Part shown: one piece after another, positions 1-64,000 of the stretch | Numbering within the stretch: position 1 is the stretch's first letter | Layout: each line of letters begins with the position of its first letter | Assembly (NCBI GenBank): GCA_944323745.1 | Contig: CALUTQ010000001.1 | Location: forward strand, 484,863-548,862 | Reading direction: 5' to 3' | From: Candidatus Avelusimicrobium pullarium | Lineage (GTDB): Bacteria > Elusimicrobiota > Elusimicrobia > Elusimicrobiales > Elusimicrobiaceae | Length of the DNA stretch: 64,000 bases | The notes under the pieces: generated by a model | Databases searched by the model: none | Seen by the model: the letters and a program-made list of their open reading frames with translations, nothing else | Told to the model about the DNA's origin: nothing | Position numbers and translations under genes: made by a program

Positions 1-50
1 AAATTAATGTAGAATGAAAACACAGGCCCCGCCCGGGGCCGGGAGGCCAA

Positions 51-1088
51 ATGAAAGCGCTTTGTAAAACCAAACCCGCCAAAGGGGCGGAATTTATAGA
101 CGTGGACGTGCCTAAAATCCAAAAAGACGAACTTTTGGTCAAAATTTATAAAACCTCTATTTGCGGCAGCGATATACCGGTTTATAACTACACCGGTTGG
201 GCGCCGCAGCGCATCCCCATACCGTTTATTTTCGGTCACGAGCTGTGCGGTACCGTGGTGGAAGTAGGGGCCGATGCGCACGGTTTTGAAAAAGGCGATT
301 TTATTTCCATAGAATCGCACGTATGGTGCGGCAAATGTTACGAATGCCGCAACAATCACCGCGACGTGTGCGCCCATAACCAAACCATCGGGCTGGACCG
401 GCAGGGCGGTTTTGCCGAATATGCTGCCATTCCCGCCCGCTGCGGCTGGAAACATAAGGACGACAGTTTAAAAGACATCGCTTCCATTATGGAACCGTTG
501 GGCAACGCCGTTTATGCCACGCTGGCTAATGATATAGCCGGCAAAGTGGTGCTTATCAGCGGGATGGGTGCGCAGGGGCTTTTTGCCGCCAACGTGGCCA
601 AAGCCTGCGGTGCGGCCAAAGTGATTGCCACGGAAATGTCCGCCTTCCGCAAAAAACTGGCCGAACAAATGGGGGCTGACGTCATTATTGACCCGAGCGA
701 AGCCGGCGCGCTGGAAAAAATTATCAAAGCCTCCGGCGACGAAAAAGGCGTGGACGTGGTGATTGAAATGTCTGGCCATCCGGCCGGCATAGATTTGGCT
801 TTGCACGCCATTAAGCCGGCGGGGCATTTTGTGGCTTTTGGCTTGCCCGGCGGGCCGATTACCATTGATTACGCCAACCTGATTGTGTTTAAAGGCGTGC
901 AGGTGCAGGGGCTTACCGGCCGCAAAATTTATGAAAGCTGGTATACGATGGACGCGCTTTTGCGCAGCGGCAAAATCAACCCGCGGCCCGTTATTACGCA
1001 CGAATTTGAAATGAAAGACTTTGAAAAAGCCTTCGCCGCGATGACGGACCCCGAACACAAATGCGGCAAAGTCGTTATGATCCCGTAA
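51..1088 (+). CDS. tdh: L-threonine 3-dehydrogenase (Zn-dependent medium-chain dehydrogenase)
   Basis: 345-aa ORF. Zn-ADH motifs SICGSDIP and FGHELCGTVVEVG. Structural-Zn Cys cluster CGKCYECRNNHRDVC. GMGAQG nucleotide fold. GGGAGG RBS upstream. Directly followed by kbl, the canonical tdh-kbl pair. Confidence 0.85.
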   Translation: MKALCKTKPAKGAEFIDVDVPKIQKDELLVKIYKTSICGSDIPVYNYTGWAPQRIPIPFIFGHELCGTVVEVGADAHGFEKGDFISIESHVWCGKCYECRNNHRDVCAHNQTIGLDRQGGFAEYAAIPARCGWKHKDDSLKDIASIMEPLGNAVYATLANDIAGKVVLISGMGAQGLFAANVAKACGAAKVIATEMSAFRKKLAEQMGADVIIDPSEAGALEKIIKASGDEKGVDVVIEMSGHPAGIDLALHAIKPAGHFVAFGLPGGPITIDYANLIVFKGVQVQGLTGRKIYESWYTMDALLRSGKINPRPVITHEFEMKDFEKAFAAMTDPEHKCGKVVMIP

Positions 1089-1098
1089 GGAGAAAAGA

Positions 1099-2289
1099 AT
1101 GAACCATAAGTTTGACTTTTTAGACCAGGAAATCGCCCAACTCAAAGCGGAAAACCGCTTTATTACGCTGCATATTTTGCAGTCTGCCCAGTCGCCGGTG
1201 GCTATTATTGACGGCAAAGAAGTGGTCAACTTAACCTCTAACAACTATCTCAACTTGACTACGCATCCCAAAGTAAAAAAAGCAGCCGTGGAAGCGGTGG
1301 AAAAATACGGCATCGGCACCGCCGCCGTGCGCACGATTATCGGCACAATGACGATGCACGAAGAACTGGAAAAACGGCTGGCCGCTTTTAAAGGGGCCGA
1401 AGCCGCCATTTTAACGCAGTCTGGCTTTACGGCCAACACCGCCACCTGCCAGTGCCTGATGACCTCGCCGGAAGACGTGCTGATTTCCGATGAACTCAAC
1501 CACGCCTCTATTATTGACGGCGGGCGTTTGGCCAAAGCCAAAAAGAAAGTCTATCGCCACAGCGATATGGCGCACCTGAAAGAAATTTTGGAAAGTGACG
1601 ACGTGAAACACGCCCGCCGCAAACTGCTGGTAACCGACGGCGTGTTCAGTATGGACGGCGACATTTGCAATCTGCCCGACATCGTGGAATTGTGCGACAA
1701 GCACGGCGTTATTACGATGATTGACGATGCGCACGCTTCCGGCGTGCTGGGCGAACACGGCCACGGCACGGTGGAACATTTCCATATGCAGGGCAAAGTG
1801 GACATTCAAATCGGCACGCTTTCCAAGGCTTTTGCCGCCGTGGGCGGTTATGTGGCCGGCCCGCAGAAACTGCGCGACTATATGGTGTCCACCGCGCGTC
1901 CGTTCTTGTTTTCCAGTTCTCAGCCGCCCTCTGTCATCGCCACGTGCTTGGCGGGGTTGGATGTGATTGAAAACGAGCCCGAACGCCTCAAAAAACTGTG
2001 GGATAATACGCACTATTTTAAAACAGCCTTGCAGAAAGCCGGCTTTGACACCGGCCACAGCCAAACCCCCGTCACGCCCGTGATGGTGGGCGACAGCGCC
2101 AAAGCGCAGGCGTTTAGCAAACGGCTGTTTGAAGAAGGCGTGTTTGCCTTGGCCATCGTGTTTCCCACGGTGCCGCGCGGCAAAGAACGCTTGCGCACCA
2201 TTGTAACGGCGGGGCACGAACTTAAAGATTTGGAGTTCGCCGCCGCCAAGTTTGCCAAAGTGGGCAAAGAAATGGGCCTTATTAAATAG
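1099..2289 (+). CDS. kbl: glycine C-acetyltransferase (2-amino-3-ketobutyrate CoA ligase), PLP-dependent
   Basis: 396-aa ORF. Alpha-oxoamine synthase pattern (NNYLNL, DELNHASIIDG, DDAHASG, GTLSKA PLP-lysine motif). AAGGAG RBS. Sits 10 nt after tdh. Confidence 0.85.
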   Translation: MNHKFDFLDQEIAQLKAENRFITLHILQSAQSPVAIIDGKEVVNLTSNNYLNLTTHPKVKKAAVEAVEKYGIGTAAVRTIIGTMTMHEELEKRLAAFKGAEAAILTQSGFTANTATCQCLMTSPEDVLISDELNHASIIDGGRLAKAKKKVYRHSDMAHLKEILESDDVKHARRKLLVTDGVFSMDGDICNLPDIVELCDKHGVITMIDDAHASGVLGEHGHGTVEHFHMQGKVDIQIGTLSKAFAAVGGYVAGPQKLRDYMVSTARPFLFSSSQPPSVIATCLAGLDVIENEPERLKKLWDNTHYFKTALQKAGFDTGHSQTPVTPVMVGDSAKAQAFSKRLFEEGVFALAIVFPTVPRGKERLRTIVTAGHELKDLEFAAAKFAKVGKEMGLIK

Positions 2290-2316
2290 AAGCATCTTAT
2301 TGCCGTTATTTATGCC

Positions 2317-2349
2317 GCCGTGCCCCTTTAAAAGGGCACGGCTCTTTTA
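2317..2349 (+). terminator. rho-independent terminator after kbl
   Basis: GC-rich hairpin CCGTGCCCCTTT-AAA-AGGGCACGG followed by CTCTTTT. Confidence 0.7.
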
Positions 2350-2573
2350 CGTAGCGGTACCGGCTGAGATGGGCATATTGACCGGCGGTCTGCGTGTAGT
2401 TTTGTGCGCGGCATCTTCATTTGCTACCATAAATTACCCCGAAGATGGCGGGTTCTGCCCGAGATGACCTCCGGGCCTTTTTATGTCTGGCGAGGTTGTT
2501 TCTTAGGGAAATGCCCGCAGTTCTGTGAGAAAATGAGCGCGGAAAAATTCGTTTATTGGACGCCAAAACCAGA

Positions 2574-2634
2574 AGGGCTTGATTTGTTTTTTTTTTTTGA
2601 TAAATTTTGCCTATGAGCAAAATTTATCAAAAAA
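2574..2634 (+). promoter_or_regulatory. conserved pilin-paralog leader element, copy A (T12 + 17-bp inverted repeat around the ATG)
   Basis: AGGGCTTGATTTG + T12 + GATAAATTTTG + CCTATGAG + CAAAATTTATC + A6. Left arm 2593-2609 is the exact reverse complement of right arm 2618-2634. The ATG at 2613 lies in the 8-nt spacer. Confidence 0.7.
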
Positions 2635-3236
2635 CCTTGTCCAATACAAAAGGCGCTGTAGAACGCAAATTAGGTAGTTTTGGCCCTGCTGTTTCTGCCG
2701 TACCGGTCTGTGCAAATTCCCGCCCGTTTGGCCGATGCGGTTTTACGTTAATTGAGCTTTTGGTGGTAGTGCTGATTATCGGCATCTTGGCGGCCGTGGC
2801 TTTGCCGCAATATCAGCGGGTGGTAGATAAAACGCGTTTGAGCCAGGTGTTTGTTTGGGCTGCGCCTATTATGCAGGCAGAAAAGATATATCAAATGGCC
2901 AACGGCACATATACGCCCTATATGGAAGATTTAGACATTACGCCTCCTAATTGTAAGTTTAAAAATATAACTTACGAGGATAAAGGGGGAAGAGGAAGGT
3001 ATGGCTGTAATGATAACTGGACGGTAGATTTAAATGCTTGGCAGAACCTGTTACATATTTATTTGCCCAGCCAAGACCCTGTTGACGCTACCGTGGAGTT
3101 AGTATTTTATTTAGATACAGATAGCGTTCTCTGCGGTTCAACCTCTCAGCGCTGGAGAAACGTGTGTGCTTCTTTTGGCGGGCAGATATATAGTGATAAT
3201 GGTTCTATGCAATACTGGACTATTCCGCAAAATTAG
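2613..3236 (+). CDS. prepilin-type N-terminal cleavage/methylation domain protein (type IV pilin-like paralog A, 43-aa leader)
   Basis: G|FTLIELLVVVLIIGILAAVALPQY class III signal motif at residues 43-67, counting from the ATG at 2613. The ORF track starts at a TTG at 2607. Cys-containing divergent C-terminal domain. Confidence 0.8.
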   Translation: MSKIYQKTLSNTKGAVERKLGSFGPAVSAVPVCANSRPFGRCGFTLIELLVVVLIIGILAAVALPQYQRVVDKTRLSQVFVWAAPIMQAEKIYQMANGTYTPYMEDLDITPPNCKFKNITYEDKGGRGRYGCNDNWTVDLNAWQNLLHIYLPSQDPVDATVELVFYLDTDSVLCGSTSQRWRNVCASFGGQIYSDNGSMQYWTIPQN

Positions 3237-3272
3237 AATCATTTTGTTTTTCTTTGCCGTTTTTAGGCTTTT

Positions 3273-3305
3273 CCCGCGGGTGTTTGTTAAACCGCGGGCT
3301 TTTTG
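3273..3305 (+). terminator. rho-independent terminator after pilin paralog A
   Basis: Hairpin CCCGCGG-N12-CCGCGGG followed by CTTTTTG. Confidence 0.75.
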
Positions 3306-3355
3306 TGCTTTGCTAAAATGATAAAATACATATAATAGCTTCTGATGAGGTTTTT

Positions 3356-4264
3356 ATGAAGAAAAAATTAATTGCCGTTTTAATCATTTTAGTACTGGCT
3401 GCGTTTGGCTTTTGGTGGTGGAAGGGCACGGCACAGACGCCAACGTCTTCTGCCCCCGTTGCCCCGCAGGAAAAACTGCAAGTTACCGCTTCGGGCTATG
3501 TGGCTTACACTTTGCTCAAGCAAATAGGCGGGGACCGTGTGCAAGTCACGATGCTGGTTCCGCCGGGCACGGAGCCGCACAGTTTTGAGCCTACCCCCGG
3601 CTCCATCATTGCCGTCAGTGAAGCCGATTTATTTGTGTATGTGTCCCCGCGCGTGGAACCGTGGGTGAAAGACATTTTGCAGGGTATTTCCGGCGTGAAC
3701 GCACTGGAAGCCGGCCCCTCGCACGAGGAACAGGACCCGCATATTTGGATGACCCCCTACGGCGCGCTGGAAATGGCAAAACGCATAGAAAAAACCCTTA
3801 TTAAAGCCGATCCCGCCGGCAAGGAATATTACCGGCAGCGCTTTGATGCGTTTGAAAAAGAAATTAAAACCCTGCACGAAGATTTCAACCGCGAGCTGGC
3901 CAACTGCCAAAGCCGCAATGTGGTACACGTGGGGCATTTGGCGTTTGGCAATTTGGCCCGCACCTACGGGCTGGAGTTTCAGGCCCTGACGGGCACGTCA
4001 CACCAGGGGGAACATTCGGTGCACAGGCTGGCCTCGTTGGTGCGTTTTATCCGTCAAAACGATGTGCCGGCTGTGTACACGGAAGAGATGATCGCTTCCG
4101 ACCTGGCCGACACCGTAGCGCAGGAAACGGGCGTGCGTATGCTGCCGCTTTATACGGTGGAAGAAGTCAGCAAGCGCGACTTTGACGCCGGCATAACTTA
4201 CACCGATTATATGCGCCGCAATTTGCACAACCTCAAGGAGGGGCTTAAATGTCAGGCGCAGTAG
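3356..4264 (+). CDS. metal (Zn/Mn) ABC transporter substrate-binding protein, ZnuA/TroA family
   Basis: 302-aa ORF with an N-terminal signal/anchor. Cluster A-I SBP pattern (GTEPHSFEPTP, DPHIWM). Followed by the cognate ATPase and permease. Confidence 0.8.
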   Translation: MKKKLIAVLIILVLAAFGFWWWKGTAQTPTSSAPVAPQEKLQVTASGYVAYTLLKQIGGDRVQVTMLVPPGTEPHSFEPTPGSIIAVSEADLFVYVSPRVEPWVKDILQGISGVNALEAGPSHEEQDPHIWMTPYGALEMAKRIEKTLIKADPAGKEYYRQRFDAFEKEIKTLHEDFNRELANCQSRNVVHVGHLAFGNLARTYGLEFQALTGTSHQGEHSVHRLASLVRFIRQNDVPAVYTEEMIASDLADTVAQETGVRMLPLYTVEEVSKRDFDAGITYTDYMRRNLHNLKEGLKCQAQ

Positions 4265-5088
4265 TAGAAGCCAAAGATGTTTGCTTTAAATATACCCGCA
4301 CGTTGGTGCTGGAAAATGTTTCCTTTTGCGTGCAAGCCGGCGATTATGTGGGCATTATCGGCCCCAACGGCGGCGGCAAGACCACTTTGCTGAAATTAAT
4401 TTTAGGGCTGGAAAAGGGTGCCGGCGAAATTAAGCTTTTCGGCACGCCGGTGGGCAAATTTAAGGACTGGCATAAAATAGGTTATTTGGCGCAAAAAAGT
4501 CCGGTTTCGCAGTCGCGCTTTCCCGTGTCGGTGGAAGAAGTGGTGCTGATGGGCCTGTGTTATGACAGCGCCCATAAAGATCCTACCGCCGCCAATTTAA
4601 AAGAAGTGTACCGCGCTTTGCGCCAAACCCGCACGCTGGATCTGTCCAAGCGCATTTTTTCGGATCTGTCCGTCGGTCAACAGCAGCGGGTGCTTTTGGC
4701 GCGCGCTTTGGTCAGCAAACCGCAGCTGCTTATTTTGGATGAGCCTTCCGCCGCGATGGATGCCTCCAGCCGGGAGATGTTTTTTGACTTGCTGGGCGAG
4801 CTGAACGGCAAATACGGCGTAACCATTTTGCTTATCACGCACGACACGGGCGAAGTGGGCAAATATATTTCCAAATTTATGTATATAGACAAAGAACTGG
4901 TGTTCTTTGGCGACAAGCAGCAGTTTTGCCACTCCCAAAAAGTGGCCGAAAAACTGGGTGCTTTCGCCCAGCATACCATAGACCACCTGCATAACCACGG
5001 GCATTGTCCGCTGGGGTGCCAGTGCGAAGACGTACACGGTGCGTTTGGGCACGTGGCGGCACACGGAGCGGAGGCAAAAAATGATTAG
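4249..5088 (+). CDS. metal ABC transporter ATP-binding protein (ZnuC-like) with His/Cys-rich C-terminal tail
   Basis: Walker A GPNGGGKTT, signature LSVGQQQR, Walker B LLILDEP. The last ~40 aa contain 8 His and 3 Cys. Overlaps znuA-like by 16 nt and the permease by 8 nt. Confidence 0.8.
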   Translation: MSGAVVEAKDVCFKYTRTLVLENVSFCVQAGDYVGIIGPNGGGKTTLLKLILGLEKGAGEIKLFGTPVGKFKDWHKIGYLAQKSPVSQSRFPVSVEEVVLMGLCYDSAHKDPTAANLKEVYRALRQTRTLDLSKRIFSDLSVGQQQRVLLARALVSKPQLLILDEPSAAMDASSREMFFDLLGELNGKYGVTILLITHDTGEVGKYISKFMYIDKELVFFGDKQQFCHSQKVAEKLGAFAQHTIDHLHNHGHCPLGCQCEDVHGAFGHVAAHGAEAKND

Positions 5089-5920
5089 CGAATTTTTAAG
5101 TTATGGTTTTGTGCAGCGCGGCCTGATGGCCGGCTCCTTGGTGGCGGTGATTTGCGCCCTTTTGGGGGTGTTTTTGGTTCTTAAGCGTCTGTCCCTTATC
5201 GGCGACGGGCTAAGCCACGTGTGCCTGACGGGCGTGGCTTTGGGGCTGCTTACGCAGACCAGCCCGGTATATATGTCTTTGCCGGTGGTGCTGGCGGCCT
5301 CTTTAGGGGTGCTTAAAATTATGGAAAAAATCAAAATATACGGCGACGCTGCTATCGGTATCGTCAGTGCGGCGGGGCTGGCGCTGGGTATTTTGATTAC
5401 GGCCGCGGCCGGCGGGTTTAATGCCGATTTATTCGGCTTTCTGTTCGGCAGTATTTTAACCGTAGGCAAGACGGAAGTATTTTTATGTGCGGCGGTGTTG
5501 GCGGCGCTGCTTTTATTTTTATTGTTTTTCTACCGCGATTTGGTAGCCGCCAGTTTTGACGAAGCTTTTGCCCGCACCCGCGGCATTAAAGTAAGCCGTT
5601 TGAATGCCACGCTGATTATTTTTACGTCTATGGCGGTGGTGCTGGCTTTTAAGGTGGTGGGCATTTTCTTAATTTCCGCGTTGATTATTTTGCCGCCTGT
5701 CAGCGCGCTGATGCTGGCCAAAACTTTTAAACAGGTATTGGGGCTTGCCTGTGTATTCGGGCTCTTAAGCGTGTGGAGCGGGGTATATTTGTCCTTTGTG
5801 TTTAATGTCCCTTCCGGCGCGACGATTATTTTGATTAACCTGTTGTTTTTGATGGGTTCTTTTATTGTTTCGCGTTTGGGGCGCGGATACGGCCGCAAAG
5901 GAGGGCAACGTGCTGCTTAA
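5081..5920 (+). CDS. metal ABC transporter permease (ZnuB-like, ABC-3 family)
   Basis: Polytopic membrane protein. ATG at 5081 is preceded by GGAGG. The track ORF begins upstream at 5039 inside the ATPase gene. Confidence 0.8.
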   Translation: MISEFLSYGFVQRGLMAGSLVAVICALLGVFLVLKRLSLIGDGLSHVCLTGVALGLLTQTSPVYMSLPVVLAASLGVLKIMEKIKIYGDAAIGIVSAAGLALGILITAAAGGFNADLFGFLFGSILTVGKTEVFLCAAVLAALLLFLLFFYRDLVAASFDEAFARTRGIKVSRLNATLIIFTSMAVVLAFKVVGIFLISALIILPPVSALMLAKTFKQVLGLACVFGLLSVWSGVYLSFVFNVPSGATIILINLLFLMGSFIVSRLGRGYGRKGGQRAA

Positions 5921-6554
5921 GAAAACCGATTTGGCCCCCGTCTTGGCCGAGCTGAAAAAACTTTATCCCAAAGTAATTATCCCGCTGAACCACAAAAACG
6001 CGTGGGAGTTGCTGATGGCCGTCATTTTGTCGGCCCAATGCACCGATGCGCGCGTAAACCAAATTACGCCCAATTTATTTAAAAAATATCCCACGCCTCA
6101 GGCCTTAGCCGCGGCAGACATTAAAGACGTGGAAGAAATTATCCATTCGGCCGGTTTTTATCACAGCAAGGCCTTATCTTTAATAGAAAGTTCCAAACGC
6201 ATTTGCGAAGTGTACGGCGGCAAAGTGCCCCAAAGTATGAAGGAGCTGCTCACCCTGCGCGGGGTGGCCCGCAAAACGGCCAATGTGCTGCTTGGCGACT
6301 ATTTCGGCACGCCGGAAGGGGTAGTGGTGGATACGCACGTAAAGCGCCTGTCTTTCCGTCTGGGTTTTACCAAACAGACAGACCCCGTAAAAATAGAACA
6401 AGATTTAATGAAGCTTATCCCGCGCGACCGCTGGCAATGGATAGGTATTGCCCTTATTTTGCACGGGCGCAGCACCTGCCCGGCGCGCAAGCCGTTGTGC
6501 GGCCAATGCCCGCTTGCCCCGTGGTGCCCTAAAAACGGCGTTAACCAAAAATAA
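5910..6554 (+). CDS. nth: endonuclease III (DNA glycosylase/AP lyase)
   Basis: HhH-GPD pattern (LLMAVILSAQCTDARVN, LRGVARKTANVLL, VDTHV). C-terminal 4Fe-4S cluster CPARKPLCGQCPLAPWC. GTG at 5910 is preceded by AGGAGGG, and the track start at 5865 is a TTG. The start is uncertain. Confidence 0.85.
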   Translation: MLLKKTDLAPVLAELKKLYPKVIIPLNHKNAWELLMAVILSAQCTDARVNQITPNLFKKYPTPQALAAADIKDVEEIIHSAGFYHSKALSLIESSKRICEVYGGKVPQSMKELLTLRGVARKTANVLLGDYFGTPEGVVVDTHVKRLSFRLGFTKQTDPVKIEQDLMKLIPRDRWQWIGIALILHGRSTCPARKPLCGQCPLAPWCPKNGVNQK

Positions 6555-6557
6555 TTT

Positions 6558-6580
6558 AAGCCCCGCAAGGGGCTTTCATT
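6558..6580 (+). terminator. probable terminator after nth
   Basis: AAGCCCC-GCAA-GGGGCTT hairpin followed by TCATTT. The U tract is weak. Confidence 0.55.
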
Positions 6581-6822
6581 TGGCCTTATTTGCTTCTTTA
6601 AACGGCGGAGAACGGCGGAAAAGGGAACTTGCAGTATGCCCTCACAGTCGGTGCCTGCCCGCCTTTTGGGGCCGTTTTCAATAAACTTCAAAAATCCGCC
6701 CACATATTTAGCCTGCAGCGGCATTGGGGCATATTGCACAGGCCAAACAGCCTGGCAAATTAGTTAGCGCCGGCCTCCGTATGGAGTTGGCCAGTTGCAT
6801 TTATTTGAAAACACAAACACAT

Positions 6823-6855
6823 AAAAAACCCCGCTCTTTGGAGCGGGGTTTTTAT
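6823..6855. terminator. bidirectional rho-independent terminator (ends the oadGAB operon on the minus strand)
   Basis: A6-CCCCGCTC-TTTG-GAGCGGGG-T5. Near-identical to the terminator at 11499-11529. Confidence 0.75.
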
Positions 6856-6869
6856 TGTAAAACTTGCAA

Positions 6870-8024
6870 CTATTTCAGCAGAGCCAGCAATACGCCGGCG
6901 GCCACTGCACTGCCGATAACGCCGGCCACGTTGGGGCCCATGGCGTGCATAAGCAGGTAGTTGTTTTTGTCATACTGCAGCCCGATTTTGTTGGATACGC
7001 GGGCGGCCATCGGTACGGCAGACACACCGGCAGAACCGATAAGCGGGTTGACTTTTTCTTTGCTGAACATATTCATTACTTTGGCCAGTAACACGCCCGA
7101 AGCCGTGGCAATGGAGAAGGCGATAACGCCCAGCACCAAGATACCCAAGGTTTCGGTTTTAAGGAATTGGTCGGCAGAGAGTTTAGACCCTACGGACAGA
7201 CCCAGCAGAATGGTAACGATGTTGCAGAAGTCGTTTTGCAGGGTTTTGGAAAGTCTTTCCGCCACGCCCGATTCTTTAATCAGGTTGCCGAAAGAGAGCG
7301 CACCGATTAACGGGGCAGCATCGGGCAGCAACAAAGCGCACAGCAGCAAAAGCACGATGGGGAACAAGATTTTTTCGCGTTTGGACACGGGGCGAAGTTG
7401 TTTCATCACGATTTTGCGTTCTTTTTCCGTGGTCAGCAGTTTCATAATAGGCGGCTGAATGATAGGCACCAGCGCCATATAAGAATAAGCGGCCACGGCA
7501 ATAGCGCCCAAAAGCTGCGGGGCCAAGCGGCTGGTCAAAAAGATAGCCGTCGGGCCGTCCGCACCGCCGATGATGCCGATGGAAGCGGCTTCCTTAAGCC
7601 CAAAGGCAAAAGGCGTCGCGTCGCCAATGTGAATGTAAGAAAGCCCGATAGCGCCGATCAGCGTGGCAAAAATGCCAAACTGCGCGGCTCCGCCCAACAG
7701 GGCCATTTTCGGGTTGGCGATTAAGGGGCCAAAGTCGGTCATCGCGCCTACGGACATAAAGATAAACAGCGGGAAAAGACCCGTCTGAATACCAAAGTTG
7801 TAGACGATGCCCAAGAACCCCGTCGGGCCGGCAATGCCGGCCAGCGGGATATTGGACAAAAGACCGCCAAAGGCGATAGGTACTAACAGCAGCGGTTCAA
7901 ACTGCTTTTTAATGCCCAGCCACAGCAGGAACAGACAGACACACATCATCACCAGCTGTTGCCAGGTAATAGAGTTGACCGCCGTGGTTTGCCAGATTTG
8001 GTTCAATGCTTGCAAAATATCCAT
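6870..8024 (-). CDS. oadB: Na+-translocating oxaloacetate decarboxylase, beta subunit
   Basis: 384-aa polytopic membrane protein of the OadB/GcdB/MmdB type. Sits 11 nt downstream of the alpha subunit gene. Confidence 0.8.
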
Positions 8025-8035
8025 AGGGCAGCCTC

Positions 8036-9823
8036 TTATTTGATTTCAGCCAACGGATGACCGGTCTGCACTTGGTCGCCTTGTTTGACGAGCAAGTGAA
8101 TGGTGCCGGCGGCCGGCGCGCTGATGGAAGTTTCCATCTTCATCGCTTCCAGTACCAGCACTTCCTGTCCTTCGGCCACGGTGTCGCCGTCTTTTACGCT
8201 GATGCGCAAGACCGCACCCGGCAAGGGAGAGTTAAGCGTCGTGCCCGCGCCGGTGGCAGCGGCCGGTTTGGCGGCTGCGGCTTTGGCGTCGGCGGCGCCT
8301 ACGCCGATGTTGTAGCGTTTGCCGTTGACTACGGCCACGGAGTCGCTTTCAAAGGTTACTTCGTAGGCTTTGCCTTCCACGGTTACTTTGCAGGCGTTGC
8401 CGGTTACTTTGTGCGCTACTTTGCGCACGCCGTTTACTTTGCCTTCGCCTTTCAAATAGGTCAAGCCCTTGTCGCCGCAGGTGGCCACGATGAATACGTT
8501 TTCATCGGTGGTCGGCAAGCCGGCAGCCACCAATTTTTCTTTGGCGGGTTTGAGGCCTTTTTTCGGGTTGGCATCATTGATTTCAAGCGGAGTCTTTTTG
8601 GTCGGTTCCAAGCCAAGTTGTTCGCTGGCTTCTTTGACCACAGCCGGGTCGGGTTCCACCGGCGTTTTGCCGAAGTAACCCAGCACCATTTTGCCGTAAC
8701 CGTCGGTAATTTTCTTCCAGGGGCCGAACATTACGTTGCTGTAGGCTTGCTGGAAATAGAACTGGGAAACCGGGGTAACGGAGGTACCGAAACCGCCCAG
8801 TCTGACGCATTCGCCCATCGCTTTGACCACTTCGGGGAATTTGTCAAAGGTGCCGTTGTCGCGCATCATTTGCGTGTTGGCGGTCAAAGCGCCGCCCGGC
8901 AGCGGGGAGAACGGAATAATCGGGTTGACTTTGGTGGCCTCAGGCGGCAAGAAATAGTCTTTCATACAATCTTGGAACACGTTTTCGGCTTCCTGAATTT
9001 TCTTGGGGTCAATGTCCAAGGTATATTCGCTGCCGCGCAGGGCGTGCCACATCGTCAAAATGTCGGGCTGGCAGGTGCCGCCGGACACGGGCTGCATAGA
9101 AAGGTCCAACGAATCGGCGCCGTTTTCAATGGCGGCCAAGCAGCAGGCGATAGAGTTGCCCGCCGTTTCGTGCGTGTGAAACACAATTTTGGTGCCTTTG
9201 GGCAGCAGTTTGCGGGCCATAGCAATGGTTTTGCCTACGGTTACCGGCGTAGAGGTGCCGGAAGCGTCTTTAAAGCACACGGAATCAAACGGAACGCCGG
9301 AATCCAAAATGGAGCGCAGCACTTTTTCGTAGAAGATTTCATTGTGGATCTTGCCGGTCTTGTCCCAGCCAGGGGCCAAAGACATCATAGACACGCAGAC
9401 TTCGTGTTTCAGGCCCGCTTCGGCAATGCATTTGCCGGAGTAGATGAGGTTGTTTACGTCGTTTAACGCGTCAAAGTTGCGGATAGTGGTCGTGCCGTGT
9501 TTTTTGAACAGTTGGGCGTGGGCTTTGATTACGTCGGAAGACTGGCTTTCCAAACCCACCACGTTTACGCCGCGGGCCAAGGTTTGCAGGTTAGCGTCCG
9601 GGCCGGCGGTTTTGCGGAATGTATCCATCATATCAAAGGCGTTTTCGTTACAATAGAAGAACAACGCCTGAAAGCGGGCACCGCCGCCGAATTCCATATG
9701 ATTAATGCCGGCGTGTTTGGCAGCTTCCACGGCGGGCATAAAGTCTTTGGTTAATACGCGCGCACCATAGACGGACTGAAAACCGTCGCGGAACGCGGTG
9801 AGCATAAAGTTAATTTTTTTCAT
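8036..9823 (-). CDS. oadA: oxaloacetate decarboxylase alpha subunit (carboxyltransferase + biotinyl carrier domain)
   Basis: 595 aa. N-terminal HMGL-like carboxyltransferase ([17 protein letters not shown]). C-terminal biotinylation motif EAMKMET. Confidence 0.8.
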
Positions 9824-9843
9824 TTTTTTCCTCTAAATTTAAA

Positions 9844-10074
9844 TTACTTGCCTTGAAATCTTTTTGCCGCCGCAATGGCAATAGCTACCAGGCTGTTATC
9901 AGCAGCGGCAGCCGCCGGTTGGGCAACGGTTTGCGGAAAATACTTTTCCAGCACCTTCACCAGCCACGCCAATAAGTGCATTACTCCCACCATAATGATG
10001 AGGAATACAAACACTATCAGCATACCGATGATGGTGATTACAACGCTTTGCATAATAAGACTTTCTGCGCTCAT
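9844..10074 (-). CDS. oadG: oxaloacetate decarboxylase gamma subunit (small membrane anchor)
   Basis: 76-aa protein with a single TM helix and an Ala-rich linker. Positioned directly upstream of oadA. Confidence 0.6.
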   Translation of the reverse strand: MSAESLIMQSVVITIIGMLIVFVFLIIMVGVMHLLAWLVKVLEKYFPQTVAQPAAAAADNSLVAIAIAAAKRFQGK

Positions 10075-10772
10075 ACCATCATATCTCCTATTGATATTTC
10101 CGTCAGTCCCTGCGGCGTTTGCAACACTAATTTGCCTTCGGGGGAAATGGTTTGCACAATGCCTTGTGCGTCAACTGCGCCGTTTTTTATCTGCACGGCT
10201 TTGCCCACATAGGGAAAGCGCTGCAAATACGCGGTGCGAATTACTTCAAATCCGTTTTCAAGCACGTCTTTATATTGTTTAAAAAATCGGGTGAGAATGC
10301 CTTCCAACACGGCTTGCGGCGTGGTGTTAATGCCCAGCATTTTTAGCGATACGGCCGGCTGGCCCACGTTTAAACTTTCCTGCAAAACATTTACGCCCAC
10401 GCCGATAATGAGCGCCTGCGGGCCTTGGCTGTTTGTTACGGCCTCGCTGAGCATACCGCATATTTTTTTGCCGTCGGCATATACGTCGTTGGGCCACTTA
10501 ATAAAAGTATTGGCGCCCAGCTCTTGCAAAGTGCTGCAAACGGCCAGCGCCATCAGTTGTGTTAAATTGGGTAAAAACTGCAGGTGGGCATCTTTTAGCA
10601 ATAGGGAAAAATACAGGCCCCCTTCGTCGGAAATAAACTTTCGGTTCAGTCTGCCTCTGCCGGCGGTTTGAACCGAAGCCGTAACGACGGAGTGATTGGC
10701 CAAACGTTCGTAATTGTTTTTTGTGTACGTGTTGGTAGAGTCCAACGCGTCAAAATGGCTAATCTCCCACAT
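10071..10772 (-). CDS. birA: biotin--[acetyl-CoA-carboxylase] ligase (group I, no HTH domain)
   Basis: 233 aa. GRGRLNRKF biotin-binding loop, KWPNDV motif. Its stop overlaps the oadG start (ATGA at 10071-10074). Confidence 0.8.
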   Translation of the reverse strand: MWEISHFDALDSTNTYTKNNYERLANHSVVTASVQTAGRGRLNRKFISDEGGLYFSLLLKDAHLQFLPNLTQLMALAVCSTLQELGANTFIKWPNDVYADGKKICGMLSEAVTNSQGPQALIIGVGVNVLQESLNVGQPAVSLKMLGINTTPQAVLEGILTRFFKQYKDVLENGFEVIRTAYLQRFPYVGKAVQIKNGAVDAQGIVQTISPEGKLVLQTPQGLTEISIGDMMV

Positions 10773-10830
10773 ATCATTATTTTATCAAATTAGAACGGCA
10801 AGAAACAGTCGCTTGGACGAGGTGTTTAAA

Positions 10831-10891
10831 AGGGCTTGTATTGTTTTTTTTTTTTGATAAATTTTGACTATGACAAAATTTATCAAAAAAA
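10831..10891 (+). promoter_or_regulatory. conserved pilin-paralog leader element, copy B
   Basis: AGGGCTTGTATTG + T12 + GATAAATTTTG + ACTATGA + CAAAATTTATC + A7. Arms at 10850-10866 and 10874-10890. ATG at 10870 lies in the 7-nt spacer. Confidence 0.7.
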
Positions 10892-11490
10892 GAACATTCC
10901 GTCTGCAAAACCCTGCTGGCGGCAAATTAAGCGGGTTTACGCTTATCGAACTTTTGGTGGTGGTGCTGATTATAGGCATCTTGGCGGCTATTGCCTTGCC
11001 GCAGTATGAAAAAGCCGTAGCAAAAGCCAAAGTGGCTGAAGTGCTGCCTTGGTTTAAAAAAATAAAAGAAGGACGCGATTTATATTTAATGAACGGTGGC
11101 AACAGCAGTTGTATGGACTTGGGCCGCTATATGGCTGCGTTGGGGATAGACGCCCGAACCCGTTGCTCCGGCACAAATGTGGACGGTTTGTGCGAAAATG
11201 AGAACAGCTGGTGCGACAGCACCTTGTATGTAGACGACAAGACAACTATTCTTAATCATACGGGGCACGCCCGTTACTCATATAAAAAGAATAAGGGGCA
11301 GGCCACTTCTGACTTTGATATTTTGCTGCTTACGTATATCCGCGGCTATACGTCTGATGAAAAAACAGGCGATTTGTTCTGCCGCCCCAACACGGAATGG
11401 GGGGATAGTATGTGCCGGCAGTTTGCTTCATCTCCCTCCTCCGTAAGGTGTGACTATTCTGCCAAAACGTGTTACCGAATGGATTTATAA
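10870..11490 (+). CDS. prepilin-type N-terminal cleavage/methylation domain protein (pilin-like paralog B, 22-aa leader)
   Basis: G|FTLIELLVVVLIIGILAAIALPQY motif. Cys-rich divergent C-terminal domain. ATG at 10870 (track start is a TTG at 10864). Confidence 0.8.
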   Translation: MTKFIKKRTFRLQNPAGGKLSGFTLIELLVVVLIIGILAAIALPQYEKAVAKAKVAEVLPWFKKIKEGRDLYLMNGGNSSCMDLGRYMAALGIDARTRCSGTNVDGLCENENSWCDSTLYVDDKTTILNHTGHARYSYKKNKGQATSDFDILLLTYIRGYTSDEKTGDLFCRPNTEWGDSMCRQFASSPSSVRCDYSAKTCYRMDL

Positions 11491-11498
11491 AAACAGTT

Positions 11499-11529
11499 AA
11501 AAACCCCGCTCTTTTGAGCGGGGTTTTTT
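11499..11529. terminator. bidirectional rho-independent terminator (pilin B / pdxA)
   Basis: A5-CCCCGCTC-TTTT-GAGCGGGG-T6. Differs from the 6823 copy only in the loop. Confidence 0.75.
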
Positions 11530-11538
11530 GCGGGCAAA

Positions 11539-12462
11539 TTATCGGCCGGCGGCAAACAAAATGGCGGCAATCATACTGGATGGATCGGCCTTATTTTGGC
11601 CGGCAATGTCAAAGGCGGTGCCGTGCGTGGGGGAAGTGCGCAAAAAGTCCAACCCTGCGGTGATGTGCACAATAGGCTCCTCGGCGGCCAATTTAAGGCC
11701 CAAAAGCGCTTGGTCGTGATACATACACAAAATACCGTCAAAATTGCCGCGCGCGTGCGCCAGCCACAGGCTGTCTACCGGATAAGGCCCTTCGGCCGCT
11801 ATGCCTTTAGCCTGCAGCGCCTTGACGGCGGGGGTAATGGTGCGGGCCTCTTCGTTGCCAAAGCGGCCGTTGTCGCCCCCGTGCGGGTTAAGCGTGCACA
11901 GGGCGATATGCGGTTTTTTAACACCCAGTTTGTTTAAGGCGCGGACAAAATCCACCCCGGCATTTACAATGCGCTGTTTGGTAATTACTTTATGTAAATC
12001 TTTAATGGCAAAATGTTCGCTGACCAGCGCGCAGCGCACCGGCCCGCTGACAAACATCATCAATGCCGTTTTGCCGTAATGCGCACGCAGAAATTCGGTA
12101 TGCCCCGTAAAGGGCACCTTGGCTTTGGCCCAGCTTTGTTTGGATATGGGGGCCGTTACAATGGCAGAGCCGGGTGTTTGGCTGGCCAGCTCGCAGGCCA
12201 GTTGCAAAGCTTTAAAGGATATTTCGCCGCCCCACGCGCTGGGCACGCGTTTGTTGGGGCGCTTAAGCAAAGATTGCTGCGGCAAAAGCGGCGCCAGCTG
12301 CGGGGTGTAGCCGGCTTCAATAAGCGTAAACGGTTCGCCGATTAAAATAGGGCTGCAGGCTTTGGCCACGCGCGGATCCTGCAGGGCTTTAACGGCCACT
12401 TCCGGCCCGATGCCCAGCGGTTCGCCTGCGGTAATAAAGATAAGCGGTTTGTTTTTTTTCAT
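11539..12462 (-). CDS. pdxA: 4-hydroxythreonine-4-phosphate dehydrogenase
   Basis: 307 aa. GEPLGIGPE, TGHTEFL, LNPHGGDNG and TSPTHGTAFDIAG motifs. Downstream of a surA-like gene, as in the E. coli surA-pdxA arrangement. Confidence 0.85.
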   Translation of the reverse strand: MKKNKPLIFITAGEPLGIGPEVAVKALQDPRVAKACSPILIGEPFTLIEAGYTPQLAPLLPQQSLLKRPNKRVPSAWGGEISFKALQLACELASQTPGSAIVTAPISKQSWAKAKVPFTGHTEFLRAHYGKTALMMFVSGPVRCALVSEHFAIKDLHKVITKQRIVNAGVDFVRALNKLGVKKPHIALCTLNPHGGDNGRFGNEEARTITPAVKALQAKGIAAEGPYPVDSLWLAHARGNFDGILCMYHDQALLGLKLAAEEPIVHITAGLDFLRTSPTHGTAFDIAGQNKADPSSMIAAILFAAGR

Positions 12463-12521
12463 ATTTAAGAAAGGCGGCCCCCGTTTTGCCGGACGCCGCC
12501 TTTGTGCAAATAAGTTAAATG

Positions 12522-13769
12522 TTATTTTTTGGCGTCGCTTTTTTCAGCTTTGGCTTCGGCCTTTTTGTCTGCTTTGGCGTCTTGTTTATCCGCCTTGGCG
12601 GCTTTGTCGGCTTCGGCTTTGGCTTCGTCTGCGGCGCGTTTGGCGGCTTCGGCTTCTATTTGCGCGTCTACTTCAAAGGTTTTGGTTACTTTGATGTCAG
12701 CTTTATCGGCCAATCCGTTAACATATTCGGCCATTGCCGTTTGAATTTTTTGCTGTGCCACATATTGGGCCAAATCTTGGGCGATGTCTTCGTAGCCGAT
12801 TTCTTTTTCGGCGCGTTTCTCTTTTACTTTGATGATATGCCAGCCGATGTCGGTTTTAATCGGCTCGCTTACTTTGCCTACGGGCAAAGAGAAAGCGGCC
12901 TCATCTATTTCTTTGGGGGCAATGCCCTTGATTAAAATCATATCGCCGCCGCTGGCCAGCGCGGTTTTGTCTTCGGTGTATTTTTTGACCGCGGCGGAAA
13001 AGTCCATCCCGCCGTCCAATTCTTTTTTAATTTGTTTGGCCAGTTCTTCTTTTTTCTTGGCGTCTTCTTTAGAGGTGTCTTTGGTAACGGCCAAATAGAT
13101 GTGTCCCACGCGCACCTGTTCGGCGGAAAGCTGCGTCAGCTTGGCGGCAATCAGCTGTGCTTCGCGCAATTTGGCGGGGTCTTCCTTTTCCAGTTTTTTA
13201 AGGGCCTTGGTATTGTTTTTCATTGCCGCTTCCACATTGGCGTAAAGGGCTTTTACGTCGGCTTCTTCCACGGGTTTGACCGTGGCCTGAATTTGCGCTT
13301 CCATCAATTTTTTGACGGCAATGTCTTTTTTAATTTTTTCTTTGTAAGACTTGAGGGTCATATGCTGTTTTTTAAGCGCTTCGTTAAAGCGTTTGTCGGC
13401 TCCTTTCGGGTCCTGCTTGCCGTTGTCGTCAATGATAAAGCGGGTTTTGATTTCATTTATGCCTTCGTCCACTTCGGAATCTTTCACCACAATTTTGGCT
13501 TCATCTGCGGCCTGATACAGCAGTTCTTTGGAAATAAGTTCTTTAAGCACCTCTTTGCCCAAGAAATCTTTGGCATAAGGTTGCTCCAAAAACTGCGGCG
13601 CCGCCGCCTGATACTGTTCAATAACGCCTTCGTAATAGGTGTCATATTCCGAGGCCAAAACGGGCTTGCCGTTTACCGTAGCGACGGAAGATTCCAACAC
13701 TTTCCCCTGGGCGCCGGCGGCCAGACATAAAGCCAGCACCGGCAGTAAAAATCTATTCATCTTGTTCAT
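12522..13769 (-). CDS. SurA-like periplasmic chaperone / PpiC-type peptidyl-prolyl isomerase with Lys/Ala/Glu/Asp-rich C-terminal tail
   Basis: Signal peptide MNRFLLPVLALCLAAGAQG. The start is M16 or M19 of the track ORF. Parvulin domain (GGDMILIKG...IGWHIIKV). Low-complexity tail of ~47 aa. Confidence 0.75.
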   Translation of the reverse strand: MNKMNRFLLPVLALCLAAGAQGKVLESSVATVNGKPVLASEYDTYYEGVIEQYQAAAPQFLEQPYAKDFLGKEVLKELISKELLYQAADEAKIVVKDSEVDEGINEIKTRFIIDDNGKQDPKGADKRFNEALKKQHMTLKSYKEKIKKDIAVKKLMEAQIQATVKPVEEADVKALYANVEAAMKNNTKALKKLEKEDPAKLREAQLIAAKLTQLSAEQVRVGHIYLAVTKDTSKEDAKKKEELAKQIKKELDGGMDFSAAVKKYTEDKTALASGGDMILIKGIAPKEIDEAAFSLPVGKVSEPIKTDIGWHIIKVKEKRAEKEIGYEDIAQDLAQYVAQQKIQTAMAEYVNGLADKADIKVTKTFEVDAQIEAEAAKRAADEAKAEADKAAKADKQDAKADKKAEAKAEKSDAKK

Positions 13770-14598
13770 AAATAACCACCTTATATTTATTTTGCAAAGC
13801 ATTGAGTGCTGCATCCGTTTTTTGGTTTTCCAAAATGGTGCGGATGCGCGGGACGGCCTCTTTTAACGAGAGGCGTTTTTCCCGCGTTTTCATTATTATA
13901 TGAAATCCCTGTGCGGTTTTGACAAACCCCTGCACGCTGCCGGTGGGGGAGTTAGCCGCAATGACTTCCAGCTCCGGTATAAATTCCCCGGGCATAAACG
14001 TGATTTCTTTGCCCTTGCTTTGTTCGGGAGCTTTGGAATATTGGCGCTCCAAGTCTTTCCACCGGCCTTTGGAACGTTTGAGTTCCCGCCAGACGGCGTC
14101 GGCCGTTTGGGCGTCGGGGATGATGATTTGCTTAATGGTCATTTCATAGGGGTATTTATCGTAATAGGCGGCAATTTCTTCGTCCGTGACGGAAGAAATG
14201 CCCTTTTCCTGCAGGCTTTCTTCCCATAAACGGCCCAAAAGCAGGTCGGAATATTCCTTATAAATGTCTTCCAGCTGGGCGCGTTTGTCATCCATTGCGG
14301 TTAAATAGACGTCTGTCTGATCCAAGCCTTCGTCTTTTGCGTCTAAGGCAATCAGCTGTTCGCGCACCAATAGGTTAATAAAGTTGCGCCGTCCGACGGA
14401 CGTTTTGGCAAAGGCCTGATCTTCTTTGGAAAGCACAGCCAAGCGGTTATCCAGTTGTTGCTGGGTAATGGAAACGGGCCCCACTTTGGCCACCACCGTA
14501 TCGGCAGACACGGGGGCGTCGGCCGCGGCTGGCGCGGGTGTTTTTTCACAGGCGGCAAGCAAACAAAAGGCTAAAAGCAAAAAAGGAAATTTCTTCAT
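13753..14598 (-). CDS. PpiC/parvulin-type peptidyl-prolyl isomerase lipoprotein (PrsA/SurA-like)
   Basis: Lipobox LLAAC. Parvulin-like C-terminal domain (MPGEFIPELE...AQGFHIIM). Sits 3 nt downstream of mfd. Confidence 0.7.
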   Translation of the reverse strand: MKKFPFLLLAFCLLAACEKTPAPAAADAPVSADTVVAKVGPVSITQQQLDNRLAVLSKEDQAFAKTSVGRRNFINLLVREQLIALDAKDEGLDQTDVYLTAMDDKRAQLEDIYKEYSDLLLGRLWEESLQEKGISSVTDEEIAAYYDKYPYEMTIKQIIIPDAQTADAVWRELKRSKGRWKDLERQYSKAPEQSKGKEITFMPGEFIPELEVIAANSPTGSVQGFVKTAQGFHIIMKTREKRLSLKEAVPRIRTILENQKTDAALNALQNKYKVVIYEQDE

Positions 14599-14601
14599 AT
14601 T

Positions 14602-17600
14602 CTATACTATAGCATTTTGGGGTTTTATAAGCCCTTCAAAAAACGTAACGGCTTTTTCGGCTTCGGCTACGGGGTCGTCTGTTTTGTTTAGACGCAGGCG
14701 CACGCCGTCGCCGTTGCGTGATTTGATAAACTGCACGCGGGGACTGTATTTTTCCAGCACGCGGGCGGGCAGATCGGGCGGCATTTTAAAATCGCTGGTA
14801 AACAGCAAGTCCAGCGCGCCGTAGGCAAACTCTACGTGATAGATTTTAATCAGCCCTGCCCGACGGGAAATCTGTAAAATGCGGTTTAAATTTTTCAGCT
14901 CCTGCGGCACCGGGCCGGAAAGGTCGGCCAATTTGGCCAAAATGCTTTGGGCGCGTGTTTCGTCGGCACTCATCAGTTCTTTGTAATATTTCAGGCGGTC
15001 GCTGTCATCGGGTAAATAGTCGGGCGGAATATAGGCCGGCAACGGCAGGTTGACCGTGGCGCGTATTTGACGTTTGACGGGTTCGCCTTTTAATTTTTTG
15101 ACTTCGTTGGCCACCAAATCGCAATATAAACTCAGGCCCACTTCATTGACGTAGCCGTGCTGTTTTACGCCCAGCAGTTCGCCCGCGCCGCGTATTTCCA
15201 TATCGCGCAGGGCCAGTTTAAAACCGCTGCCCAACTCGCTAAATTCCATCAGCGCGGCCAAACGTTTTTTGGCTTCTTCGGTGGGGTCTTTTTCCTGCGG
15301 GGCTTTGTAGGGCATAGCCAACAGCTGGCTGTAGGTATTTTCTTCGGGGGCGGGAGACTTTTTAAACAGCCAGTCCGGATGGAACAAATAACAATAGGCC
15401 TTTTTATCTCCGCGGCCGATGCGCCCGCGCAGCTGATAAAGCTGGGCCAGCCCGAAATTTTGCGCGTTTTCCACAATCAGCGTGTTGGCATTGCTGATAT
15501 CCAGCCCAGACTCTATAATGGTAGACGCCAGCAGAATGTCGTATTTGCCGTTGTGAAAGTCCCACAAGGTTTGCTCCAAGTCGCTTTCTTTCATTTGGCC
15601 GTGCGCCATACAAATGCGCGCTTCGGGCACGAGGCGTTTTAAAAAGAGGTAGCGGCTTTCCATACTTTGCACGCTGTTATAAACATAATACACCTGTCCG
15701 CCGCGGGCCAGCTCCTGCGTGATGGCGGCTGCGGCCAGCTCGTTATTCCAAGCGGTAACCACCGTTTTGATGGGGGTGCGGCCGCGTGGGGGCGTGTCTA
15801 TCAGCGAAATATCGCGCAAAGACGAAAGCGACTGGTTGAGCGTGCGCGGAATGGGCGTGGCGCTTAGCATTAAGGTATGCACGCCGGCGCTTTTGGCTTT
15901 AATTTTTTCTTTTTGTTTGACGCCGAAGCGGTGTTCTTCGTCAATAATCACCAGTCCCAGCGCTTTAAAGCCGATGTCTTTGGAAAGCAGGCGGTGCGTG
16001 CCGATAATAATATCGCAAATGCCGTCTTTAACTTGTTGGATGATTTCTTTTTGCTCACGCTTAGTCTGAAAGCGGCAGAGCATTTGTATGTTTACCGGAA
16101 ACCCCGCCATCCGTTTACGGAAGGTTTTGCAATGCTGGTCCACCAAAATGGTAGTAGGGGCCAGCATCATTACCTGTTTGCCGCTCATTACCACGTGCAG
16201 CGCTGCGCGCATAGCCACTTCCGTCTTGCCAAACCCCACATCGCCCACCAGCACGCGGTCCATCGGGCGGTTTTTGGAAAGATCGCGCAGGACGTCTTCT
16301 ATGGCTTGGGTTTGGCCTGCGGTCAGCACATAGGGGAAGGAATCGGCAAATTCTTCTTCAATACGCCGGTCACCGTTTAAGGCTTCGGCCCCGGCGGCTT
16401 GGCGCAGGGCTTCCATATGCAGAATTTCTTTGGCGGTTTTTTGTGCTTCTTCTTTCACACGTTTTTTAATGTCTTTCCAGGCTACGCCGCCTAAGGCCGA
16501 CAGTTTGGGTGCTTTGCCGCCTGCGCCGATGTATTTTTGCACGCGTTTAAAATCGTACATCGGCACATAAAGCTTGCTGCCGCGGCGATATTCAATAATC
16601 AGGCAGTCGGTGGGGTTTTCTTCTTTATCCATAATTTCCAACCCCAGGTATTTGCCGATGCCGTGATTTTGATGTACCACATAGTCGCCGGGACGCAGTT
16701 CTTTAAAGCGCACTTTTTGCGCGCCTTCTATGTCAAAATGTTTAAGCACATTGGAGGGGCGGTAACGGCGGTTTAAAATTTCTGACGAGGTAATCAGGGC
16801 AAATTTTTCGTCAGGGCTGTAAAAGCCTTGCGTTAAAGGCGATATTTTAACAGGCAGGTGTTTGAGGTGTTCATAGTCCTGCATCAGTTCGCTTAAACGG
16901 TCCAGTTCGCCGCGGTTTAAACAGGTAATGGTTACCTGTAAACCTTGCTTTTGCAAAGAGGCGGCTTCAGCGTCCAACAGTTTAAAATTGGCGTTAAATT
17001 CTATATTTGCCTTTAAATTGCAGTTAATGCCCAAATGCGTGGGCATTTGGCTAAGCACGGCCGCGCCGGGGTATTGCGTAAAGTCAAAGTCTTGCGGCGG
17101 TTCGTCAAAAATATATTGTGCGCCGCGCACATAATCTGCCAGCGTGGCGGGCTCGCGCTCAAACTTCAGCGGGATAATAACGACGAAATCTTTATGTTCT
17201 TTGGTATTTTGGGTGTCTATGTCAAAACCGCTGATGGTTTCTATGCGGTTGCCGGCAAAATACAAGCGCAGCGGGCGCGTCTGCCCGGGCGGAAAAATGT
17301 CCACCACGCTGCCGCGCACGGCGTATTGGCCGGGTATTTCGGTGTAATCTTCACGGGTGTAGCCGCGGTGCTGAAGAACGTCCAGCAGGTCGCCGCGGCG
17401 CAGCGTGTCGCCGCGGTTGACGGTAAAGGTGTTGGAACGAAAGTCTTGCGGGTCGGGCAGCGGGGTCGTCCAGTCGGCATATTGGGCGCAGACGGCAAAG
17501 GGGGTTTGCCCGTTAAGCAGCCCGTACAGGGCGGCCATTTGCCCCGGTTTTTGCTCGGGAAAAGAGAGCAAACGCAAATGCTGTCCGGCGGTAAATTCTT

Positions 17601-17760
17601 CCAGTGCGTTTTCAAATAAATCGGGGTCTTGGGCGGTTAAATAAAGCACGCTTTTGCCGGCCGATAAGAATTTTCGGGCCGCAAAAAACGCCGCGGCACT
17701 TTGGTTGGCAAGGCCGTAGTAAAAAGAAAGTTGGGATGTTTGCTGCGTGTTTGTTTTCAT
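14602..17760 (-). CDS. mfd: transcription-repair coupling factor
   Basis: 1052 aa. UvrB-homology N-terminus, CarD/RID region, SF2 helicase motifs GDVGFGKTEVA and DEEHRFGV, TRCF C-terminal domain. Confidence 0.9.
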   Translation of the reverse strand: MKTNTQQTSQLSFYYGLANQSAAAFFAARKFLSAGKSVLYLTAQDPDLFENALEEFTAGQHLRLLSFPEQKPGQMAALYGLLNGQTPFAVCAQYADWTTPLPDPQDFRSNTFTVNRGDTLRRGDLLDVLQHRGYTREDYTEIPGQYAVRGSVVDIFPPGQTRPLRLYFAGNRIETISGFDIDTQNTKEHKDFVVIIPLKFEREPATLADYVRGAQYIFDEPPQDFDFTQYPGAAVLSQMPTHLGINCNLKANIEFNANFKLLDAEAASLQKQGLQVTITCLNRGELDRLSELMQDYEHLKHLPVKISPLTQGFYSPDEKFALITSSEILNRRYRPSNVLKHFDIEGAQKVRFKELRPGDYVVHQNHGIGKYLGLEIMDKEENPTDCLIIEYRRGSKLYVPMYDFKRVQKYIGAGGKAPKLSALGGVAWKDIKKRVKEEAQKTAKEILHMEALRQAAGAEALNGDRRIEEEFADSFPYVLTAGQTQAIEDVLRDLSKNRPMDRVLVGDVGFGKTEVAMRAALHVVMSGKQVMMLAPTTILVDQHCKTFRKRMAGFPVNIQMLCRFQTKREQKEIIQQVKDGICDIIIGTHRLLSKDIGFKALGLVIIDEEHRFGVKQKEKIKAKSAGVHTLMLSATPIPRTLNQSLSSLRDISLIDTPPRGRTPIKTVVTAWNNELAAAAITQELARGGQVYYVYNSVQSMESRYLFLKRLVPEARICMAHGQMKESDLEQTLWDFHNGKYDILLASTIIESGLDISNANTLIVENAQNFGLAQLYQLRGRIGRGDKKAYCYLFHPDWLFKKSPAPEENTYSQLLAMPYKAPQEKDPTEEAKKRLAALMEFSELGSGFKLALRDMEIRGAGELLGVKQHGYVNEVGLSLYCDLVANEVKKLKGEPVKRQIRATVNLPLPAYIPPDYLPDDSDRLKYYKELMSADETRAQSILAKLADLSGPVPQELKNLNRILQISRRAGLIKIYHVEFAYGALDLLFTSDFKMPPDLPARVLEKYSPRVQFIKSRNGDGVRLRLNKTDDPVAEAEKAVTFFEGLIKPQNAIV

Positions 17761-17799
17761 AACAAAGACAGTACGCCCGCCTTTCGGCGGGCGCAGCGA

Positions 17800-19932
17800 C
17801 TAAAAACTGGTGGGCTGGGTGCCTTTTTTAAATGCTTCCAAAAATTTATTCGGGTCGGTAGGCGTAGCCAGTTTGCCCGTGTTGGGGTTGATGTAGGCAA
17901 AGGAAATACCTTCCGGCACGGGGAAGTCGTCCTTGGGTTCGTCCTTTAAAATTTGCTCCATAATGTCAGTCCACCAACGGGCGGTGGTGCTGCCCTGCCA
18001 TTGGTATTTTTCTTGCGAGGTGTCGTCGTCATAGCCCATCCAGGCGGCTGCGGCAATACGCGGGGTCATACCCACAAACCACATATCGCGGTGGCTTTGG
18101 GTGGTGCCGGTTTTGCCGGCCAGCGGGCGGCCCAAACGGCTGGCGGCGCGGCCGCTGCCGTTTTGCACGACGCCCTTCATCATATTAATAAGCAAAAAGG
18201 AATCTTGCGGGGTAAAAGCTTCACTTTCCTGCGGGATGTGTTCTTCCAAAATGCGGCCGTTGTTGTCTTCCACGCGTTCAATGTAATAGTTGTCTGTGTG
18301 GATGCCGCCGTTGGCAAACGTAGTCAGCGCGGCCAAATGTTCATCCATATGCAGCACATTTACGCCCAGCGCCAAGGCCGGCACATTGGGCAGCGGGCCG
18401 GTAAGGCCGGCTTTGCGCGCCACATTGATTACTTTGCGCGGGCCGATGGCGTCAATTAAGTTGACGGCCACCAAATTTTTTGACTTTTCCAAGGCGCGGC
18501 GCAGGGTAATCCAGCCTTCGTTGCGGCCGCCCAGGTTTTGCGGTGCCCATACGTTAAAAGATTTATTGGCAATAAAAGACTGGGAGGCTAACTCCAGCGA
18601 ATATAAATCGGCATTTTCGTCAAATGTATGCCAGTTGCGCCCGTCAAAATAGAACATACTGGGCAGGTCTTTTACCAGTGTAGCCGGCGTATAGCCCTGC
18701 TGCAGGGCCGCCATCCACACATAAGGTTTAAAGGAAGAACCCGGCTGGCGGTTGGCTTGCGTGGCGCGGTTGAATTTGCTGTCTGTAAAGCTGCGCCCGC
18801 CAATCAGCACGCGCACGGCGCCGCTTTTTACGTCGCGCACCATAAAGGCGCCCTGCAAACGCGGAAAGTCCGGCAATTCTTCTCCTTCGGTGTTGGGGTC
18901 TTCGGCTTCTACTTTGTCCACTTCGGCGTCGGGGTCTTCGGGTTCAATTTCTATGCCCAAGCCTTTGGCCACCACCATATCCAACTCGTTGAGCTTTTGG
19001 TTCATAATTTCTTCGGCAATGGCTTGTTGGTCAATGTCTACGGTGGTATAAATGTTTAAGCCGCCTTTCCACAAAGTTTCCGTGCCGTATTTGGGCTCTA
19101 AAATACGCCGCACCTGTTCAATAAAATACAGGCCCGGTTTTTCGCCTTCCGGCGTGGGTTCTTTTTCAGGCAGCGGCTCTGCCTTGGCGGTTTCCAAATC
19201 TTCTTTGGTGATATAGCCCTGTTCGTACATTACCTGCAGCACCAAATCGCGCCGCGCTTTGGCGCGTTCGGGGTTGGCAAAGGGGTTATAGTTGCCGGGG
19301 GAAGGAATGAGCCCCACGATAAGGGCCGCCTCGCCGGTGGTAAGTTCGGACAGTTCCTTGTTAAAATAGCGTTTGGCCGCGGCCTTTACGCCATAGGCCC
19401 CGCTGCCGAGGTAAATTTCGTTTAAATACAGCTGCAAAATTTCCGGCTTGCTGAAACGGTGTTCTATTTGCACGGCCAAAATAATTTCGCGTATTTTGCG
19501 GATAATCTTTTTCTGCTGGGTCAAAAACACACCGCGCGAAAGCTGCTGCGTAAGCGTAGAGCCGCCCTGCTTGGCGCTGCCGCTTAGAACGTCGTGCATT
19601 AAAGCGCGCAGAATGCCGCGTACGGAAAAACCGGCGTGTTCAAAAAAGTCGCGGTCTTCCATAGCTACCACGCCGTTTTGCAGGTCTACGGGAATTTCTT
19701 CCAGCGGCACCATACTGCGTTTTTCTATGGAAAATTCGTGAATAAGCTTGCCGTTGCGGTCAAAAACTTTGGTGGTTAAAGAGGGGGTATATTCCTCCAT
19801 TTCATAGACGGGAGGAATGCCCGAAAAAATGTAGCGCATAAATACCGCGCCGCCGATAATGCATACAAAAAGCCCGGCCAGGACGCAGTATAAAAAGAAT
19901 TTGGATGTTAAAAATTTGCCTATATTTCTCAT
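17800..19932 (-). CDS. penicillin-binding protein 1A (bifunctional glycosyltransferase/transpeptidase)
   Basis: GT51 motifs EDRDFFEHAGF, GGSTLTQQ, RKIREI. Transpeptidase motifs SSFKP, SKN, KTGTT. The likely start is MRNIGKF (ATG at 19932), downstream of the track start at 20013. Confidence 0.85.
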   Translation of the reverse strand: MRNIGKFLTSKFFLYCVLAGLFVCIIGGAVFMRYIFSGIPPVYEMEEYTPSLTTKVFDRNGKLIHEFSIEKRSMVPLEEIPVDLQNGVVAMEDRDFFEHAGFSVRGILRALMHDVLSGSAKQGGSTLTQQLSRGVFLTQQKKIIRKIREIILAVQIEHRFSKPEILQLYLNEIYLGSGAYGVKAAAKRYFNKELSELTTGEAALIVGLIPSPGNYNPFANPERAKARRDLVLQVMYEQGYITKEDLETAKAEPLPEKEPTPEGEKPGLYFIEQVRRILEPKYGTETLWKGGLNIYTTVDIDQQAIAEEIMNQKLNELDMVVAKGLGIEIEPEDPDAEVDKVEAEDPNTEGEELPDFPRLQGAFMVRDVKSGAVRVLIGGRSFTDSKFNRATQANRQPGSSFKPYVWMAALQQGYTPATLVKDLPSMFYFDGRNWHTFDENADLYSLELASQSFIANKSFNVWAPQNLGGRNEGWITLRRALEKSKNLVAVNLIDAIGPRKVINVARKAGLTGPLPNVPALALGVNVLHMDEHLAALTTFANGGIHTDNYYIERVEDNNGRILEEHIPQESEAFTPQDSFLLINMMKGVVQNGSGRAASRLGRPLAGKTGTTQSHRDMWFVGMTPRIAAAAWMGYDDDTSQEKYQWQGSTTARWWTDIMEQILKDEPKDDFPVPEGISFAYINPNTGKLATPTDPNKFLEAFKKGTQPTSF

Positions 19933-20086
19933 TATCTTAATTATACCAAACTTGGGCGGATGACGCCCTTGGCGCAACGCGTGTTTTGCGGCCCGCCGGT
20001 GCGCAAAGCCCAAAAGGACAGAGAATCTTGTGGAAAAGAGGTAAAAAAATAGTAAAATCTAACTATCCTATTTTGAGGGGAGAACT

Positions 20087-21196
20087 ATGGCCCGGTCAGA
20101 AGAACCGAAAAAGAGCTGTATTTATCCGTGTCCGGACGAATGTGCCGAAACGGCTTTGTTCGTGGGCGACTCCGAGGCCGTTTCTTCCGTCAAAGAACAG
20201 GGCGTGGAAGGCTATGACCTGGTGTATATAGCCGACACCCGCGATAAACAGGTTTTTATGTTCGGCAAACCCAAAGGTTTTGCCGTGCAGGACGTAACGG
20301 ATGCCGGCCAGCCCGTGCATCAACAGGCGTACGAAAAAGCTTGCCGCGGGGAAGCGGTCCGCTATGAGTGGAGCGTAAGCAAAGGCAAAGATACGTGCTT
20401 TTTTCAGTCCACGCTTCTTCCGCTGCGCGACAGCGCCGGCCGCGTGGGCAGCGTGCTGGGGCTGGTTAAAAACATTACCTCTTGGGCGTATAAATACGGC
20501 CATACCCATTTTTTAAAAGAAGTAGGCGGACGAACGTTTGCGCAGTTGCTGTTGATGACACGGGAACAGGAACGCAAAAAAATATCTTCGGCCCTGCACG
20601 ATGAAATTGGCTCTGCGGCTGTTATTTTAACCTCTCTTTTGAGTATGGTCAAACAAAGCGTGCAAACCGGAGACAAAAAACAAGCTTTAAAAGACATTGC
20701 CGATTTGGACACGCAAATTAAAAATTGCATTGAGCGCGTTAAAAATATCGTGGTCAGCCTGCGGCCGCCTAATCTGGATACGGTTACGCTGGCCGATGCC
20801 GTGCAGGAATTGCTGGACAATGTAACCCATTATAAAGGCATTAAACATACTTTTAAAGCGCAGACCGACGACGATATGCCCGTGTCGGACGAAGTAAAAA
20901 TTGTGTTATACCGCGTAGCGCAGGAAAGCCTCAATAACGTGATTAAACATTCGGGCGCCACCCGCGTGGACGTGGAAATTAAACAGGGAGAAAAAGACGT
21001 ATTGCTGCGCGTGCGCGACAACGGCAAAGGTTTTGTGCAGTCTTCCCAGCAGTCTATTGAACATATTGGCCTTTTGTCTATGCGCGACAGTGTGGCCTAT
21101 TTGGGCGGAAAATTTACAATAAAAAGCGAACCTGGCAAAGGCACCGTGATAGAAGCAAAGTGCCCAAAGGTCGTGTATGGGGTGAACAGGATATGA
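20087..21196 (+). CDS. soluble sensor histidine kinase (HisKA_3/NarX-type) with N-terminal CxxxCxxxC and PAS-like region
   Basis: H-box HDEIGSAA, N-box LNNVIKHSGA, G1 DNGKGF. No TM segments visible. CIYPCPDEC at residues 11-19. Confidence 0.8.
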   Translation: MARSEEPKKSCIYPCPDECAETALFVGDSEAVSSVKEQGVEGYDLVYIADTRDKQVFMFGKPKGFAVQDVTDAGQPVHQQAYEKACRGEAVRYEWSVSKGKDTCFFQSTLLPLRDSAGRVGSVLGLVKNITSWAYKYGHTHFLKEVGGRTFAQLLLMTREQERKKISSALHDEIGSAAVILTSLLSMVKQSVQTGDKKQALKDIADLDTQIKNCIERVKNIVVSLRPPNLDTVTLADAVQELLDNVTHYKGIKHTFKAQTDDDMPVSDEVKIVLYRVAQESLNNVIKHSGATRVDVEIKQGEKDVLLRVRDNGKGFVQSSQQSIEHIGLLSMRDSVAYLGGKFTIKSEPGKGTVIEAKCPKVVYGVNRI

Positions 21197-21840
21197 GCAT
21201 AAAAGTGGTATTGGCAGACGATCACGCCATCGTGCGTGACGGCGTACGCGCCGTGCTGGAACGCAAAGGAAAAGATATGCAGGTGGTGGCCGAAATTTCC
21301 AACGGGAAAGAACTGGTGGAATGGGCCGCCAAAAACGATGCCGACGTGTACGTTGTTGATATTTCTATGCCCATTTTAAACGGGGTGGAAGCTACGCAGC
21401 GGCTGGTTAAAATGAAACCCGATGCCAAAGTGGTCATTTTAAGTATGTATGATGACCGCCTTTCCGTGGAAAAGGCCCTAAAGGCCGGCGCCAAGGGGTT
21501 TATTGTCAAAGTGTCCACCGCCGACGAAATTGTGGACGCTATTAATGAAGTGGCCGCCGGACGTTTTTATTTGTGCAGCAAAGTATCCAAATACATCGTG
21601 CAAGGCTTCTTGGGCAAAACCTCGCCGCGCAAGCGCGACGTAACAGGCCTTACCCCGAAGGAAAAAGAAGTGCTGCAGCTGATTGCCGAAGGGTACAGCA
21701 GCAAACAGATTGCCAAAACGTTCAACCTTTCTTTAAACACGATTCACGTGCACCGCAACAACATTATGAAAAAGCTCGGCATTCATAAACAAGCCGAACT
21801 GGTGCGCTATGCCATTAAGGAAGGCATTGCCCAACTGTAA
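21193..21840 (+). CDS. response regulator, NarL/LuxR family
   Basis: Receiver domain (LADDH, VYVVDISMP). C-terminal LuxR HTH (LTPKEKEVLQLIAEGYSSKQIA). ATG at 21193 overlaps the kinase stop (ATGA). Confidence 0.85.
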   Translation: MSIKVVLADDHAIVRDGVRAVLERKGKDMQVVAEISNGKELVEWAAKNDADVYVVDISMPILNGVEATQRLVKMKPDAKVVILSMYDDRLSVEKALKAGAKGFIVKVSTADEIVDAINEVAAGRFYLCSKVSKYIVQGFLGKTSPRKRDVTGLTPKEKEVLQLIAEGYSSKQIAKTFNLSLNTIHVHRNNIMKKLGIHKQAELVRYAIKEGIAQL

Positions 21841-21848
21841 GGAAAAAT

Positions 21849-22430
21849 ATGCGTATTATTGCCGGAACGGCCAGAGGAAGAAAGATTTTTTCCGTCTCTA
21901 AAAATTTGCCCGTAAAACCCATTTCGGACCGGATAAAACAGTCCGTATTTGACATTTTGCGCCCGCGTCTTTCGGGGGCGATGTGGCTGGATCTGTTTGC
22001 CGGAACGGGCAATGTTTCTTTGGAGGCGCTTTCCCGCGGGGCCGTGCGGGTGGTGAGCGTAGACCGCGAGCCCGCCTGCATTAAAAACATTCACCGCAAT
22101 TTAGCCCACTTGGGCTTTGAAGACCGCGCCCGCGTAATTAAAGGGGACGTGCTCAAACCGCTGGACTATTTGCTTTCTTACAGCGATAACGAAGGCTACG
22201 ACATTATTTTTATGGGGCCTCCGTACCGCGACCAAAACAACAAAATGCTGGCTTTGTCCGAACCGGCGCTGCAAAATGTGGCTTCGGCCGGCCTTTTGGC
22301 CCCGAAAGGCATTATCGTATTGCAAACCCATAAGACGGAAGAATTTGCCGTGCCGGACGGGCTGGAAATTTTCCGCGTGGAAAAATACGGCGACACGCTG
22401 GTGCACTTTTTGCAACACAAGGAAAAATAA
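21849..22430 (+). CDS. rsmD: 16S rRNA (guanine966-N2)-methyltransferase
   Basis: MRIIAGTARGRKI N-terminus, SAM motif LDLFAGTGNVSLEALSRGA, catalytic GPPY. Confidence 0.8.
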   Translation: MRIIAGTARGRKIFSVSKNLPVKPISDRIKQSVFDILRPRLSGAMWLDLFAGTGNVSLEALSRGAVRVVSVDREPACIKNIHRNLAHLGFEDRARVIKGDVLKPLDYLLSYSDNEGYDIIFMGPPYRDQNNKMLALSEPALQNVASAGLLAPKGIIVLQTHKTEEFAVPDGLEIFRVEKYGDTLVHFLQHKEK

Positions 22431-22431
22431 A

Positions 22432-23196
22432 ATGTACAGCGACGTACACGAACTTAATTACTCCAAAATAAAAACCTATCTGGAATGTCCGCTTCTGTAT
22501 AAATACAAATATATGGACGGCCGCAAAGAAGGGCTGGTGCCGGCGTCTTCGCTGGGGGTGTCTTTGCACCGCACGCTGGAAGAATACCACCGCAACAGCA
22601 ATGACCCTTCCGAACTGCTTTCTTATTATGACGACTGCTGGCTTGGGGCCGGTTACACCAGTGCAGCGGAGCAAATGGAGTATTACCTTAAAGGCAAAAA
22701 AATGCTGGAGGTGTACGCCCAGCACGAGTACGAACGCAAAACCACGGTAGACAGCACCGAACGGGAGTTTATTTTTCAGGAAGGGGAATGGACGCTGCGC
22801 GGCAAAATAGACCGCATAGACAAACACCCCGACGGCTCTTGGGAAGTGATAGATTATAAAACCGGTGACGATATTGATTTTGACGCCGCGGTGACGGGCT
22901 CTTTACAGTTAGGCATTTACGCCGTAGGTGCGCGGCGGGCCTGGAATTTGCAGAAAGGCAAAGCCACGTTTTATTTTACCGCCTTTGACAAAACGGTCAG
23001 CGCCCCGTTTGACGCCTTTGACGAAAAAGCCATTCTGGATAAATTTATAGAAGTGGGCAAAAAAATAGAAGCCGGCCTTTTTGAGCCCAATTTAGACCAT
23101 TGCAAAGACTGTGCCTTCCGCAACCGGTGTGAAAAGTCTTCTTGCCCCGATGAAGAACCTGCCGCACCTGACTTTAGCGGCAATACACCCGCCTAG
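22432..23196 (+). CDS. PD-(D/E)XK nuclease, Cas4/AddB-nuclease-like with 4-Cys cluster
   Basis: N-terminal ECP Cys, GKIDRID...VIDYKTG nuclease core, C-terminal CKDCAFRNRC. ATG at 22432 lies 1 nt after the rsmD stop. Confidence 0.7.
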   Translation: MYSDVHELNYSKIKTYLECPLLYKYKYMDGRKEGLVPASSLGVSLHRTLEEYHRNSNDPSELLSYYDDCWLGAGYTSAAEQMEYYLKGKKMLEVYAQHEYERKTTVDSTEREFIFQEGEWTLRGKIDRIDKHPDGSWEVIDYKTGDDIDFDAAVTGSLQLGIYAVGARRAWNLQKGKATFYFTAFDKTVSAPFDAFDEKAILDKFIEVGKKIEAGLFEPNLDHCKDCAFRNRCEKSSCPDEEPAAPDFSGNTPA

Positions 23197-23411
23197 TTTC
23201 TTACTTGTCAAATATAAAACGCAAGGAGCGTAAAGCCCTGGCGTTTTTTTATGTTTAAAACAGCGCTTTGTAGCAAAAATAGGCCTTATTTACTGTGTAA
23301 AATGGGCATAAAGACCCTGTTTTTTAAATGTTTTAAAATCTATACTAATTAGGAATACAAATAAAAAAGCCTAAAAAACAGTTTGTGAAACTGATAAAGC
23401 GGAGCAAAAAT

Positions 23412-24650
23412 ATGCTTAAAAAATGGGTTATAGCGGCATTCTTATTAACGGGTATTTTTCCGCAGGTTTGGGCATATGGCCATTTGGGCAATTTGTTTTT
23501 GTGGGAAAATAATCAGAATACACCCAATACAAAGTATTTAAGCTATAAATTTATCCATCAGAAAGAAATTTCTTTCTGCACCAAAGGCTCTCCGGAAGAT
23601 TGGCAAAAGCCCATTTCGGCGGAAGTGTTATCGCGCTATTTTCAGGCGGCTTTTTGGGAATGGACCCGCGGCACCGCCCAATACTTACGCCAAAGTGGGC
23701 GCGGAGAGGAATTTGCCGATGTGATTGCTTTGTTGGAAAAACCTTTTAAATTAGTAGATTTGGGCGTTTGCCAAAAAGAAATGTCTGTGAGGCCGGATAT
23801 TGAAATTTCCGCTTCTTCTTCTTTTCAAAACAAAACGGCGGCTTATTATAACCAGTCCGGAATGCGTTTTGGCGGGGACAGCCACATTCGTTTTCTTAGT
23901 CCGTCGCTTAAAACAAGCGAGGACTTGCTCCCCCGAAAACGCAATTTGGTAGAAGCGTATATACAAAGCGCTGCCGAAGGAACCCCCAAGCCTGCCGGCA
24001 TTACATTAGATGACATTACGCAAAACCAGGCGGAGCGCGTGGTAATTGGCAAATGGACGGCAAAAGATAATTACCGGCGCAAATATCACAACCAGCTTTT
24101 TACCACGATGCTGCACGAAGTCGGCCACGCTTTTGGCCTGACTGATCAAGACAAACAGCTCCGTTCCGTTCAGTCGTCCCCGGGGCCGCTAAGCCAATAT
24201 GGCGCCCACGGTGAACAAAGACAGGTGTTTCGCACACCATACATTTCTTACGGTTTGATGTCGTTTAATTTCTATTATGCCCGCCGCACGGCCGACGACG
24301 TAATGGGTTTGATTACGATTTTTGACCGTTTCACGGGTACAAAACGCATTATTTATCCGCTTTTGTCAGACCAAAAAAAACCGGAAGTGGGTGCTATTGT
24401 CTTCGGGCAATATAAATATCCTCCGCTTAAAAAAGGGAAAGGGGCTTTGCGTCTTTTCAAAAAATATTTCACCGCTAATGATTATCCTCTTTTCAATTTG
24501 CGCGCATACGGGCCAAAAGTGTTTGTGCGTGAGTTTTCCCCCGTGGAGGGCTATCCGGCTAAATACCGTCGTTTGTCAGCCGCGCAAAAAAAAGAGGTAG
24601 AAAATTTCAAGCGGCAATTAGCGGAACAATTACAAAAAGAACAAAAATAA
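23412..24650 (+). CDS. secreted zinc metalloprotease, matrixin/snapalysin-like (HEVGHAFGLTD)
   Basis: Signal peptide MLKKWVIAAFLLTGIFPQVWA. HExxHxxGxxD motif, downstream GLMSF (candidate Met-turn), ADDVMGL. GGAG RBS before the ATG at 23412. The gene looks AT-richer than its neighbours. Confidence 0.55.
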   Translation: MLKKWVIAAFLLTGIFPQVWAYGHLGNLFLWENNQNTPNTKYLSYKFIHQKEISFCTKGSPEDWQKPISAEVLSRYFQAAFWEWTRGTAQYLRQSGRGEEFADVIALLEKPFKLVDLGVCQKEMSVRPDIEISASSSFQNKTAAYYNQSGMRFGGDSHIRFLSPSLKTSEDLLPRKRNLVEAYIQSAAEGTPKPAGITLDDITQNQAERVVIGKWTAKDNYRRKYHNQLFTTMLHEVGHAFGLTDQDKQLRSVQSSPGPLSQYGAHGEQRQVFRTPYISYGLMSFNFYYARRTADDVMGLITIFDRFTGTKRIIYPLLSDQKKPEVGAIVFGQYKYPPLKKGKGALRLFKKYFTANDYPLFNLRAYGPKVFVREFSPVEGYPAKYRRLSAAQKKEVENFKRQLAEQLQKEQK

Positions 24651-24680
24651 AAAACCCCGCGGCGTAAACCGCGGGGTTTT
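24651..24680. terminator. bidirectional terminator (protease / thrC)
   Basis: A5-CCCCGCGG-CGTAAA-CCGCGGGG-T4. Confidence 0.75.
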
Positions 24681-24694
24681 GTTACAGCCCAAAC

Positions 24695-25936
24695 TTATTT
24701 CATAAGGCCTTTCTTTTTCAGCTCCGCCCGAACCGCTTCCATATTGGCGGGGATGACATCGGGTTTATTGACTGATTTAAGTGCACTGTCTATGTCCTTT
24801 AAGCCGTTGCCGCCGATGACCAAAACCACTGTTTCGTCCCGTTCAATTTTGCCTTCGGCAGCCAGTTTTTTAAGCGCCGCATACACCGCCGCGCCGGCTG
24901 GCTCTGCAAAAATATTGGCTTTGCGTGCCAGTTCCGGGATGGCTTTGATGATCTCTTCATCCGTTACCGTTAAAGCAAATCCGTTAGATTCTTCCAACGC
25001 CTGTAAGGCCAGTTGGGCATCGCGCGGGTAGCTGACCAAAATGCTGTCCGCCACTGTGTGGGCCTGCACGGGGGTCACTTCCATATTATGTTCAAACGCC
25101 TGTTTAATGGCGGCGCTGCCGGAGGCCTGTACGGCAATCATTTGCGGCATACGTTCTATAATGCCCAGTTTGTTGAAATCTACAAAGCCTTTCCATAAAC
25201 CGCTCAGCACGGTGCCGTCCCCCACGGCCACAATTACTTTGTCCGGGGCTTCCCATTCCAATTGCTCGCAGATTTCAAAGGCGCAGGTCTTTTTGCCTTC
25301 GCGGGTATAGGGGTTGAAGCCAGCCGCACGGGAATACCAGCCGTTTTCTTCCACGGCTTTGCGGCAAAGGTCAAATGCGTCGTCGTAGGTGCCTTCCACG
25401 TTAATCACTTCCGCCCCGTATACCAAAAGCTGTACCAATTTGGGTTCCGGTACGGAGGTGGGGGTAAAAATGACCGATTTCATCGGTAAACTGGCCGTTA
25501 AGCAGGCCAAAGAGTCGCTGGCGTTGCCGGTGGAAGCGTCGGCAATGACTTCTTTATCCAGTTCCAACGCGCGGGCCACGGCCACGGCGCTGCCGCGGTC
25601 TTTAATGGAACCGGTCGGGTTGCGCCCTTCGTCTTTAATCAGCAGGGTGGAAATGTCCAGTTCGTGGGCCAGCTCTTTGCAATTGTACATCGGTGTCCAG
25701 CCAACGTGTACGTGGGGCACTTTGTCGTGGTCGTTAATGGGCAGCAAGTCCATATAACGCCACATATCAAAATGGGTATTGTCTTTTAATTTGCTGATAC
25801 TGAAACGGCGGGAAATTAATTTATAGTCGTAATTAACTTCCAAATTACCGCCGCAGGCGGTGCAGACAAAGTCGGCCTCGCTGGTTTTATGTTCTTTTCC
25901 GCAGTTGATACACTGCAAGTTTAATATCTTTTTCAT
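24695..25936 (-). CDS. thrC: threonine synthase (PLP-dependent, with N-terminal zinc ribbon)
   Basis: 413 aa. CINCGKEH...CTACGG ribbon, PLP-lysine motif TGSIKDRG, fold-type II pattern. Confidence 0.8.
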   Translation of the reverse strand: MKKILNLQCINCGKEHKTSEADFVCTACGGNLEVNYDYKLISRRFSISKLKDNTHFDMWRYMDLLPINDHDKVPHVHVGWTPMYNCKELAHELDISTLLIKDEGRNPTGSIKDRGSAVAVARALELDKEVIADASTGNASDSLACLTASLPMKSVIFTPTSVPEPKLVQLLVYGAEVINVEGTYDDAFDLCRKAVEENGWYSRAAGFNPYTREGKKTCAFEICEQLEWEAPDKVIVAVGDGTVLSGLWKGFVDFNKLGIIERMPQMIAVQASGSAAIKQAFEHNMEVTPVQAHTVADSILVSYPRDAQLALQALEESNGFALTVTDEEIIKAIPELARKANIFAEPAGAAVYAALKKLAAEGKIERDETVVLVIGGNGLKDIDSALKSVNKPDVIPANMEAVRAELKKKGLMK

Positions 25937-26832
25937 TTCGTTTCTTGTAGCGGCCGTACGGGCTTTTGAATAAGGAACAAGCTGACAAAAATGAGTACCA
26001 GCCCCGCAATTTCATTTGTGCCCGGAAAACGGCCAAAGGCAATCATATCGCTGGCCATAGCCACCACCGGGGTAAAGTAGGTAACAGACGCCATACGCGT
26101 GGCGCCCCAGCGGCGAATTAACGCCACCATAAGCAAAAAGGCCACCGCGGAGGAAAAAATACCGGCGCTGGCAATGGAAATAATTACTTTAGGTGTAAAA
26201 GAAGCTGCCGCCGGCACCGGTTCCAAAACAAAAGAAACAAGCAACAGTACGACGGCCGAAAAAAGGTATTGGTGAAACGTATTGGCTTCCGGCGCCACGC
26301 TGGTATTGTCTACCATAATTTTTTTGGTCAGCACATTGCCCAAGCTGTAAGACCACGCCATCAGCAGGAAAGCAAAGCAACCGTAGAGCACATTCGGGTC
26401 CGATCCCAGCTGCAGCGAAGGCCACATAATAATCAGCAGGCCGGCCAGCCCGACCAATACGCCTACGGCTCTGCGCCAGGTAAAACGGTCCACCCCCTTT
26501 AGCAGCACCGCTCCGGCAATAAAAGACCACAAAGGCACCGTACCGTTAAAAATACCGCCTATCGTGGGTGCCACAAAGCGCTGTCCCCAGGAAATGGCCG
26601 CAAACGGGAACAAAATAAGCAAAAAACCGATGGTCCACGGGCGCCACAGCTCTTTAACGGGGCAGCGCAGGTTTTTGCGCTGCACGCCGTATAAAATAAT
26701 AAAGAAAATCAACCCCGCCAGCACGCGGTAAAAAGTGCCCCAGTAAGGCGGCAGGACGTCTACAATATTTTTGGTGGCCAAGAAAGCCGTACCCCAACAC
26801 AAAGCCAAACAAAACGCCAGCAAATAACTCAT
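25933..26832 (-). CDS. EamA/DMT family transporter
   Basis: 299-aa protein with ~10 TM helices and two EamA-like halves. 4-nt overlap with thrC. Confidence 0.7.
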   Translation of the reverse strand: MSYLLAFCLALCWGTAFLATKNIVDVLPPYWGTFYRVLAGLIFFIILYGVQRKNLRCPVKELWRPWTIGFLLILFPFAAISWGQRFVAPTIGGIFNGTVPLWSFIAGAVLLKGVDRFTWRRAVGVLVGLAGLLIIMWPSLQLGSDPNVLYGCFAFLLMAWSYSLGNVLTKKIMVDNTSVAPEANTFHQYLFSAVVLLLVSFVLEPVPAAASFTPKVIISIASAGIFSSAVAFLLMVALIRRWGATRMASVTYFTPVVAMASDMIAFGRFPGTNEIAGLVLIFVSLFLIQKPVRPLQETK

Positions 26833-26894
26833 TGCATCCTCCTCGTCTATTCTTTCATTATATAAAATTCATTCCGTTTGTCCGTGTCGGCCGG

Positions 26895-27677
26895 TTAATG
26901 CAAGTGCCAGTACCAGCCGATAATCACTAGCCCCAAAAGCAAGCGGTAAATGACAAACACGTTAAAACTGTGCGTTTTAATGTATTTCATTAAACAGCCG
27001 ATGACCACCAACGCGCCCGCAAACGCGCTGATAAAGCCCCACATAAGCGGGCCGTTTATTTCCGCCCAGCTCAAGCGGGACAGCTCCAGCACGGCCGCTC
27101 CGCCGATGACGGGGGCGGATAGCAAAAAAGAGATGCGCGCGCTTTGACTTCTGGAAAACCCCAAAAACAAAGCCGCCGTAATGGTAATGCCGCTGCGCGA
27201 AACCCCCGGCATTAAGGCCAGTGCTTGTGCGCAGCCGATGATAAGCAGATTTTTCAGGTTAATATCGGCTTGGTCTTTATCGCCGGCTTTGCGGTCGGCC
27301 AGCCACAAAATAACGGCAAATATCATCAGGCAGGCGGCAATCATCAGCGGGTTTCTAAACGCGGTTTCTATCCAGTCTTGCAATAATACGCCCGCCAGTC
27401 CCGCCGGCACGGTGGCCAAAGCCAGCAGCCACAAGGTTTTGCCCTCTTGGCTGGTCGGCTTGGTCAGCCCGTTTTTAATAATGTAAAACCAATCTTTGGA
27501 AAAATATAAAATGACGGCCAGCAGCGTAGCCAAATGCAGCATTACGTCAAAGGTTACGCCTTGGTATTGTTCCCCGCGGAAGAACGGCAGCAGCACCAAA
27601 TGAGCCGAGCTGGATATGGGCAAAAATTCGCCCAACGCTTGCAAAAGTCCTAATAAAACGGCGTCCGAAATCGTCAT
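26895..27677 (-). CDS. uppP: undecaprenyl-diphosphate phosphatase
   Basis: 260 aa. BacA motifs LPISSSAHL and PGVSRSG. Confidence 0.85.
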   Translation of the reverse strand: MTISDAVLLGLLQALGEFLPISSSAHLVLLPFFRGEQYQGVTFDVMLHLATLLAVILYFSKDWFYIIKNGLTKPTSQEGKTLWLLALATVPAGLAGVLLQDWIETAFRNPLMIAACLMIFAVILWLADRKAGDKDQADINLKNLLIIGCAQALALMPGVSRSGITITAALFLGFSRSQSARISFLLSAPVIGGAAVLELSRLSWAEINGPLMWGFISAFAGALVVIGCLMKYIKTHSFNVFVIYRLLLGLVIIGWYWHLH

Positions 27678-28121
27678 TTAATCTCCCAGTGCCAGCAGTT
27701 TGGGCAGGGCGGGGTCGGTTAAATCAAACACCGCAAACGAACCGGCCGCAAAAGGGGTATATTCCCGCCGTAAGATGCCGGCGGCCAGACTGACGTTGGG
27801 GTTGTGCCCCACCAGCATTACGCAGTCAGCCCGCTGCAGCAAAGCCAAGGCATACTCAATTAAGCCTTTGGCGCTTAATCTTCCGTCCAGTTCTTCGGCC
27901 GTTTGCGGCGCAAGGCCCAAAATATCGCCTGCAATTTGGGCGCTTTGGCGGGCGCGCAGCAGCGGGCTTGTCAGCAAAAGGGACGGCCGGTAGCCTGCAT
28001 TTTTAATAGCACAGGCGGAACAAGCCGCCTTTTCGCGGCCGGCTTGCGTAAGCGGTCTTTGGGCATCCGTTTCGGCGTAAGGCTCGGCCTTGCCGTGGCG
28101 CATTAAAATTAAAATCTTCAT
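27678..28121 (-). CDS. sixA: phosphohistidine phosphatase SixA / histidine phosphatase family protein
   Basis: 147 aa. N-terminal ILMRHGKA (RHG motif). Conserved His in LVGHNP. Confidence 0.7.
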   Translation of the reverse strand: MKILILMRHGKAEPYAETDAQRPLTQAGREKAACSACAIKNAGYRPSLLLTSPLLRARQSAQIAGDILGLAPQTAEELDGRLSAKGLIEYALALLQRADCVMLVGHNPNVSLAAGILRREYTPFAAGSFAVFDLTDPALPKLLALGD

Positions 28122-28198
28122 CGGTTTTTCAAAGGCGCGTAAAAAAGCGCCAAAAATGTCATAATATGAAAGAAAAGACCTTATTACTATAGCATTTT

Positions 28199-31100
28199 AT
28201 GCACATTTTTTACGCTCCCTTCCGCGCTTTGGAACAAAAATTTGCAGACTATGCGGCCTCTTTGCAACCGGGGCCGCAGCGCCGCGTGCTGGTGCTGTGT
28301 CCTTCGGCGCGCGTGGCGGCTGCGCTGAAGCGGCTGTGCGTGCAGAAAACGGGGGTTATCAGCAATGTTTTTTTTGTTACGTTTTCGCAGCTGCTGGCCC
28401 GTTTAAACGCGCAGGGCGCGGCCGAAAAAGCCCCGCTTTTGCCCGGCGACAGCCTGCACGATTACCTGCTTAAAAAACTGCTTTCTTCCCCGGGGCTGAA
28501 TTTGTATAAAAAGCCCAGCCGCGGGTTTATCGGCGCGCTGAAAGCCTCTTTGCGCGACTTGGCCGACTCCCTGGCCGAGCCCGATGTGCTGGAAGAACAC
28601 CTGCAAACCACTTCGGACCCGCTTTTGTTAAACCAACTGCCGCATTTGCAGTGGCTGGTGCGCATATACCGCGCGTATTTGCAAAAAATGGACGAAGTGC
28701 CCGGCTATCGCTCTTACCGGCAATATTTTGAAGACGGCCTGTCTGCCCTGCCGGCCAGCCCGTGGCTGCATTCGTTTACGGAAATTTTGATTTACGGTTT
28801 TTACGAGTTTACCGGCCGCCAGCTGGAATTGTTCTCGGCGCTGCGCGCGCATTATCCGGTAACGGTTTTTTGGCCCTATGCCCGCCATCCGGCATTTGAG
28901 TTCGGGCGCAAATTTTTTGAAACCAATATTTTAGGCGCCGCCGCGGATGCGCAGGCCTTGGCGGAACCGTGGAACTCTTTAGCGGCGGGTGAAGCGCTGG
29001 AGTCATTATTTTCCGGCCGTACGGCCGCGCATTGCCCCGAAGGCGTAGAGTTTGTGTCTGCCGCGGACGCGCAAGCCGAGGTGTTCTTTGCCGTTAAAGA
29101 AATGCTTCGCCTGCATATGCAGCAGGGTATTGCCTATGAAGATATGGCGCTTTGTGCCCGCTCGCTGGAAGGGTATAAGTCTTTTTTGCCGGCCGTATGC
29201 GCCCAAAACGGCGTGCCGCTCAATGCAGATTTCACGTTTGGTTTTACCTCCTTGCCTTTGGGTGTTTTTCTGACCAATTTATTTTCGCTTGCGCGCGGCG
29301 GTTTTGACCGCGAGGACGTGCTGGCGGTGGTAACCTCACCCTATTTCAAAACGCCAAACCGGTGGCGCTATTTAATTGACGAGTGCTTGGCAAAACGTGA
29401 TTTTGGCCAATGGGCCGATTTGCTGCGCCCAACGCTGACAAATTATGACCCTGCTTTTTTGGCTTGGCTGGAAGAAATACAACGCCGGTTGGCGTTTTTG
29501 GAAAAACCGCTGCCCTGGAGCACGCTTTGCGCCGCGGCGCAAGCATTGGTGGAACAAAATGTGGATGCAGAAGGGCTGTCTGCGGCGGAAAAAGCCGCGA
29601 TGAGCCAGTTTCAGCAAGTGCTGGACGGTTTTGCGCGCTACAGCGCCGTATCGCCCAAAGCGGAGGAGGGGGAATTTTTAGACGAGTTGTTTTCCGCCTT
29701 GCAAGACGTGCGCTTGCACCATACCTCGGCCGTGCCCGGCGGCGTTTGCGTAGTGGATGCGCTGGCTATGCGCGGGCAGGGGTTTAAAGTGGTGTTTGTG
29801 CTGGGGCTGAACGAAAAGAGCTTTCCCCAAGCCATATACGAAGACCCTATGCTGCGCGATTATTACCGCCGTTTATTGCGCGACCAGCTGGGCTTTTGGC
29901 TTAACCCCAAAAAGGAACGTTTCCACGAAGAACGGCTGCTGTTCTTTTGCGCACTGGAAGCCGCTGCGGACAAACTGTATCTTTCCTGTCTGCGCAGCGA
30001 TGCGGAAGGCAAACCGTTGGTTATTTCGGGCTATTTGGCGGAATTTGCCCGCGCCGCCGGCGTAGATTTGCCCTCCGTTTTCCGCTATGTCAGCGGGCGC
30101 TTGTCCGAACGGCTGAAAACGACGGAGCTTGTTTTGTTGAGCGACAAAGAACTTTCGCTGTTGCTGGCGGCGGAAGGCGCCAGGCAGGAGGAGTATAGCC
30201 AAGCCGGCCTTTTGGACGAAGCCCGCACCGCAAGCCTGCAGGCGGCCAAGCAGCTTTCTGCCGTTGGTACATTAAACGGCTTTGACGGAAGCGTAAAATG
30301 CGGGCAGGAAATTTTTGCTTCCCAGCACGCGGCAGGGTTTTCGCCTTCGGCTTTGCAAGATTTGGCCCGCTGCCCGATGAAATATTTTTTGGCCAAAGGC
30401 ATAGGGCTTAAAGAAAAAGACGAAGTCCTCTCACGCAGCGAGCTGGCCCCGAATTTGCGCGGTACGGCCTACCATCAAATTCTGATGGACTATTATCAGT
30501 CTTTGTATAAAGACGGCCTTGCCGGCCAGCTTTTTCCTTCCGCGTTGGAAGCGCGGTTAGACGAGGCCGTAAATAAAAATTACAACGCAAAAAGCTATAA
30601 ACAGTTTGGCATTTATCCGGTCATTTGGGAAATGATTTTAAAGGATATACGGGATAAGCTGGCCGATTTTGTCGTTCAGGACGCCGCCCGCTTGGAAGGC
30701 TTTGTGCCCAGCGTGTTTGAAACTTTGTTTGAGAAAATATATGCTCCTTCTGCAGATATTCAGATGAAGTTAAAGGGCATTATAGACCGCATAGACGTCA
30801 ATGCGCAAGACAAAACCTTCCGCGTGTTGGACTATAAATCAGGCCGTCACGGCGGCAAAGATTTGGCGGCCGATATGTTTAAAAAAGTTATTTTGCAGCC
30901 TTTTATTTATTTAATTTTGGCGCAGGACCAGGCCCCAACCCGAGGTTTAAGCCCCGCCGGCGCCGCCCTGCTTAACATAAACAAAGGCTATAACCGGCAG
31001 GAACTTACCGTCCAAGGGTTTGAGGCGGTGCGTCCGCGGGCGGACCGGTTTTTAAGCCTGTTGGCGCAATTGATTTGCCAAGGCACTTTTTTTGTCAGTC

Positions 31101-31219
31101 CGGGCGAGCACTGCCTTTACTGTCCTTACGGTGCTGTTTGCCGCAAAGACGCATACCGCACGCTGCTGCGCGTTAAACATACGCCGCAAGCCGCCCTGTT
31201 GGAGGAGGCCAAAAAATGA
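28199..31219 (+). CDS. addB: helicase-nuclease complex subunit B (AddB/RexB-like, PD-(D/E)XK + Fe-S, no Walker A seen)
   Basis: 1006 aa. C-terminal nuclease GIIDRID...VLDYKSG. Cys ligands CPMKYF and CLYCPYGAVC. 4-nt overlap with the addA-like gene. Confidence 0.7.
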   Translation: MHIFYAPFRALEQKFADYAASLQPGPQRRVLVLCPSARVAAALKRLCVQKTGVISNVFFVTFSQLLARLNAQGAAEKAPLLPGDSLHDYLLKKLLSSPGLNLYKKPSRGFIGALKASLRDLADSLAEPDVLEEHLQTTSDPLLLNQLPHLQWLVRIYRAYLQKMDEVPGYRSYRQYFEDGLSALPASPWLHSFTEILIYGFYEFTGRQLELFSALRAHYPVTVFWPYARHPAFEFGRKFFETNILGAAADAQALAEPWNSLAAGEALESLFSGRTAAHCPEGVEFVSAADAQAEVFFAVKEMLRLHMQQGIAYEDMALCARSLEGYKSFLPAVCAQNGVPLNADFTFGFTSLPLGVFLTNLFSLARGGFDREDVLAVVTSPYFKTPNRWRYLIDECLAKRDFGQWADLLRPTLTNYDPAFLAWLEEIQRRLAFLEKPLPWSTLCAAAQALVEQNVDAEGLSAAEKAAMSQFQQVLDGFARYSAVSPKAEEGEFLDELFSALQDVRLHHTSAVPGGVCVVDALAMRGQGFKVVFVLGLNEKSFPQAIYEDPMLRDYYRRLLRDQLGFWLNPKKERFHEERLLFFCALEAAADKLYLSCLRSDAEGKPLVISGYLAEFARAAGVDLPSVFRYVSGRLSERLKTTELVLLSDKELSLLLAAEGARQEEYSQAGLLDEARTASLQAAKQLSAVGTLNGFDGSVKCGQEIFASQHAAGFSPSALQDLARCPMKYFLAKGIGLKEKDEVLSRSELAPNLRGTAYHQILMDYYQSLYKDGLAGQLFPSALEARLDEAVNKNYNAKSYKQFGIYPVIWEMILKDIRDKLADFVVQDAARLEGFVPSVFETLFEKIYAPSADIQMKLKGIIDRIDVNAQDKTFRVLDYKSGRHGGKDLAADMFKKVILQPFIYLILAQDQAPTRGLSPAGAALLNINKGYNRQELTVQGFEAVRPRADRFLSLLAQLICQGTFFVSPGEHCLYCPYGAVCRKDAYRTLLRVKHTPQAALLEEAKK

Positions 31220-34200
31220 ACCGCGAAGACCGCCAACGCGTGCGCACGTGTTTAAATGTCAATATGGTGGTGGAAGCCGGCGCCGGCACCGGTAAGACGA
31301 CATTACTTATTGACCGACTGTGTTTTGCGTTGTTGGCACAAGGTATTTTGGCGCCGCGTTTGGTGGCGCTTACGTTTACCGAAAAAGCCGCCGCCGAAAT
31401 AAAAAACCGTTTGGTTTTTAAATTACAGGCCGTGTTGCAAGCCGCGCGTACGGGCGGCAAAGAGCCTACGCTGCAGACGCTGGTGTCATATTTCGGCGTG
31501 CCGACCGACGAAATTATTTCCCGCGCCGAAACGGCCCTTTCCCAGTTAGATATCAGCCCCATAGGCACCATTCACGGTTTTTGCGCCGATATTTTGCGCG
31601 CCTATCCGTTGGAAGCAGGGCTGACCCCCGGGGCGGAAATAGACAAAGGCGCCCGCGCCCAACGTTTGTTTGAAGCGGAATGGAACCGCTTTTTGGACTT
31701 GGAACTGGGGGAAAATGCACCCCGCGCCGAACAGTGGAAAGAAGTGCTTTCTTCCGTCTCGTTGGCCGATTTGCGCGCCTGCGGCCAAGAAATGTGCAGC
31801 GGCAAAACGGAAGGATACGACTACTTTGCCCAAAAAGATTTATTAATAAAAATTTGCGGCCAGCGCGCCGAACAGGCGCAGGAAATGGCGGAGCAATTTT
31901 CCAAAGGCAAAAAAAGCCCCCGCGTCATAGAAAAAGCCCTTTTTCAGGCGGCGGAACGTTTTAAACAGGCGGCCCTTTGGCTGCAGACGGGCGTGTATAA
32001 AGCCCCGGCGCAAGAAACCATAGCCATTAAATCGGTGCCCAAAGACTGGGACGAACAAAGCGCCGACGAAGCCAAAGCCCTATGCCGTTTTGCCGCGCAG
32101 GCGGATCCGGCCGTGCAAATTTTTATACGCAAAGCCTATGAGCTGTTGACCCCGTTGGTACAAACCGTGCGTATGCGTCTGAAGCAGGAAGGCGTGCTTA
32201 GTTTTGATGATTTAATCGTCAAAACGCGCGACCTGCTTAAAAACAATTTACTGGTGCGCCGCTACGTGCAGGAAGATTACGATGCCCTTTATATAGACGA
32301 ATTTCAGGATACGGACCCCGTACAGGGGGAATTGCTGTTGTTTTTGGCCGAGCAAAAAGGCGGCGCCGCTACCGATTGGCGCGAAGTAAAACTGCAGCCG
32401 GGCAAGTTGTTTGTGGTGGGCGACCCCAAGCAGTCCATTTACCGCTTTCGCGGGGCGGACATTACCGCTTATGAGCTGTTTACCGATTTAATTTTAAACC
32501 AGGGCGGAGAAAAAGCCTACCTGCGCGAAAATTTTCGCAGTGAGCAGGAAATTATTGCCTTGGCTAACGGCGTGTGTGCGGCGGTTATGCGGGAACGCCG
32601 CGCTTTCCAACCGGCTTATGAGCCTATTTTTACAGCTAAAACCGCACGCAACGGCGCGGCGGAACTGGTGCTGATAAGCCCTGCCGCGGGGGAAAGCCCG
32701 TCGGCTGACGATTACCGCCATAATCAGGCCCGTTTTATGGCGCGCTGGATTAGGGAAAATGTGGGCCGTCTGGTTTTGCCCAACGGCGAAAAATTGCAGT
32801 ATAAAGACATTGCCATTCTCAGCCGCGCCGCCACCACCATCGGCCCGTATGCAGATGCTTTGCGGCGGGAAGGAATTGCCTTTTCCGTAGAAGAAGACCG
32901 CGATTTTTACCGCCGTCAGGAAATCTGCGATTTTTTAAATTTTCTGCGCGCCGCCGATGACCCGCAGGACCGTATTTCCCTGACCGGCGTTTTGCGCAGC
33001 CCGCTGGGCGCAATGACCGATGAAGCCGTTTACCGGTTGGCCCGCCAAGGCCGTTTGGACTGGCGCCTTCCGTCCCCCGACCCGCAGGCCGAACGCGTAT
33101 TTACGCAGCTTCGTGCTTTTGCCGCCCGTGCCGGACGGGAACCGCTGCGCGTGTTGCTGCGCAGCCTGCTGGCAGATAGCTTTTTGGCCGAAGCCTGCGC
33201 CGCCGCTTATGACGGCGAGCGCAGCATAGCCAATTTGGACAAACTGGTCTCTTTGGCTGAAGGCTACTCTTTGCAGACGCCGCTGACACTGGGCCAGTTT
33301 TTGGCCCGCGTGCAGGAAATGATGGAACAGGAACTGGGGCGTTTGACGGCGTTGCCGGAAGGGGAAGCGCTCAATGCCGTTACCATAATGACGGTGCATA
33401 AATCAAAAGGGCTGCAGTTTCCGGTGGTGATTTGGACGGATATTTCCAAAAAGGAAAGTGCCGCCGCCTCCCAGCCGGCGCGGCATTTATATTCCTGGCG
33501 CTATAATTTGCACGGCTTTGGTGTAGGCAAATACAGCGATATTAATTTGGCTTGGCTGGAGGAAGAACAGCGCCAGCACGCCCGCTGCGAAGAAGTGCGC
33601 GTGCTGTATGTGGCGCTTACGCGTGCCAAATACAAATTGCTGGTAATCGGCAACGAAGAAAGCGACAGCCGCACCGTGGCGGAAATGTTTGCCCGCGCAG
33701 GTTACTTCCCGCCGCCGAAACAGCATCCTGCGGCATTGGGGCCGGAAGAAGAACTGCAGGTGCATTTTGTGGCGTATCAAAAACCGGCCGATTTTATTTA
33801 TCAGCACCGTGTGCAAGACCAGCCCTGCAGCGCCCCGCGCGATTTTAAACGGTGGCAGCAGGCCTTTTCCGCCCGTATGGAGGAATATCGTTTGCTTTGC
33901 GCCCAAAAAGGGGCGCTGGCTCCTTCCGCTTTAATCGGGCAGGACATCAACAGCCAGGCCGCGGCCGATTTGGGCACATTGGTGCACGCGGCGCTGGCGC
34001 AGTATTTTGCAGGGGGGCAGGCTATAGACGCGTGTGTGCGTGCCGCCGCGGCGGAAACGGGGTTTGCCGCACATACGGAAGCGGCCCGAAATATGCTGCA
34101 GGCGTTTTGCACGTCGGCTCTGTGCCGGCAGCTGCAGGGCTTGCAGCCGCTGGCCAGCGAGATGCCTTTTTCCGTACGTACGGAACAAGGTTTGCTCAGC

Positions 34201-34413
34201 GGGGTAATAGACTGGCTGGCGCGTGATGAAAAAGGGCAAATATGGGTGTTTGATTTTAAAACGGACCAAACGCAAGATCCCGCTCAAACCGCCCAAAAAT
34301 ACAAAGAACAGCTGCAGGCCTATGTGTATGCGGCAAGGCAGATTTATCCGCAGGAAACCGTGCGCGCCGGCATTGTGTTTGTGCGCAATGCCTGCCTGCA
34401 GGAAACGGCCTGA
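31216..34413 (+). CDS. addA: ATP-dependent helicase/nuclease subunit A (UvrD/AddA family)
   Basis: 1065 aa. Walker A AGAGTGKTT, motif II IDEFQDT, LYVALTRAK. C-terminal nuclease GVIDWL...VFDFKTD. Confidence 0.75.
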   Translation: MNREDRQRVRTCLNVNMVVEAGAGTGKTTLLIDRLCFALLAQGILAPRLVALTFTEKAAAEIKNRLVFKLQAVLQAARTGGKEPTLQTLVSYFGVPTDEIISRAETALSQLDISPIGTIHGFCADILRAYPLEAGLTPGAEIDKGARAQRLFEAEWNRFLDLELGENAPRAEQWKEVLSSVSLADLRACGQEMCSGKTEGYDYFAQKDLLIKICGQRAEQAQEMAEQFSKGKKSPRVIEKALFQAAERFKQAALWLQTGVYKAPAQETIAIKSVPKDWDEQSADEAKALCRFAAQADPAVQIFIRKAYELLTPLVQTVRMRLKQEGVLSFDDLIVKTRDLLKNNLLVRRYVQEDYDALYIDEFQDTDPVQGELLLFLAEQKGGAATDWREVKLQPGKLFVVGDPKQSIYRFRGADITAYELFTDLILNQGGEKAYLRENFRSEQEIIALANGVCAAVMRERRAFQPAYEPIFTAKTARNGAAELVLISPAAGESPSADDYRHNQARFMARWIRENVGRLVLPNGEKLQYKDIAILSRAATTIGPYADALRREGIAFSVEEDRDFYRRQEICDFLNFLRAADDPQDRISLTGVLRSPLGAMTDEAVYRLARQGRLDWRLPSPDPQAERVFTQLRAFAARAGREPLRVLLRSLLADSFLAEACAAAYDGERSIANLDKLVSLAEGYSLQTPLTLGQFLARVQEMMEQELGRLTALPEGEALNAVTIMTVHKSKGLQFPVVIWTDISKKESAAASQPARHLYSWRYNLHGFGVGKYSDINLAWLEEEQRQHARCEEVRVLYVALTRAKYKLLVIGNEESDSRTVAEMFARAGYFPPPKQHPAALGPEEELQVHFVAYQKPADFIYQHRVQDQPCSAPRDFKRWQQAFSARMEEYRLLCAQKGALAPSALIGQDINSQAAADLGTLVHAALAQYFAGGQAIDACVRAAAAETGFAAHTEAARNMLQAFCTSALCRQLQGLQPLASEMPFSVRTEQGLLSGVIDWLARDEKGQIWVFDFKTDQTQDPAQTAQKYKEQLQAYVYAARQIYPQETVRAGIVFVRNACLQETA

Positions 34414-34467
34414 AGCAGAAGCGGCGGCTAAATTAGTAAAATTTATAAAACCTTTCAGGAGGAATAT

Positions 34468-34767
34468 ATGTTTGATAAGTTAGGACAACTTAAAGATTTG
34501 TGGCAGCTTAAAAACCAAATTCAGGAAATTAAAAAACGCCTGGACAATATGGTCATTAAGGTGGAAAGCCCCCACCACTTGTTTGAAGTGACGGTGTCGG
34601 GCTCGCAGGAAGTAAAAGAAGTGGTCGTTTCCGAATTGGTCAAAGATTTCAGCCGCGAACAATTGGCCGAAGAACTCAAGGCCGTCATCAATAAGGCCGT
34701 GCGCGACAGCCAGGGTATGGCTGCGCAGGCAATGGGCGGTATGGCGGGCAATTTGCCGCAGGCTTAA
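34468..34767 (+). CDS. ybaB: nucleoid-associated protein YbaB/EbfC family
   Basis: 99 aa. Typical length and coiled N-terminus (LKNQIQEIKKRL), then VTVSGSQEVKEVVV. AGGAGG RBS. Confidence 0.75.
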   Translation: MFDKLGQLKDLWQLKNQIQEIKKRLDNMVIKVESPHHLFEVTVSGSQEVKEVVVSELVKDFSREQLAEELKAVINKAVRDSQGMAAQAMGGMAGNLPQA

Positions 34768-34768
34768 T

Positions 34769-35137
34769 ATGGCAGACCGCCGCATTTACGCCGTGATGGG
34801 CGTGTCTTTAACCGACCCTGCCAAATACGGTACGCGCATTTTTAAAGATTTGCGCGCGGCGGACTATACTGTTTTTGCCGTCAACCCCAAAGGGGGCGAA
34901 CTGTTGGGCGCTCCCGTTTATAAAAAACTCTCGGACATTCCCGCCAAAATTTACAGTGTGATTATGGTGCTGCCGCCGGCTGCGCTGGACGCGGCCGTAG
35001 AGCAATGCATTGACTGCGGCGTAAAGGAAATATGGTTTCAGCCGGGCGCGCGTGACGCCCAGGCCCAAAATAAAGCCCAAGCGGCCGGCATAGAAGTAAT
35101 AGAAAACTGCTTTATGGCCGCCAACGGGGTGTGGTGA
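34769..35137 (+). CDS. CoA-binding domain protein (YccU/YneT-like)
   Basis: 122 aa. IYAVMGVS...KYGTRIFKDL...VFAVNPKG pattern of the CoA_binding_2 type. Confidence 0.65.
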   Translation: MADRRIYAVMGVSLTDPAKYGTRIFKDLRAADYTVFAVNPKGGELLGAPVYKKLSDIPAKIYSVIMVLPPAALDAAVEQCIDCGVKEIWFQPGARDAQAQNKAQAAGIEVIENCFMAANGVW

Positions 35138-36063
35138 TGGCTTTTGCGCCGCTTGTCGTGCAAGGTTTTAAGGCCAGCCGTATGGGGCTGGGTACTTGGG
35201 CTTTGGGCGGCGGGAGCGATTGGGGGCCCGGCGATGAAGCCGAAGCGCTCAATACCGTATCGGCCGCGTTGGAAAAAGGAATAAATCTGATAGACGTCTC
35301 TCCCGTTTACGGCCGCGGCCGTGCCGAAGAACTGCTGGGCAAAGCGTTAAAAGGCCGGCGCAGCAGGGTACTGCTGGCAGATAAATGCGGCATTATTTTT
35401 AAAAACGGACGGCCGGACCACGACCTTAGTACGCCAAGCATTATGGCCGATTGCGAGGCTTCCCTCAAACGTCTGCAAACCGATTATATAGACCTCTATC
35501 AAATACATTGGCCGGACCCGAAAATTCCCTTGGAAGCGGCACTGAAAGCGTTAACCCGTTTAAAAGAGCAGGGCAAAATACGCGCTGCGGGGGTGTGTAA
35601 TTTGACTGCCGGGGCGCTTAAAACCGCGTGCGAAACGGCGGATGTTGCCTGTGTGCAAGGGCAATTGTCTTTGTTAGCCGGCGCGCCGGACAGCTTGTCT
35701 GTTTGCGCGCAAGAGCAAATTGCGTTTTATGGATACGGCGCTTTGGGCGGGGGCATTTTAAGCGGCAAATATAAAGCCGCACCCAATTTCCGCCGTTGCG
35801 ATGCCCGGCGCTATTTTTATAAATATTATTACGGCCCCGCTTTTGAGCAGGCGCAAATAACGGCGCGGCGCGTGCAGAAAGTGGCCGCAAACAAACAGGT
35901 GCCCCCTTCGGCCGTGGCGCTGGCGTGGGCGCTGGCGCAAGAAGGCGTAAGCGGGGTGCTGAGCGGTGCACGCAGTTTACGCCAAGTGTGCGAGAATGCC
36001 CTGGCTTTAACGCTTGCGCTGACGCCGCAGGAACAGGAGTATTTGCAATATGGCAAGTATTGA
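35137..36063 (+). CDS. aldo/keto reductase
   Basis: LGTWALGG, IDVSPVYGRGRAEELLG and LYQIHWPD motifs. ATG at 35137 overlaps the upstream stop (TGATG). Confidence 0.8.
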   Translation: MAFAPLVVQGFKASRMGLGTWALGGGSDWGPGDEAEALNTVSAALEKGINLIDVSPVYGRGRAEELLGKALKGRRSRVLLADKCGIIFKNGRPDHDLSTPSIMADCEASLKRLQTDYIDLYQIHWPDPKIPLEAALKALTRLKEQGKIRAAGVCNLTAGALKTACETADVACVQGQLSLLAGAPDSLSVCAQEQIAFYGYGALGGGILSGKYKAAPNFRRCDARRYFYKYYYGPAFEQAQITARRVQKVAANKQVPPSAVALAWALAQEGVSGVLSGARSLRQVCENALALTLALTPQEQEYLQYGKY

Positions 36064-37357
36064 AGAAATTGCCGCCTATGCGGACAAATTGCTGCCCGCT
36101 TTGGGCATAAATAAAAAACGCGAAATTTTGCGTCTTATGTATGAAATACACAAGCGCGACAAAACGGCGCCGGACATTATTTTGCCGGCGGAAAAAAATC
36201 TAACTTTTGAACGGGCCAAAAAAATTTTGCTTCAAAAAAGATATCCGCTTAGTTTTGCCGGCGCACCCAAAAACGCGTTCTACCTGCCCAAGCTGGAATT
36301 AGACCCTGCCCAACGGGCCGATTTGACGCCGCGTCCGTTTTACCCCAAGCAGGTGTATATTGAAACTCCCGTACGGCAAAGTCCGCTGGCGGCCCGGGCG
36401 CGACAGATGTTTCCGCAAGCGGAATTTAAAGAATGGGACGGCAAAGAAATGGTGGGCAGCGCCTGCTTTTCCCGCCGGACCGAAACGCTGGTCATCCACC
36501 GTGAAAAATACGATTTTTTAAAGCCCTGCCCGTGCTCAGCCGGCAATGCCGGCTGCGGATACAACCTGATTAATTTGGGTTTCGGCTGCCGCTTTGAATG
36601 CGAGTATTGCTTTTTGCAGCAATATCAAAACCTGCACGCCGTTTTGCTGCCGGCCAATGTGCAAGATTTTTTGGATAAAATAGACACGGCCCGCTTTAAC
36701 AAGGGCCCTTTTGACCGCCCGCGCATCGGCAGCGGGGAATTTACGGACTCTTTGGTGTTTGACGATTTGACGCAGTACAGCGCGCAGCTGGTGCCGTTTT
36801 TCCGCGCGCGGCCGCAGCTGCAGTTTGAGTTTAAAACCAAAAGCGTTTGCATAGAAGGCCTGCTGCGGCAGAACGGGGCGGAAAATGTGGTGGTCAGCTG
36901 GTCCGTCAATGCACCGCATTTTATAGAAACGGTAGAGCATTTTACGCCTTCGCTTTCCCAACGGTTGGAAGCGGCCGCCGCGGTGGCGCGCGCGGGGTAC
37001 CGTATCGGTTTTCACTTTGATCCGATTGTTCCCTTTAACGGCTGGAAGGAGGCTTACGCCGCAGCCGCCGCGCAAATAGCCGCCGCCGTGCCCAAAGAAA
37101 AGGTGGCGTGGATCAGCGTAGGGCTTTTGCGTTTTTCGCGCGAGCTGAAAAAAGCGGTGGAAAACCGCTTTCCTAATAACACCATTTTGGACGGGGAATT
37201 TTTGCTGGAGTTTGACGGCAAAATGCGCTACCCCGAAGCCTTGCGCAAAGAGGTGTATGCTTATTTTGTGCCGCTTTTACAGGAACTTTTCCCGCAGACG
37301 ACGGTATATGTTTGTATGGAAAAGCCGCACCTTTGCTCCTGCTCTTTAAGCCAATAA
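36050..37357 (+). CDS. radical SAM protein, spore-photoproduct-lyase-like (SplB family)
   Basis: 435 aa. Single CxxxCxxC cluster (CRFECEYC) followed by FLQ, as in the SPL family. 14-nt overlap with the AKR gene. Confidence 0.55.
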   Translation: MASIEEIAAYADKLLPALGINKKREILRLMYEIHKRDKTAPDIILPAEKNLTFERAKKILLQKRYPLSFAGAPKNAFYLPKLELDPAQRADLTPRPFYPKQVYIETPVRQSPLAARARQMFPQAEFKEWDGKEMVGSACFSRRTETLVIHREKYDFLKPCPCSAGNAGCGYNLINLGFGCRFECEYCFLQQYQNLHAVLLPANVQDFLDKIDTARFNKGPFDRPRIGSGEFTDSLVFDDLTQYSAQLVPFFRARPQLQFEFKTKSVCIEGLLRQNGAENVVVSWSVNAPHFIETVEHFTPSLSQRLEAAAAVARAGYRIGFHFDPIVPFNGWKEAYAAAAAQIAAAVPKEKVAWISVGLLRFSRELKKAVENRFPNNTILDGEFLLEFDGKMRYPEALRKEVYAYFVPLLQELFPQTTVYVCMEKPHLCSCSLSQ

Positions 37358-37386
37358 AAAACCCCGGTTAAGAGCCGGGGTTTTTG
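37356..37386. terminator. bidirectional terminator (radical SAM / TlpA-like)
   Basis: A5-CCCCGG-TTAAGAG-CCGGGG-T5. Confidence 0.75.
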
Positions 37387-37433
37387 CTCATATGATGAAA
37401 GAAAAACCCCGCCGTATACAGGCGGGGGAAAGG

Positions 37434-37919
37434 TTAGTCCAGCACTTTGTTGATTTCTTTGCGGTATTGGTCGGCCAGTGTGTCGGAATAACCGCTCCAG
37501 AGGCGGACCAAGTCGTGGTCTTTATCAAACAGCATAATATGCGGGAAGCCCTGCACCATCAGGTCTTGGGCGGTTTGGCCGCCTTTGTATAAAATGGTGC
37601 TTTTTAAATCGTAATCTTTAATGATTTGTTTGACGGCTTCTTCATCGTCGTCCACATAAATGCCGATAACTTCCACGCCTTTGTCTTTAAATTCATTATT
37701 TGCCGTTTCCAGCGCGGACAAAGAGCGTTTGCACCAGCCGCAGTAAGAAGCCATTACGGCTACCAAAACGGGGTGGCCTTTATGGTCGGCAGACACCCAC
37801 ACTTCTTCCGTGCCGGCAACCGGCAAAGAAACATTCAGCTCCGGCGTTTTGGGAACGTTTACACACGCCCCCAGCACGACGGCAAAAGCGAAAGTAAAAA
37901 GTATTGTTTTTAATTTCAT
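37434..37919 (-). CDS. TlpA/ResA-like thiol-disulfide oxidoreductase lipoprotein
   Basis: 161 aa. Lipobox VLGAC. Thioredoxin-fold active site CGWC. Confidence 0.75.
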   Translation of the reverse strand: MKLKTILFTFAFAVVLGACVNVPKTPELNVSLPVAGTEEVWVSADHKGHPVLVAVMASYCGWCKRSLSALETANNEFKDKGVEVIGIYVDDDEEAVKQIIKDYDLKSTILYKGGQTAQDLMVQGFPHIMLFDKDHDLVRLWSGYSDTLADQYRKEINKVLD

Positions 37920-38036
37920 ATAATTCCCCTTTTTAAAAGATATTTATATTGTACTTAAATAAAACAAAAAGAGATATCCCCTTTTATGTCTTTTGGTTGC
38001 TGCAGGAGTAAACTATATCTGCGGTGAAATTGTTGT

Positions 38037-38067
38037 AAAAAAACCCTTTGACAAATAAGTCAAAGGG
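38037..38067 (-). terminator. terminator downstream of tRNA-Leu
   Basis: On the minus strand, hairpin CCCTTTGAC-N6-GTCAAAGGG followed by T7. It starts 19 nt after the tRNA 3' end. Confidence 0.7.
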
Positions 38068-38085
38068 TCTAATTTTTTAAAATCT

Positions 38086-38169
38086 TACCGGGGAAGGGAC
38101 TTGAACCCTTAAGCCCGAAAGGGCAATGGTTTTTGAGACCATCCTGTATACCAATTCCAGCACCCCGGC
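38086..38169 (-). tRNA. tRNA-Leu (anticodon CAA)
   Basis: Hand-folded cloverleaf. Acceptor GCCGGGG/CCCCGGU. Anticodon stem AUGGU/ACCAU with loop CUCAAAA. Long variable arm GCCC-UUUC-GGGC (class II). T-arm AAGGG-UUCAAGU-CCCUU. No encoded CCA. Confidence 0.85.
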
Positions 38170-38271
38170 GTAAAACTATACAACTATTTTAGCAAATTTT
38201 ATTTGCTTTGGCTATCTTTTTTTAATGGCGTTACGTTTATTTTTTCAGACGGCAGCTTTTATTTTGTGCCG

Positions 38272-39180
38272 TTAAAAACGCAGCATAGACGTATAATCTT
38301 TCAGGCGTTTTTCAATTTCGCCTTTTTTAATGGAGGCCAGCCTTTTGACGCTGAAAGATTCAATGGTAAAAGACGCCATCACATTGCCAATCATCATAGC
38401 GCGTTTAATGGCGGAAAGCGTGTCCCATTTGCGCAGACTGGCCAAATAGCCCGTGGCCCCGCCGCCGAAGGTATCCCCGGCGCCGGTTGTGTCGTACACG
38501 TCTTCCAAAATATAGGGCGGAAACTGCACAATGCCCAATTTGCTGACCAGCATAGAGCCGTTAGGCCCCAGCTTGATGATGACGTGTTGGGCGCCAAGCT
38601 TTAAAATCTTTTTTCCGGCGGTGATTAAATTGTATTCGCCGGTCAGCTGGCGCGCCTCGGCCTCGTTTAAAAAGAACAGATCGGTCTGTTTAAGCACTTT
38701 TAAAAGAGCCGGTTTTTTGGAAGTTATCCAATAGTTCATCGTGTCGCAGGCAACCAATTTGGGCTTTTTAATTTGTTTGAGCACCGAGAGCTGCAATTCC
38801 GGATCAATATTGGCTAAAAACACGGCCTTTACGTCTTTTTGTTCTTTGGTCAAAACGGGGTTAAAGTCTTGAAAAACGTTTAAGTCCGTAAAACGGGTAA
38901 CGGCGTTTTTCAGGTCTTTGTCGTAGCTGCCGCCCCAGTGGAAGGTTTTGCCTTCTTTTACCTGCAGGCCGGAAATGTCTACCCCGCATTTTTTAAACGG
39001 CGCCCGATCGGCAGACGTAAAGTCGGTGCCGACAACCGCCACCACCGAAGGCTTTGCAAAATAGCTGGCGGATATGGAGGAATAACTGGCCGCTCCGCCC
39101 AATACGCGTTCGGCGCGGCCGTGGGAATTTTCTACACTGTCAAAAGCGACAGATCCTATTACTAATATGCGGTTTTTCAC
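38272..39180 (-). CDS. PfkB-family carbohydrate/nucleoside kinase
   Basis: 302 aa. Ribokinase-like fold signature DTTGAGDTFGGG near the C-terminus. N-terminal GSVAFD. Confidence 0.7.
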   Translation of the reverse strand: MKNRILVIGSVAFDSVENSHGRAERVLGGAASYSSISASYFAKPSVVAVVGTDFTSADRAPFKKCGVDISGLQVKEGKTFHWGGSYDKDLKNAVTRFTDLNVFQDFNPVLTKEQKDVKAVFLANIDPELQLSVLKQIKKPKLVACDTMNYWITSKKPALLKVLKQTDLFFLNEAEARQLTGEYNLITAGKKILKLGAQHVIIKLGPNGSMLVSKLGIVQFPPYILEDVYDTTGAGDTFGGGATGYLASLRKWDTLSAIKRAMMIGNVMASFTIESFSVKRLASIKKGEIEKRLKDYTSMLRF

Positions 39181-39182
39181 GG

Positions 39183-39872
39183 TTAAGCCTGTTCGTCCAA
39201 ATAGGTTCTGATTTCAACGCGGTTGTTAAAATCGTCCAGAAAAGCCTGCTGGGCCGTTTCCATTTTGGTTTCAAACAACTGGCGTTCAAAGGCGTCTTTG
39301 TTTTTATCAAAATCTTTCATATTGCCGTTTTGAGTTTGATAGGCAAAGCGCACTTCTTCGGGCGTCAGTTTGTAGATGGAAAAGAGCGCCATACGAAAAC
39401 GGTCGGAAAGTTTGCTGCGGCGAATTTGTTCTTCAAACTGCGCCGGCGTAACGCCCAACTGATGGCGTACGGCATATTCGTAAGCGGTTTTATTAAACTG
39501 GCCGTTCTGGTTAAACTGCGGGGAGGAATGAATGTCAAAAGCCACTTCATAATCTGCCACCGCCATTCCGAATTCTTTAGCGGCTTGGTTGAGCACTTCT
39601 TCGCTGATTAATGCGCTGAGGGTTTGCTGGTTGATGATTTTCATCATATCTTCATCAACGTCCACCCCGTTGTTGCGCAGTACGCGGGCTTGGGCCTCGG
39701 CCGCTTTATAGAGCGTGCGGTAGGTAATGGGGGCAGAGCCTACATCGGCCACGTTGCTGCTAAACGTGCCGCGGCGGTAAGAGTCCAGCCCGATATAGCC
39801 GATGCTGCCGATAAAAAACGCCAGCGTGATGATTAAAATGCTTTTTTTGTATTTGATGAGAAACGAAATCAT
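39183..39872 (-). CDS. membrane-anchored SurA N-terminal-domain chaperone (PpiD-like, no parvulin domain)
   Basis: 229 aa. N-terminal TM helix. Chaperone-domain-like sequence (QQTLSALISEEVLNQAAKEFG). Confidence 0.5.
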   Translation of the reverse strand: MISFLIKYKKSILIITLAFFIGSIGYIGLDSYRRGTFSSNVADVGSAPITYRTLYKAAEAQARVLRNNGVDVDEDMMKIINQQTLSALISEEVLNQAAKEFGMAVADYEVAFDIHSSPQFNQNGQFNKTAYEYAVRHQLGVTPAQFEEQIRRSKLSDRFRMALFSIYKLTPEEVRFAYQTQNGNMKDFDKNKDAFERQLFETKMETAQQAFLDDFNNRVEIRTYLDEQA

Positions 39873-39887
39873 TCTTGTAAATGCTCC

Positions 39888-40283
39888 TTATTTTTCTTCG
39901 TTGGTTTCTTCAGGCGTTTGCGCGGCGGTTTCTTCCCCGCCGATTTTGCACATTCCTTCAATGCGTCCGCCTTCTTCCACAATCATTTTTTGGGCGCGGA
40001 TGTCGCCTTTAATAGAAGCTTTGGACAAAACTTCCAACATATCGGCACAGACGTTGCCTTCTATGTCGCCGCCGCACACCACCGTTTGGCCGGTAACGTC
40101 GCCGGTTATTTTGCCGCCTTCGCCCACAATAACCTGGCGGGCGTTGTCTACAGAGCCTTCCAGTTTGCCGTCAACGCGCAAAGAGCCTTGCACGCTAAGC
40201 GTTCCCTGAAAATAGCATTCCGCGCTGACGATGGAAAAATGTTCGCCGGACGCAAAATCTGAATCTTTTTTTAAGAAGCCCAT
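39888..40283 (-). CDS. bactofilin (polymer-forming cytoskeletal protein, DUF583)
   Basis: 131 aa. Repetitive beta-helix pattern (VDGKLEGSV, ITGDVTGQTVVCGGDIEGNV, IKGDIRAQKMIVEEGGRIEG). Confidence 0.75.
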   Translation of the reverse strand: MGFLKKDSDFASGEHFSIVSAECYFQGTLSVQGSLRVDGKLEGSVDNARQVIVGEGGKITGDVTGQTVVCGGDIEGNVCADMLEVLSKASIKGDIRAQKMIVEEGGRIEGMCKIGGEETAAQTPEETNEEK

Positions 40284-40297
40284 ACTTCCTCCCGGAT

Positions 40298-41218
40298 TTA
40301 TTTAAAATAGTCTCTCGGATTGACGGGACGGCCGTCTTTCCATACTTCATAATGCAGGTGGGTGCCCGTGCTGCGCCCCGTGGTGCCCATAAAAGCAATT
40401 TGCTGGCCGCGTTTGACCACGTCGCCCGGTTTTACTTTAATGCCGGTGGCGTGCGCATACAGGGTGGAATAACCGAAACCGTGGTCAATTAAAACGGCCT
40501 GACCGTATCCGTTCACCCAGCCGGTGTGCCGCACGACGCCGTCCGCCGTAGCCAAAATGGGGCTGTCGGGCTTGCCGGCAAAGTCTAACCCGTTGTGCAT
40601 ATGACCGATAGGCTGGCCAAACGGGTCGCGGCGGTAGCCAAAGCCGGAGCTGATGCGCGCAGACGAAGGCCGGATAGAGGGCGTGGAATGCAGCCCTTCG
40701 CGGCGGTTGGCATAGTACCAGGCAATTTCCTGAAAAGAGGCCAGCCGCTGCTGTGCCGTATCCTGCATTGTGTTGATGTATTTTTCAAATTCTTCCGTAT
40801 CAAAATCTTTTAAATCGGAAGAAAACAGTTCTTTGGCCCGTTCGTCTTCTTTTTCCTGCAGGCCTTTGGGCAAATTGATAAATTTACCGCCGGGCATACC
40901 CAGCATTTGGCGCATTTGCTGTTCGGTGGTTTGGGTTAAATTTAAATAATTGCGCCCGCGTTCCAATTCTTCGGCAATCAGCTTCATTTTAACGCGCATA
41001 ATTTCGTTGTCGGCTTTTGTTAAATGGTAATCATAGGCGCGGCTCCACAGCCACAGCGCCCCCAACGTTAAAGCCAGCCAAGCCAGCAACAGCAATACCA
41101 GCGTCAAACCGGATAATTTAAATTTTCTGGATACGCCGGCCCGCGGCATCAAAATGATGTCTACCCTGTCGCTTAAAAATCTGTTTAACGCATTAATCTT
41201 TTTGCCCATCCTTTTCAT
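40298..41218 (-). CDS. M23 family metallopeptidase (LytM-like) with N-terminal TM and coiled coil
   Basis: HMHNGLDFAG (HxxxD) and GTHLHYEV (HxH) motifs. Confidence 0.85.
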   Translation of the reverse strand: MKRMGKKINALNRFLSDRVDIILMPRAGVSRKFKLSGLTLVLLLLAWLALTLGALWLWSRAYDYHLTKADNEIMRVKMKLIAEELERGRNYLNLTQTTEQQMRQMLGMPGGKFINLPKGLQEKEDERAKELFSSDLKDFDTEEFEKYINTMQDTAQQRLASFQEIAWYYANRREGLHSTPSIRPSSARISSGFGYRRDPFGQPIGHMHNGLDFAGKPDSPILATADGVVRHTGWVNGYGQAVLIDHGFGYSTLYAHATGIKVKPGDVVKRGQQIAFMGTTGRSTGTHLHYEVWKDGRPVNPRDYFK

Positions 41219-41260
41219 TTTATCATATTGGGCTTACTCTTCGGCTGTTTACCCTGCGCA

Positions 41261-43123
41261 TTAACGGCGTTTACCCTGCGCCTTGCTGCGTTTGGCGGGC
41301 GTTTCAACACCGTAAAAGTTTAAAATACCCTGGTAGATGGCCTGCGCAAACTGTTCGCGGCCTTTGGGGCTTAACACCAGTTCTTCCTGTTCGGGCAAAA
41401 TCATATATGCGTTTTCAATTAAAATGCTGGGCATTTCGGGAATGCGCGGAATAAACAGCACGTCATTGGCTATTAAGCCGTTGTCCGGCAGGGCAATCAG
41501 CCGGTTGAACGCTTTATAAACGCTTTCGGCCAAGGCAAAACTGTGCGGATAGGTGTAATAGACCGAATAGCCCCTGGGGGCGGCCAGCGGGTTGACGGTA
41601 TCGGGCAACGCATTATGATGCAGACTGACAAAAATGTGGGCGTTTTGGTCCAGCGCTGTTTGATAACGCGCCGGCAAAGACATATGGTTATTGCCTTGGC
41701 GCGTCATAATTACCGTGGCGCCGGCGGCTTGCAACTTGGGTTTGAGCGCTTCGGCCAAGGCCAGATTGGCTTCATATTCCAATACGCCTGTAGGGCTGAC
41801 CAGCCCGTCGTATGGCGGCACGCGCTTGGGGCTGTGGCCGGCATCAAGCAGTATGCGGGCGCCTTGCAGCGGTTTTTGGGCCGTGGGGGTTATTTGCGGT
41901 TTGTGGCGCAGGGTAAGCAAAAAATCGTTTCCCTCGTAACGGTAGGCATATCCCCACGGTTTTTGGCCTGTTTTAAAATACAAAATAAATTTAATGACAC
42001 CGTCCTGCGGGTCGTTCCATTGGGCTTTGTCCACTATGGGGGAAGTGGCGTCAAAACTGAAATTTTCGGTAAACGAAGGAATATAGTAAAAAGCAATTTC
42101 CATACGGTTATTAAACTCGTGAATAAACACGGGCACCTGTTTGGAAAGGGCCCAGCGGATGCGCGTTTCGTCCGGCGTGGCCAGCGTTTGCATAGACAAA
42201 AGCGCCGCGGGGGCATAGTCTTGCGGGGAAAAGAAGCGTAATTTTTTTTCTTCCAGCCAGGCTTTTTCTCCATTGCCCAAATTTAAACGATACAGTCCGT
42301 TGTCCCGTCCGTCGGCTAATACTTCTCCGTAGGCGCGGTAATACGGATACAAACTGCCCTGACGTACGGCAATTTGGCGCAGTTTTACGCCGGGGTCGTT
42401 GACGCGCGCCGGACGTATTTCCTGCGGGTCCAAAACGCGTATTTTTTCTTCGGCGGTTATTTTTGTCTTGGTCTTGCTGGCCGGATCGTAAAGGGTGTAG
42501 GTTACCTTGGCTTGGCGCGGGCGCTGGTCGTCGCGTATCACATATTTGGCACGATAAAGGCCGGGCGTGCGGGAGTCTTCTTTCAGCTTAATGTTTTTGC
42601 CGTCTTTTAAACCGCTTAAAGAGGCCGTAACCTGAGCCCCCGGCGTGCCGCGGGCAGAAAGATTGACTGTGTCCCCCGGCAAAACCCACAGCGGCAGGGC
42701 GGGGTAGATTTCCGCTTTGTCAAAGCGGGCCTTGTCCGTAAACTCTTGAATGGGGGTGCCGGGTACAACAATGTGGCGCACGGCCTGATAAATTTGATTT
42801 TTGTTTTTGGCCGTGAGCACAAAAGCAAACGTGCCTTGTTCCACCGGCAGATACGTAATAAAAGTGCCGTTGTGGTTTACCGGCACGTTTTGGCCGTTGA
42901 TATCCAGCGTTGCATCCGGAATGTTTAACCGACCAAAGAGATAAACACTTTTTGCGCCGCGGGCAACGGCCATTTTTTCCTGCGGGTACTGCACGGTGAT
43001 GGGTGCTTTTTCGGCTTGAGGCCCCGTTACGGCAGGCAAATACGGCGCGACGGGTAACTCCTGCGCGCGGGCAAATAAAGCGCAAAAAAAGAGCGCCGCC
43101 GCCCATAAAAGTGTTCTTTTCAT
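41261..43123 (-). CDS. N-acetylmuramoyl-L-alanine amidase (Amidase_3) with ~400-aa uncharacterised N-terminal region
   Basis: C-terminal ILLDAGHSP...FVSLHHNA...ILIENAYM amidase pattern. Signal peptide MKRTLLWAAALFFCALFARAQ, with the start taken at 43123. Confidence 0.75.
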   Translation of the reverse strand: MKRTLLWAAALFFCALFARAQELPVAPYLPAVTGPQAEKAPITVQYPQEKMAVARGAKSVYLFGRLNIPDATLDINGQNVPVNHNGTFITYLPVEQGTFAFVLTAKNKNQIYQAVRHIVVPGTPIQEFTDKARFDKAEIYPALPLWVLPGDTVNLSARGTPGAQVTASLSGLKDGKNIKLKEDSRTPGLYRAKYVIRDDQRPRQAKVTYTLYDPASKTKTKITAEEKIRVLDPQEIRPARVNDPGVKLRQIAVRQGSLYPYYRAYGEVLADGRDNGLYRLNLGNGEKAWLEEKKLRFFSPQDYAPAALLSMQTLATPDETRIRWALSKQVPVFIHEFNNRMEIAFYYIPSFTENFSFDATSPIVDKAQWNDPQDGVIKFILYFKTGQKPWGYAYRYEGNDFLLTLRHKPQITPTAQKPLQGARILLDAGHSPKRVPPYDGLVSPTGVLEYEANLALAEALKPKLQAAGATVIMTRQGNNHMSLPARYQTALDQNAHIFVSLHHNALPDTVNPLAAPRGYSVYYTYPHSFALAESVYKAFNRLIALPDNGLIANDVLFIPRIPEMPSILIENAYMILPEQEELVLSPKGREQFAQAIYQGILNFYGVETPAKRSKAQGKRR

Positions 43124-43148
43124 GCTATAAAAATGATAACATAAATTT

Positions 43149-43901
43149 ATGACAACGCGCGAGGACGTAGTTCGCTTTTTAAACGAATATTTGCACAGCG
43201 CCGAAATACCTGACATCAGCCACAATGGGCTGCAGGTGGAAGGGCGCAGCCGCGTGCGCAAAATTGTATTTGGCGTGTCGGCCGGCTTGGAGCTTTTTAA
43301 AAAAGCACAGGCCGCCGGAGCGGATATGATTATTGTGCATCACGGGCTTTTGTGGGGCAAAGAACAGGCACTGACGGGCACATTTGGCCGCCGTGCAGGT
43401 TTTTTGCTGCGCCACGAAATCAGCTTGCTGGGGTATCATTTGCCGTTGGATAAACACCCCCAAATCGGTCATAACGCGTTGTTGCTGAAGGCGCTGGACG
43501 CAAAAGACATTAAACCGTTCGCTTCGTATCACGGGCAGGATATTGGCTTTTACGGGCGGGTTAAGCCCGCCGCGTTGGCCTCTGTCGTACGCAAATTGCA
43601 AAAAACGTGCGCCAGCAAAGCCATTGTGTTGCCTTTTGGCCCCAAACAAGTTGTTACCGTGGGGGCCGTCAGCGGCGGCGGCTGGAGTATGCTGCCGGAT
43701 GCGGCGGCGTTGGGACTGGATGTGTTTGTAACCGGTTCTTTAGACGAACCCGCCTATGAATTAAGCCGCGAAAACCGCATAAACTGCGTGGCTTTGGGCC
43801 ATTATAATTCCGAAAAACCGGGTGTATTGGCCTTGATGAATCTGGTACAAACGCATTTTGACGTTCAGACGCAATTTATTGATGTGCAAAATCCAATTTA
43901 G
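43149..43901 (+). CDS. Nif3-like dinuclear metal center protein (YbgI family)
   Basis: 250 aa. NGLQVEG, IVHHGLLW and LGHYNSE motifs. Confidence 0.8.
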   Translation: MTTREDVVRFLNEYLHSAEIPDISHNGLQVEGRSRVRKIVFGVSAGLELFKKAQAAGADMIIVHHGLLWGKEQALTGTFGRRAGFLLRHEISLLGYHLPLDKHPQIGHNALLLKALDAKDIKPFASYHGQDIGFYGRVKPAALASVVRKLQKTCASKAIVLPFGPKQVVTVGAVSGGGWSMLPDAAALGLDVFVTGSLDEPAYELSRENRINCVALGHYNSEKPGVLALMNLVQTHFDVQTQFIDVQNPI

Positions 43902-43911
43902 GGGAAAACCT

Positions 43912-45147
43912 ATGACGGACGTAAAAAAATTAGTGAAGAAAATAGATGAATATCGCGATTTTATTATAGACGTGCAAACCCAAATGACGGCTTGCCCTGC
44001 CATTACCCCGCACGAAAAAGGCGGCTTGGGCGAAAGCGCCAAAGCGGAATATTTGCTGAAAGTACTGAAAGCGATGAAATTTGACGAAATTAACGTGCTG
44101 GAGGTAAAAGATCCGGCTTCTCCGACGGGGGTGCGCCCCAATATCGTAGCCAAATATTATGGCGAAAACCGCAGCAAAACCCTGTGGGTGATGGCGCATA
44201 TGGACGTAGTGCCGCCGGGCGATTTGTCTATGTGGAAAACCGACCCCTTTAAAGCAGTCGTCAAAGGGGATAAAATTTACGGACGCGGCACGGAAGACAA
44301 CCAGCAAGGGTTGGTGTCGGGCCTGCTGGCGGCCAAGGCCTTGATGGACAGCGGCGTGCGCCCTCCTGTAAACTATGCCTTGCTGTTAAATGCCGATGAA
44401 GAAGTAGGCAGCGACTACGGCATTGTGGCCGTGCTGAAAAAACACGGCAAAATTTTCGGCAAAGAGGACTGCTTTATCGTGCCCGACGGCGGCAACGCCA
44501 AAGGAGATATGGTGGAAATTGCCGAAAAGAATATGATGTGGCTGAAAATCACCGTCATCGGCAAACAAACCCACGCTTCCACCCCGCAAAACGGCAACAA
44601 TGCTTTTGTGGCGGCCAGCCATTTGGTGGTGGCCCTGCGCGATTTGTACAAACAGTTTAATAAAAAAGACCGTTTGTTTGACGTGCCGTACAGCGTGTTT
44701 GAACCGACCAAACACGAAGCCAACGTGCCCAACGTCAATACCATCCCGGGCAGCGATGTGTTTTATTTGGACTGCCGTGTGCTGCCCTGCTATACCAACA
44801 AGCAAGTGCTGGATGCCGTGCTGAAAATAGCCAAAACGGTGGAAAAGAAATTTAAGGTGAAAATTACGGTCAAAGACGTAATCAACGATGCGTCTAAACC
44901 GACGGATAAAAATGCCGAAATCGTTAAACTGGTGACTAAGTACGTCAAAGAAGTTTACCGCAATAACCCCAAAGTGCAGGGCGTAGGCGGCGGCACGGTA
45001 GCCGCGTATTTGCGCAATGCGGGGTTCCCGGCGGTGGTGTACTCTAAACTTGACGAAATGATGCACCAGCCCAACGAATATAGCAGCATCAAAAATACCA
45101 TAGGGGACGGTAAAGTTGTGCTGCTGTCTCTTATGAACCTCAAATAA
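43912..45147 (+). CDS. M20 family metallohydrolase (ArgE/DapE-like)
   Basis: HMDVVPPGD, GRGTEDNQQG and NADEEVGS motifs. ATG at 43912. Confidence 0.75.
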   Translation: MTDVKKLVKKIDEYRDFIIDVQTQMTACPAITPHEKGGLGESAKAEYLLKVLKAMKFDEINVLEVKDPASPTGVRPNIVAKYYGENRSKTLWVMAHMDVVPPGDLSMWKTDPFKAVVKGDKIYGRGTEDNQQGLVSGLLAAKALMDSGVRPPVNYALLLNADEEVGSDYGIVAVLKKHGKIFGKEDCFIVPDGGNAKGDMVEIAEKNMMWLKITVIGKQTHASTPQNGNNAFVAASHLVVALRDLYKQFNKKDRLFDVPYSVFEPTKHEANVPNVNTIPGSDVFYLDCRVLPCYTNKQVLDAVLKIAKTVEKKFKVKITVKDVINDASKPTDKNAEIVKLVTKYVKEVYRNNPKVQGVGGGTVAAYLRNAGFPAVVYSKLDEMMHQPNEYSSIKNTIGDGKVVLLSLMNLK

Positions 45148-45156
45148 GGGGAAACT

Positions 45157-45573
45157 ATGAAAAAAGGCTTTACGGTAATAGAAATTGTTGTCACGCTGCT
45201 TGTGTTTGCGCTGCTTCTTGGCCTGACGGTGCCCAAGTTCATTACGCTGGTGAATAAAGCCCGTGAAGGCAGCACCAAACATCAGCTGGTGCGTCTGCGC
45301 AGCGCCATTGCCGCCTATTACGGCGAAAATCAGGGCGTCTATCCGACCGATAACCTGACCAGCCTGGTGCCCACGTATATAGAGGCCATTCCGCAGGTCA
45401 ATGTGCCGGGGCTGCCCAAAACCAACAAGGTAACCGCCGGCAATTATGAAGCGGCTTTTACCAAGACCGGCGGCTGGGCATACGTCAATGATCCGGCCGA
45501 CCCGCGCTTTGGCGACGTGTTTGTAAACACGGATAAAGAAGACAGCTACGGCAAAGCCTGGAATACCCATTAG
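45157..45573 (+). CDS. type IV pilin / pseudopilin with canonical short leader
   Basis: MKKG|FTVIEIVVTLLVF class III signal (4-aa leader, Glu5). Directly upstream of the prepilin peptidase gene. Confidence 0.8.
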   Translation: MKKGFTVIEIVVTLLVFALLLGLTVPKFITLVNKAREGSTKHQLVRLRSAIAAYYGENQGVYPTDNLTSLVPTYIEAIPQVNVPGLPKTNKVTAGNYEAAFTKTGGWAYVNDPADPRFGDVFVNTDKEDSYGKAWNTH

Positions 45574-45627
45574 TTTTGCGTTCCCCGCGTTTTTTAACGC
45601 GGGGATTTTTTGTATACAGGAGAAGAT

Positions 45628-46410
45628 ATGGACACCCTAGTTTTAGTTTTTTCCGCTGTGTTCGGTTTGATTATTGGCAGTTTTTTAAATGTCTGCATTT
45701 ATCGCATTCCGCAGAATAAATCTATCGTTTGGCCGGGGTCTTTCTGCCCCAAATGCGGCAAACACATCAAATTTTACGACAATATCCCGCTGCTGAGTTA
45801 TATAATCTTGGGCGGCAAATGCCGTTATTGCAAAGAACCCATTTCCTGCCAGTATCCGATTGTGGAATTTTTGACGGGTTTGCTGACGCTGCTGTTTGTG
45901 TGGCATTGGGGGCTGACGGCGTGGACGGGTGTGTTGCTGGTGGCGCTGTACAGTTTAATTATTTTGTCGGTTATTGACTTGGAGCTGATGATTATTCCGG
46001 ACCGTTTTTCTCTGGGCTTGCTGGTGCTGGGGCTGGCGTTTAGCTGGTTGAACCCCAACTTTGACGGCTCTTTTTGGAGCCGCTTTTTGCAGAGTTTGAC
46101 CGGTGCGGCGGTCGGTTTTTTCGGCACGTTGGCGGTGGCGCTTTTAGGCTATGTATTGTTTAAAAAAGAAGCTATGGGCGGCGGGGACGTGAAACTGATG
46201 GGCGGCATTGGCGCCTTTGTGGGTTGGGGCGGCGTTGTGACCACTATTGTATTTGCCTCCGTATTGGGGCTGGTGTACTCCATTTTCCTGATGATTTTTA
46301 AAGGCAAAGGGAAAGGCGACGCCATTCCGTTTGGGCCGTTTTTAAGCGCAGGGGCGCTAATCAACCTATTCTATTTGGTACGGCCGGAAATGCTGGCCAT
46401 TCGGTTTTAA
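45628..46410 (+). CDS. pilD: prepilin peptidase (A24 family)
   Basis: FLNVCIYRIP, zinc-binding CPKCGK...CRYC, catalytic Asp motifs IIPD and GGGDVKLMG. Start taken at the ATG at 45628. Confidence 0.85.
   Translation: MDTLVLVFSAVFGLIIGSFLNVCIYRIPQNKSIVWPGSFCPKCGKHIKFYDNIPLLSYIILGGKCRYCKEPISCQYPIVEFLTGLLTLLFVWHWGLTAWTGVLLVALYSLIILSVIDLELMIIPDRFSLGLLVLGLAFSWLNPNFDGSFWSRFLQSLTGAAVGFFGTLAVALLGYVLFKKEAMGGGDVKLMGGIGAFVGWGGVVTTIVFASVLGLVYSIFLMIFKGKGKGDAIPFGPFLSAGALINLFYLVRPEMLAIRF
46388..46410 (+). repeat. direct repeat copy 1 (3' end of pilD including the stop codon)
   Basis: AAATGCTGGCCATTCGGTTTTAA. Matches 47077-47099 at 22 of 23 positions. Confidence 0.85.
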
Positions 46411-46421
46411 AATCAGTTTTT

Positions 46422-46458
46422 AAAAACAGCGTTTTTGTAAAAACGCTGTTTTTTTTAA
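46422..46458 (+). terminator. rho-independent terminator after pilD
   Basis: AAAAACAGCGTTTTT-GT-AAAAACGCTGTTTTT followed by a T run. Confidence 0.75.
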
Positions 46459-46490
46459 TATAAACTATTAGACGTGTGTTCCTTGTCTAA

Positions 46491-46551
46491 AGGGCTTGTA
46501 TTGTTTTTTTTTTTTGATAAATTTTGTTTATGAACAAAATTTATCAAAAAA
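46491..46551 (+). promoter_or_regulatory. conserved pilin-paralog leader element, copy C
   Basis: AGGGCTTGTATTG + T12 + GATAAATTTTG + TTTATGAA + CAAAATTTATC + A6. Arms at 46510-46526 and 46535-46551. ATG at 46530. Confidence 0.7.
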
Positions 46552-47048
46552 GAAGGATAATACATACAAATTGTTTACAACGCAAATTTGCGGGCTTTAC
46601 ATTGATTGAGCTTTTGGTTGTAGTGTTGATTATTGGTATCTTGGCAGCAATAGCTTTGCCTCAATATCAAAAAGCCGTTTTTAAATCTTGTGCGACGGAA
46701 GGGTATTTGTTGTTTGAGAAGGTAAAAGACGCACAGGAAATGTATAAAATGGAAACCGGAACCTATAGCCAAGATGCCGCAGCCTTAATTTTATCTTTTC
46801 CGAAAGGCCATTCTTCCGATTATGATATTCTGTCTTGCGGGGAGGGATTTTGTTTGCTGCGTTTTACCGAGAGACCCTGTCGTATGAGTTGGGAATATCG
46901 TTGGTATAACAGTGATGCTAGTTTATGGTGTCTTGCTTATAGTAGTTCCGTGCAGGAATATGCCGCTCAATTCTGTGAAGAAAAAGGCTATGTATATTCT
47001 CGTACAAGTACTGCGGGAACATTGTATTATGAACTGCCGGAGAAATAG
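46530..47048 (+). CDS. prepilin-type N-terminal cleavage/methylation domain protein (pilin-like paralog C, 22-aa leader)
   Basis: G|FTLIELLVVVLIIGILAAIALPQY motif. Cys-containing divergent C-terminal domain. Confidence 0.8.
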   Translation: MNKIYQKRRIIHTNCLQRKFAGFTLIELLVVVLIIGILAAIALPQYQKAVFKSCATEGYLLFEKVKDAQEMYKMETGTYSQDAAALILSFPKGHSSDYDILSCGEGFCLLRFTERPCRMSWEYRWYNSDASLWCLAYSSSVQEYAAQFCEEKGYVYSRTSTAGTLYYELPEK

Positions 47049-47076
47049 TTGATTGTATTTTTATTTCATCAAATAT

Positions 47077-47099
47077 AAATGCCGGCCATTCGGTTTTAA
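47077..47099 (+). repeat. direct repeat copy 2
   Basis: AAATGCCGGCCATTCGGTTTTAA. One mismatch to 46388-46410. Confidence 0.85.
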
Positions 47100-47113
47100 T
47101 AGGCTGTTTTTTT

Positions 47114-47146
47114 AAACCCCGTTTGATTTTTCAAACGGGGTTTTTT
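47114..47146 (+). terminator. rho-independent terminator after pilin paralog C
   Basis: AAACCCCGTTTGA-TTTTT-CAAACGGGGTTT followed by a T run. Confidence 0.75.
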
Positions 47147-47418
47147 GTTTGTATCGTCCGGCGATATTGTTTTTGCGTTCGGCGGCAGGGGCGGCAAGGG
47201 TTTGGCAGGACAAAGCATATGCGGAGCCACCATTTTATAAATGCGCACAACTTGTTTGATTTATCGTTCGGTTGAGAACAACGGACGTTTTAAAGTTACG
47301 GCGCAAACAGCCGAAAACTATTTTCACGCCGGTGTAAAGAGCCGTAAGTGCAAAGCGAAAATCGTATATAAAGGGAATAGTAAAAAACAAAAGGCGTAAA
47401 GCAGAAAACAGGGCCGAT

Positions 47419-48027
47419 TTATTTGGTGAGTTCTTCTAAATATTTGCCCAATTTACGGAAGGCTTTTCCGCGGTGGCTGACGGCATTTTTGTCCGTTTCC
47501 GTCATTTCGGCCAGCGTCTTGCGGGAGCCGCCCACAATAAACAGCGGGTCATAGCCAAAGCCGTTTTCGCCGCGGTATCCAAAGCCGATAAAACCGTCCA
47601 GAACTCCTTCAAAGCTTAGGGTCTTTCCGTGCGGAACGGCCAAACAGGCTATCGTGCGGAAGCGGGCCGCGCGTTTGCCTAAAAAAAGCCCTTCCAATTC
47701 ATTTAAAAGTTTACGGTTATTGTCTGCCGCATCGGCATATTCGCCGGCGTAACGGGCCGTGTGCACACCGGGGCGGCCGTTTAAAAATTCCACTTCCAAA
47801 CCGGTATCATCGGATACAGCCGGCAGGCCGGTTTCATTGGCGGCATATACGGCTTTTATGCGGGCATTTTCCTGCAGGGTGTTGCCGTCTTCGGGGGGCA
47901 TTTTCAGCCCGCCGACGTCGGCCAAACTTACATATTCAATATCCTCCCCCGTCTGCGTGCGGCGGGGGAGGATATCTGTAATTTCTTTGAATTTATGTTC
48001 GTTTCCGGTAGCAATTAAAATTTTCAT
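47419..48027 (-). CDS. rdgB: dITP/XTP pyrophosphatase (RdgB/HAM1 family)
   Basis: MKILIATGNEHKFKE N-terminus (start at 48027, M31 of the track ORF). FGYDPLF motif. Confidence 0.85.
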   Translation of the reverse strand: MKILIATGNEHKFKEITDILPRRTQTGEDIEYVSLADVGGLKMPPEDGNTLQENARIKAVYAANETGLPAVSDDTGLEVEFLNGRPGVHTARYAGEYADAADNNRKLLNELEGLFLGKRAARFRTIACLAVPHGKTLSFEGVLDGFIGFGYRGENGFGYDPLFIVGGSRKTLAEMTETDKNAVSHRGKAFRKLGKYLEELTK

Positions 48028-48029
48028 TC

Positions 48030-49352
48030 TTATTTGGCTACTTTCATTTGGGCTACTTGGTTGACCAAGTTTAAGGCCACTTTGTACGCCTTGAACATAT
48101 CTTCTTCGCTCAGCCATTCGGTAAAGGCGTGCGGGTTGTTCTGGCCGGTAAACACCGTATAGCCGCCAAAACCGTGTTTAGCCATAATCATAGCCGAGGT
48201 CGTACCGGCACGTTCCTGTTTCGGGTCGGGCGTTACGCCGGCGTCCGTCATCGCTTTAGAGAGCATATCATACGCTTCGGGTTTAACGCCGTAGGCCACA
48301 TTTTCGTACTGGCTGTTTACTTGCACGTCAATGGCTACGTCCAGCGCGTGGGAAAGGCTGTCCGCGGCGCGTTTAATGCGTTCAATATAGCGTTTGCCTT
48401 CAGCTTGGTCAAAATAGCGCAGGCGGAAATCTACCATATGAGTGTTTTCGGCTTGGTTATATTCAATATGGTGCGGTTCCACATAGCCCTGTTCGCCGCG
48501 GCTGTTGTTGGGCAAGTTGGCAGACGGAGCGGCCACGGCAATCAAATCGGCAATGGGTTTGGCCGAGTTGCGGTAGCCGTTTTCGGCCGCGTAAGACTGG
48601 TGCCCGTTAATGCCGTGCGCGGTAACCAAGACGCCGTAGGCCGAAAAGTTCGCCACCACCATTTCACCGTTTACGCCGCCGTCAAAGTCGTAGGCGTAGT
48701 CCGGATGATAATATTGCAGGTCCAAACGTTCGGCACTGCGGCCCACGTCTTCGTTGGGGGTAAGCACCACTTGGATCGGGCCGTGCGGTATTTTGGGGTT
48801 TTCGGCCAGCGTTTTGAGCAAGGTCATCACAATAGTAACGCCGGCTTTATCGTCCGCGCCCAAGTTGGTGGTACCGTCGGAAGTGACGATGGTTTTGCCA
48901 ATCATATTGCGCAGGTACGGGTCGCTTTCAAAGTTAATCACGTGGTTGTTTTTAAGCGTGATAGGCTGCCCGTCATACTTTTCAATTACCTGCGGTTTTA
49001 CCCCGTTGCCGTTAATGTCCGGCGTAGTATCATAGTGTGCGCTGAAGCCCAGCACCGGCGCTTGGCGCTTTTTTAAATTGGAAGGAATATTGACGTAAAT
49101 GTATTTGTCGTTGGAAAAATACGTCGGGAAACCAAAACCTTTTACTTCTTCATACAAGGCATTGGCCATCTCTTCTTGTCCGGGTGTCATCCATTCCGCA
49201 TTGTAATCGCTCATACTGCCAATGGTTACATAGGACAGGAAACGCGGAATCATTCCCGCGCGGTATTTGTCTGCAATACTGCTTTGGGCAAAAACCGGCG
49301 CAGCGCTTAAAAACAGGGCTAGCGCGACGGAGTATGCCAGTAGTTTTCTCAT
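48030..49352 (-). CDS. secreted peptidase T-like M20B metallopeptidase (metal/catalytic motifs present)
   Basis: Signal peptide ending AAPVFAQ. AHYDTTPD, LGADDKAG, TPNEDVG and FDGG motifs align to PepT HxD, GADDKAG, DEEVG and VDGG. Confidence 0.7.
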   Translation of the reverse strand: MRKLLAYSVALALFLSAAPVFAQSSIADKYRAGMIPRFLSYVTIGSMSDYNAEWMTPGQEEMANALYEEVKGFGFPTYFSNDKYIYVNIPSNLKKRQAPVLGFSAHYDTTPDINGNGVKPQVIEKYDGQPITLKNNHVINFESDPYLRNMIGKTIVTSDGTTNLGADDKAGVTIVMTLLKTLAENPKIPHGPIQVVLTPNEDVGRSAERLDLQYYHPDYAYDFDGGVNGEMVVANFSAYGVLVTAHGINGHQSYAAENGYRNSAKPIADLIAVAAPSANLPNNSRGEQGYVEPHHIEYNQAENTHMVDFRLRYFDQAEGKRYIERIKRAADSLSHALDVAIDVQVNSQYENVAYGVKPEAYDMLSKAMTDAGVTPDPKQERAGTTSAMIMAKHGFGGYTVFTGQNNPHAFTEWLSEEDMFKAYKVALNLVNQVAQMKVAK

Positions 49353-49488
49353 AATATTCTCCTGTTGTGAAAATGTTCAAAGAAGTATTATCTGTGCTTT
49401 CACAACTTTATTCTAATTAATCGCTTTTACTGCGCACAAGGGCCAAAAGACCTATTTTTTTTGTGGGCCTGTATTTGGAAAATGCCTC

Positions 49489-49518
49489 AAAAAAACCCGC
49501 CGTATGCGGCGGGTTTTA
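49489..49518 (-). terminator. terminator after the second PepT-like gene
   Basis: On the minus strand, ACCCGCC-N6-GGCGGGT followed by T7. Confidence 0.7.
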
Positions 49519-49536
49519 ATAAATGTTTGCGCTTGT

Positions 49537-50886
49537 TTACGGTGCAGGTTGCGCCGGCAGGCCGGCCCAGCCGTTTGCCAGGGAAATTAAGCTGCGCAAG
49601 GAAGCTTCCATAATATCCGTATCGGCATATTCCAAAATGCTGTTGGGATGAAAGACGCCGCAAAAAACACTGACGGAAGGCAAGCCGCGTTCGGTAAGCA
49701 GCGCCGCTGCGTTGGGGCCGCGCTGGGCCAGCGGTTTGGGGGTAATATCTTCTTGGCGGAGCGCATTTTGCATTTGGGTTATTACCTGCGGGGCAATAAG
49801 CTCTTTAGCGTTTTTAAATTCATCCTGCCACGTAAGCTGCATAGGGCCGGCTTTCTGGTTCATTGCTTTTACCGTGTTGAACGCCTGCGTCACCAGTCGG
49901 GCCAGTTCCTGCATTTCCTCTTGGCTAAATGCCCGCACAATGCCGCTGACTTCGCTGCGGTTGCCTTGCGTGGTTATATTTTCCACCAAGATAAATCCGC
50001 GGCGGTCGGCGGTTGTTTCCGGCCGGCGTTGACGCGGCAGCAGCGTGTGAAAGTCGGAAGCCATCAGCAGGTTGTCTGCATAGGCGGAATTCATTGCTTG
50101 GCCCAAATCGGCGTTGCGGTTGCCTTCAAACACGGCATTAAAAGCGCGGGAATTAAAGTTCTCCATCACTATTTCGCCCAAGTTCGCCCCGTTGACGATA
50201 TAGGCATAGTCGGCCCCCAAGGAGGCAATGTCCAGCTCGGCAGGGCCCCGGCCGCTGGCGTGGTCGGGAATAAAAACAATTTTAATCGGGCCGTGTTCTA
50301 TGGAAGGGTGCCCCAGCAGATAGTCGGCCAACGTCATAATGACGGCTATGCCGGCTTTGGGGTCGGCCCCCAAGACGGTATCGCCCGAGGCGGTAATTAA
50401 ATCGTGGCTGCGTGCATCTAAAAGCTGCGGGCTGTTATATTCGGTGAGGCGGATGTTTTTTTGCGCGTTGATGACAATATCGCCGCCATTGTATTTGGCG
50501 ACCGTTTTCGGCTGCACGTTTTTGGCGCTGAGCTGGGGGGTGGTGTCCAAATAAGCAATAAAAGCGATTGCGGCTGACGGTTTGGTCGTGGTGGGTGCGA
50601 TATCAGCTGTTACAATGGCGTTTTTGGCTGTTTTTACGTTGCTGGCGCCAATATTTTTAAGTTCTTTTGCCAGGGCTTTGGCAAAGGCGGTTTGACCCTT
50701 GCTGGAGGGCACTTTGTCTGCCGCGGGGTCGGCCTGCGTGTCGTAAGCGGCGTATTTGGTCAAGCGGTCGGCCAAGGCGGTTTTGGCGGCTTGTTTGTCG
50801 TAGCGCATAATCGCTTTCCAGTTCTGTTGGGCCGCGGCGCAAAGCGGCAGCAGCAGAACGGCCAGAACGGTGCAGATTTTTCTCAT
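49537..50886 (-). CDS. secreted peptidase T-like M20B homolog with degenerate active-site motifs (probable pseudo-peptidase)
   Basis: Signal peptide ending PLCAAAQ. Aligns to the neighbouring paralog, but reads AYLDTTP (His to Tyr), LGADPKAG (Asp to Pro), IPDHASG (Glu-Glu/Glu-Asp to His-Ala) and IVNGA (Asp to Asn). Confidence 0.65.
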   Translation of the reverse strand: MRKICTVLAVLLLPLCAAAQQNWKAIMRYDKQAAKTALADRLTKYAAYDTQADPAADKVPSSKGQTAFAKALAKELKNIGASNVKTAKNAIVTADIAPTTTKPSAAIAFIAYLDTTPQLSAKNVQPKTVAKYNGGDIVINAQKNIRLTEYNSPQLLDARSHDLITASGDTVLGADPKAGIAVIMTLADYLLGHPSIEHGPIKIVFIPDHASGRGPAELDIASLGADYAYIVNGANLGEIVMENFNSRAFNAVFEGNRNADLGQAMNSAYADNLLMASDFHTLLPRQRRPETTADRRGFILVENITTQGNRSEVSGIVRAFSQEEMQELARLVTQAFNTVKAMNQKAGPMQLTWQDEFKNAKELIAPQVITQMQNALRQEDITPKPLAQRGPNAAALLTERGLPSVSVFCGVFHPNSILEYADTDIMEASLRSLISLANGWAGLPAQPAP

Positions 50887-50942
50887 AAAAGCTCCTTATA
50901 AAAACCGGACGGTCAGCCAAGCACCGTCCGGTTAAATGTGGT

Positions 50943-53660
50943 TTAAGCCAAGTCCGCCAAGGCGGCCTGTGCCTGCGTCAGCAGGGTTTCGGCCGCGGCC
51001 AGTTCGGCCTTGGTTTTGTCAATTTGCTCCTGCGGAGCGTGTTTGATAAAGTTTTCCTGAGACAGCCGCGCCTTGCGCGAAGCAATGTTGGCCTGTGCGG
51101 CGGCGATGTCTTTTTCCAGCCGTTTCTTTTCTTTATCAAAATCAATCAGCCCCGTCAGCGGGACGTAAATGGCAATTTTGCCGAACGTGGCGGTAGCCGT
51201 TTGTTTGGGTTTGGCCTGATTGACGCCGATTTGCAAATCGTCAATTTTAGCCATCAGTTTCACGTAGCCTTCCTGCTCGCGCACAACGGCTAAGTCGGCT
51301 TCGTCTGCAGCGCTGAGCACAGCCTTGATTTTAAGGCCCGGCGGCACGTTAAACTGGGCGCGGATGGTGCGTATTTCTTTTGTTACACCTTGCACCGTTT
51401 CCATTTTTTTGACGGCCTGCGGGTTAAGCAGGGAAGCGTCAAACTCCGGATATTTCTGCTGCAGCAAGAACTCGGCCTTTTCGTCCACATACGGGCGCAG
51501 GCTGGCGGCAATTTCTTCGGTGATGAACGGAATGAGCGGGTGCAGTGCTTTGAGCGTGCCGTACAAAATGTTGACGCACAAGGCCATCACATATTCTTTT
51601 TCCTGCGTTTGGAAGCGCTGTTTGGCCAGTTCAATATACCAGTCGCAAAAGTCGCCCCACAAGAAGTGATAGAGCGTATTGGCCGTTAGCGCGAGGTTGT
51701 ATTTTTCAATGCCTTCGCGGGCGGTTTTGATAGCCGTTTCGTAACGGTCCAAAATCCACTGGTCGGCCAGTTCTTTGGCCTGTTTGGGCATAGCCAAGGG
51801 GCCTTTGATGCCTTCCATATTCATTAAAATAAAGCGGGAAGCATTGTAAATTTTGTTGCAGAAATTGCGCGCGCCGGTGATGCTTTCTTCGGCGTAGGGA
51901 ATATCTTTGCCGGGCACCGCCTGCATCAGCAGCGAAAAGCGCACCGCGTCGGTGCCGTATTTGGCGGTCATATCCAAGGGATCAATGACGTTGCCCAGCG
52001 ATTTGGACATTTTCTTGCCGCGTTTGTCGCGCACGATGCCGTTTAAGAACACGTCTTTAAACGGCAGTTTGCCTTTAAACTCCAGCCCCATCATTACCAT
52101 ACGGGCTACCCACAGATACAAAATTTCATAGCCCGTAACCATAGACGTGGTGGGATAGAAATAGTTGAGTTCTTCGGTTTCGTCCGGCCAGCCGAAAACG
52201 GACATCGGCCACAGCGCCGAAGAAAACCACGTGTCCAGCACGTCGGGGTCTTGCACTAAATCGTGCCCGCCGCAAACGGGGCATTTTTCCGGTTTGTTAA
52301 AAGAAACAATCGGCTTGGCGCCGTCTTCAAAAGACACTTTGGTCAGCTGTTCTTTGCCTTGTTTGTCGGTAGCAAAGGTGAGGCCTTTTTCGCTGCAATG
52401 GCGGCAATACCACACGGGGATGCGGTGCCCCCACCAAATTTGGCGGGAAATGCACCAGTCCTGAATATTTTTGAGCCAGTTGACAAACGGCGTTTTCCAG
52501 CTGGCGGGGTGAAATTGCAGTTCGCCCGATTCGGCCGCGGCAATGGCGGGTGCGGCCAGTTTGTCCATCTTTACAAACCACTGCTCGCTCATAAACGGCT
52601 CAATGGCGTTGTGGCAGCGGTAGCAGGTGGAAACGGCATTGTTGTATTTTTCTTCTTTTACCAAAAGGTCTGCTTCTTGCAAATCTTTTACCGTTTCTTT
52701 GCGGCAGAGGTCGCGATCCATTCCGTTGTATTTTTCGGGGCAGTTAATCATCTTGCCTTTATCGTTAATAACGGTCATAATGGGCAGGTTGTGGCGTTGG
52801 CCCACTTCATAGTCGGTGGCGTCGTGCGCGGGCGTAATTTTTAAGGCGCCGGTGCCGAATTCCATTTCCACCGCTTCGTCTGCAATGACGGGTATGGCGC
52901 GGTTAGCCAGCGGGATGATGACTTTTTTGCCTACCAGATTTTTATAGCGTTCGTCTTTGGGGTTGACGGCAATGGCCGCATCGGCAAAAATGGTTTCGGG
53001 GCGGGTGGTGGCAATGACGACGCCTTCGCCGCCGTCTTCGCCTTTGTAGCGCAGATACCACAGTTTGCCGGCGTGCTGTTCGTGTTCCACTTCAATGTCG
53101 GAAAGGGCGGTAGAACAGCGCACACACCAGTTAATGAGGCGTTTGCCGCGGTAAATATAGCCTTTTTCCCACAGACGTTTAAAGCATTCGTAAACGGACT
53201 TGGCCCGTTTTTCGTCCATCGTAAAGCGGATGTTTTCGGGGGAGAGATCCAAACTCCAGCCCATTTTTTTAAATTGGTTGAAAATGGCGTTGCCGCATTC
53301 GTTATACCAGTCCCACACGGTTTGCACGAATTTTTCGCGGCCTAAATCGTGGCGGGAAAGGTGCTGTTCTTTGGCCAGCTTTTTTTCAATCACGTTCTGG
53401 GTGGCAATGCCGCCGTGGTCGGTGCCGGGCACCCAGTAAGCTTCCTGCCCGAACATACGGTGCGCGCGGATAAGTGCGTCCTGCAACGTGTCGTTAAGGG
53501 CGTGGCCCATATGCAAAGCGCCGGTGATGTTCGGCGGCGGAATGACGATAACAAAAGGTTTTTTAGATTTATCTACTTTGGCGGAAAAGAGCTTGGCTTC
53601 CTGCCATTTATTGACTAGTTTTTCTTCCACTTCTTTGGGTTCGTACGCTTTAGGCAGCAT
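50943..53660 (-). CDS. valS: valine--tRNA ligase
   Basis: 905 aa. HIGH-type PPPNITGALHMGH, KMSKS, CP1 editing domain, C-terminal coiled coil. Confidence 0.95.
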   Translation of the reverse strand: MLPKAYEPKEVEEKLVNKWQEAKLFSAKVDKSKKPFVIVIPPPNITGALHMGHALNDTLQDALIRAHRMFGQEAYWVPGTDHGGIATQNVIEKKLAKEQHLSRHDLGREKFVQTVWDWYNECGNAIFNQFKKMGWSLDLSPENIRFTMDEKRAKSVYECFKRLWEKGYIYRGKRLINWCVRCSTALSDIEVEHEQHAGKLWYLRYKGEDGGEGVVIATTRPETIFADAAIAVNPKDERYKNLVGKKVIIPLANRAIPVIADEAVEMEFGTGALKITPAHDATDYEVGQRHNLPIMTVINDKGKMINCPEKYNGMDRDLCRKETVKDLQEADLLVKEEKYNNAVSTCYRCHNAIEPFMSEQWFVKMDKLAAPAIAAAESGELQFHPASWKTPFVNWLKNIQDWCISRQIWWGHRIPVWYCRHCSEKGLTFATDKQGKEQLTKVSFEDGAKPIVSFNKPEKCPVCGGHDLVQDPDVLDTWFSSALWPMSVFGWPDETEELNYFYPTTSMVTGYEILYLWVARMVMMGLEFKGKLPFKDVFLNGIVRDKRGKKMSKSLGNVIDPLDMTAKYGTDAVRFSLLMQAVPGKDIPYAEESITGARNFCNKIYNASRFILMNMEGIKGPLAMPKQAKELADQWILDRYETAIKTAREGIEKYNLALTANTLYHFLWGDFCDWYIELAKQRFQTQEKEYVMALCVNILYGTLKALHPLIPFITEEIAASLRPYVDEKAEFLLQQKYPEFDASLLNPQAVKKMETVQGVTKEIRTIRAQFNVPPGLKIKAVLSAADEADLAVVREQEGYVKLMAKIDDLQIGVNQAKPKQTATATFGKIAIYVPLTGLIDFDKEKKRLEKDIAAAQANIASRKARLSQENFIKHAPQEQIDKTKAELAAAETLLTQAQAALADLA

Positions 53661-53757
53661 AATGATGTTCCTTCGGTTTTGAATTTGCGTGATGTGACTT
53701 CACGCGTAACCTATATATATTTTAGCAATTTAAGAGAGGCCAAGCCGCAAAGCCCTT

Positions 53758-53786
53758 AAAAAGCCCCCGGCTAAGCGGGGGCTTTT
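53758..53786. terminator. terminator after the eptA-like gene (bidirectional shape)
   Basis: A5-GCCCCCG-GCTA-AGCGGGGGC-T5, 3 nt from the stop codon. Confidence 0.7.
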
Positions 53787-53788
53787 TG

Positions 53789-55441
53789 TTAAGGCTTGCG
53801 GGGAAGGGGCATTAAGCGGCAGCTTTCAAAAATATCCAAATTTTTGTCGTAAGCGATGCTGTCCACTTCCATAAGCGACAATATAGAGTGAGAAAGGTTG
53901 TCGTGCGAAAAATGCTCTTTGGCGGCCTTTTCTTTTAAGCAGTCATAGTCCAAGTGATCAAACTTTTTCATATTTTCGCTCATCCACAGCACCATCGGTA
54001 CGGAAGTTTGTTCTTCCGGTGCGATGGAGTAAGGCAGCCCGTGCAGATACACACCGTTTTCGCCCAGCGATTCCCCGTGGTCGGACACGTATAAAAGGCC
54101 GCTTTCATATTCGGGGAATTTCTTAAGTATATCAATGACCGAAGATACAATATGATCCACATACAAGATGGTGTTGTCGTAGGTGTTTACAATTTGCTCT
54201 TGGGTGCAGGTTTGTATGTCTTCGGTATCACAAGTAGGCGTAAATTTTTTAAACTCCGGCGGATAGCGGCGGAAATAAGTGGGGCCGTGGCTGCCGATGG
54301 TGTGCAGCACAATAAAGGCGTGGTCGGACTTTAAGTTGGCTAAATAATCTTCCAGCCCTTCCAAAAGAATTTCGTCGTGGCAATAAGTCCCGTCGCAGAA
54401 GCGCTTGTCTTTTACGTCCATTTCTATATTGGGTATGCGCCGGCATACACCTTTGCAGCCGTTGTCGTTTTCTTTCCATAAAATGTCATAACCGGTTTGT
54501 TGTAAAAGGTCCAGCAGATTTTCGGTGTATTTGGCGTCGGTGGGGTTGAAATGTTTGCGGCCAGTGAAAGAAAAGATGGCCGGAACAGAAAAAGCCGTAG
54601 CCGTCCCTGCCGATTGTACGTGGGCGAAGTTGACAATATCTTGCTTTTTCAGTTTGGGGTTTGTTTCCCGTTCGTATCCGTTTAAAGAAAAGTTTTTGGC
54701 ACGGGACGTTTCGCCCAGTATCAGAATAAAAACAGTCTTAGCCTCGTCAGGGTACGGGACGTGCGCGGCATTTTCGTCCAAGCGGGTAAAGGGGCGTTTG
54801 TTTTGGTGTTCAATTTGAAAGTAGCGTGCCGTGGCATAAATATAGTTTAACGGAATAACCAAACGGCGAATTTGCTGGTTATTGCGCCCAAACGAAGCAT
54901 AGGTCTTATACACAAACGGAGTAAGCACCAGCAGACACAAGAGTAAAATACCGCAGCGTGCCAGACGGCCTGCCGTTTCTTTTAAAAAGGGTTTAAATGT
55001 AATGCGCACGCGGCTCAGCACCAAAGCCGGCAATATGCCCAGCACAAACAGCCAAGTAACCGAGCGCAGGGTGATGAGGTCTTTTACTTCCCCGGGGTTT
55101 GTTTCAAAGGTGTTGCGTATCATATCAGCGTCAATAAATACGCCAAACTGATAGGACAAATAATTGACCGCCGCAGAAACAATCAGCAATACAATAAACA
55201 GCGGTTTGCCCACATAAGGCAGCAGTAAAATGCTGAAGGACCAATATAATAAACTAAAGATTAAAACGGGAATAGAAAACAAAAATACCCAGTCCGACAA
55301 TCCGTTTAATTGTATGTGTGTAAAAATATAATGCCAGAAACTGATGTTTAAAAAAAGCAAAAAATAAGCGGCCAAAGCAGCCGTTAGTTTTTGGGAAGAT
55401 AACGTCGGTTTTTGCAAAAGGAGATGTAGTATTTTTTTCAT
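53789..55441 (-). CDS. phosphoethanolamine transferase (EptA/MCR-like, sulfatase superfamily)
   Basis: 550 aa. 5 N-terminal TM helices. Periplasmic sulfatase domain with candidate nucleophile Thr in SAGTATAFSVP and HGESLGENG. Confidence 0.8.
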   Translation of the reverse strand: MKKILHLLLQKPTLSSQKLTAALAAYFLLFLNISFWHYIFTHIQLNGLSDWVFLFSIPVLIFSLLYWSFSILLLPYVGKPLFIVLLIVSAAVNYLSYQFGVFIDADMIRNTFETNPGEVKDLITLRSVTWLFVLGILPALVLSRVRITFKPFLKETAGRLARCGILLLCLLVLTPFVYKTYASFGRNNQQIRRLVIPLNYIYATARYFQIEHQNKRPFTRLDENAAHVPYPDEAKTVFILILGETSRAKNFSLNGYERETNPKLKKQDIVNFAHVQSAGTATAFSVPAIFSFTGRKHFNPTDAKYTENLLDLLQQTGYDILWKENDNGCKGVCRRIPNIEMDVKDKRFCDGTYCHDEILLEGLEDYLANLKSDHAFIVLHTIGSHGPTYFRRYPPEFKKFTPTCDTEDIQTCTQEQIVNTYDNTILYVDHIVSSVIDILKKFPEYESGLLYVSDHGESLGENGVYLHGLPYSIAPEEQTSVPMVLWMSENMKKFDHLDYDCLKEKAAKEHFSHDNLSHSILSLMEVDSIAYDKNLDIFESCRLMPLPRKP

Positions 55442-55542
55442 AACAGGACCTCTTGACAGATATTATAATTTTACCAATATTCAAAAAGCTTTGCCGTATA
55501 ATCCTTTCTTTGGTGGAAAAGAAACACAAATTATGCGAAAAT

Positions 55543-55815
55543 ATGTATATGCAAGAAGATAAAAATATTATTTCTTCCTCCAAAGTGGTGGAGGCCGAAA
55601 TACTGGACGAAAATGGCCGTCCTGTCGGCGCGGCAGAGGACAGCGAAAAGCTGGAAGAACATATGGCCCGTGCCGGTTTTTTTGCCGGCTTTGTGGCTTT
55701 GGCTTTCAGCGTGATTATGATTTTGGTTACCGCCGTGGTAACCGTGTTTATTGTGTTGCCTTTAATGCTTTTGGGGCGAATTTTGGGGATGCAAATAAAA
55801 ACATTTCGCCGATAA
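55543..55815 (+). CDS. small hypothetical membrane protein
   Basis: ~90 aa counting from the ATG at 55543. Acidic N-terminus, then two hydrophobic segments. Followed by a terminator. No family recognised. Confidence 0.35.
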   Translation: MYMQEDKNIISSSKVVEAEILDENGRPVGAAEDSEKLEEHMARAGFFAGFVALAFSVIMILVTAVVTVFIVLPLMLLGRILGMQIKTFRR

Positions 55816-55824
55816 CCGAAACGA

Positions 55825-55852
55825 CAAAAAAGGCCCCCTATGGGGCCTTTTT
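55825..55852. terminator. bidirectional terminator
   Basis: A6-GGCCCC-CTAT-GGGGCC-T5. Confidence 0.75.
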
Positions 55853-55866
55853 GCTGCGGTATTGGG

Positions 55867-56625
55867 CTACAGGTAAAGTATTTTAAAACCCAACATCAGT
55901 TCCCAATCTTGCGAATATTTATTTCCGGCCAAGTGCCATCCGCCGCGCAGATAAATGGAGGAGCCCACATTGACCATTGTCCCCAGTTCAAACTCTCCTA
56001 TCAGTTCGGCCTCGCCGGGGTTCTGATAATCTACGGTGTAGCGGGGATCAAACTCAAAATACCATTCGTCCGGAAACATAAAACCGAAAATCATACGGTA
56101 GCGGCTTTCGTTAATGTCTTCGCGGTCGCTTTGACCTGCTACGGAAAAAATGTGACGGTATTCCGTTTCCATAAAGAACCAAGGGGTTAACTGCCAAACC
56201 AAAAACACCTCCGGCTCCAGCACTATTTTCCCGTCGCCCAAGCTGTCGTGGCTGGCAGTGGGCCAAACGATTTCTGCCCCGGCACCGTACGAAAATACTT
56301 TCTCAGGGGAATAGTCTGTATAAATAAAAGAAGTCATAATATCGCCCAAGCCTTTTTCGGAAATGTCACCTTTGCTGTAACGCGAAAGCGGAATTTCCGC
56401 GCCGAATTTCCAATGTCGGTTTAGTTTAAAGGTCGGCTTTATTTCCAGCGTAGCCATTGTTTCGTTGCGGCTGTCGTCTTTGGCTTTAAAGCGGGGCCTG
56501 AATTCCAACGAAGTAACGTTTTCCGTAGGCAGTACGCCGTGCACGTATACTTCTTCCTGCAATTGTGCGCAGGCCGGCAAAGCCCAAAACGCCAACACAA
56601 TACCACATAGTGTTCGTTTAAACAT
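55867..56625 (-). CDS. putative outer-membrane beta-barrel protein (MetA-pathway/transporter-like)
   Basis: Signal peptide MFKRTLCGIVLAFWALPACAQ (start at 56625). Alternating amphipathic strands. The family call is tentative. Confidence 0.45.
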   Translation of the reverse strand: MFKRTLCGIVLAFWALPACAQLQEEVYVHGVLPTENVTSLEFRPRFKAKDDSRNETMATLEIKPTFKLNRHWKFGAEIPLSRYSKGDISEKGLGDIMTSFIYTDYSPEKVFSYGAGAEIVWPTASHDSLGDGKIVLEPEVFLVWQLTPWFFMETEYRHIFSVAGQSDREDINESRYRMIFGFMFPDEWYFEFDPRYTVDYQNPGEAELIGEFELGTMVNVGSSIYLRGGWHLAGNKYSQDWELMLGFKILYL

Positions 56626-56795
56626 TTTTACTCCATAATAAGGGGATAAAGTTTGCGGCAGGGACTGCCGTAACTTATAAAGTTTATCAAAAAAATACTT
56701 GACCCTCAAATAAGAACGACGATAAACGGGTTTTATTTTTCAAACCGTTTTCAATTTGATATAATTTATATACTTCCTAAGGACAAACCTGTTTT

Positions 56796-56882
56796 GGAGA
56801 GGTGGCCGAGCGGTTTAAGGCACAGTCCTGGAAAGACTGCATACGGGAAACCGTATCGAGAGTTCGAATCTCTCCCTCTCCG
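56796..56882 (+). tRNA. tRNA-Ser (anticodon GGA)
   Basis: Hand-folded. Acceptor GGAGAGG/CCUCUCC. Anticodon stem CAGUC/GACUG with loop CUGGAAA. Long variable arm AUACGG-GAAA-CCGUAU. T-arm GAGAG-UUCGAAU-CUCUC. Discriminator G. Confidence 0.9.
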
Positions 56883-56908
56883 TATTTTAGTTTTGCTTTT
56901 CTTACAAC

Positions 56909-56950
56909 AATCCCCGTTCGGGTCATCTCCCGACGGGGATTTTCTTTTCT
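56909..56950 (+). terminator. terminator after tRNA-Ser
   Basis: AATCCCCGTTCGGG-N7-CCCGACGGGGATT (one bulge) followed by TTTCTTTTC. Confidence 0.7.
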
Positions 56951-57038
56951 ACAACCCATAGCATATACTTTTTGGCGGATTTTTCCGTTTTACGGACTTT
57001 TTTATAATTTTATGCTGTCTTTTTATTGAGGAAGTTGT

Positions 57039-58643
57039 TTAACGAAAGAAGATTTCTTCCTGTTCCCGCCAGTTTGGCGTATGTATAGATAGTAAATGTT
57101 TGAGGGTACAATCTGCAGGCTGCTTGCCTATTAATATGGCCCGTATGATTTTTGGCGATAAAAAACTTAGTGCAAGGATTCGCCGTACATATTGTTCGGA
57201 TACTTTCTCCCTTTCGGATACCTCTTTGAACGTTCTTCCAGTTAATATATCTTGGTGCCATTTGTAGGCTTGTGCCAAAATCTTGATAAGGTTCGTTTCT
57301 TTATGGGGAGTGGGTTTAATCACCTCTCCTACTAGCACTTTAGCCCCATTGTCTATAACGCCAATATGATAATTTTCTGTATAGGAACATCCCTTGCTAG
57401 ATTGTAATAAACGCATTTCCCTGTTTTCATAGAGTGCGTTTAACAGTTCCGTTACTTGTTCTTCGTGTATAGTGATTTTGATGTGTCTTTGGGATATATC
57501 CACCCGCTTGATAAGGGATTGTTCTATGTTTCGGGTGATTGTATAGGAAGTAAGTCTATTTATAATTCCCTTCTGTTTCGCAATATCAAAACCTTTAAGA
57601 TAGGGATATATTTTGGCCTTATCCCGTATAAACTGGGCGAACCAGTTATCTATAAATTCTTCCAGTTTGGGTAAGGATATCTTACTTATTTGCCCTATTT
57701 TACTAGGTTCCTTCTTAATAACCGCTTGGCTGACATAATAGCGGTATTTCTTCCCCTGGCTCCCCGTACTCCAACTGGGGCTCATTATGTTGCCTTTATC
57801 ATCATATAACTTCCCTGCCAAAAGGCTTTTACTGGAGTTATAATGCTGCCGGTTGATACGGTTGCTGTTCATAACCGCTTGGGCTTGGTTAAATAGTCCT
57901 ATTGGGATTATGCCTTGGTGTTCCCCCTGGTACCATATACCCTTATGCCCTACCTGCCCTATATAGGCTTTATTACGTAAGATACAGTTTAAGTTCCCAA
58001 CAGATATAGGGTGGCCTTGTTTATTTAACCACTCTTTTACAAGTGTGGTACTTTTGAGTTCAACATACTTTTTGAATATACTATTAACAAGTTTTACTTT
58101 TTCTTCATCCGGATATATCTTTTTATCTTTGCGGTAATACCCGAGTGGCGGTTTGCCGCCCATCCACATACCTTTTTTCTTGCTAGCGGCGATTTTATCC
58201 CTTATACGCTCCCCGGTTACTTCCCGCTCAAATTGGGCAAATGATAATAACATATTGAGTGTTAACCGCCCCATACTGGTAGTGGTATTAAAATGCTGTG
58301 TGATAGATACAAAAGACGCGTTATGTTTATCCAATACCTCTACAATTTTGCTAAAGTCCATTAAACTGCGGGTTAATCGGTCTATTTTATATACCACAAT
58401 TATATCTATAAGCCCAGCCTTGATATCCGATAATAATTGCTGTAAAGCAGGTCTGTTTAATGTACCGCCAGAGTATCCGCCATCATCATAATGGGTAGGT
58501 AATAACTGCCAAATTTCGTGCTTTTGACTTTTTATATAGGCTTCGCACGCCTCCCGCTGGGCCTGCAAACTGTTAAATTCAAGTTCTAGGCCTTCCTCAC
58601 TGGACTTGCGTGTATAGATGGCACACCGTATTTTAGTTTTCAT
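57039..58643 (-). CDS. large serine recombinase (resolvase/invertase N-domain + recombinase + zinc-ribbon region)
   Basis: 534 aa. N-terminal CAIYTRKSS (catalytic Ser context), DGGYSGGTLNRPALQ, VVYKIDRLTRS. Confidence 0.85.
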   Translation of the reverse strand: MKTKIRCAIYTRKSSEEGLELEFNSLQAQREACEAYIKSQKHEIWQLLPTHYDDGGYSGGTLNRPALQQLLSDIKAGLIDIIVVYKIDRLTRSLMDFSKIVEVLDKHNASFVSITQHFNTTTSMGRLTLNMLLSFAQFEREVTGERIRDKIAASKKKGMWMGGKPPLGYYRKDKKIYPDEEKVKLVNSIFKKYVELKSTTLVKEWLNKQGHPISVGNLNCILRNKAYIGQVGHKGIWYQGEHQGIIPIGLFNQAQAVMNSNRINRQHYNSSKSLLAGKLYDDKGNIMSPSWSTGSQGKKYRYYVSQAVIKKEPSKIGQISKISLPKLEEFIDNWFAQFIRDKAKIYPYLKGFDIAKQKGIINRLTSYTITRNIEQSLIKRVDISQRHIKITIHEEQVTELLNALYENREMRLLQSSKGCSYTENYHIGVIDNGAKVLVGEVIKPTPHKETNLIKILAQAYKWHQDILTGRTFKEVSEREKVSEQYVRRILALSFLSPKIIRAILIGKQPADCTLKHLLSIHTPNWREQEEIFFR

Positions 58644-59019
58644 TTTTCACCCCAAAGAATACTTTGCCGTTCCAACTTTTACCTGTTATCTCCTTGGCAA
58701 TCCCCGATAGGCTTTTGTATTGTTTGCCGTTGTATAAGTAGCCATTAGAGATAACTTCTACTGTATGGATAACTCCCTTATAAGAACGCGTGATTTTAGA
58801 GCCGGCTTCCAAGATAACAGTGTTTTTATTAGCCGACATAGAAGCCTGTTTAACCTCATTAAAAAAGCCAAGGGAAGAAATCTTCTCCCGCTTGGCTTGT
58901 TCATACCAAATTAGATATTTAATGATTAGGCTGCGACGAATTGGCGGTATCGACCGGTTGATTACTTCTGTCCATTTGGCACGCAACTGCTGAACAGTAC
59001 AATGTGTATAGTCAGTCAT
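58633..59019 (-). CDS. DUF2924-family protein (common partner of large serine recombinases)
   Basis: C-terminal GKQYKSLSGIAKEITGKSWNGKVFFG and LRAKW...IKYLIWYEQ patterns. 11-nt overlap with the recombinase start. The start is M7 (59019) or 59037. Confidence 0.6.
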   Translation of the reverse strand: MTDYTHCTVQQLRAKWTEVINRSIPPIRRSLIIKYLIWYEQAKREKISSLGFFNEVKQASMSANKNTVILEAGSKITRSYKGVIHTVEVISNGYLYNGKQYKSLSGIAKEITGKSWNGKVFFGVKNEN

Positions 59020-59123
59020 ATCCCCTCCTATACACATTACGGCTTACTAGGGCCTAGAAGTCAAGTACAACAACATAAAAGACATATAAGTTCGATTCCT
59101 GTTGAGCGCACTTTTCAAAATAT

Positions 59124-59155
59124 ACCCGTTCTCCATCGAGAGCGGGTTTTTTCTT
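59124..59155 (+). terminator. intrinsic-terminator-like hairpin inside the island
   Basis: ACCCGTTCTC-CATC-GAGAGCGGGT followed by T6. On the reverse strand it is followed by the weaker ATATTTTG. The transcript it terminates is unknown. Confidence 0.55.
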
Positions 59156-59162
59156 ATACTCC

Positions 59163-59460
59163 CTCGTCGACACTTTTTGAGCAAAATGAGCAAAATTACG
59201 CAAATCTTGTATATTCTTAGTGGACCCTCTATGGTGTACAGTAAATGCTAGTTTTCTTTGTGTTTCTCGTCGACAAAATCTAAATTATATACACTTTTTC
59301 CGCAAACTATATCCGCACAACCTAAATTTCCGAAAATTTTTGTCATACTATAATTATTACTTCTCGTCGAGGAAGTCCAAAAACTACTAAAACTTCTTCG
59401 CAAAACTATGAATATACTGGGCACAGTTTGGACACTATAACCGCGTGGTTTTTTCGGTTA
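59163..59460 (+). repeat. three degenerate ~100-bp direct repeats with a bipartite core (CTCGTCGA ... CGCAAA)
   Basis: CTCGTCGA at 59163, 59266 and 59363. CGCAAA(A)(T)CT at 59199, 59301 and 59399, a fixed 35-36-nt offset. Periods are 103 and 97 nt. No ORF. Confidence 0.6.
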
Positions 59461-59616
59461 CTGGTTTGCCATTTCTTGGGCTTTTATTATGCCTTGTGCG
59501 CTTTTTGGGCACAATAACATAAGGGAGAAATGTGTTATTCGGAGAGGATATACAAAGAGAAATGATATGTTATACAATTTGATAGTAATACATGTAGTGA
59601 CCACAAAATATTTAAT

Positions 59617-60423
59617 ATGAAATTTGCATTGGTTAATAATGAAAGATGCGAGCCAACACCTAAAGCAAAAGGAATTTGTCCTGTTTGTAATGAGGTGGTT
59701 ATTGCCAAATGTGGAAAATTAAAAGCTCATCATTGGGCTCACAAAATAAAGCAAAATTGTAGAAATGATAGATGGGAAACCGAAGGCGAGTGGCATAGAA
59801 ATTGGAAAAATAGGTTTCCCATAGAATGCCAAGAGAAAATTATCCTTATCAATGGCGAGAAAAATATAGCAGATGTCCAGACTGACAAAGGACTTGTTAT
59901 AGAATTTCAACATTCTCATTTGACCCCTGAAGAACAAAAAGCTAGGGAAAATGCTTATAAGGACATGATATGGGTTGTGGATGGAACAAGATTAACATAC
60001 GACTTTCCACGATTCCAAAAAAACATAAAACATAATTCCGTATTGTTCTTGAAAATTAGGAAAAATATAAAATTATTCTGTGTATATTTTTGTGATGAAG
60101 TATTCCCTAAAAATTGGACGAATTGTACTGTCCCGGTAGTTTTTGATTTTCTCGGTCTTGAAGATGAAGAAAAAGCCAACGTTTTTCAAAGATACTTATA
60201 TTTTTTATTACCACGAACTAAAGTTAAAGAAAGTGATACCTCTACTTTCCTACTATACCTTCCTAGAAAAGACTTTCTCCCTCTAATTAATAGTGATTGG
60301 GAGTCATTTTACACCGAACTAATATCAAGTATTATCAAAATACAAAAAGCAAAGAGAGAAAATGCACCTCAACCAGTTGTTTATTATGGCTATAGACGTA
60401 GACTCAGAAGGAGCATCTTTTAA
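59617..60423 (+). CDS. CoiA-like nuclease family protein (N-terminal half); C-terminal half uncharacterised
   Basis: CPVCNEVV...KAHHWAHK zinc-finger-like segment, EGEWHRNWK, NIADVQT...VIEFQHS (PD-(D/E)XK-like core, as in competence protein CoiA). AT-rich. No obvious RBS. Confidence 0.55.
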   Translation: MKFALVNNERCEPTPKAKGICPVCNEVVIAKCGKLKAHHWAHKIKQNCRNDRWETEGEWHRNWKNRFPIECQEKIILINGEKNIADVQTDKGLVIEFQHSHLTPEEQKARENAYKDMIWVVDGTRLTYDFPRFQKNIKHNSVLFLKIRKNIKLFCVYFCDEVFPKNWTNCTVPVVFDFLGLEDEEKANVFQRYLYFLLPRTKVKESDTSTFLLYLPRKDFLPLINSDWESFYTELISSIIKIQKAKRENAPQPVVYYGYRRRLRRSIF

Positions 60424-60444
60424 AGCTTGAAGGCGCGGATTGAT

Positions 60445-63042
60445 CTAAGATATGGTTTCCATATCGGCATTGAATTCTTGCATGCGAACTTCTTTATTAA
60501 AGAAGTGAAAGCCCCATATTTTATAATTATTATCATCAACGAAAGTAGTCACTGGCACAGCTTTCGACTTAAGTTCCAATAGAAAATTTTCCTTCCATTT
60601 GTCATTTTCAATTAAATGACTTCCTTTGGGCTCTATAAAAATTTGTAATTGTTCATATCCTTCCTGCTTTTTTGAATGCAAGAAAAGAACATAATCGGGC
60701 TCGAAACGTTCTCCGGCTTCAAACGAGTAAATGTGAAGTTGCCGCTCGTTCCGAATTAAATATACCTTGTCGTATCTCTTTCGCAATTGCGGCACATAGC
60801 CCTTAAAATAAGCAACGAATGCCTTCTCTTCGTTGGTACCAAAATTATCTTCAAACACATACCAATTTTCTCGTGAAAGATCTATTCTCCAAGCTGTTTG
60901 AACGGTGTTGTCATTCTGAGAAAATCCAAGACCACCGTCATGTACAATAGTATAATTGCACCGTTTATTCTTAAAAACCTTGGAAATATGTTCGGACCTA
61001 AATTCTTTTGTTCCCTCGTAGATTTCTTCTATTTCAGAAATGCTATCTGCAATTTTGCCAACTACATTTACGCAGGCAGCAAATAGAATTTCAATGGATG
61101 GCTTTTCATGTGGAGACACTATTTCTATACGGACAGCCCCCATATAATTACTGTCCTCGATAAATTCACGGGTTGATTTTAGATTCGGGAAATAGCTACG
61201 AAGAATATTAAATTTCAATACATTATACTTACAAACAGCTTTATGCACGATATTGTAGTTGATTCTTGCGATGTCACCAATAGTAGTACGGTAGGTATAA
61301 GTATCGACCGTATGTTCCATGTTTTCAGGTGCACCAAAAATCGTATCTTCTCCTGAGCTACCAGTCGCAAAACGAACTGAGTACACATGCTCACGTACCG
61401 ATGGAAGAAGCCCTGTGACATCATTCCTCCCTTTTAGAACACGAGTGTTTGTAAAAACGAGGCCTTCACGATATAGCAAATCCTTTTTAAAATCTTCCTT
61501 CAATACATATTCGCGCACGACAACATTTTCTATATCAACCCCGATTTCGCGAAGTGCATTATTTAATTCACCAATATAACGGCTATCATTCTGACAGTGA
61601 TAATACAATTCCTCACAAATGCGAAGATCATTGTCAATATCGGCATCATATTTTCGTTTATACTTTTCTTGTTCGGGATCTACTTGGAATGGGCAGTATC
61701 TTGCACCACGTCCAATTAGCTGGGCTTCGGAAACCGTCGCTGGCGAAATCTTTTTACCACCTGACTGACGAGTTTCGTAAAGGCGCACTATATCAAATAG
61801 ATTTAGGACATCCCAACCTTCATCAAGTTTATTGACTTCAAAGATGGCACGATAAGGATTGTTTGAATCTTCAAGGTGATTAAGTGCTAATTGCCGCGTT
61901 TCAGCTTCTTTTTCATCGTTTGCTGAAATACAATGCTCCGCACTGAAATCATCACGCAATTCCTGTGCCAATTGATCGTAGGAAATGCCATTTTTTTCAA
62001 AGTAGATATACGCTTCTTTCAATGTATTATTATCAGTCAATTTAGAAATACGGCGAAGCTCATCCCCGCTCAGATTGCAGACTGTTTCGATAAACTGTGC
62101 CATAAAAGCTTTACTATCGGCTATCCTATGGGATTTAAACAATACAACAGGTTTTATAAAAATACGATGATCTTGGAAAACTTTCAACCGATACTGACTG
62201 AGCATAATAGCCTGTATCGCCCTCTCCATAATAGACACATCTGTGCGGAGTGTTTTAATCTCTTTTGAGTATCCATCGGCTCTGAATTTAGAAAGTGGAT
62301 AATCGTAAACAATTTTACTCTCGTATTCAGCTCTAATCTGTGGATTTTTTATATCACAAGTTGCCGTAAATTCCATCAGAACATTGTCCTTGTTCGTTTC
62401 AAAAATACGACGAACTGTTTGTTCCCAGCTATGATAACTTTCCTGTTCCTCTTTATTCTTTTCGAGTGTTTTTGTATCCACATTCAAGTGATGTGCTTCA
62501 TCTGAAATAAGGACAATTTTTTGTCCGTTAAAATCGTCGAAGGAGATAGAATTTTCTTTGGCAGCCCACATGTCCGAATGGAGTCCTTGTATGGTCGTAA
62601 AACAGATATTGATGGCACTTTCATCAACATACTGAAAATTGGTAACTTCCTTGATGGGGATACGTTCACCATTAATCCGGATTTCATTGGCAAATAAATA
62701 TTTTTGCGAAAGCGGATTTAAAAAATTCTCTTTCGTTTTTTTAACAATGTTTGAGAGATTAACGAAGAATAGAAATTTGCGGTACCCTTTCTGATAGAGA
62801 TATAACATTAACCCTGCCATAATCATCGTTTTTCCGGAACCAGTTGCCATGTGAAAAAGTGTTTGCGTTGGCTTCTTACACATTTTAGTGTTTTCAAAAT
62901 ATGTAATGAAATTCTCAAACGCTGCGATTTGATATGGGCGGAGCGTAAATATTGGATTCACATTTTCTTGTATATATGCCGGTATTTCTGCAAACGCACC
63001 ATACTCTCGTAGCGTATCAAGTTGTTCGTAAAGAAACGGCAT
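60445..63042 (-). CDS. res: type III restriction endonuclease, Res subunit
   Basis: 865 aa. SF2 helicase motifs MATGSGKT and SDEAHH. C-terminal PD...EPK endonuclease motif (EPDYVLF...IFIEPKG). 3 nt downstream of mod. Confidence 0.8.
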   Translation of the reverse strand: MPFLYEQLDTLREYGAFAEIPAYIQENVNPIFTLRPYQIAAFENFITYFENTKMCKKPTQTLFHMATGSGKTMIMAGLMLYLYQKGYRKFLFFVNLSNIVKKTKENFLNPLSQKYLFANEIRINGERIPIKEVTNFQYVDESAINICFTTIQGLHSDMWAAKENSISFDDFNGQKIVLISDEAHHLNVDTKTLEKNKEEQESYHSWEQTVRRIFETNKDNVLMEFTATCDIKNPQIRAEYESKIVYDYPLSKFRADGYSKEIKTLRTDVSIMERAIQAIMLSQYRLKVFQDHRIFIKPVVLFKSHRIADSKAFMAQFIETVCNLSGDELRRISKLTDNNTLKEAYIYFEKNGISYDQLAQELRDDFSAEHCISANDEKEAETRQLALNHLEDSNNPYRAIFEVNKLDEGWDVLNLFDIVRLYETRQSGGKKISPATVSEAQLIGRGARYCPFQVDPEQEKYKRKYDADIDNDLRICEELYYHCQNDSRYIGELNNALREIGVDIENVVVREYVLKEDFKKDLLYREGLVFTNTRVLKGRNDVTGLLPSVREHVYSVRFATGSSGEDTIFGAPENMEHTVDTYTYRTTIGDIARINYNIVHKAVCKYNVLKFNILRSYFPNLKSTREFIEDSNYMGAVRIEIVSPHEKPSIEILFAACVNVVGKIADSISEIEEIYEGTKEFRSEHISKVFKNKRCNYTIVHDGGLGFSQNDNTVQTAWRIDLSRENWYVFEDNFGTNEEKAFVAYFKGYVPQLRKRYDKVYLIRNERQLHIYSFEAGERFEPDYVLFLHSKKQEGYEQLQIFIEPKGSHLIENDKWKENFLLELKSKAVPVTTFVDDNNYKIWGFHFFNKEVRMQEFNADMETIS

Positions 63043-63045
63043 TAT

Positions 63046-64000
63046 TTATTCCTCCCCATAAAAGCTTCTTGTAAATACCTTGTCTTGATCAGACACATCG
63101 AATGTTTTATCATCAATATCACAATAATTGATATATAACTGATTTAGATCAAGTAATTCCATTAGTAAACATTTTTTGTTTTTAAACGATAAATTCTTAA
63201 AATCAACCGCTTTGAGATCAATAGCCTTTGGATCAATCTTGCTACTAATGAATCCAGTCGCCTGCATTTCGCTCCATAGAGAAACAAGAGAGTCTTCATC
63301 TGATGCATCTTGAATACGATCGACATATTTCTGGTTCAGTTTAGCGAGCTCACAGTAAATAAAAGAATCTGTTTGATTCATCACTTTCTGAATACGCGGA
63401 ACAGTAACTGTTTCGATGTAATCCATTTGTTCACACAAAATAAACTGTCTATTTCCATCATCCGCCTTATTTAATTCAAGAACCGCATGAGCTGTTGTCC
63501 CACTTCCTGCAAAAAAATCCAATACGATGTCACCAGTACTAGAAACCGTCAACATATTAACGATATCTTTTACCGTATGAATCGATTTTGGGTAACTGAA
63601 TAGTTTTTCACCATCAAATATTTTTTTTAGAAGGATTGTTCCGTTGGCCGAAGCATCATATTTTGAATCATTCCAAATAGTTTTTGGTTTGCGGCCTTCT
63701 TTTATTCGATCTTTTAGTTGAACAGTATATTTCCCATCTTTTTCGGAGATAACAAAATTATTATTTTGGGCTCCGAGAAGAATAGCCTTTCTGTCCGACC
63801 ATCGCCAAACTCTTCTTTTTCCATAAATATCTACAGGCAAAATGGTAATTACAGATTTATTATTTGCGAAGAATAATTCTGGAGAAATTTTTTGTATGTC
63901 GTTATTATTGTTTAAAAAGAGGATATCTTTGGGTTTATATGCGTGAGTGTGATCACCGATACGTTCTCCTCCAACGGCAATAATATTTTTAGCTTTTGTC
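63046..64000 (-). CDS. mod: type III DNA methyltransferase, Mod subunit (C-terminal part; 5' end lies beyond the window)
   Basis: SAM motif I DFFAGSGTTAHAV near the C-terminus (beta-class order). My translation shows the frame stays open from 63840 to 64000, so the track M at 63840 is an internal TTG. Confidence 0.75.
   Translation of the reverse strand, partial: TKAKNIIAVGGERIGDHTHAYKPKDILFLNNNNDIQKISPELFFANNKSVITILPVDIYGKRRVWRWSDRKAILLGAQNNNFVISEKDGKYTVQLKDRIKEGRKPKTIWNDSKYDASANGTILLKKIFDGEKLFSYPKSIHTVKDIVNMLTVSSTGDIVLDFFAGSGTTAHAVLELNKADDGNRQFILCEQMDYIETVTVPRIQKVMNQTDSFIYCELAKLNQKYVDRIQDASDEDSLVSLWSEMQATGFISSKIDPKAIDLKAVDFKNLSFKNKKCLLMELLDLNQLYINYCDIDDKTFDVSDQDKVFTRSFYGEE

Follow-up and report, generated by a model that had tools for sequence, protein, structure and literature searches.

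The window, by which we mean the whole 64-kb stretch of DNA analysed here, contains three copies of a conserved element, each at the 5' end of a gene for a pilin-like protein. All three copies lie on the + strand, at 2574-2634, 10831-10891 and 46491-46551, which agrees with the initial annotation of this DNA. They share one layout: AGGGCTTG(A/T)(T/A)TTG is followed by a T run, the left arm GATAAATTTTG, a centre of 7 or 8 nt that includes an ATG, the right arm CAAAATTTATC and a run of A6-7. The T run was annotated as exactly T12 and is so in every copy (2587-2598, 10844-10855, 46504-46515). The features of the three loci are listed here, promoter terms denoting predictions.

2579..2584, + strand: candidate -35 box TTGATT of copy 1, at the upstream edge of conservation
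2587..2598, + strand: T12 tract in the predicted 16-nt promoter spacer of copy 1
2598..2609, + strand: left arm of copy 1, predicted extended -10 (TG-A-TAAATT) and TTG, in the form found at the tRNA promoters of the window
2610..2617, + strand: central 8 nt of copy 1, CCTATGAG; the A of its ATG (2613) is the predicted +1 and putative leaderless start codon
2618..2634, + strand: right arm CAAAATTTATC and A6 of copy 1, a mirror of the left arm within leader-peptide codons
2613..3236, + strand: pilin-like gene 1, 207 aa, 43-aa leader, GFTLIELLVVVLIIGILAA; PF07963, TIGR02532
10836..10841, + strand: candidate -35 box TTGTAT of copy 2
10844..10855, + strand: T12 spacer tract of copy 2; T11 in an orthologue whose flanks are 100% identical
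10855..10866, + strand: left arm of copy 2, predicted extended -10 TGATAAATT and TTG
10867..10873, + strand: central 7 nt of copy 2, ACTATGA, with the ATG at 10870
10874..10891, + strand: right arm and A7 of copy 2
10870..11490, + strand: pilin-like gene 2, 206 aa; PF07963, TIGR02532
45610..46410 and 46422..46453: prepilin peptidase gene and its terminator-like hairpin, just upstream of pilin-like gene 3
46496..46501, + strand: candidate -35 box TTGTAT of copy 3
46504..46515, + strand: T12 spacer tract of copy 3, T12 in five independent assemblies
46515..46526, + strand: left arm of copy 3, predicted extended -10 TGATAAATT and TTG
46527..46534, + strand: central 8 nt of copy 3, TTTATGAA, with the ATG at 46530
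46535..46551, + strand: right arm and A6 of copy 3
46530..47048, + strand: pilin-like gene 3, 172 aa; PF07963, TIGR02532

The three window proteins belong to the pilin family in that they have the prepilin cleavage/methylation motif G|FTLIE and a hydrophobic helix. The only domain found in them is the prepilin N-methyl domain (PF07963 and TIGR02532, above cut-offs), and none of the specific pilin equivalogs matched them above cut-off. The pilin gene at 45157 lacks the element, as had been annotated, and its ATG is preceded by AAGGGG.

The element stands out from the remaining sequence. The 64-kb window has three matches to the gapped dyad pattern, as against none in 100 shuffles, the exact 17-mer arm occurs six times, once per arm per copy, and the three copies rank among the top four listed short-range inverted repeats (18 nt at 100%, 21 nt at 95% and 32 nt at 88%). 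The three T12 tracts are the only A/T runs of at least 9 nt in the 64 kb, which is also devoid of G/C runs of at least 8 nt. Upon alignment with 200-nt flanks, similarity between the copies begins at AAGGGCTTG, ends past the A run and returns only at the GFTLIELLVVVLIIGILAA codons. The copies are not segmental duplicates, since their flanks fail to align, and the element is indeed better conserved than the genes behind it, as the initial annotation had proposed. In copy 2, which has a 7-nt centre, the right arm is read in another frame and translated as KFIKK instead of KIYQK; conservation thus acts at the level of nucleotides, not of the peptide.

The element is not restricted to this DNA. 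A protein identical to the product of pilin-like gene 1 is present on chicken-gut contigs, where the window DNA has exact matches as well. A scan for the dyad (GATAAATTTTG-N6-9-CAAAATTTATC, one genome per species) yielded at least 107 loci; among the matches listed, 105 of 107 come from 22 Elusimicrobiales gut assemblies and the other two are due to chance. The search of related genomes that had been suggested therewith extends the dyad to at least 22 assemblies, nearly always before prepilin-type genes. These assemblies originate from chicken, Hadza human and other gut samples, include Candidatus Avelusimicrobium and comprise two bins whose taxon labels are wrong. At least 19 dyad loci are found in one genome. 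At 78 of 116 sites a prepilin ORF begins with the ATG in the centre, and at nine more it begins with a downstream start; most of the remaining sites are interrupted by contig ends. The prepilin ORFs begin with M-x-KIYQK and reach G|FTLIELL after a leader of 15, 21 or ~44 residues. Metagenome assemblies break within this repeat, a practical nuisance for which the element accounts. Gut Elusimicrobia are widespread in animals and humans and have scarcely been studied; they carry pilin-like genes by the dozen.

Concerning the upstream half of the element, conservation starts only ~6 nt 5' of TTG. Over the 116 sites the hexamers TTGATT, TTGCAT, TTGACT, TTGTAT and TTGCAC occur, all resembling -35 boxes. 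TTG and GATAAA are separated by a distance of 17 in 76 of the 108 sites scored; a T10 run in one genome is offset by a preceding segment 2 nt longer, leaving the distance at 17. The sequence TG-A-TAAATT is present in all three window copies and, exactly, at 103 of the 143 anchored sites, which were collected with TTG-N3-8-T9+ as sole pattern. The same extended -10 form stands before the two tRNA genes of the window, as TTTGATATAAT and TTTGCTAAAAT. The arrangement has the hallmarks of a sigma-70 extended -10 promoter: TGn directly before TAnnnT and a -35-like hexamer 16-18 nt upstream at conserved spacing. By analogy with sigma-70 rules established outside Elusimicrobia, we probably see in CTTGNN a -35 box, in NG + T12 + GA a 16-nt spacer and in the left arm the extended -10 TG-A-TAAATT. 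A simple promoter scan of the window did not flag the element, because its two hexamers score 8/12 and the threshold is 9. Two other assignments were tried. A sigma-54 reading of GGCTTG..TTG has a misfit in the GG-to-GC spacing, and GG is often absent. A -10 box within CTTGNNNNG, with which the hairpin would be transcribed, fails for the TTGACTCG class.

Eight of the 143 anchored sites form a second promoter class, class B, in which the -35 box and T10-13 are followed by TGATAC(A/C)CT, so that the extended -10 reads TACACT or TACCCT, and in which the right arm is absent. Its 5' UTR is ~10-100 nt long with a purine-rich, Shine-Dalgarno-like run in most cases (AAGGAG, AGGAG, AAGAGGAG), and its ORFs are pilin-like with a short leader, MKKG|FTLIELL. 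Since class B does without the right arm, the -35 box, T tract and TGATA would constitute the promoter of the family, and the right arm an addition to one class.

The distance between promoter and start codon provides a second line of evidence. In the pilin copies the ATG lies exactly 6 nt past the hexamer (TGATAAATT, 6 nt, ATG). This leaves no room for a Shine-Dalgarno sequence, in line with the annotated lack of one between T tract and ATG. The same layout was looked for in 825 kb of Elusimicrobiales DNA independently of the pilin genes, by recording how far TGNTAWAAT, a motif that excludes the pilin hexamer TAAATT, lies from an ATG opening an ORF of 100 aa or more. The distance is exactly 6 nt for 22 of 153 motifs, 7 nt for five and 8 nt for six, and every other distance up to 40 nt is represented by 0-3 motifs. 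Non-pilin genes with the 6-nt layout are also found in the window, at 10071-10772, 13753-14598 and 17800-19932. From the 22 of 153 motifs at this distance, leaderless mRNAs look common in the clade, and this would explain the lack of a Shine-Dalgarno sequence without recourse to a hairpin. A survey attributes a Shine-Dalgarno sequence to only 46% of Elusimicrobia genes (PMC10783764). In the window, 24 of 51 ORFs have an SD-like run before their first ATG; this is about half, not most genes as had been assumed. Our literature searches found no report on leaderless genes in Elusimicrobia. Leaderless translation, if common in the phylum, matters for gene calling, as starts would be fixed by the promoter and not by a Shine-Dalgarno sequence.

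Most likely, the mRNA begins with the A of the ATG. At least 90% of the 75 unique cores retain TA at the predicted -1/+1, even where the centre has no ATG, which fits a start site. Folding predicts no structure for an RNA that begins at the ATG (z +1.2). The ATG itself is the only in-frame ATG; it is not the sole canonical start that had been annotated, since in each copy an in-frame TTG, which is a table-11 start too, lies two codons earlier. That TTG falls within the predicted promoter. Two or more species have TATAGG, TATACT or a sequence like these as the centre, or an ATG there that opens an ORF of only 9-11 codons; at such sites AAGGAA or GGAAGG and the real ATG come 13-17 nt 3' of the right arm. 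The dyad is not tied to a start codon. Taken jointly, promoter and leaderless start are a reading in which we have good confidence, and on it the element would be the shared core promoter and 5' end of a large pilin-like gene family of gut Elusimicrobiales. The conserved promoter module can then serve as a sequence tag for finding the whole family.

The initial annotation had instead considered that the element may form an RNA hairpin, translational or thermosensing, whose loop holds the start codon. Transcription would have to come from upstream of the left arm, and the resulting A/U stem of 17-19 bp with AUG in the loop would control translation, temperature response or stability. The folding analysis that had been proposed lends support to such a structure: a stable fold is predicted for the 42-nt core (-17.7 kcal/mol, z -8.5), and in copy 3 the stem extends to 32 pairs with all four mismatches being G.T. 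This extension past the A run is peculiar to copy 3 and not general. However, no promoter-like sequence is conserved 5' of CTTG, the left arm fits an extended -10 at the proper distance from the -35 box, the ATG follows the hexamer by 6 nt as in many unrelated genes of leaderless type, and class B shares the -35 box, T12 and TGATA but lacks the right arm; moreover, there is no Rfam match. RNA thermometers and translational hairpins have both arms transcribed and the ribosome-binding site or AUG sequestered. Given the predicted start site, the mRNA would begin in the 'loop' and lack the left arm, and even in the full hairpin the AUG would sit in the loop, unsequestered. With the left arm assigned to an extended -10, the ATG 6 nt on and the loop ATG missing in several species, we consider an RNA hairpin unlikely.

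The two arms nevertheless make up a 42-bp two-fold symmetric, A/T-rich site from ~-20 to +22 with its axis between +1 and +2. The right arm, at ~+6 to +22, mirrors T6, extended -10 and TTG within the leader-peptide codons (M-x-KIYQK). Conservation of the arms is in part an artefact, because the search patterns preset most arm positions. More informative is arm position 2, the N of TGN and the sole left-arm base free of promoter constraint. A compensation scan of metagenome sites with a base other than A at this position gave ~27 real sites, with 18 complementary double changes (GCT..AGC, GGT..ACC), four non-complementary doubles and five singles. All three versions occur in one genome alongside the consensus. 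In the 75 unique 42-nt cores the arm pair 2/10' is A-T in 52, G-C in nine, C-G in five, G-T in one and other in eight, a covariation that none of 500 shuffles reached, the counts being inflated by kinship of paralogues and strains. At 46 of 75 sites, as compared to 30 expected, the first and last nucleotides of the centre form a Watson-Crick pair, and the centre measures 8 nt in 111 of 116 sites, even without the constraint of an ATG; centres that need no ATG are sometimes fully palindromic (CGTATACG, AGTATACT, AATATATT). These counts indicate that the palindrome itself is maintained, apparently under selection, even though template-switch repair in a quasi-palindrome could symmetrise the arms without selection or function. 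The 42-bp palindrome over the start site offers a testable regulatory handle.

Of the functions that had been suggested for the dyad, an operator for coordinated expression survives as the best guess, considering the axis at +1/+2, the fixed spacing and the maintained symmetry. Half-sites at a fixed spacing are more readily understood with a protein dimer than with a hairpin loop, which here stays at 8 nt and does not shrink. On the other hand, a homodimer that reads its half-sites separately does not predict compensated changes in both arms, which a nucleic-acid hairpin does. Because a hairpin of DNA or RNA accounts better for the compensated changes, we keep the RNA hairpin, a cruciform and a mirrored -10 as rivals of the dimer. 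Towards an RNA hairpin would point the compensated changes at one pair, the Watson-Crick extension at the loop edge and a tolerance of T.G wobbles on the sense strand, where a right-arm change from A to G recurs; the mismatches (eight G.T versus three A.C) are, however, too few, probably not independent and not significant.

A cruciform or single-stranded DNA hairpin extruded from the palindrome might hide the -10 and act as a supercoiling switch, or be a hotspot of recombination or gene conversion. The kept symmetry with its compensated doubles, the fully palindromic centres without ATG, a predicted DNA hairpin energy of -13.5 to -16.3 kcal/mol and mixed arm types (GGT..AGC) that resemble exchanges within the centre are in accord with this. 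Against it, most centres are non-palindromic and an 8-nt spacer slows extrusion; no rearrangement is seen, orthologous loci being colinear and identical save for the T run; each gene has its own promoter, with no logic of silent cassettes apparent; and the template-switch repair mentioned above would symmetrise the arms without any function. We rate a DNA structure of this kind as improbable. The recombination or cassette boundary that the initial annotation had entertained found no support: the loci are colinear, the centres differ between copies, and no recombinase adjoins the copies examined. The sole recombinase of the window, a large serine recombinase, belongs to an unrelated island.

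The right arm might also be a promoter in its own right, i.e. an extended -10 on the bottom strand, so that polymerase binds both ways and the reverse complex competes with or tunes the forward one, possibly with a short divergent transcript. The bottom strand reads TTTTTTGATAAATTTTG, equal to the forward core, many promoters of the clade have an extended -10 without an obvious -35, and the 8-nt centre places the reverse start at a purine after a pyrimidine. The geometry differs from that of known bidirectional promoters, though, since here each -10 lies downstream of the other's start. Furthermore, nothing conserved lies upstream to be transcribed, the reverse unit has neither -35 nor T12, and the covariation at the N of TGN, a base immaterial to a promoter, is left unexplained. 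Warman et al. (PMC12825309) describe symmetric bacterial promoters that polymerase engages in two orientations, with possible competition, and document such competition in E. coli. On balance a mirrored promoter, too, seems rather unlikely for the present element.

The T tract calls for separate consideration. Runs are T12 in 66 of 113 sites and range from T6 to T16. At loci with 100% identical flanks, T9 is found versus T12 (670 nt) and T11 versus T12 (1300 nt; the copy 2 orthologue); more distant orthologues have T8, T9, T11 and T11, and the copy 3 locus has T12 in five assemblies. Several of the metagenome contigs have low coverage, so homopolymers may be miscounted, and consensus assemblies hide mixtures within populations. 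T runs of at least 9 nt, three in the window and nearly all of the 143 anchored matches, are found at pilin-like promoters. A phase-variable promoter has a long homopolymer where its length matters, and T12 fills the spacer between -35 and -10. The length differences at otherwise identical loci suggest that the T12 run may be a phase-variable spacer, and the slippery spacer is a second testable handle. The initial annotation registered T12 without considering variation in length; the promoter and leaderless start were likewise absent from it.

Slippage could even be the main function of the element and the palindrome a by-product, e.g. of a duplication that inverted the core and of repair that keeps the two symmetric. 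Long T runs (at least 9 nt) confined to pilin-like promoters of both classes, the range of T6-T16, the T9/T12 and T11/T12 differences at loci with identical flanks and a surface-protein family in gut bacteria as target all agree with it. It is hard to reconcile, without selection on the dyad, with identical arms in 22 species-level genomes (most arm positions being preset by the searches) and a fixed loop length, and at one locus five assemblies agree on T12. We regard this possibility as quite improbable. No more likely, in our estimate, is a stochastic switch made up of +1 palindrome and T12, by which dozens of pilin-like genes would flip independently through slippage and cruciform formation or arm exchange; if true, it would provide combinatorial surface variation in gut Elusimicrobia. 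Sub-regulons under separate control might be distinguished by whether their dyad is of the A-T, C-G or G-C version.

Our best explanation combines promoter, leaderless start, +1 operator and slippery T12. A sigma-70-type polymerase would use the CTTGNN -35 and the extended -10 TG-A-TAAATT, and transcription would begin ~7 nt past the -10, at the A of the ATG, giving a leaderless mRNA that needs no Shine-Dalgarno sequence. A putative dimeric DNA-binding protein would sit over -10 box and start site and repress the whole family together. T12 would set the spacing between -35 and -10, and its slippage probably shifts or switches off the expression of single genes. The promoter anatomy, leaderless geometry, family distribution, maintained palindrome and T-tract polymorphism are borne out by sequence statistics, and from these we infer where transcription starts, that a protein binds and represses, and that the genes vary in phase. 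The explanation as a whole is tentative and falls a little short of being probable. If the T tract does switch genes, this would be a contingency-locus system, of which we know none in Elusimicrobia.

No described motif corresponds to the element, as had been presumed at the outset. An Rfam scan of the window returned two tRNAs only, and literature searches on Elusimicrobia pilins and leaderless genes found nothing on it. Several identities were rejected. The element is not an intrinsic terminator, for the stem is A/T-rich and the runs are on the wrong side, the T run preceding and the A run following the stem. Fur, FNR/CRP, IHF and DnaA boxes appear to misfit in spacing or sequence. MITE or REP elements are not in question, as the element always has one orientation and lies at the 5' end of a pilin-like ORF, running into coding sequence. 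A phage origin was dismissed as well; a single IMG/VR contig carries a copy, of the ordinary leadered type.

Among known systems, CIRCE with its repressor HrcA is the closest architectural analogue. CIRCE (TTAGCACTC-N9-GAGTGCTAA) is the repressor site at the transcription start of heat-shock operons and is conserved across promoters and species. It resembles the present element as a perfect inverted repeat with fixed spacer (~9 nt in CIRCE) at the transcription start. The sequences are unrelated, the arms here being GATAAATTTTG and CAAAATTTATC, so that the likeness is one of architecture only and identity with CIRCE is rejected; moreover, the 17-bp arms overlap -10 and start codon, and the regulon is a pilin-like family. 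Inverted arms about a short centre are also typical of loxP, FRT, dif and the shufflon sfx sites, and shufflons act on pilin genes. The 11-bp inverted arms and 7-8-bp centre are shared with these tyrosine-recombinase cores, whereas the centres vary, no recombinase is associated, no rearrangement is seen and the site coincides with a promoter. With 40 different centres among 116 sites and colinear orthologous loci, a recombinase core or shufflon was rejected. Symmetric promoters of the type considered above reportedly have overlapping -10 boxes and divergent starts; here, two complete extended -10 boxes would face each other across a common start.

Sigma-70-type promoters with an extended -10 (TGn) and leaderless mRNAs are known from Actinobacteria and Deinococcus-Thermus. 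They share with the element TGnTAnnnT 6 nt before a 5'-terminal ATG, the lack of a Shine-Dalgarno sequence and a geometry enriched clade-wide, and differ in that the element adds a T12 spacer and its own mirror copy in the coding region. Phase-variable homopolymer spacers are found in the promoters of Mycoplasma hyorhinis vlp (poly(A)), Neisseria porA and opc and Bordetella fim (poly(C)). As in these systems, a long homopolymer lies between -35 and -10 of many paralogous surface-protein genes with a conserved 5' module, and its length differs at otherwise identical loci; unlike them, the element, a candidate for such switching, combines a strong T12 mode with a leaderless start and a palindrome. 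Right arm and T12 seem to be regulatory additions hitherto undescribed. Each ingredient is known; new to us is their combination, i.e. an extended -10 mirrored across a leaderless start, within a cleavable leader peptide and with a T12 spacer, which dozens of paralogues per genome apparently carry throughout a bacterial order.

Within the window, the inverted-repeat search revealed four intergenic hairpins of terminator-like appearance, each with an A run on the 5' side and a T run on the 3' side:

6819-6858, terminator-like hairpin, intergenic
11499-11528, terminator-like hairpin, intergenic, 3' of copy 2 of the element
46422-46453, terminator-like hairpin, intergenic, directly 5' of copy 3
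47114-47143, terminator-like hairpin, intergenic, 3' of copy 3

With this placement, the pilin-like genes are insulated as single-gene units. In copy 3 (46497-46564), the same type of search found self-complementarity over 32 nt per side, reaching as far as the -35 box, and all four mismatches between these arms are G.T on the plus strand. RNA folding predicts -32.6 kcal/mol for the extended stem. Among the window copies, the extension of the arms beyond the core is much greater in copy 3 than in copies 1 and 2.

A second class of pilin promoter was found at eight Elusimicrobiales loci outside the window (L002, L019, L038, L041, L050, L057, L067, L076). It has the -35 box of the element and a T10-13 tract, followed by TGATAC(A/C)CT, and the right arm is absent. 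The genes behind it, which encode the short leader MKKGFTLIELL, have a 5' UTR ranging from short to about 100 nt, in most cases with a Shine-Dalgarno-like run. In the leadered clade, where the start codon follows the right arm, a variant of the right arm, CGAAATTT, with G in place of A at position 2, is found repeatedly (L025, L035, L117, L126, L129, L137, L140) and sets a T.G opposition against the unchanged left arm. On the minus strand at 56678-56694, T7 and then GATAAACTTTA closely match the left arm, but no partner arm accompanies them. This stretch, about 50 nt 5' of a minus-strand ORF whose Shine-Dalgarno sequence is GGAG, is probably a normal promoter built along similar lines.

Four non-pilin regions of the window, all on the minus strand, also have an ATG that is preceded, at a distance of 6-7 nt, by an extended -10 box:

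10071-10787, minus strand, biotin ligase-like gene
13753-14620, minus strand, PPIase gene
17800-19948, minus strand, PBP1-type gene
40298-41225, minus strand, M23 peptidase gene

Judged by this spacing, the four genes are probable sources of leaderless mRNAs. The same layout of extended -10 box and ATG occurs in about 30 genes at related loci.

The end of the window (56796-64000) is a low-GC island (35-42% versus about 50%) which adjoins a tRNA gene (56796-56882) and also encodes DUF2924 and CoiA-like proteins. The island has the appearance of an integrated mobile element with a restriction-modification system aboard:

57039-58643, large serine recombinase
60445-63042, type III restriction enzyme
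63046-63840, methylase of type III restriction enzyme

Metagenome contigs often have their start or their end inside the element. Among the matches listed, many loci of the dyad scan carry the motif at most 40 nt from a contig end, and three contigs (L144, L146, L147) have their first base 32 nt 5' of the ATG. Short-read assemblies are broken by the element repeat. Bins labelled 'Eggerthellaceae bacterium' (L013 and other CAVHDF01 loci) and 'Muribaculaceae bacterium' (L101, CAVKWQ01) contain pilin promoters and genes typical of Elusimicrobia, and these labels are probably wrong. One IMG/VR 'viral' contig (L149) harbours a leadered copy with a 7-nt centre at 11372-11400 and may be either a fragment from Elusimicrobia or a stretch of prophage.
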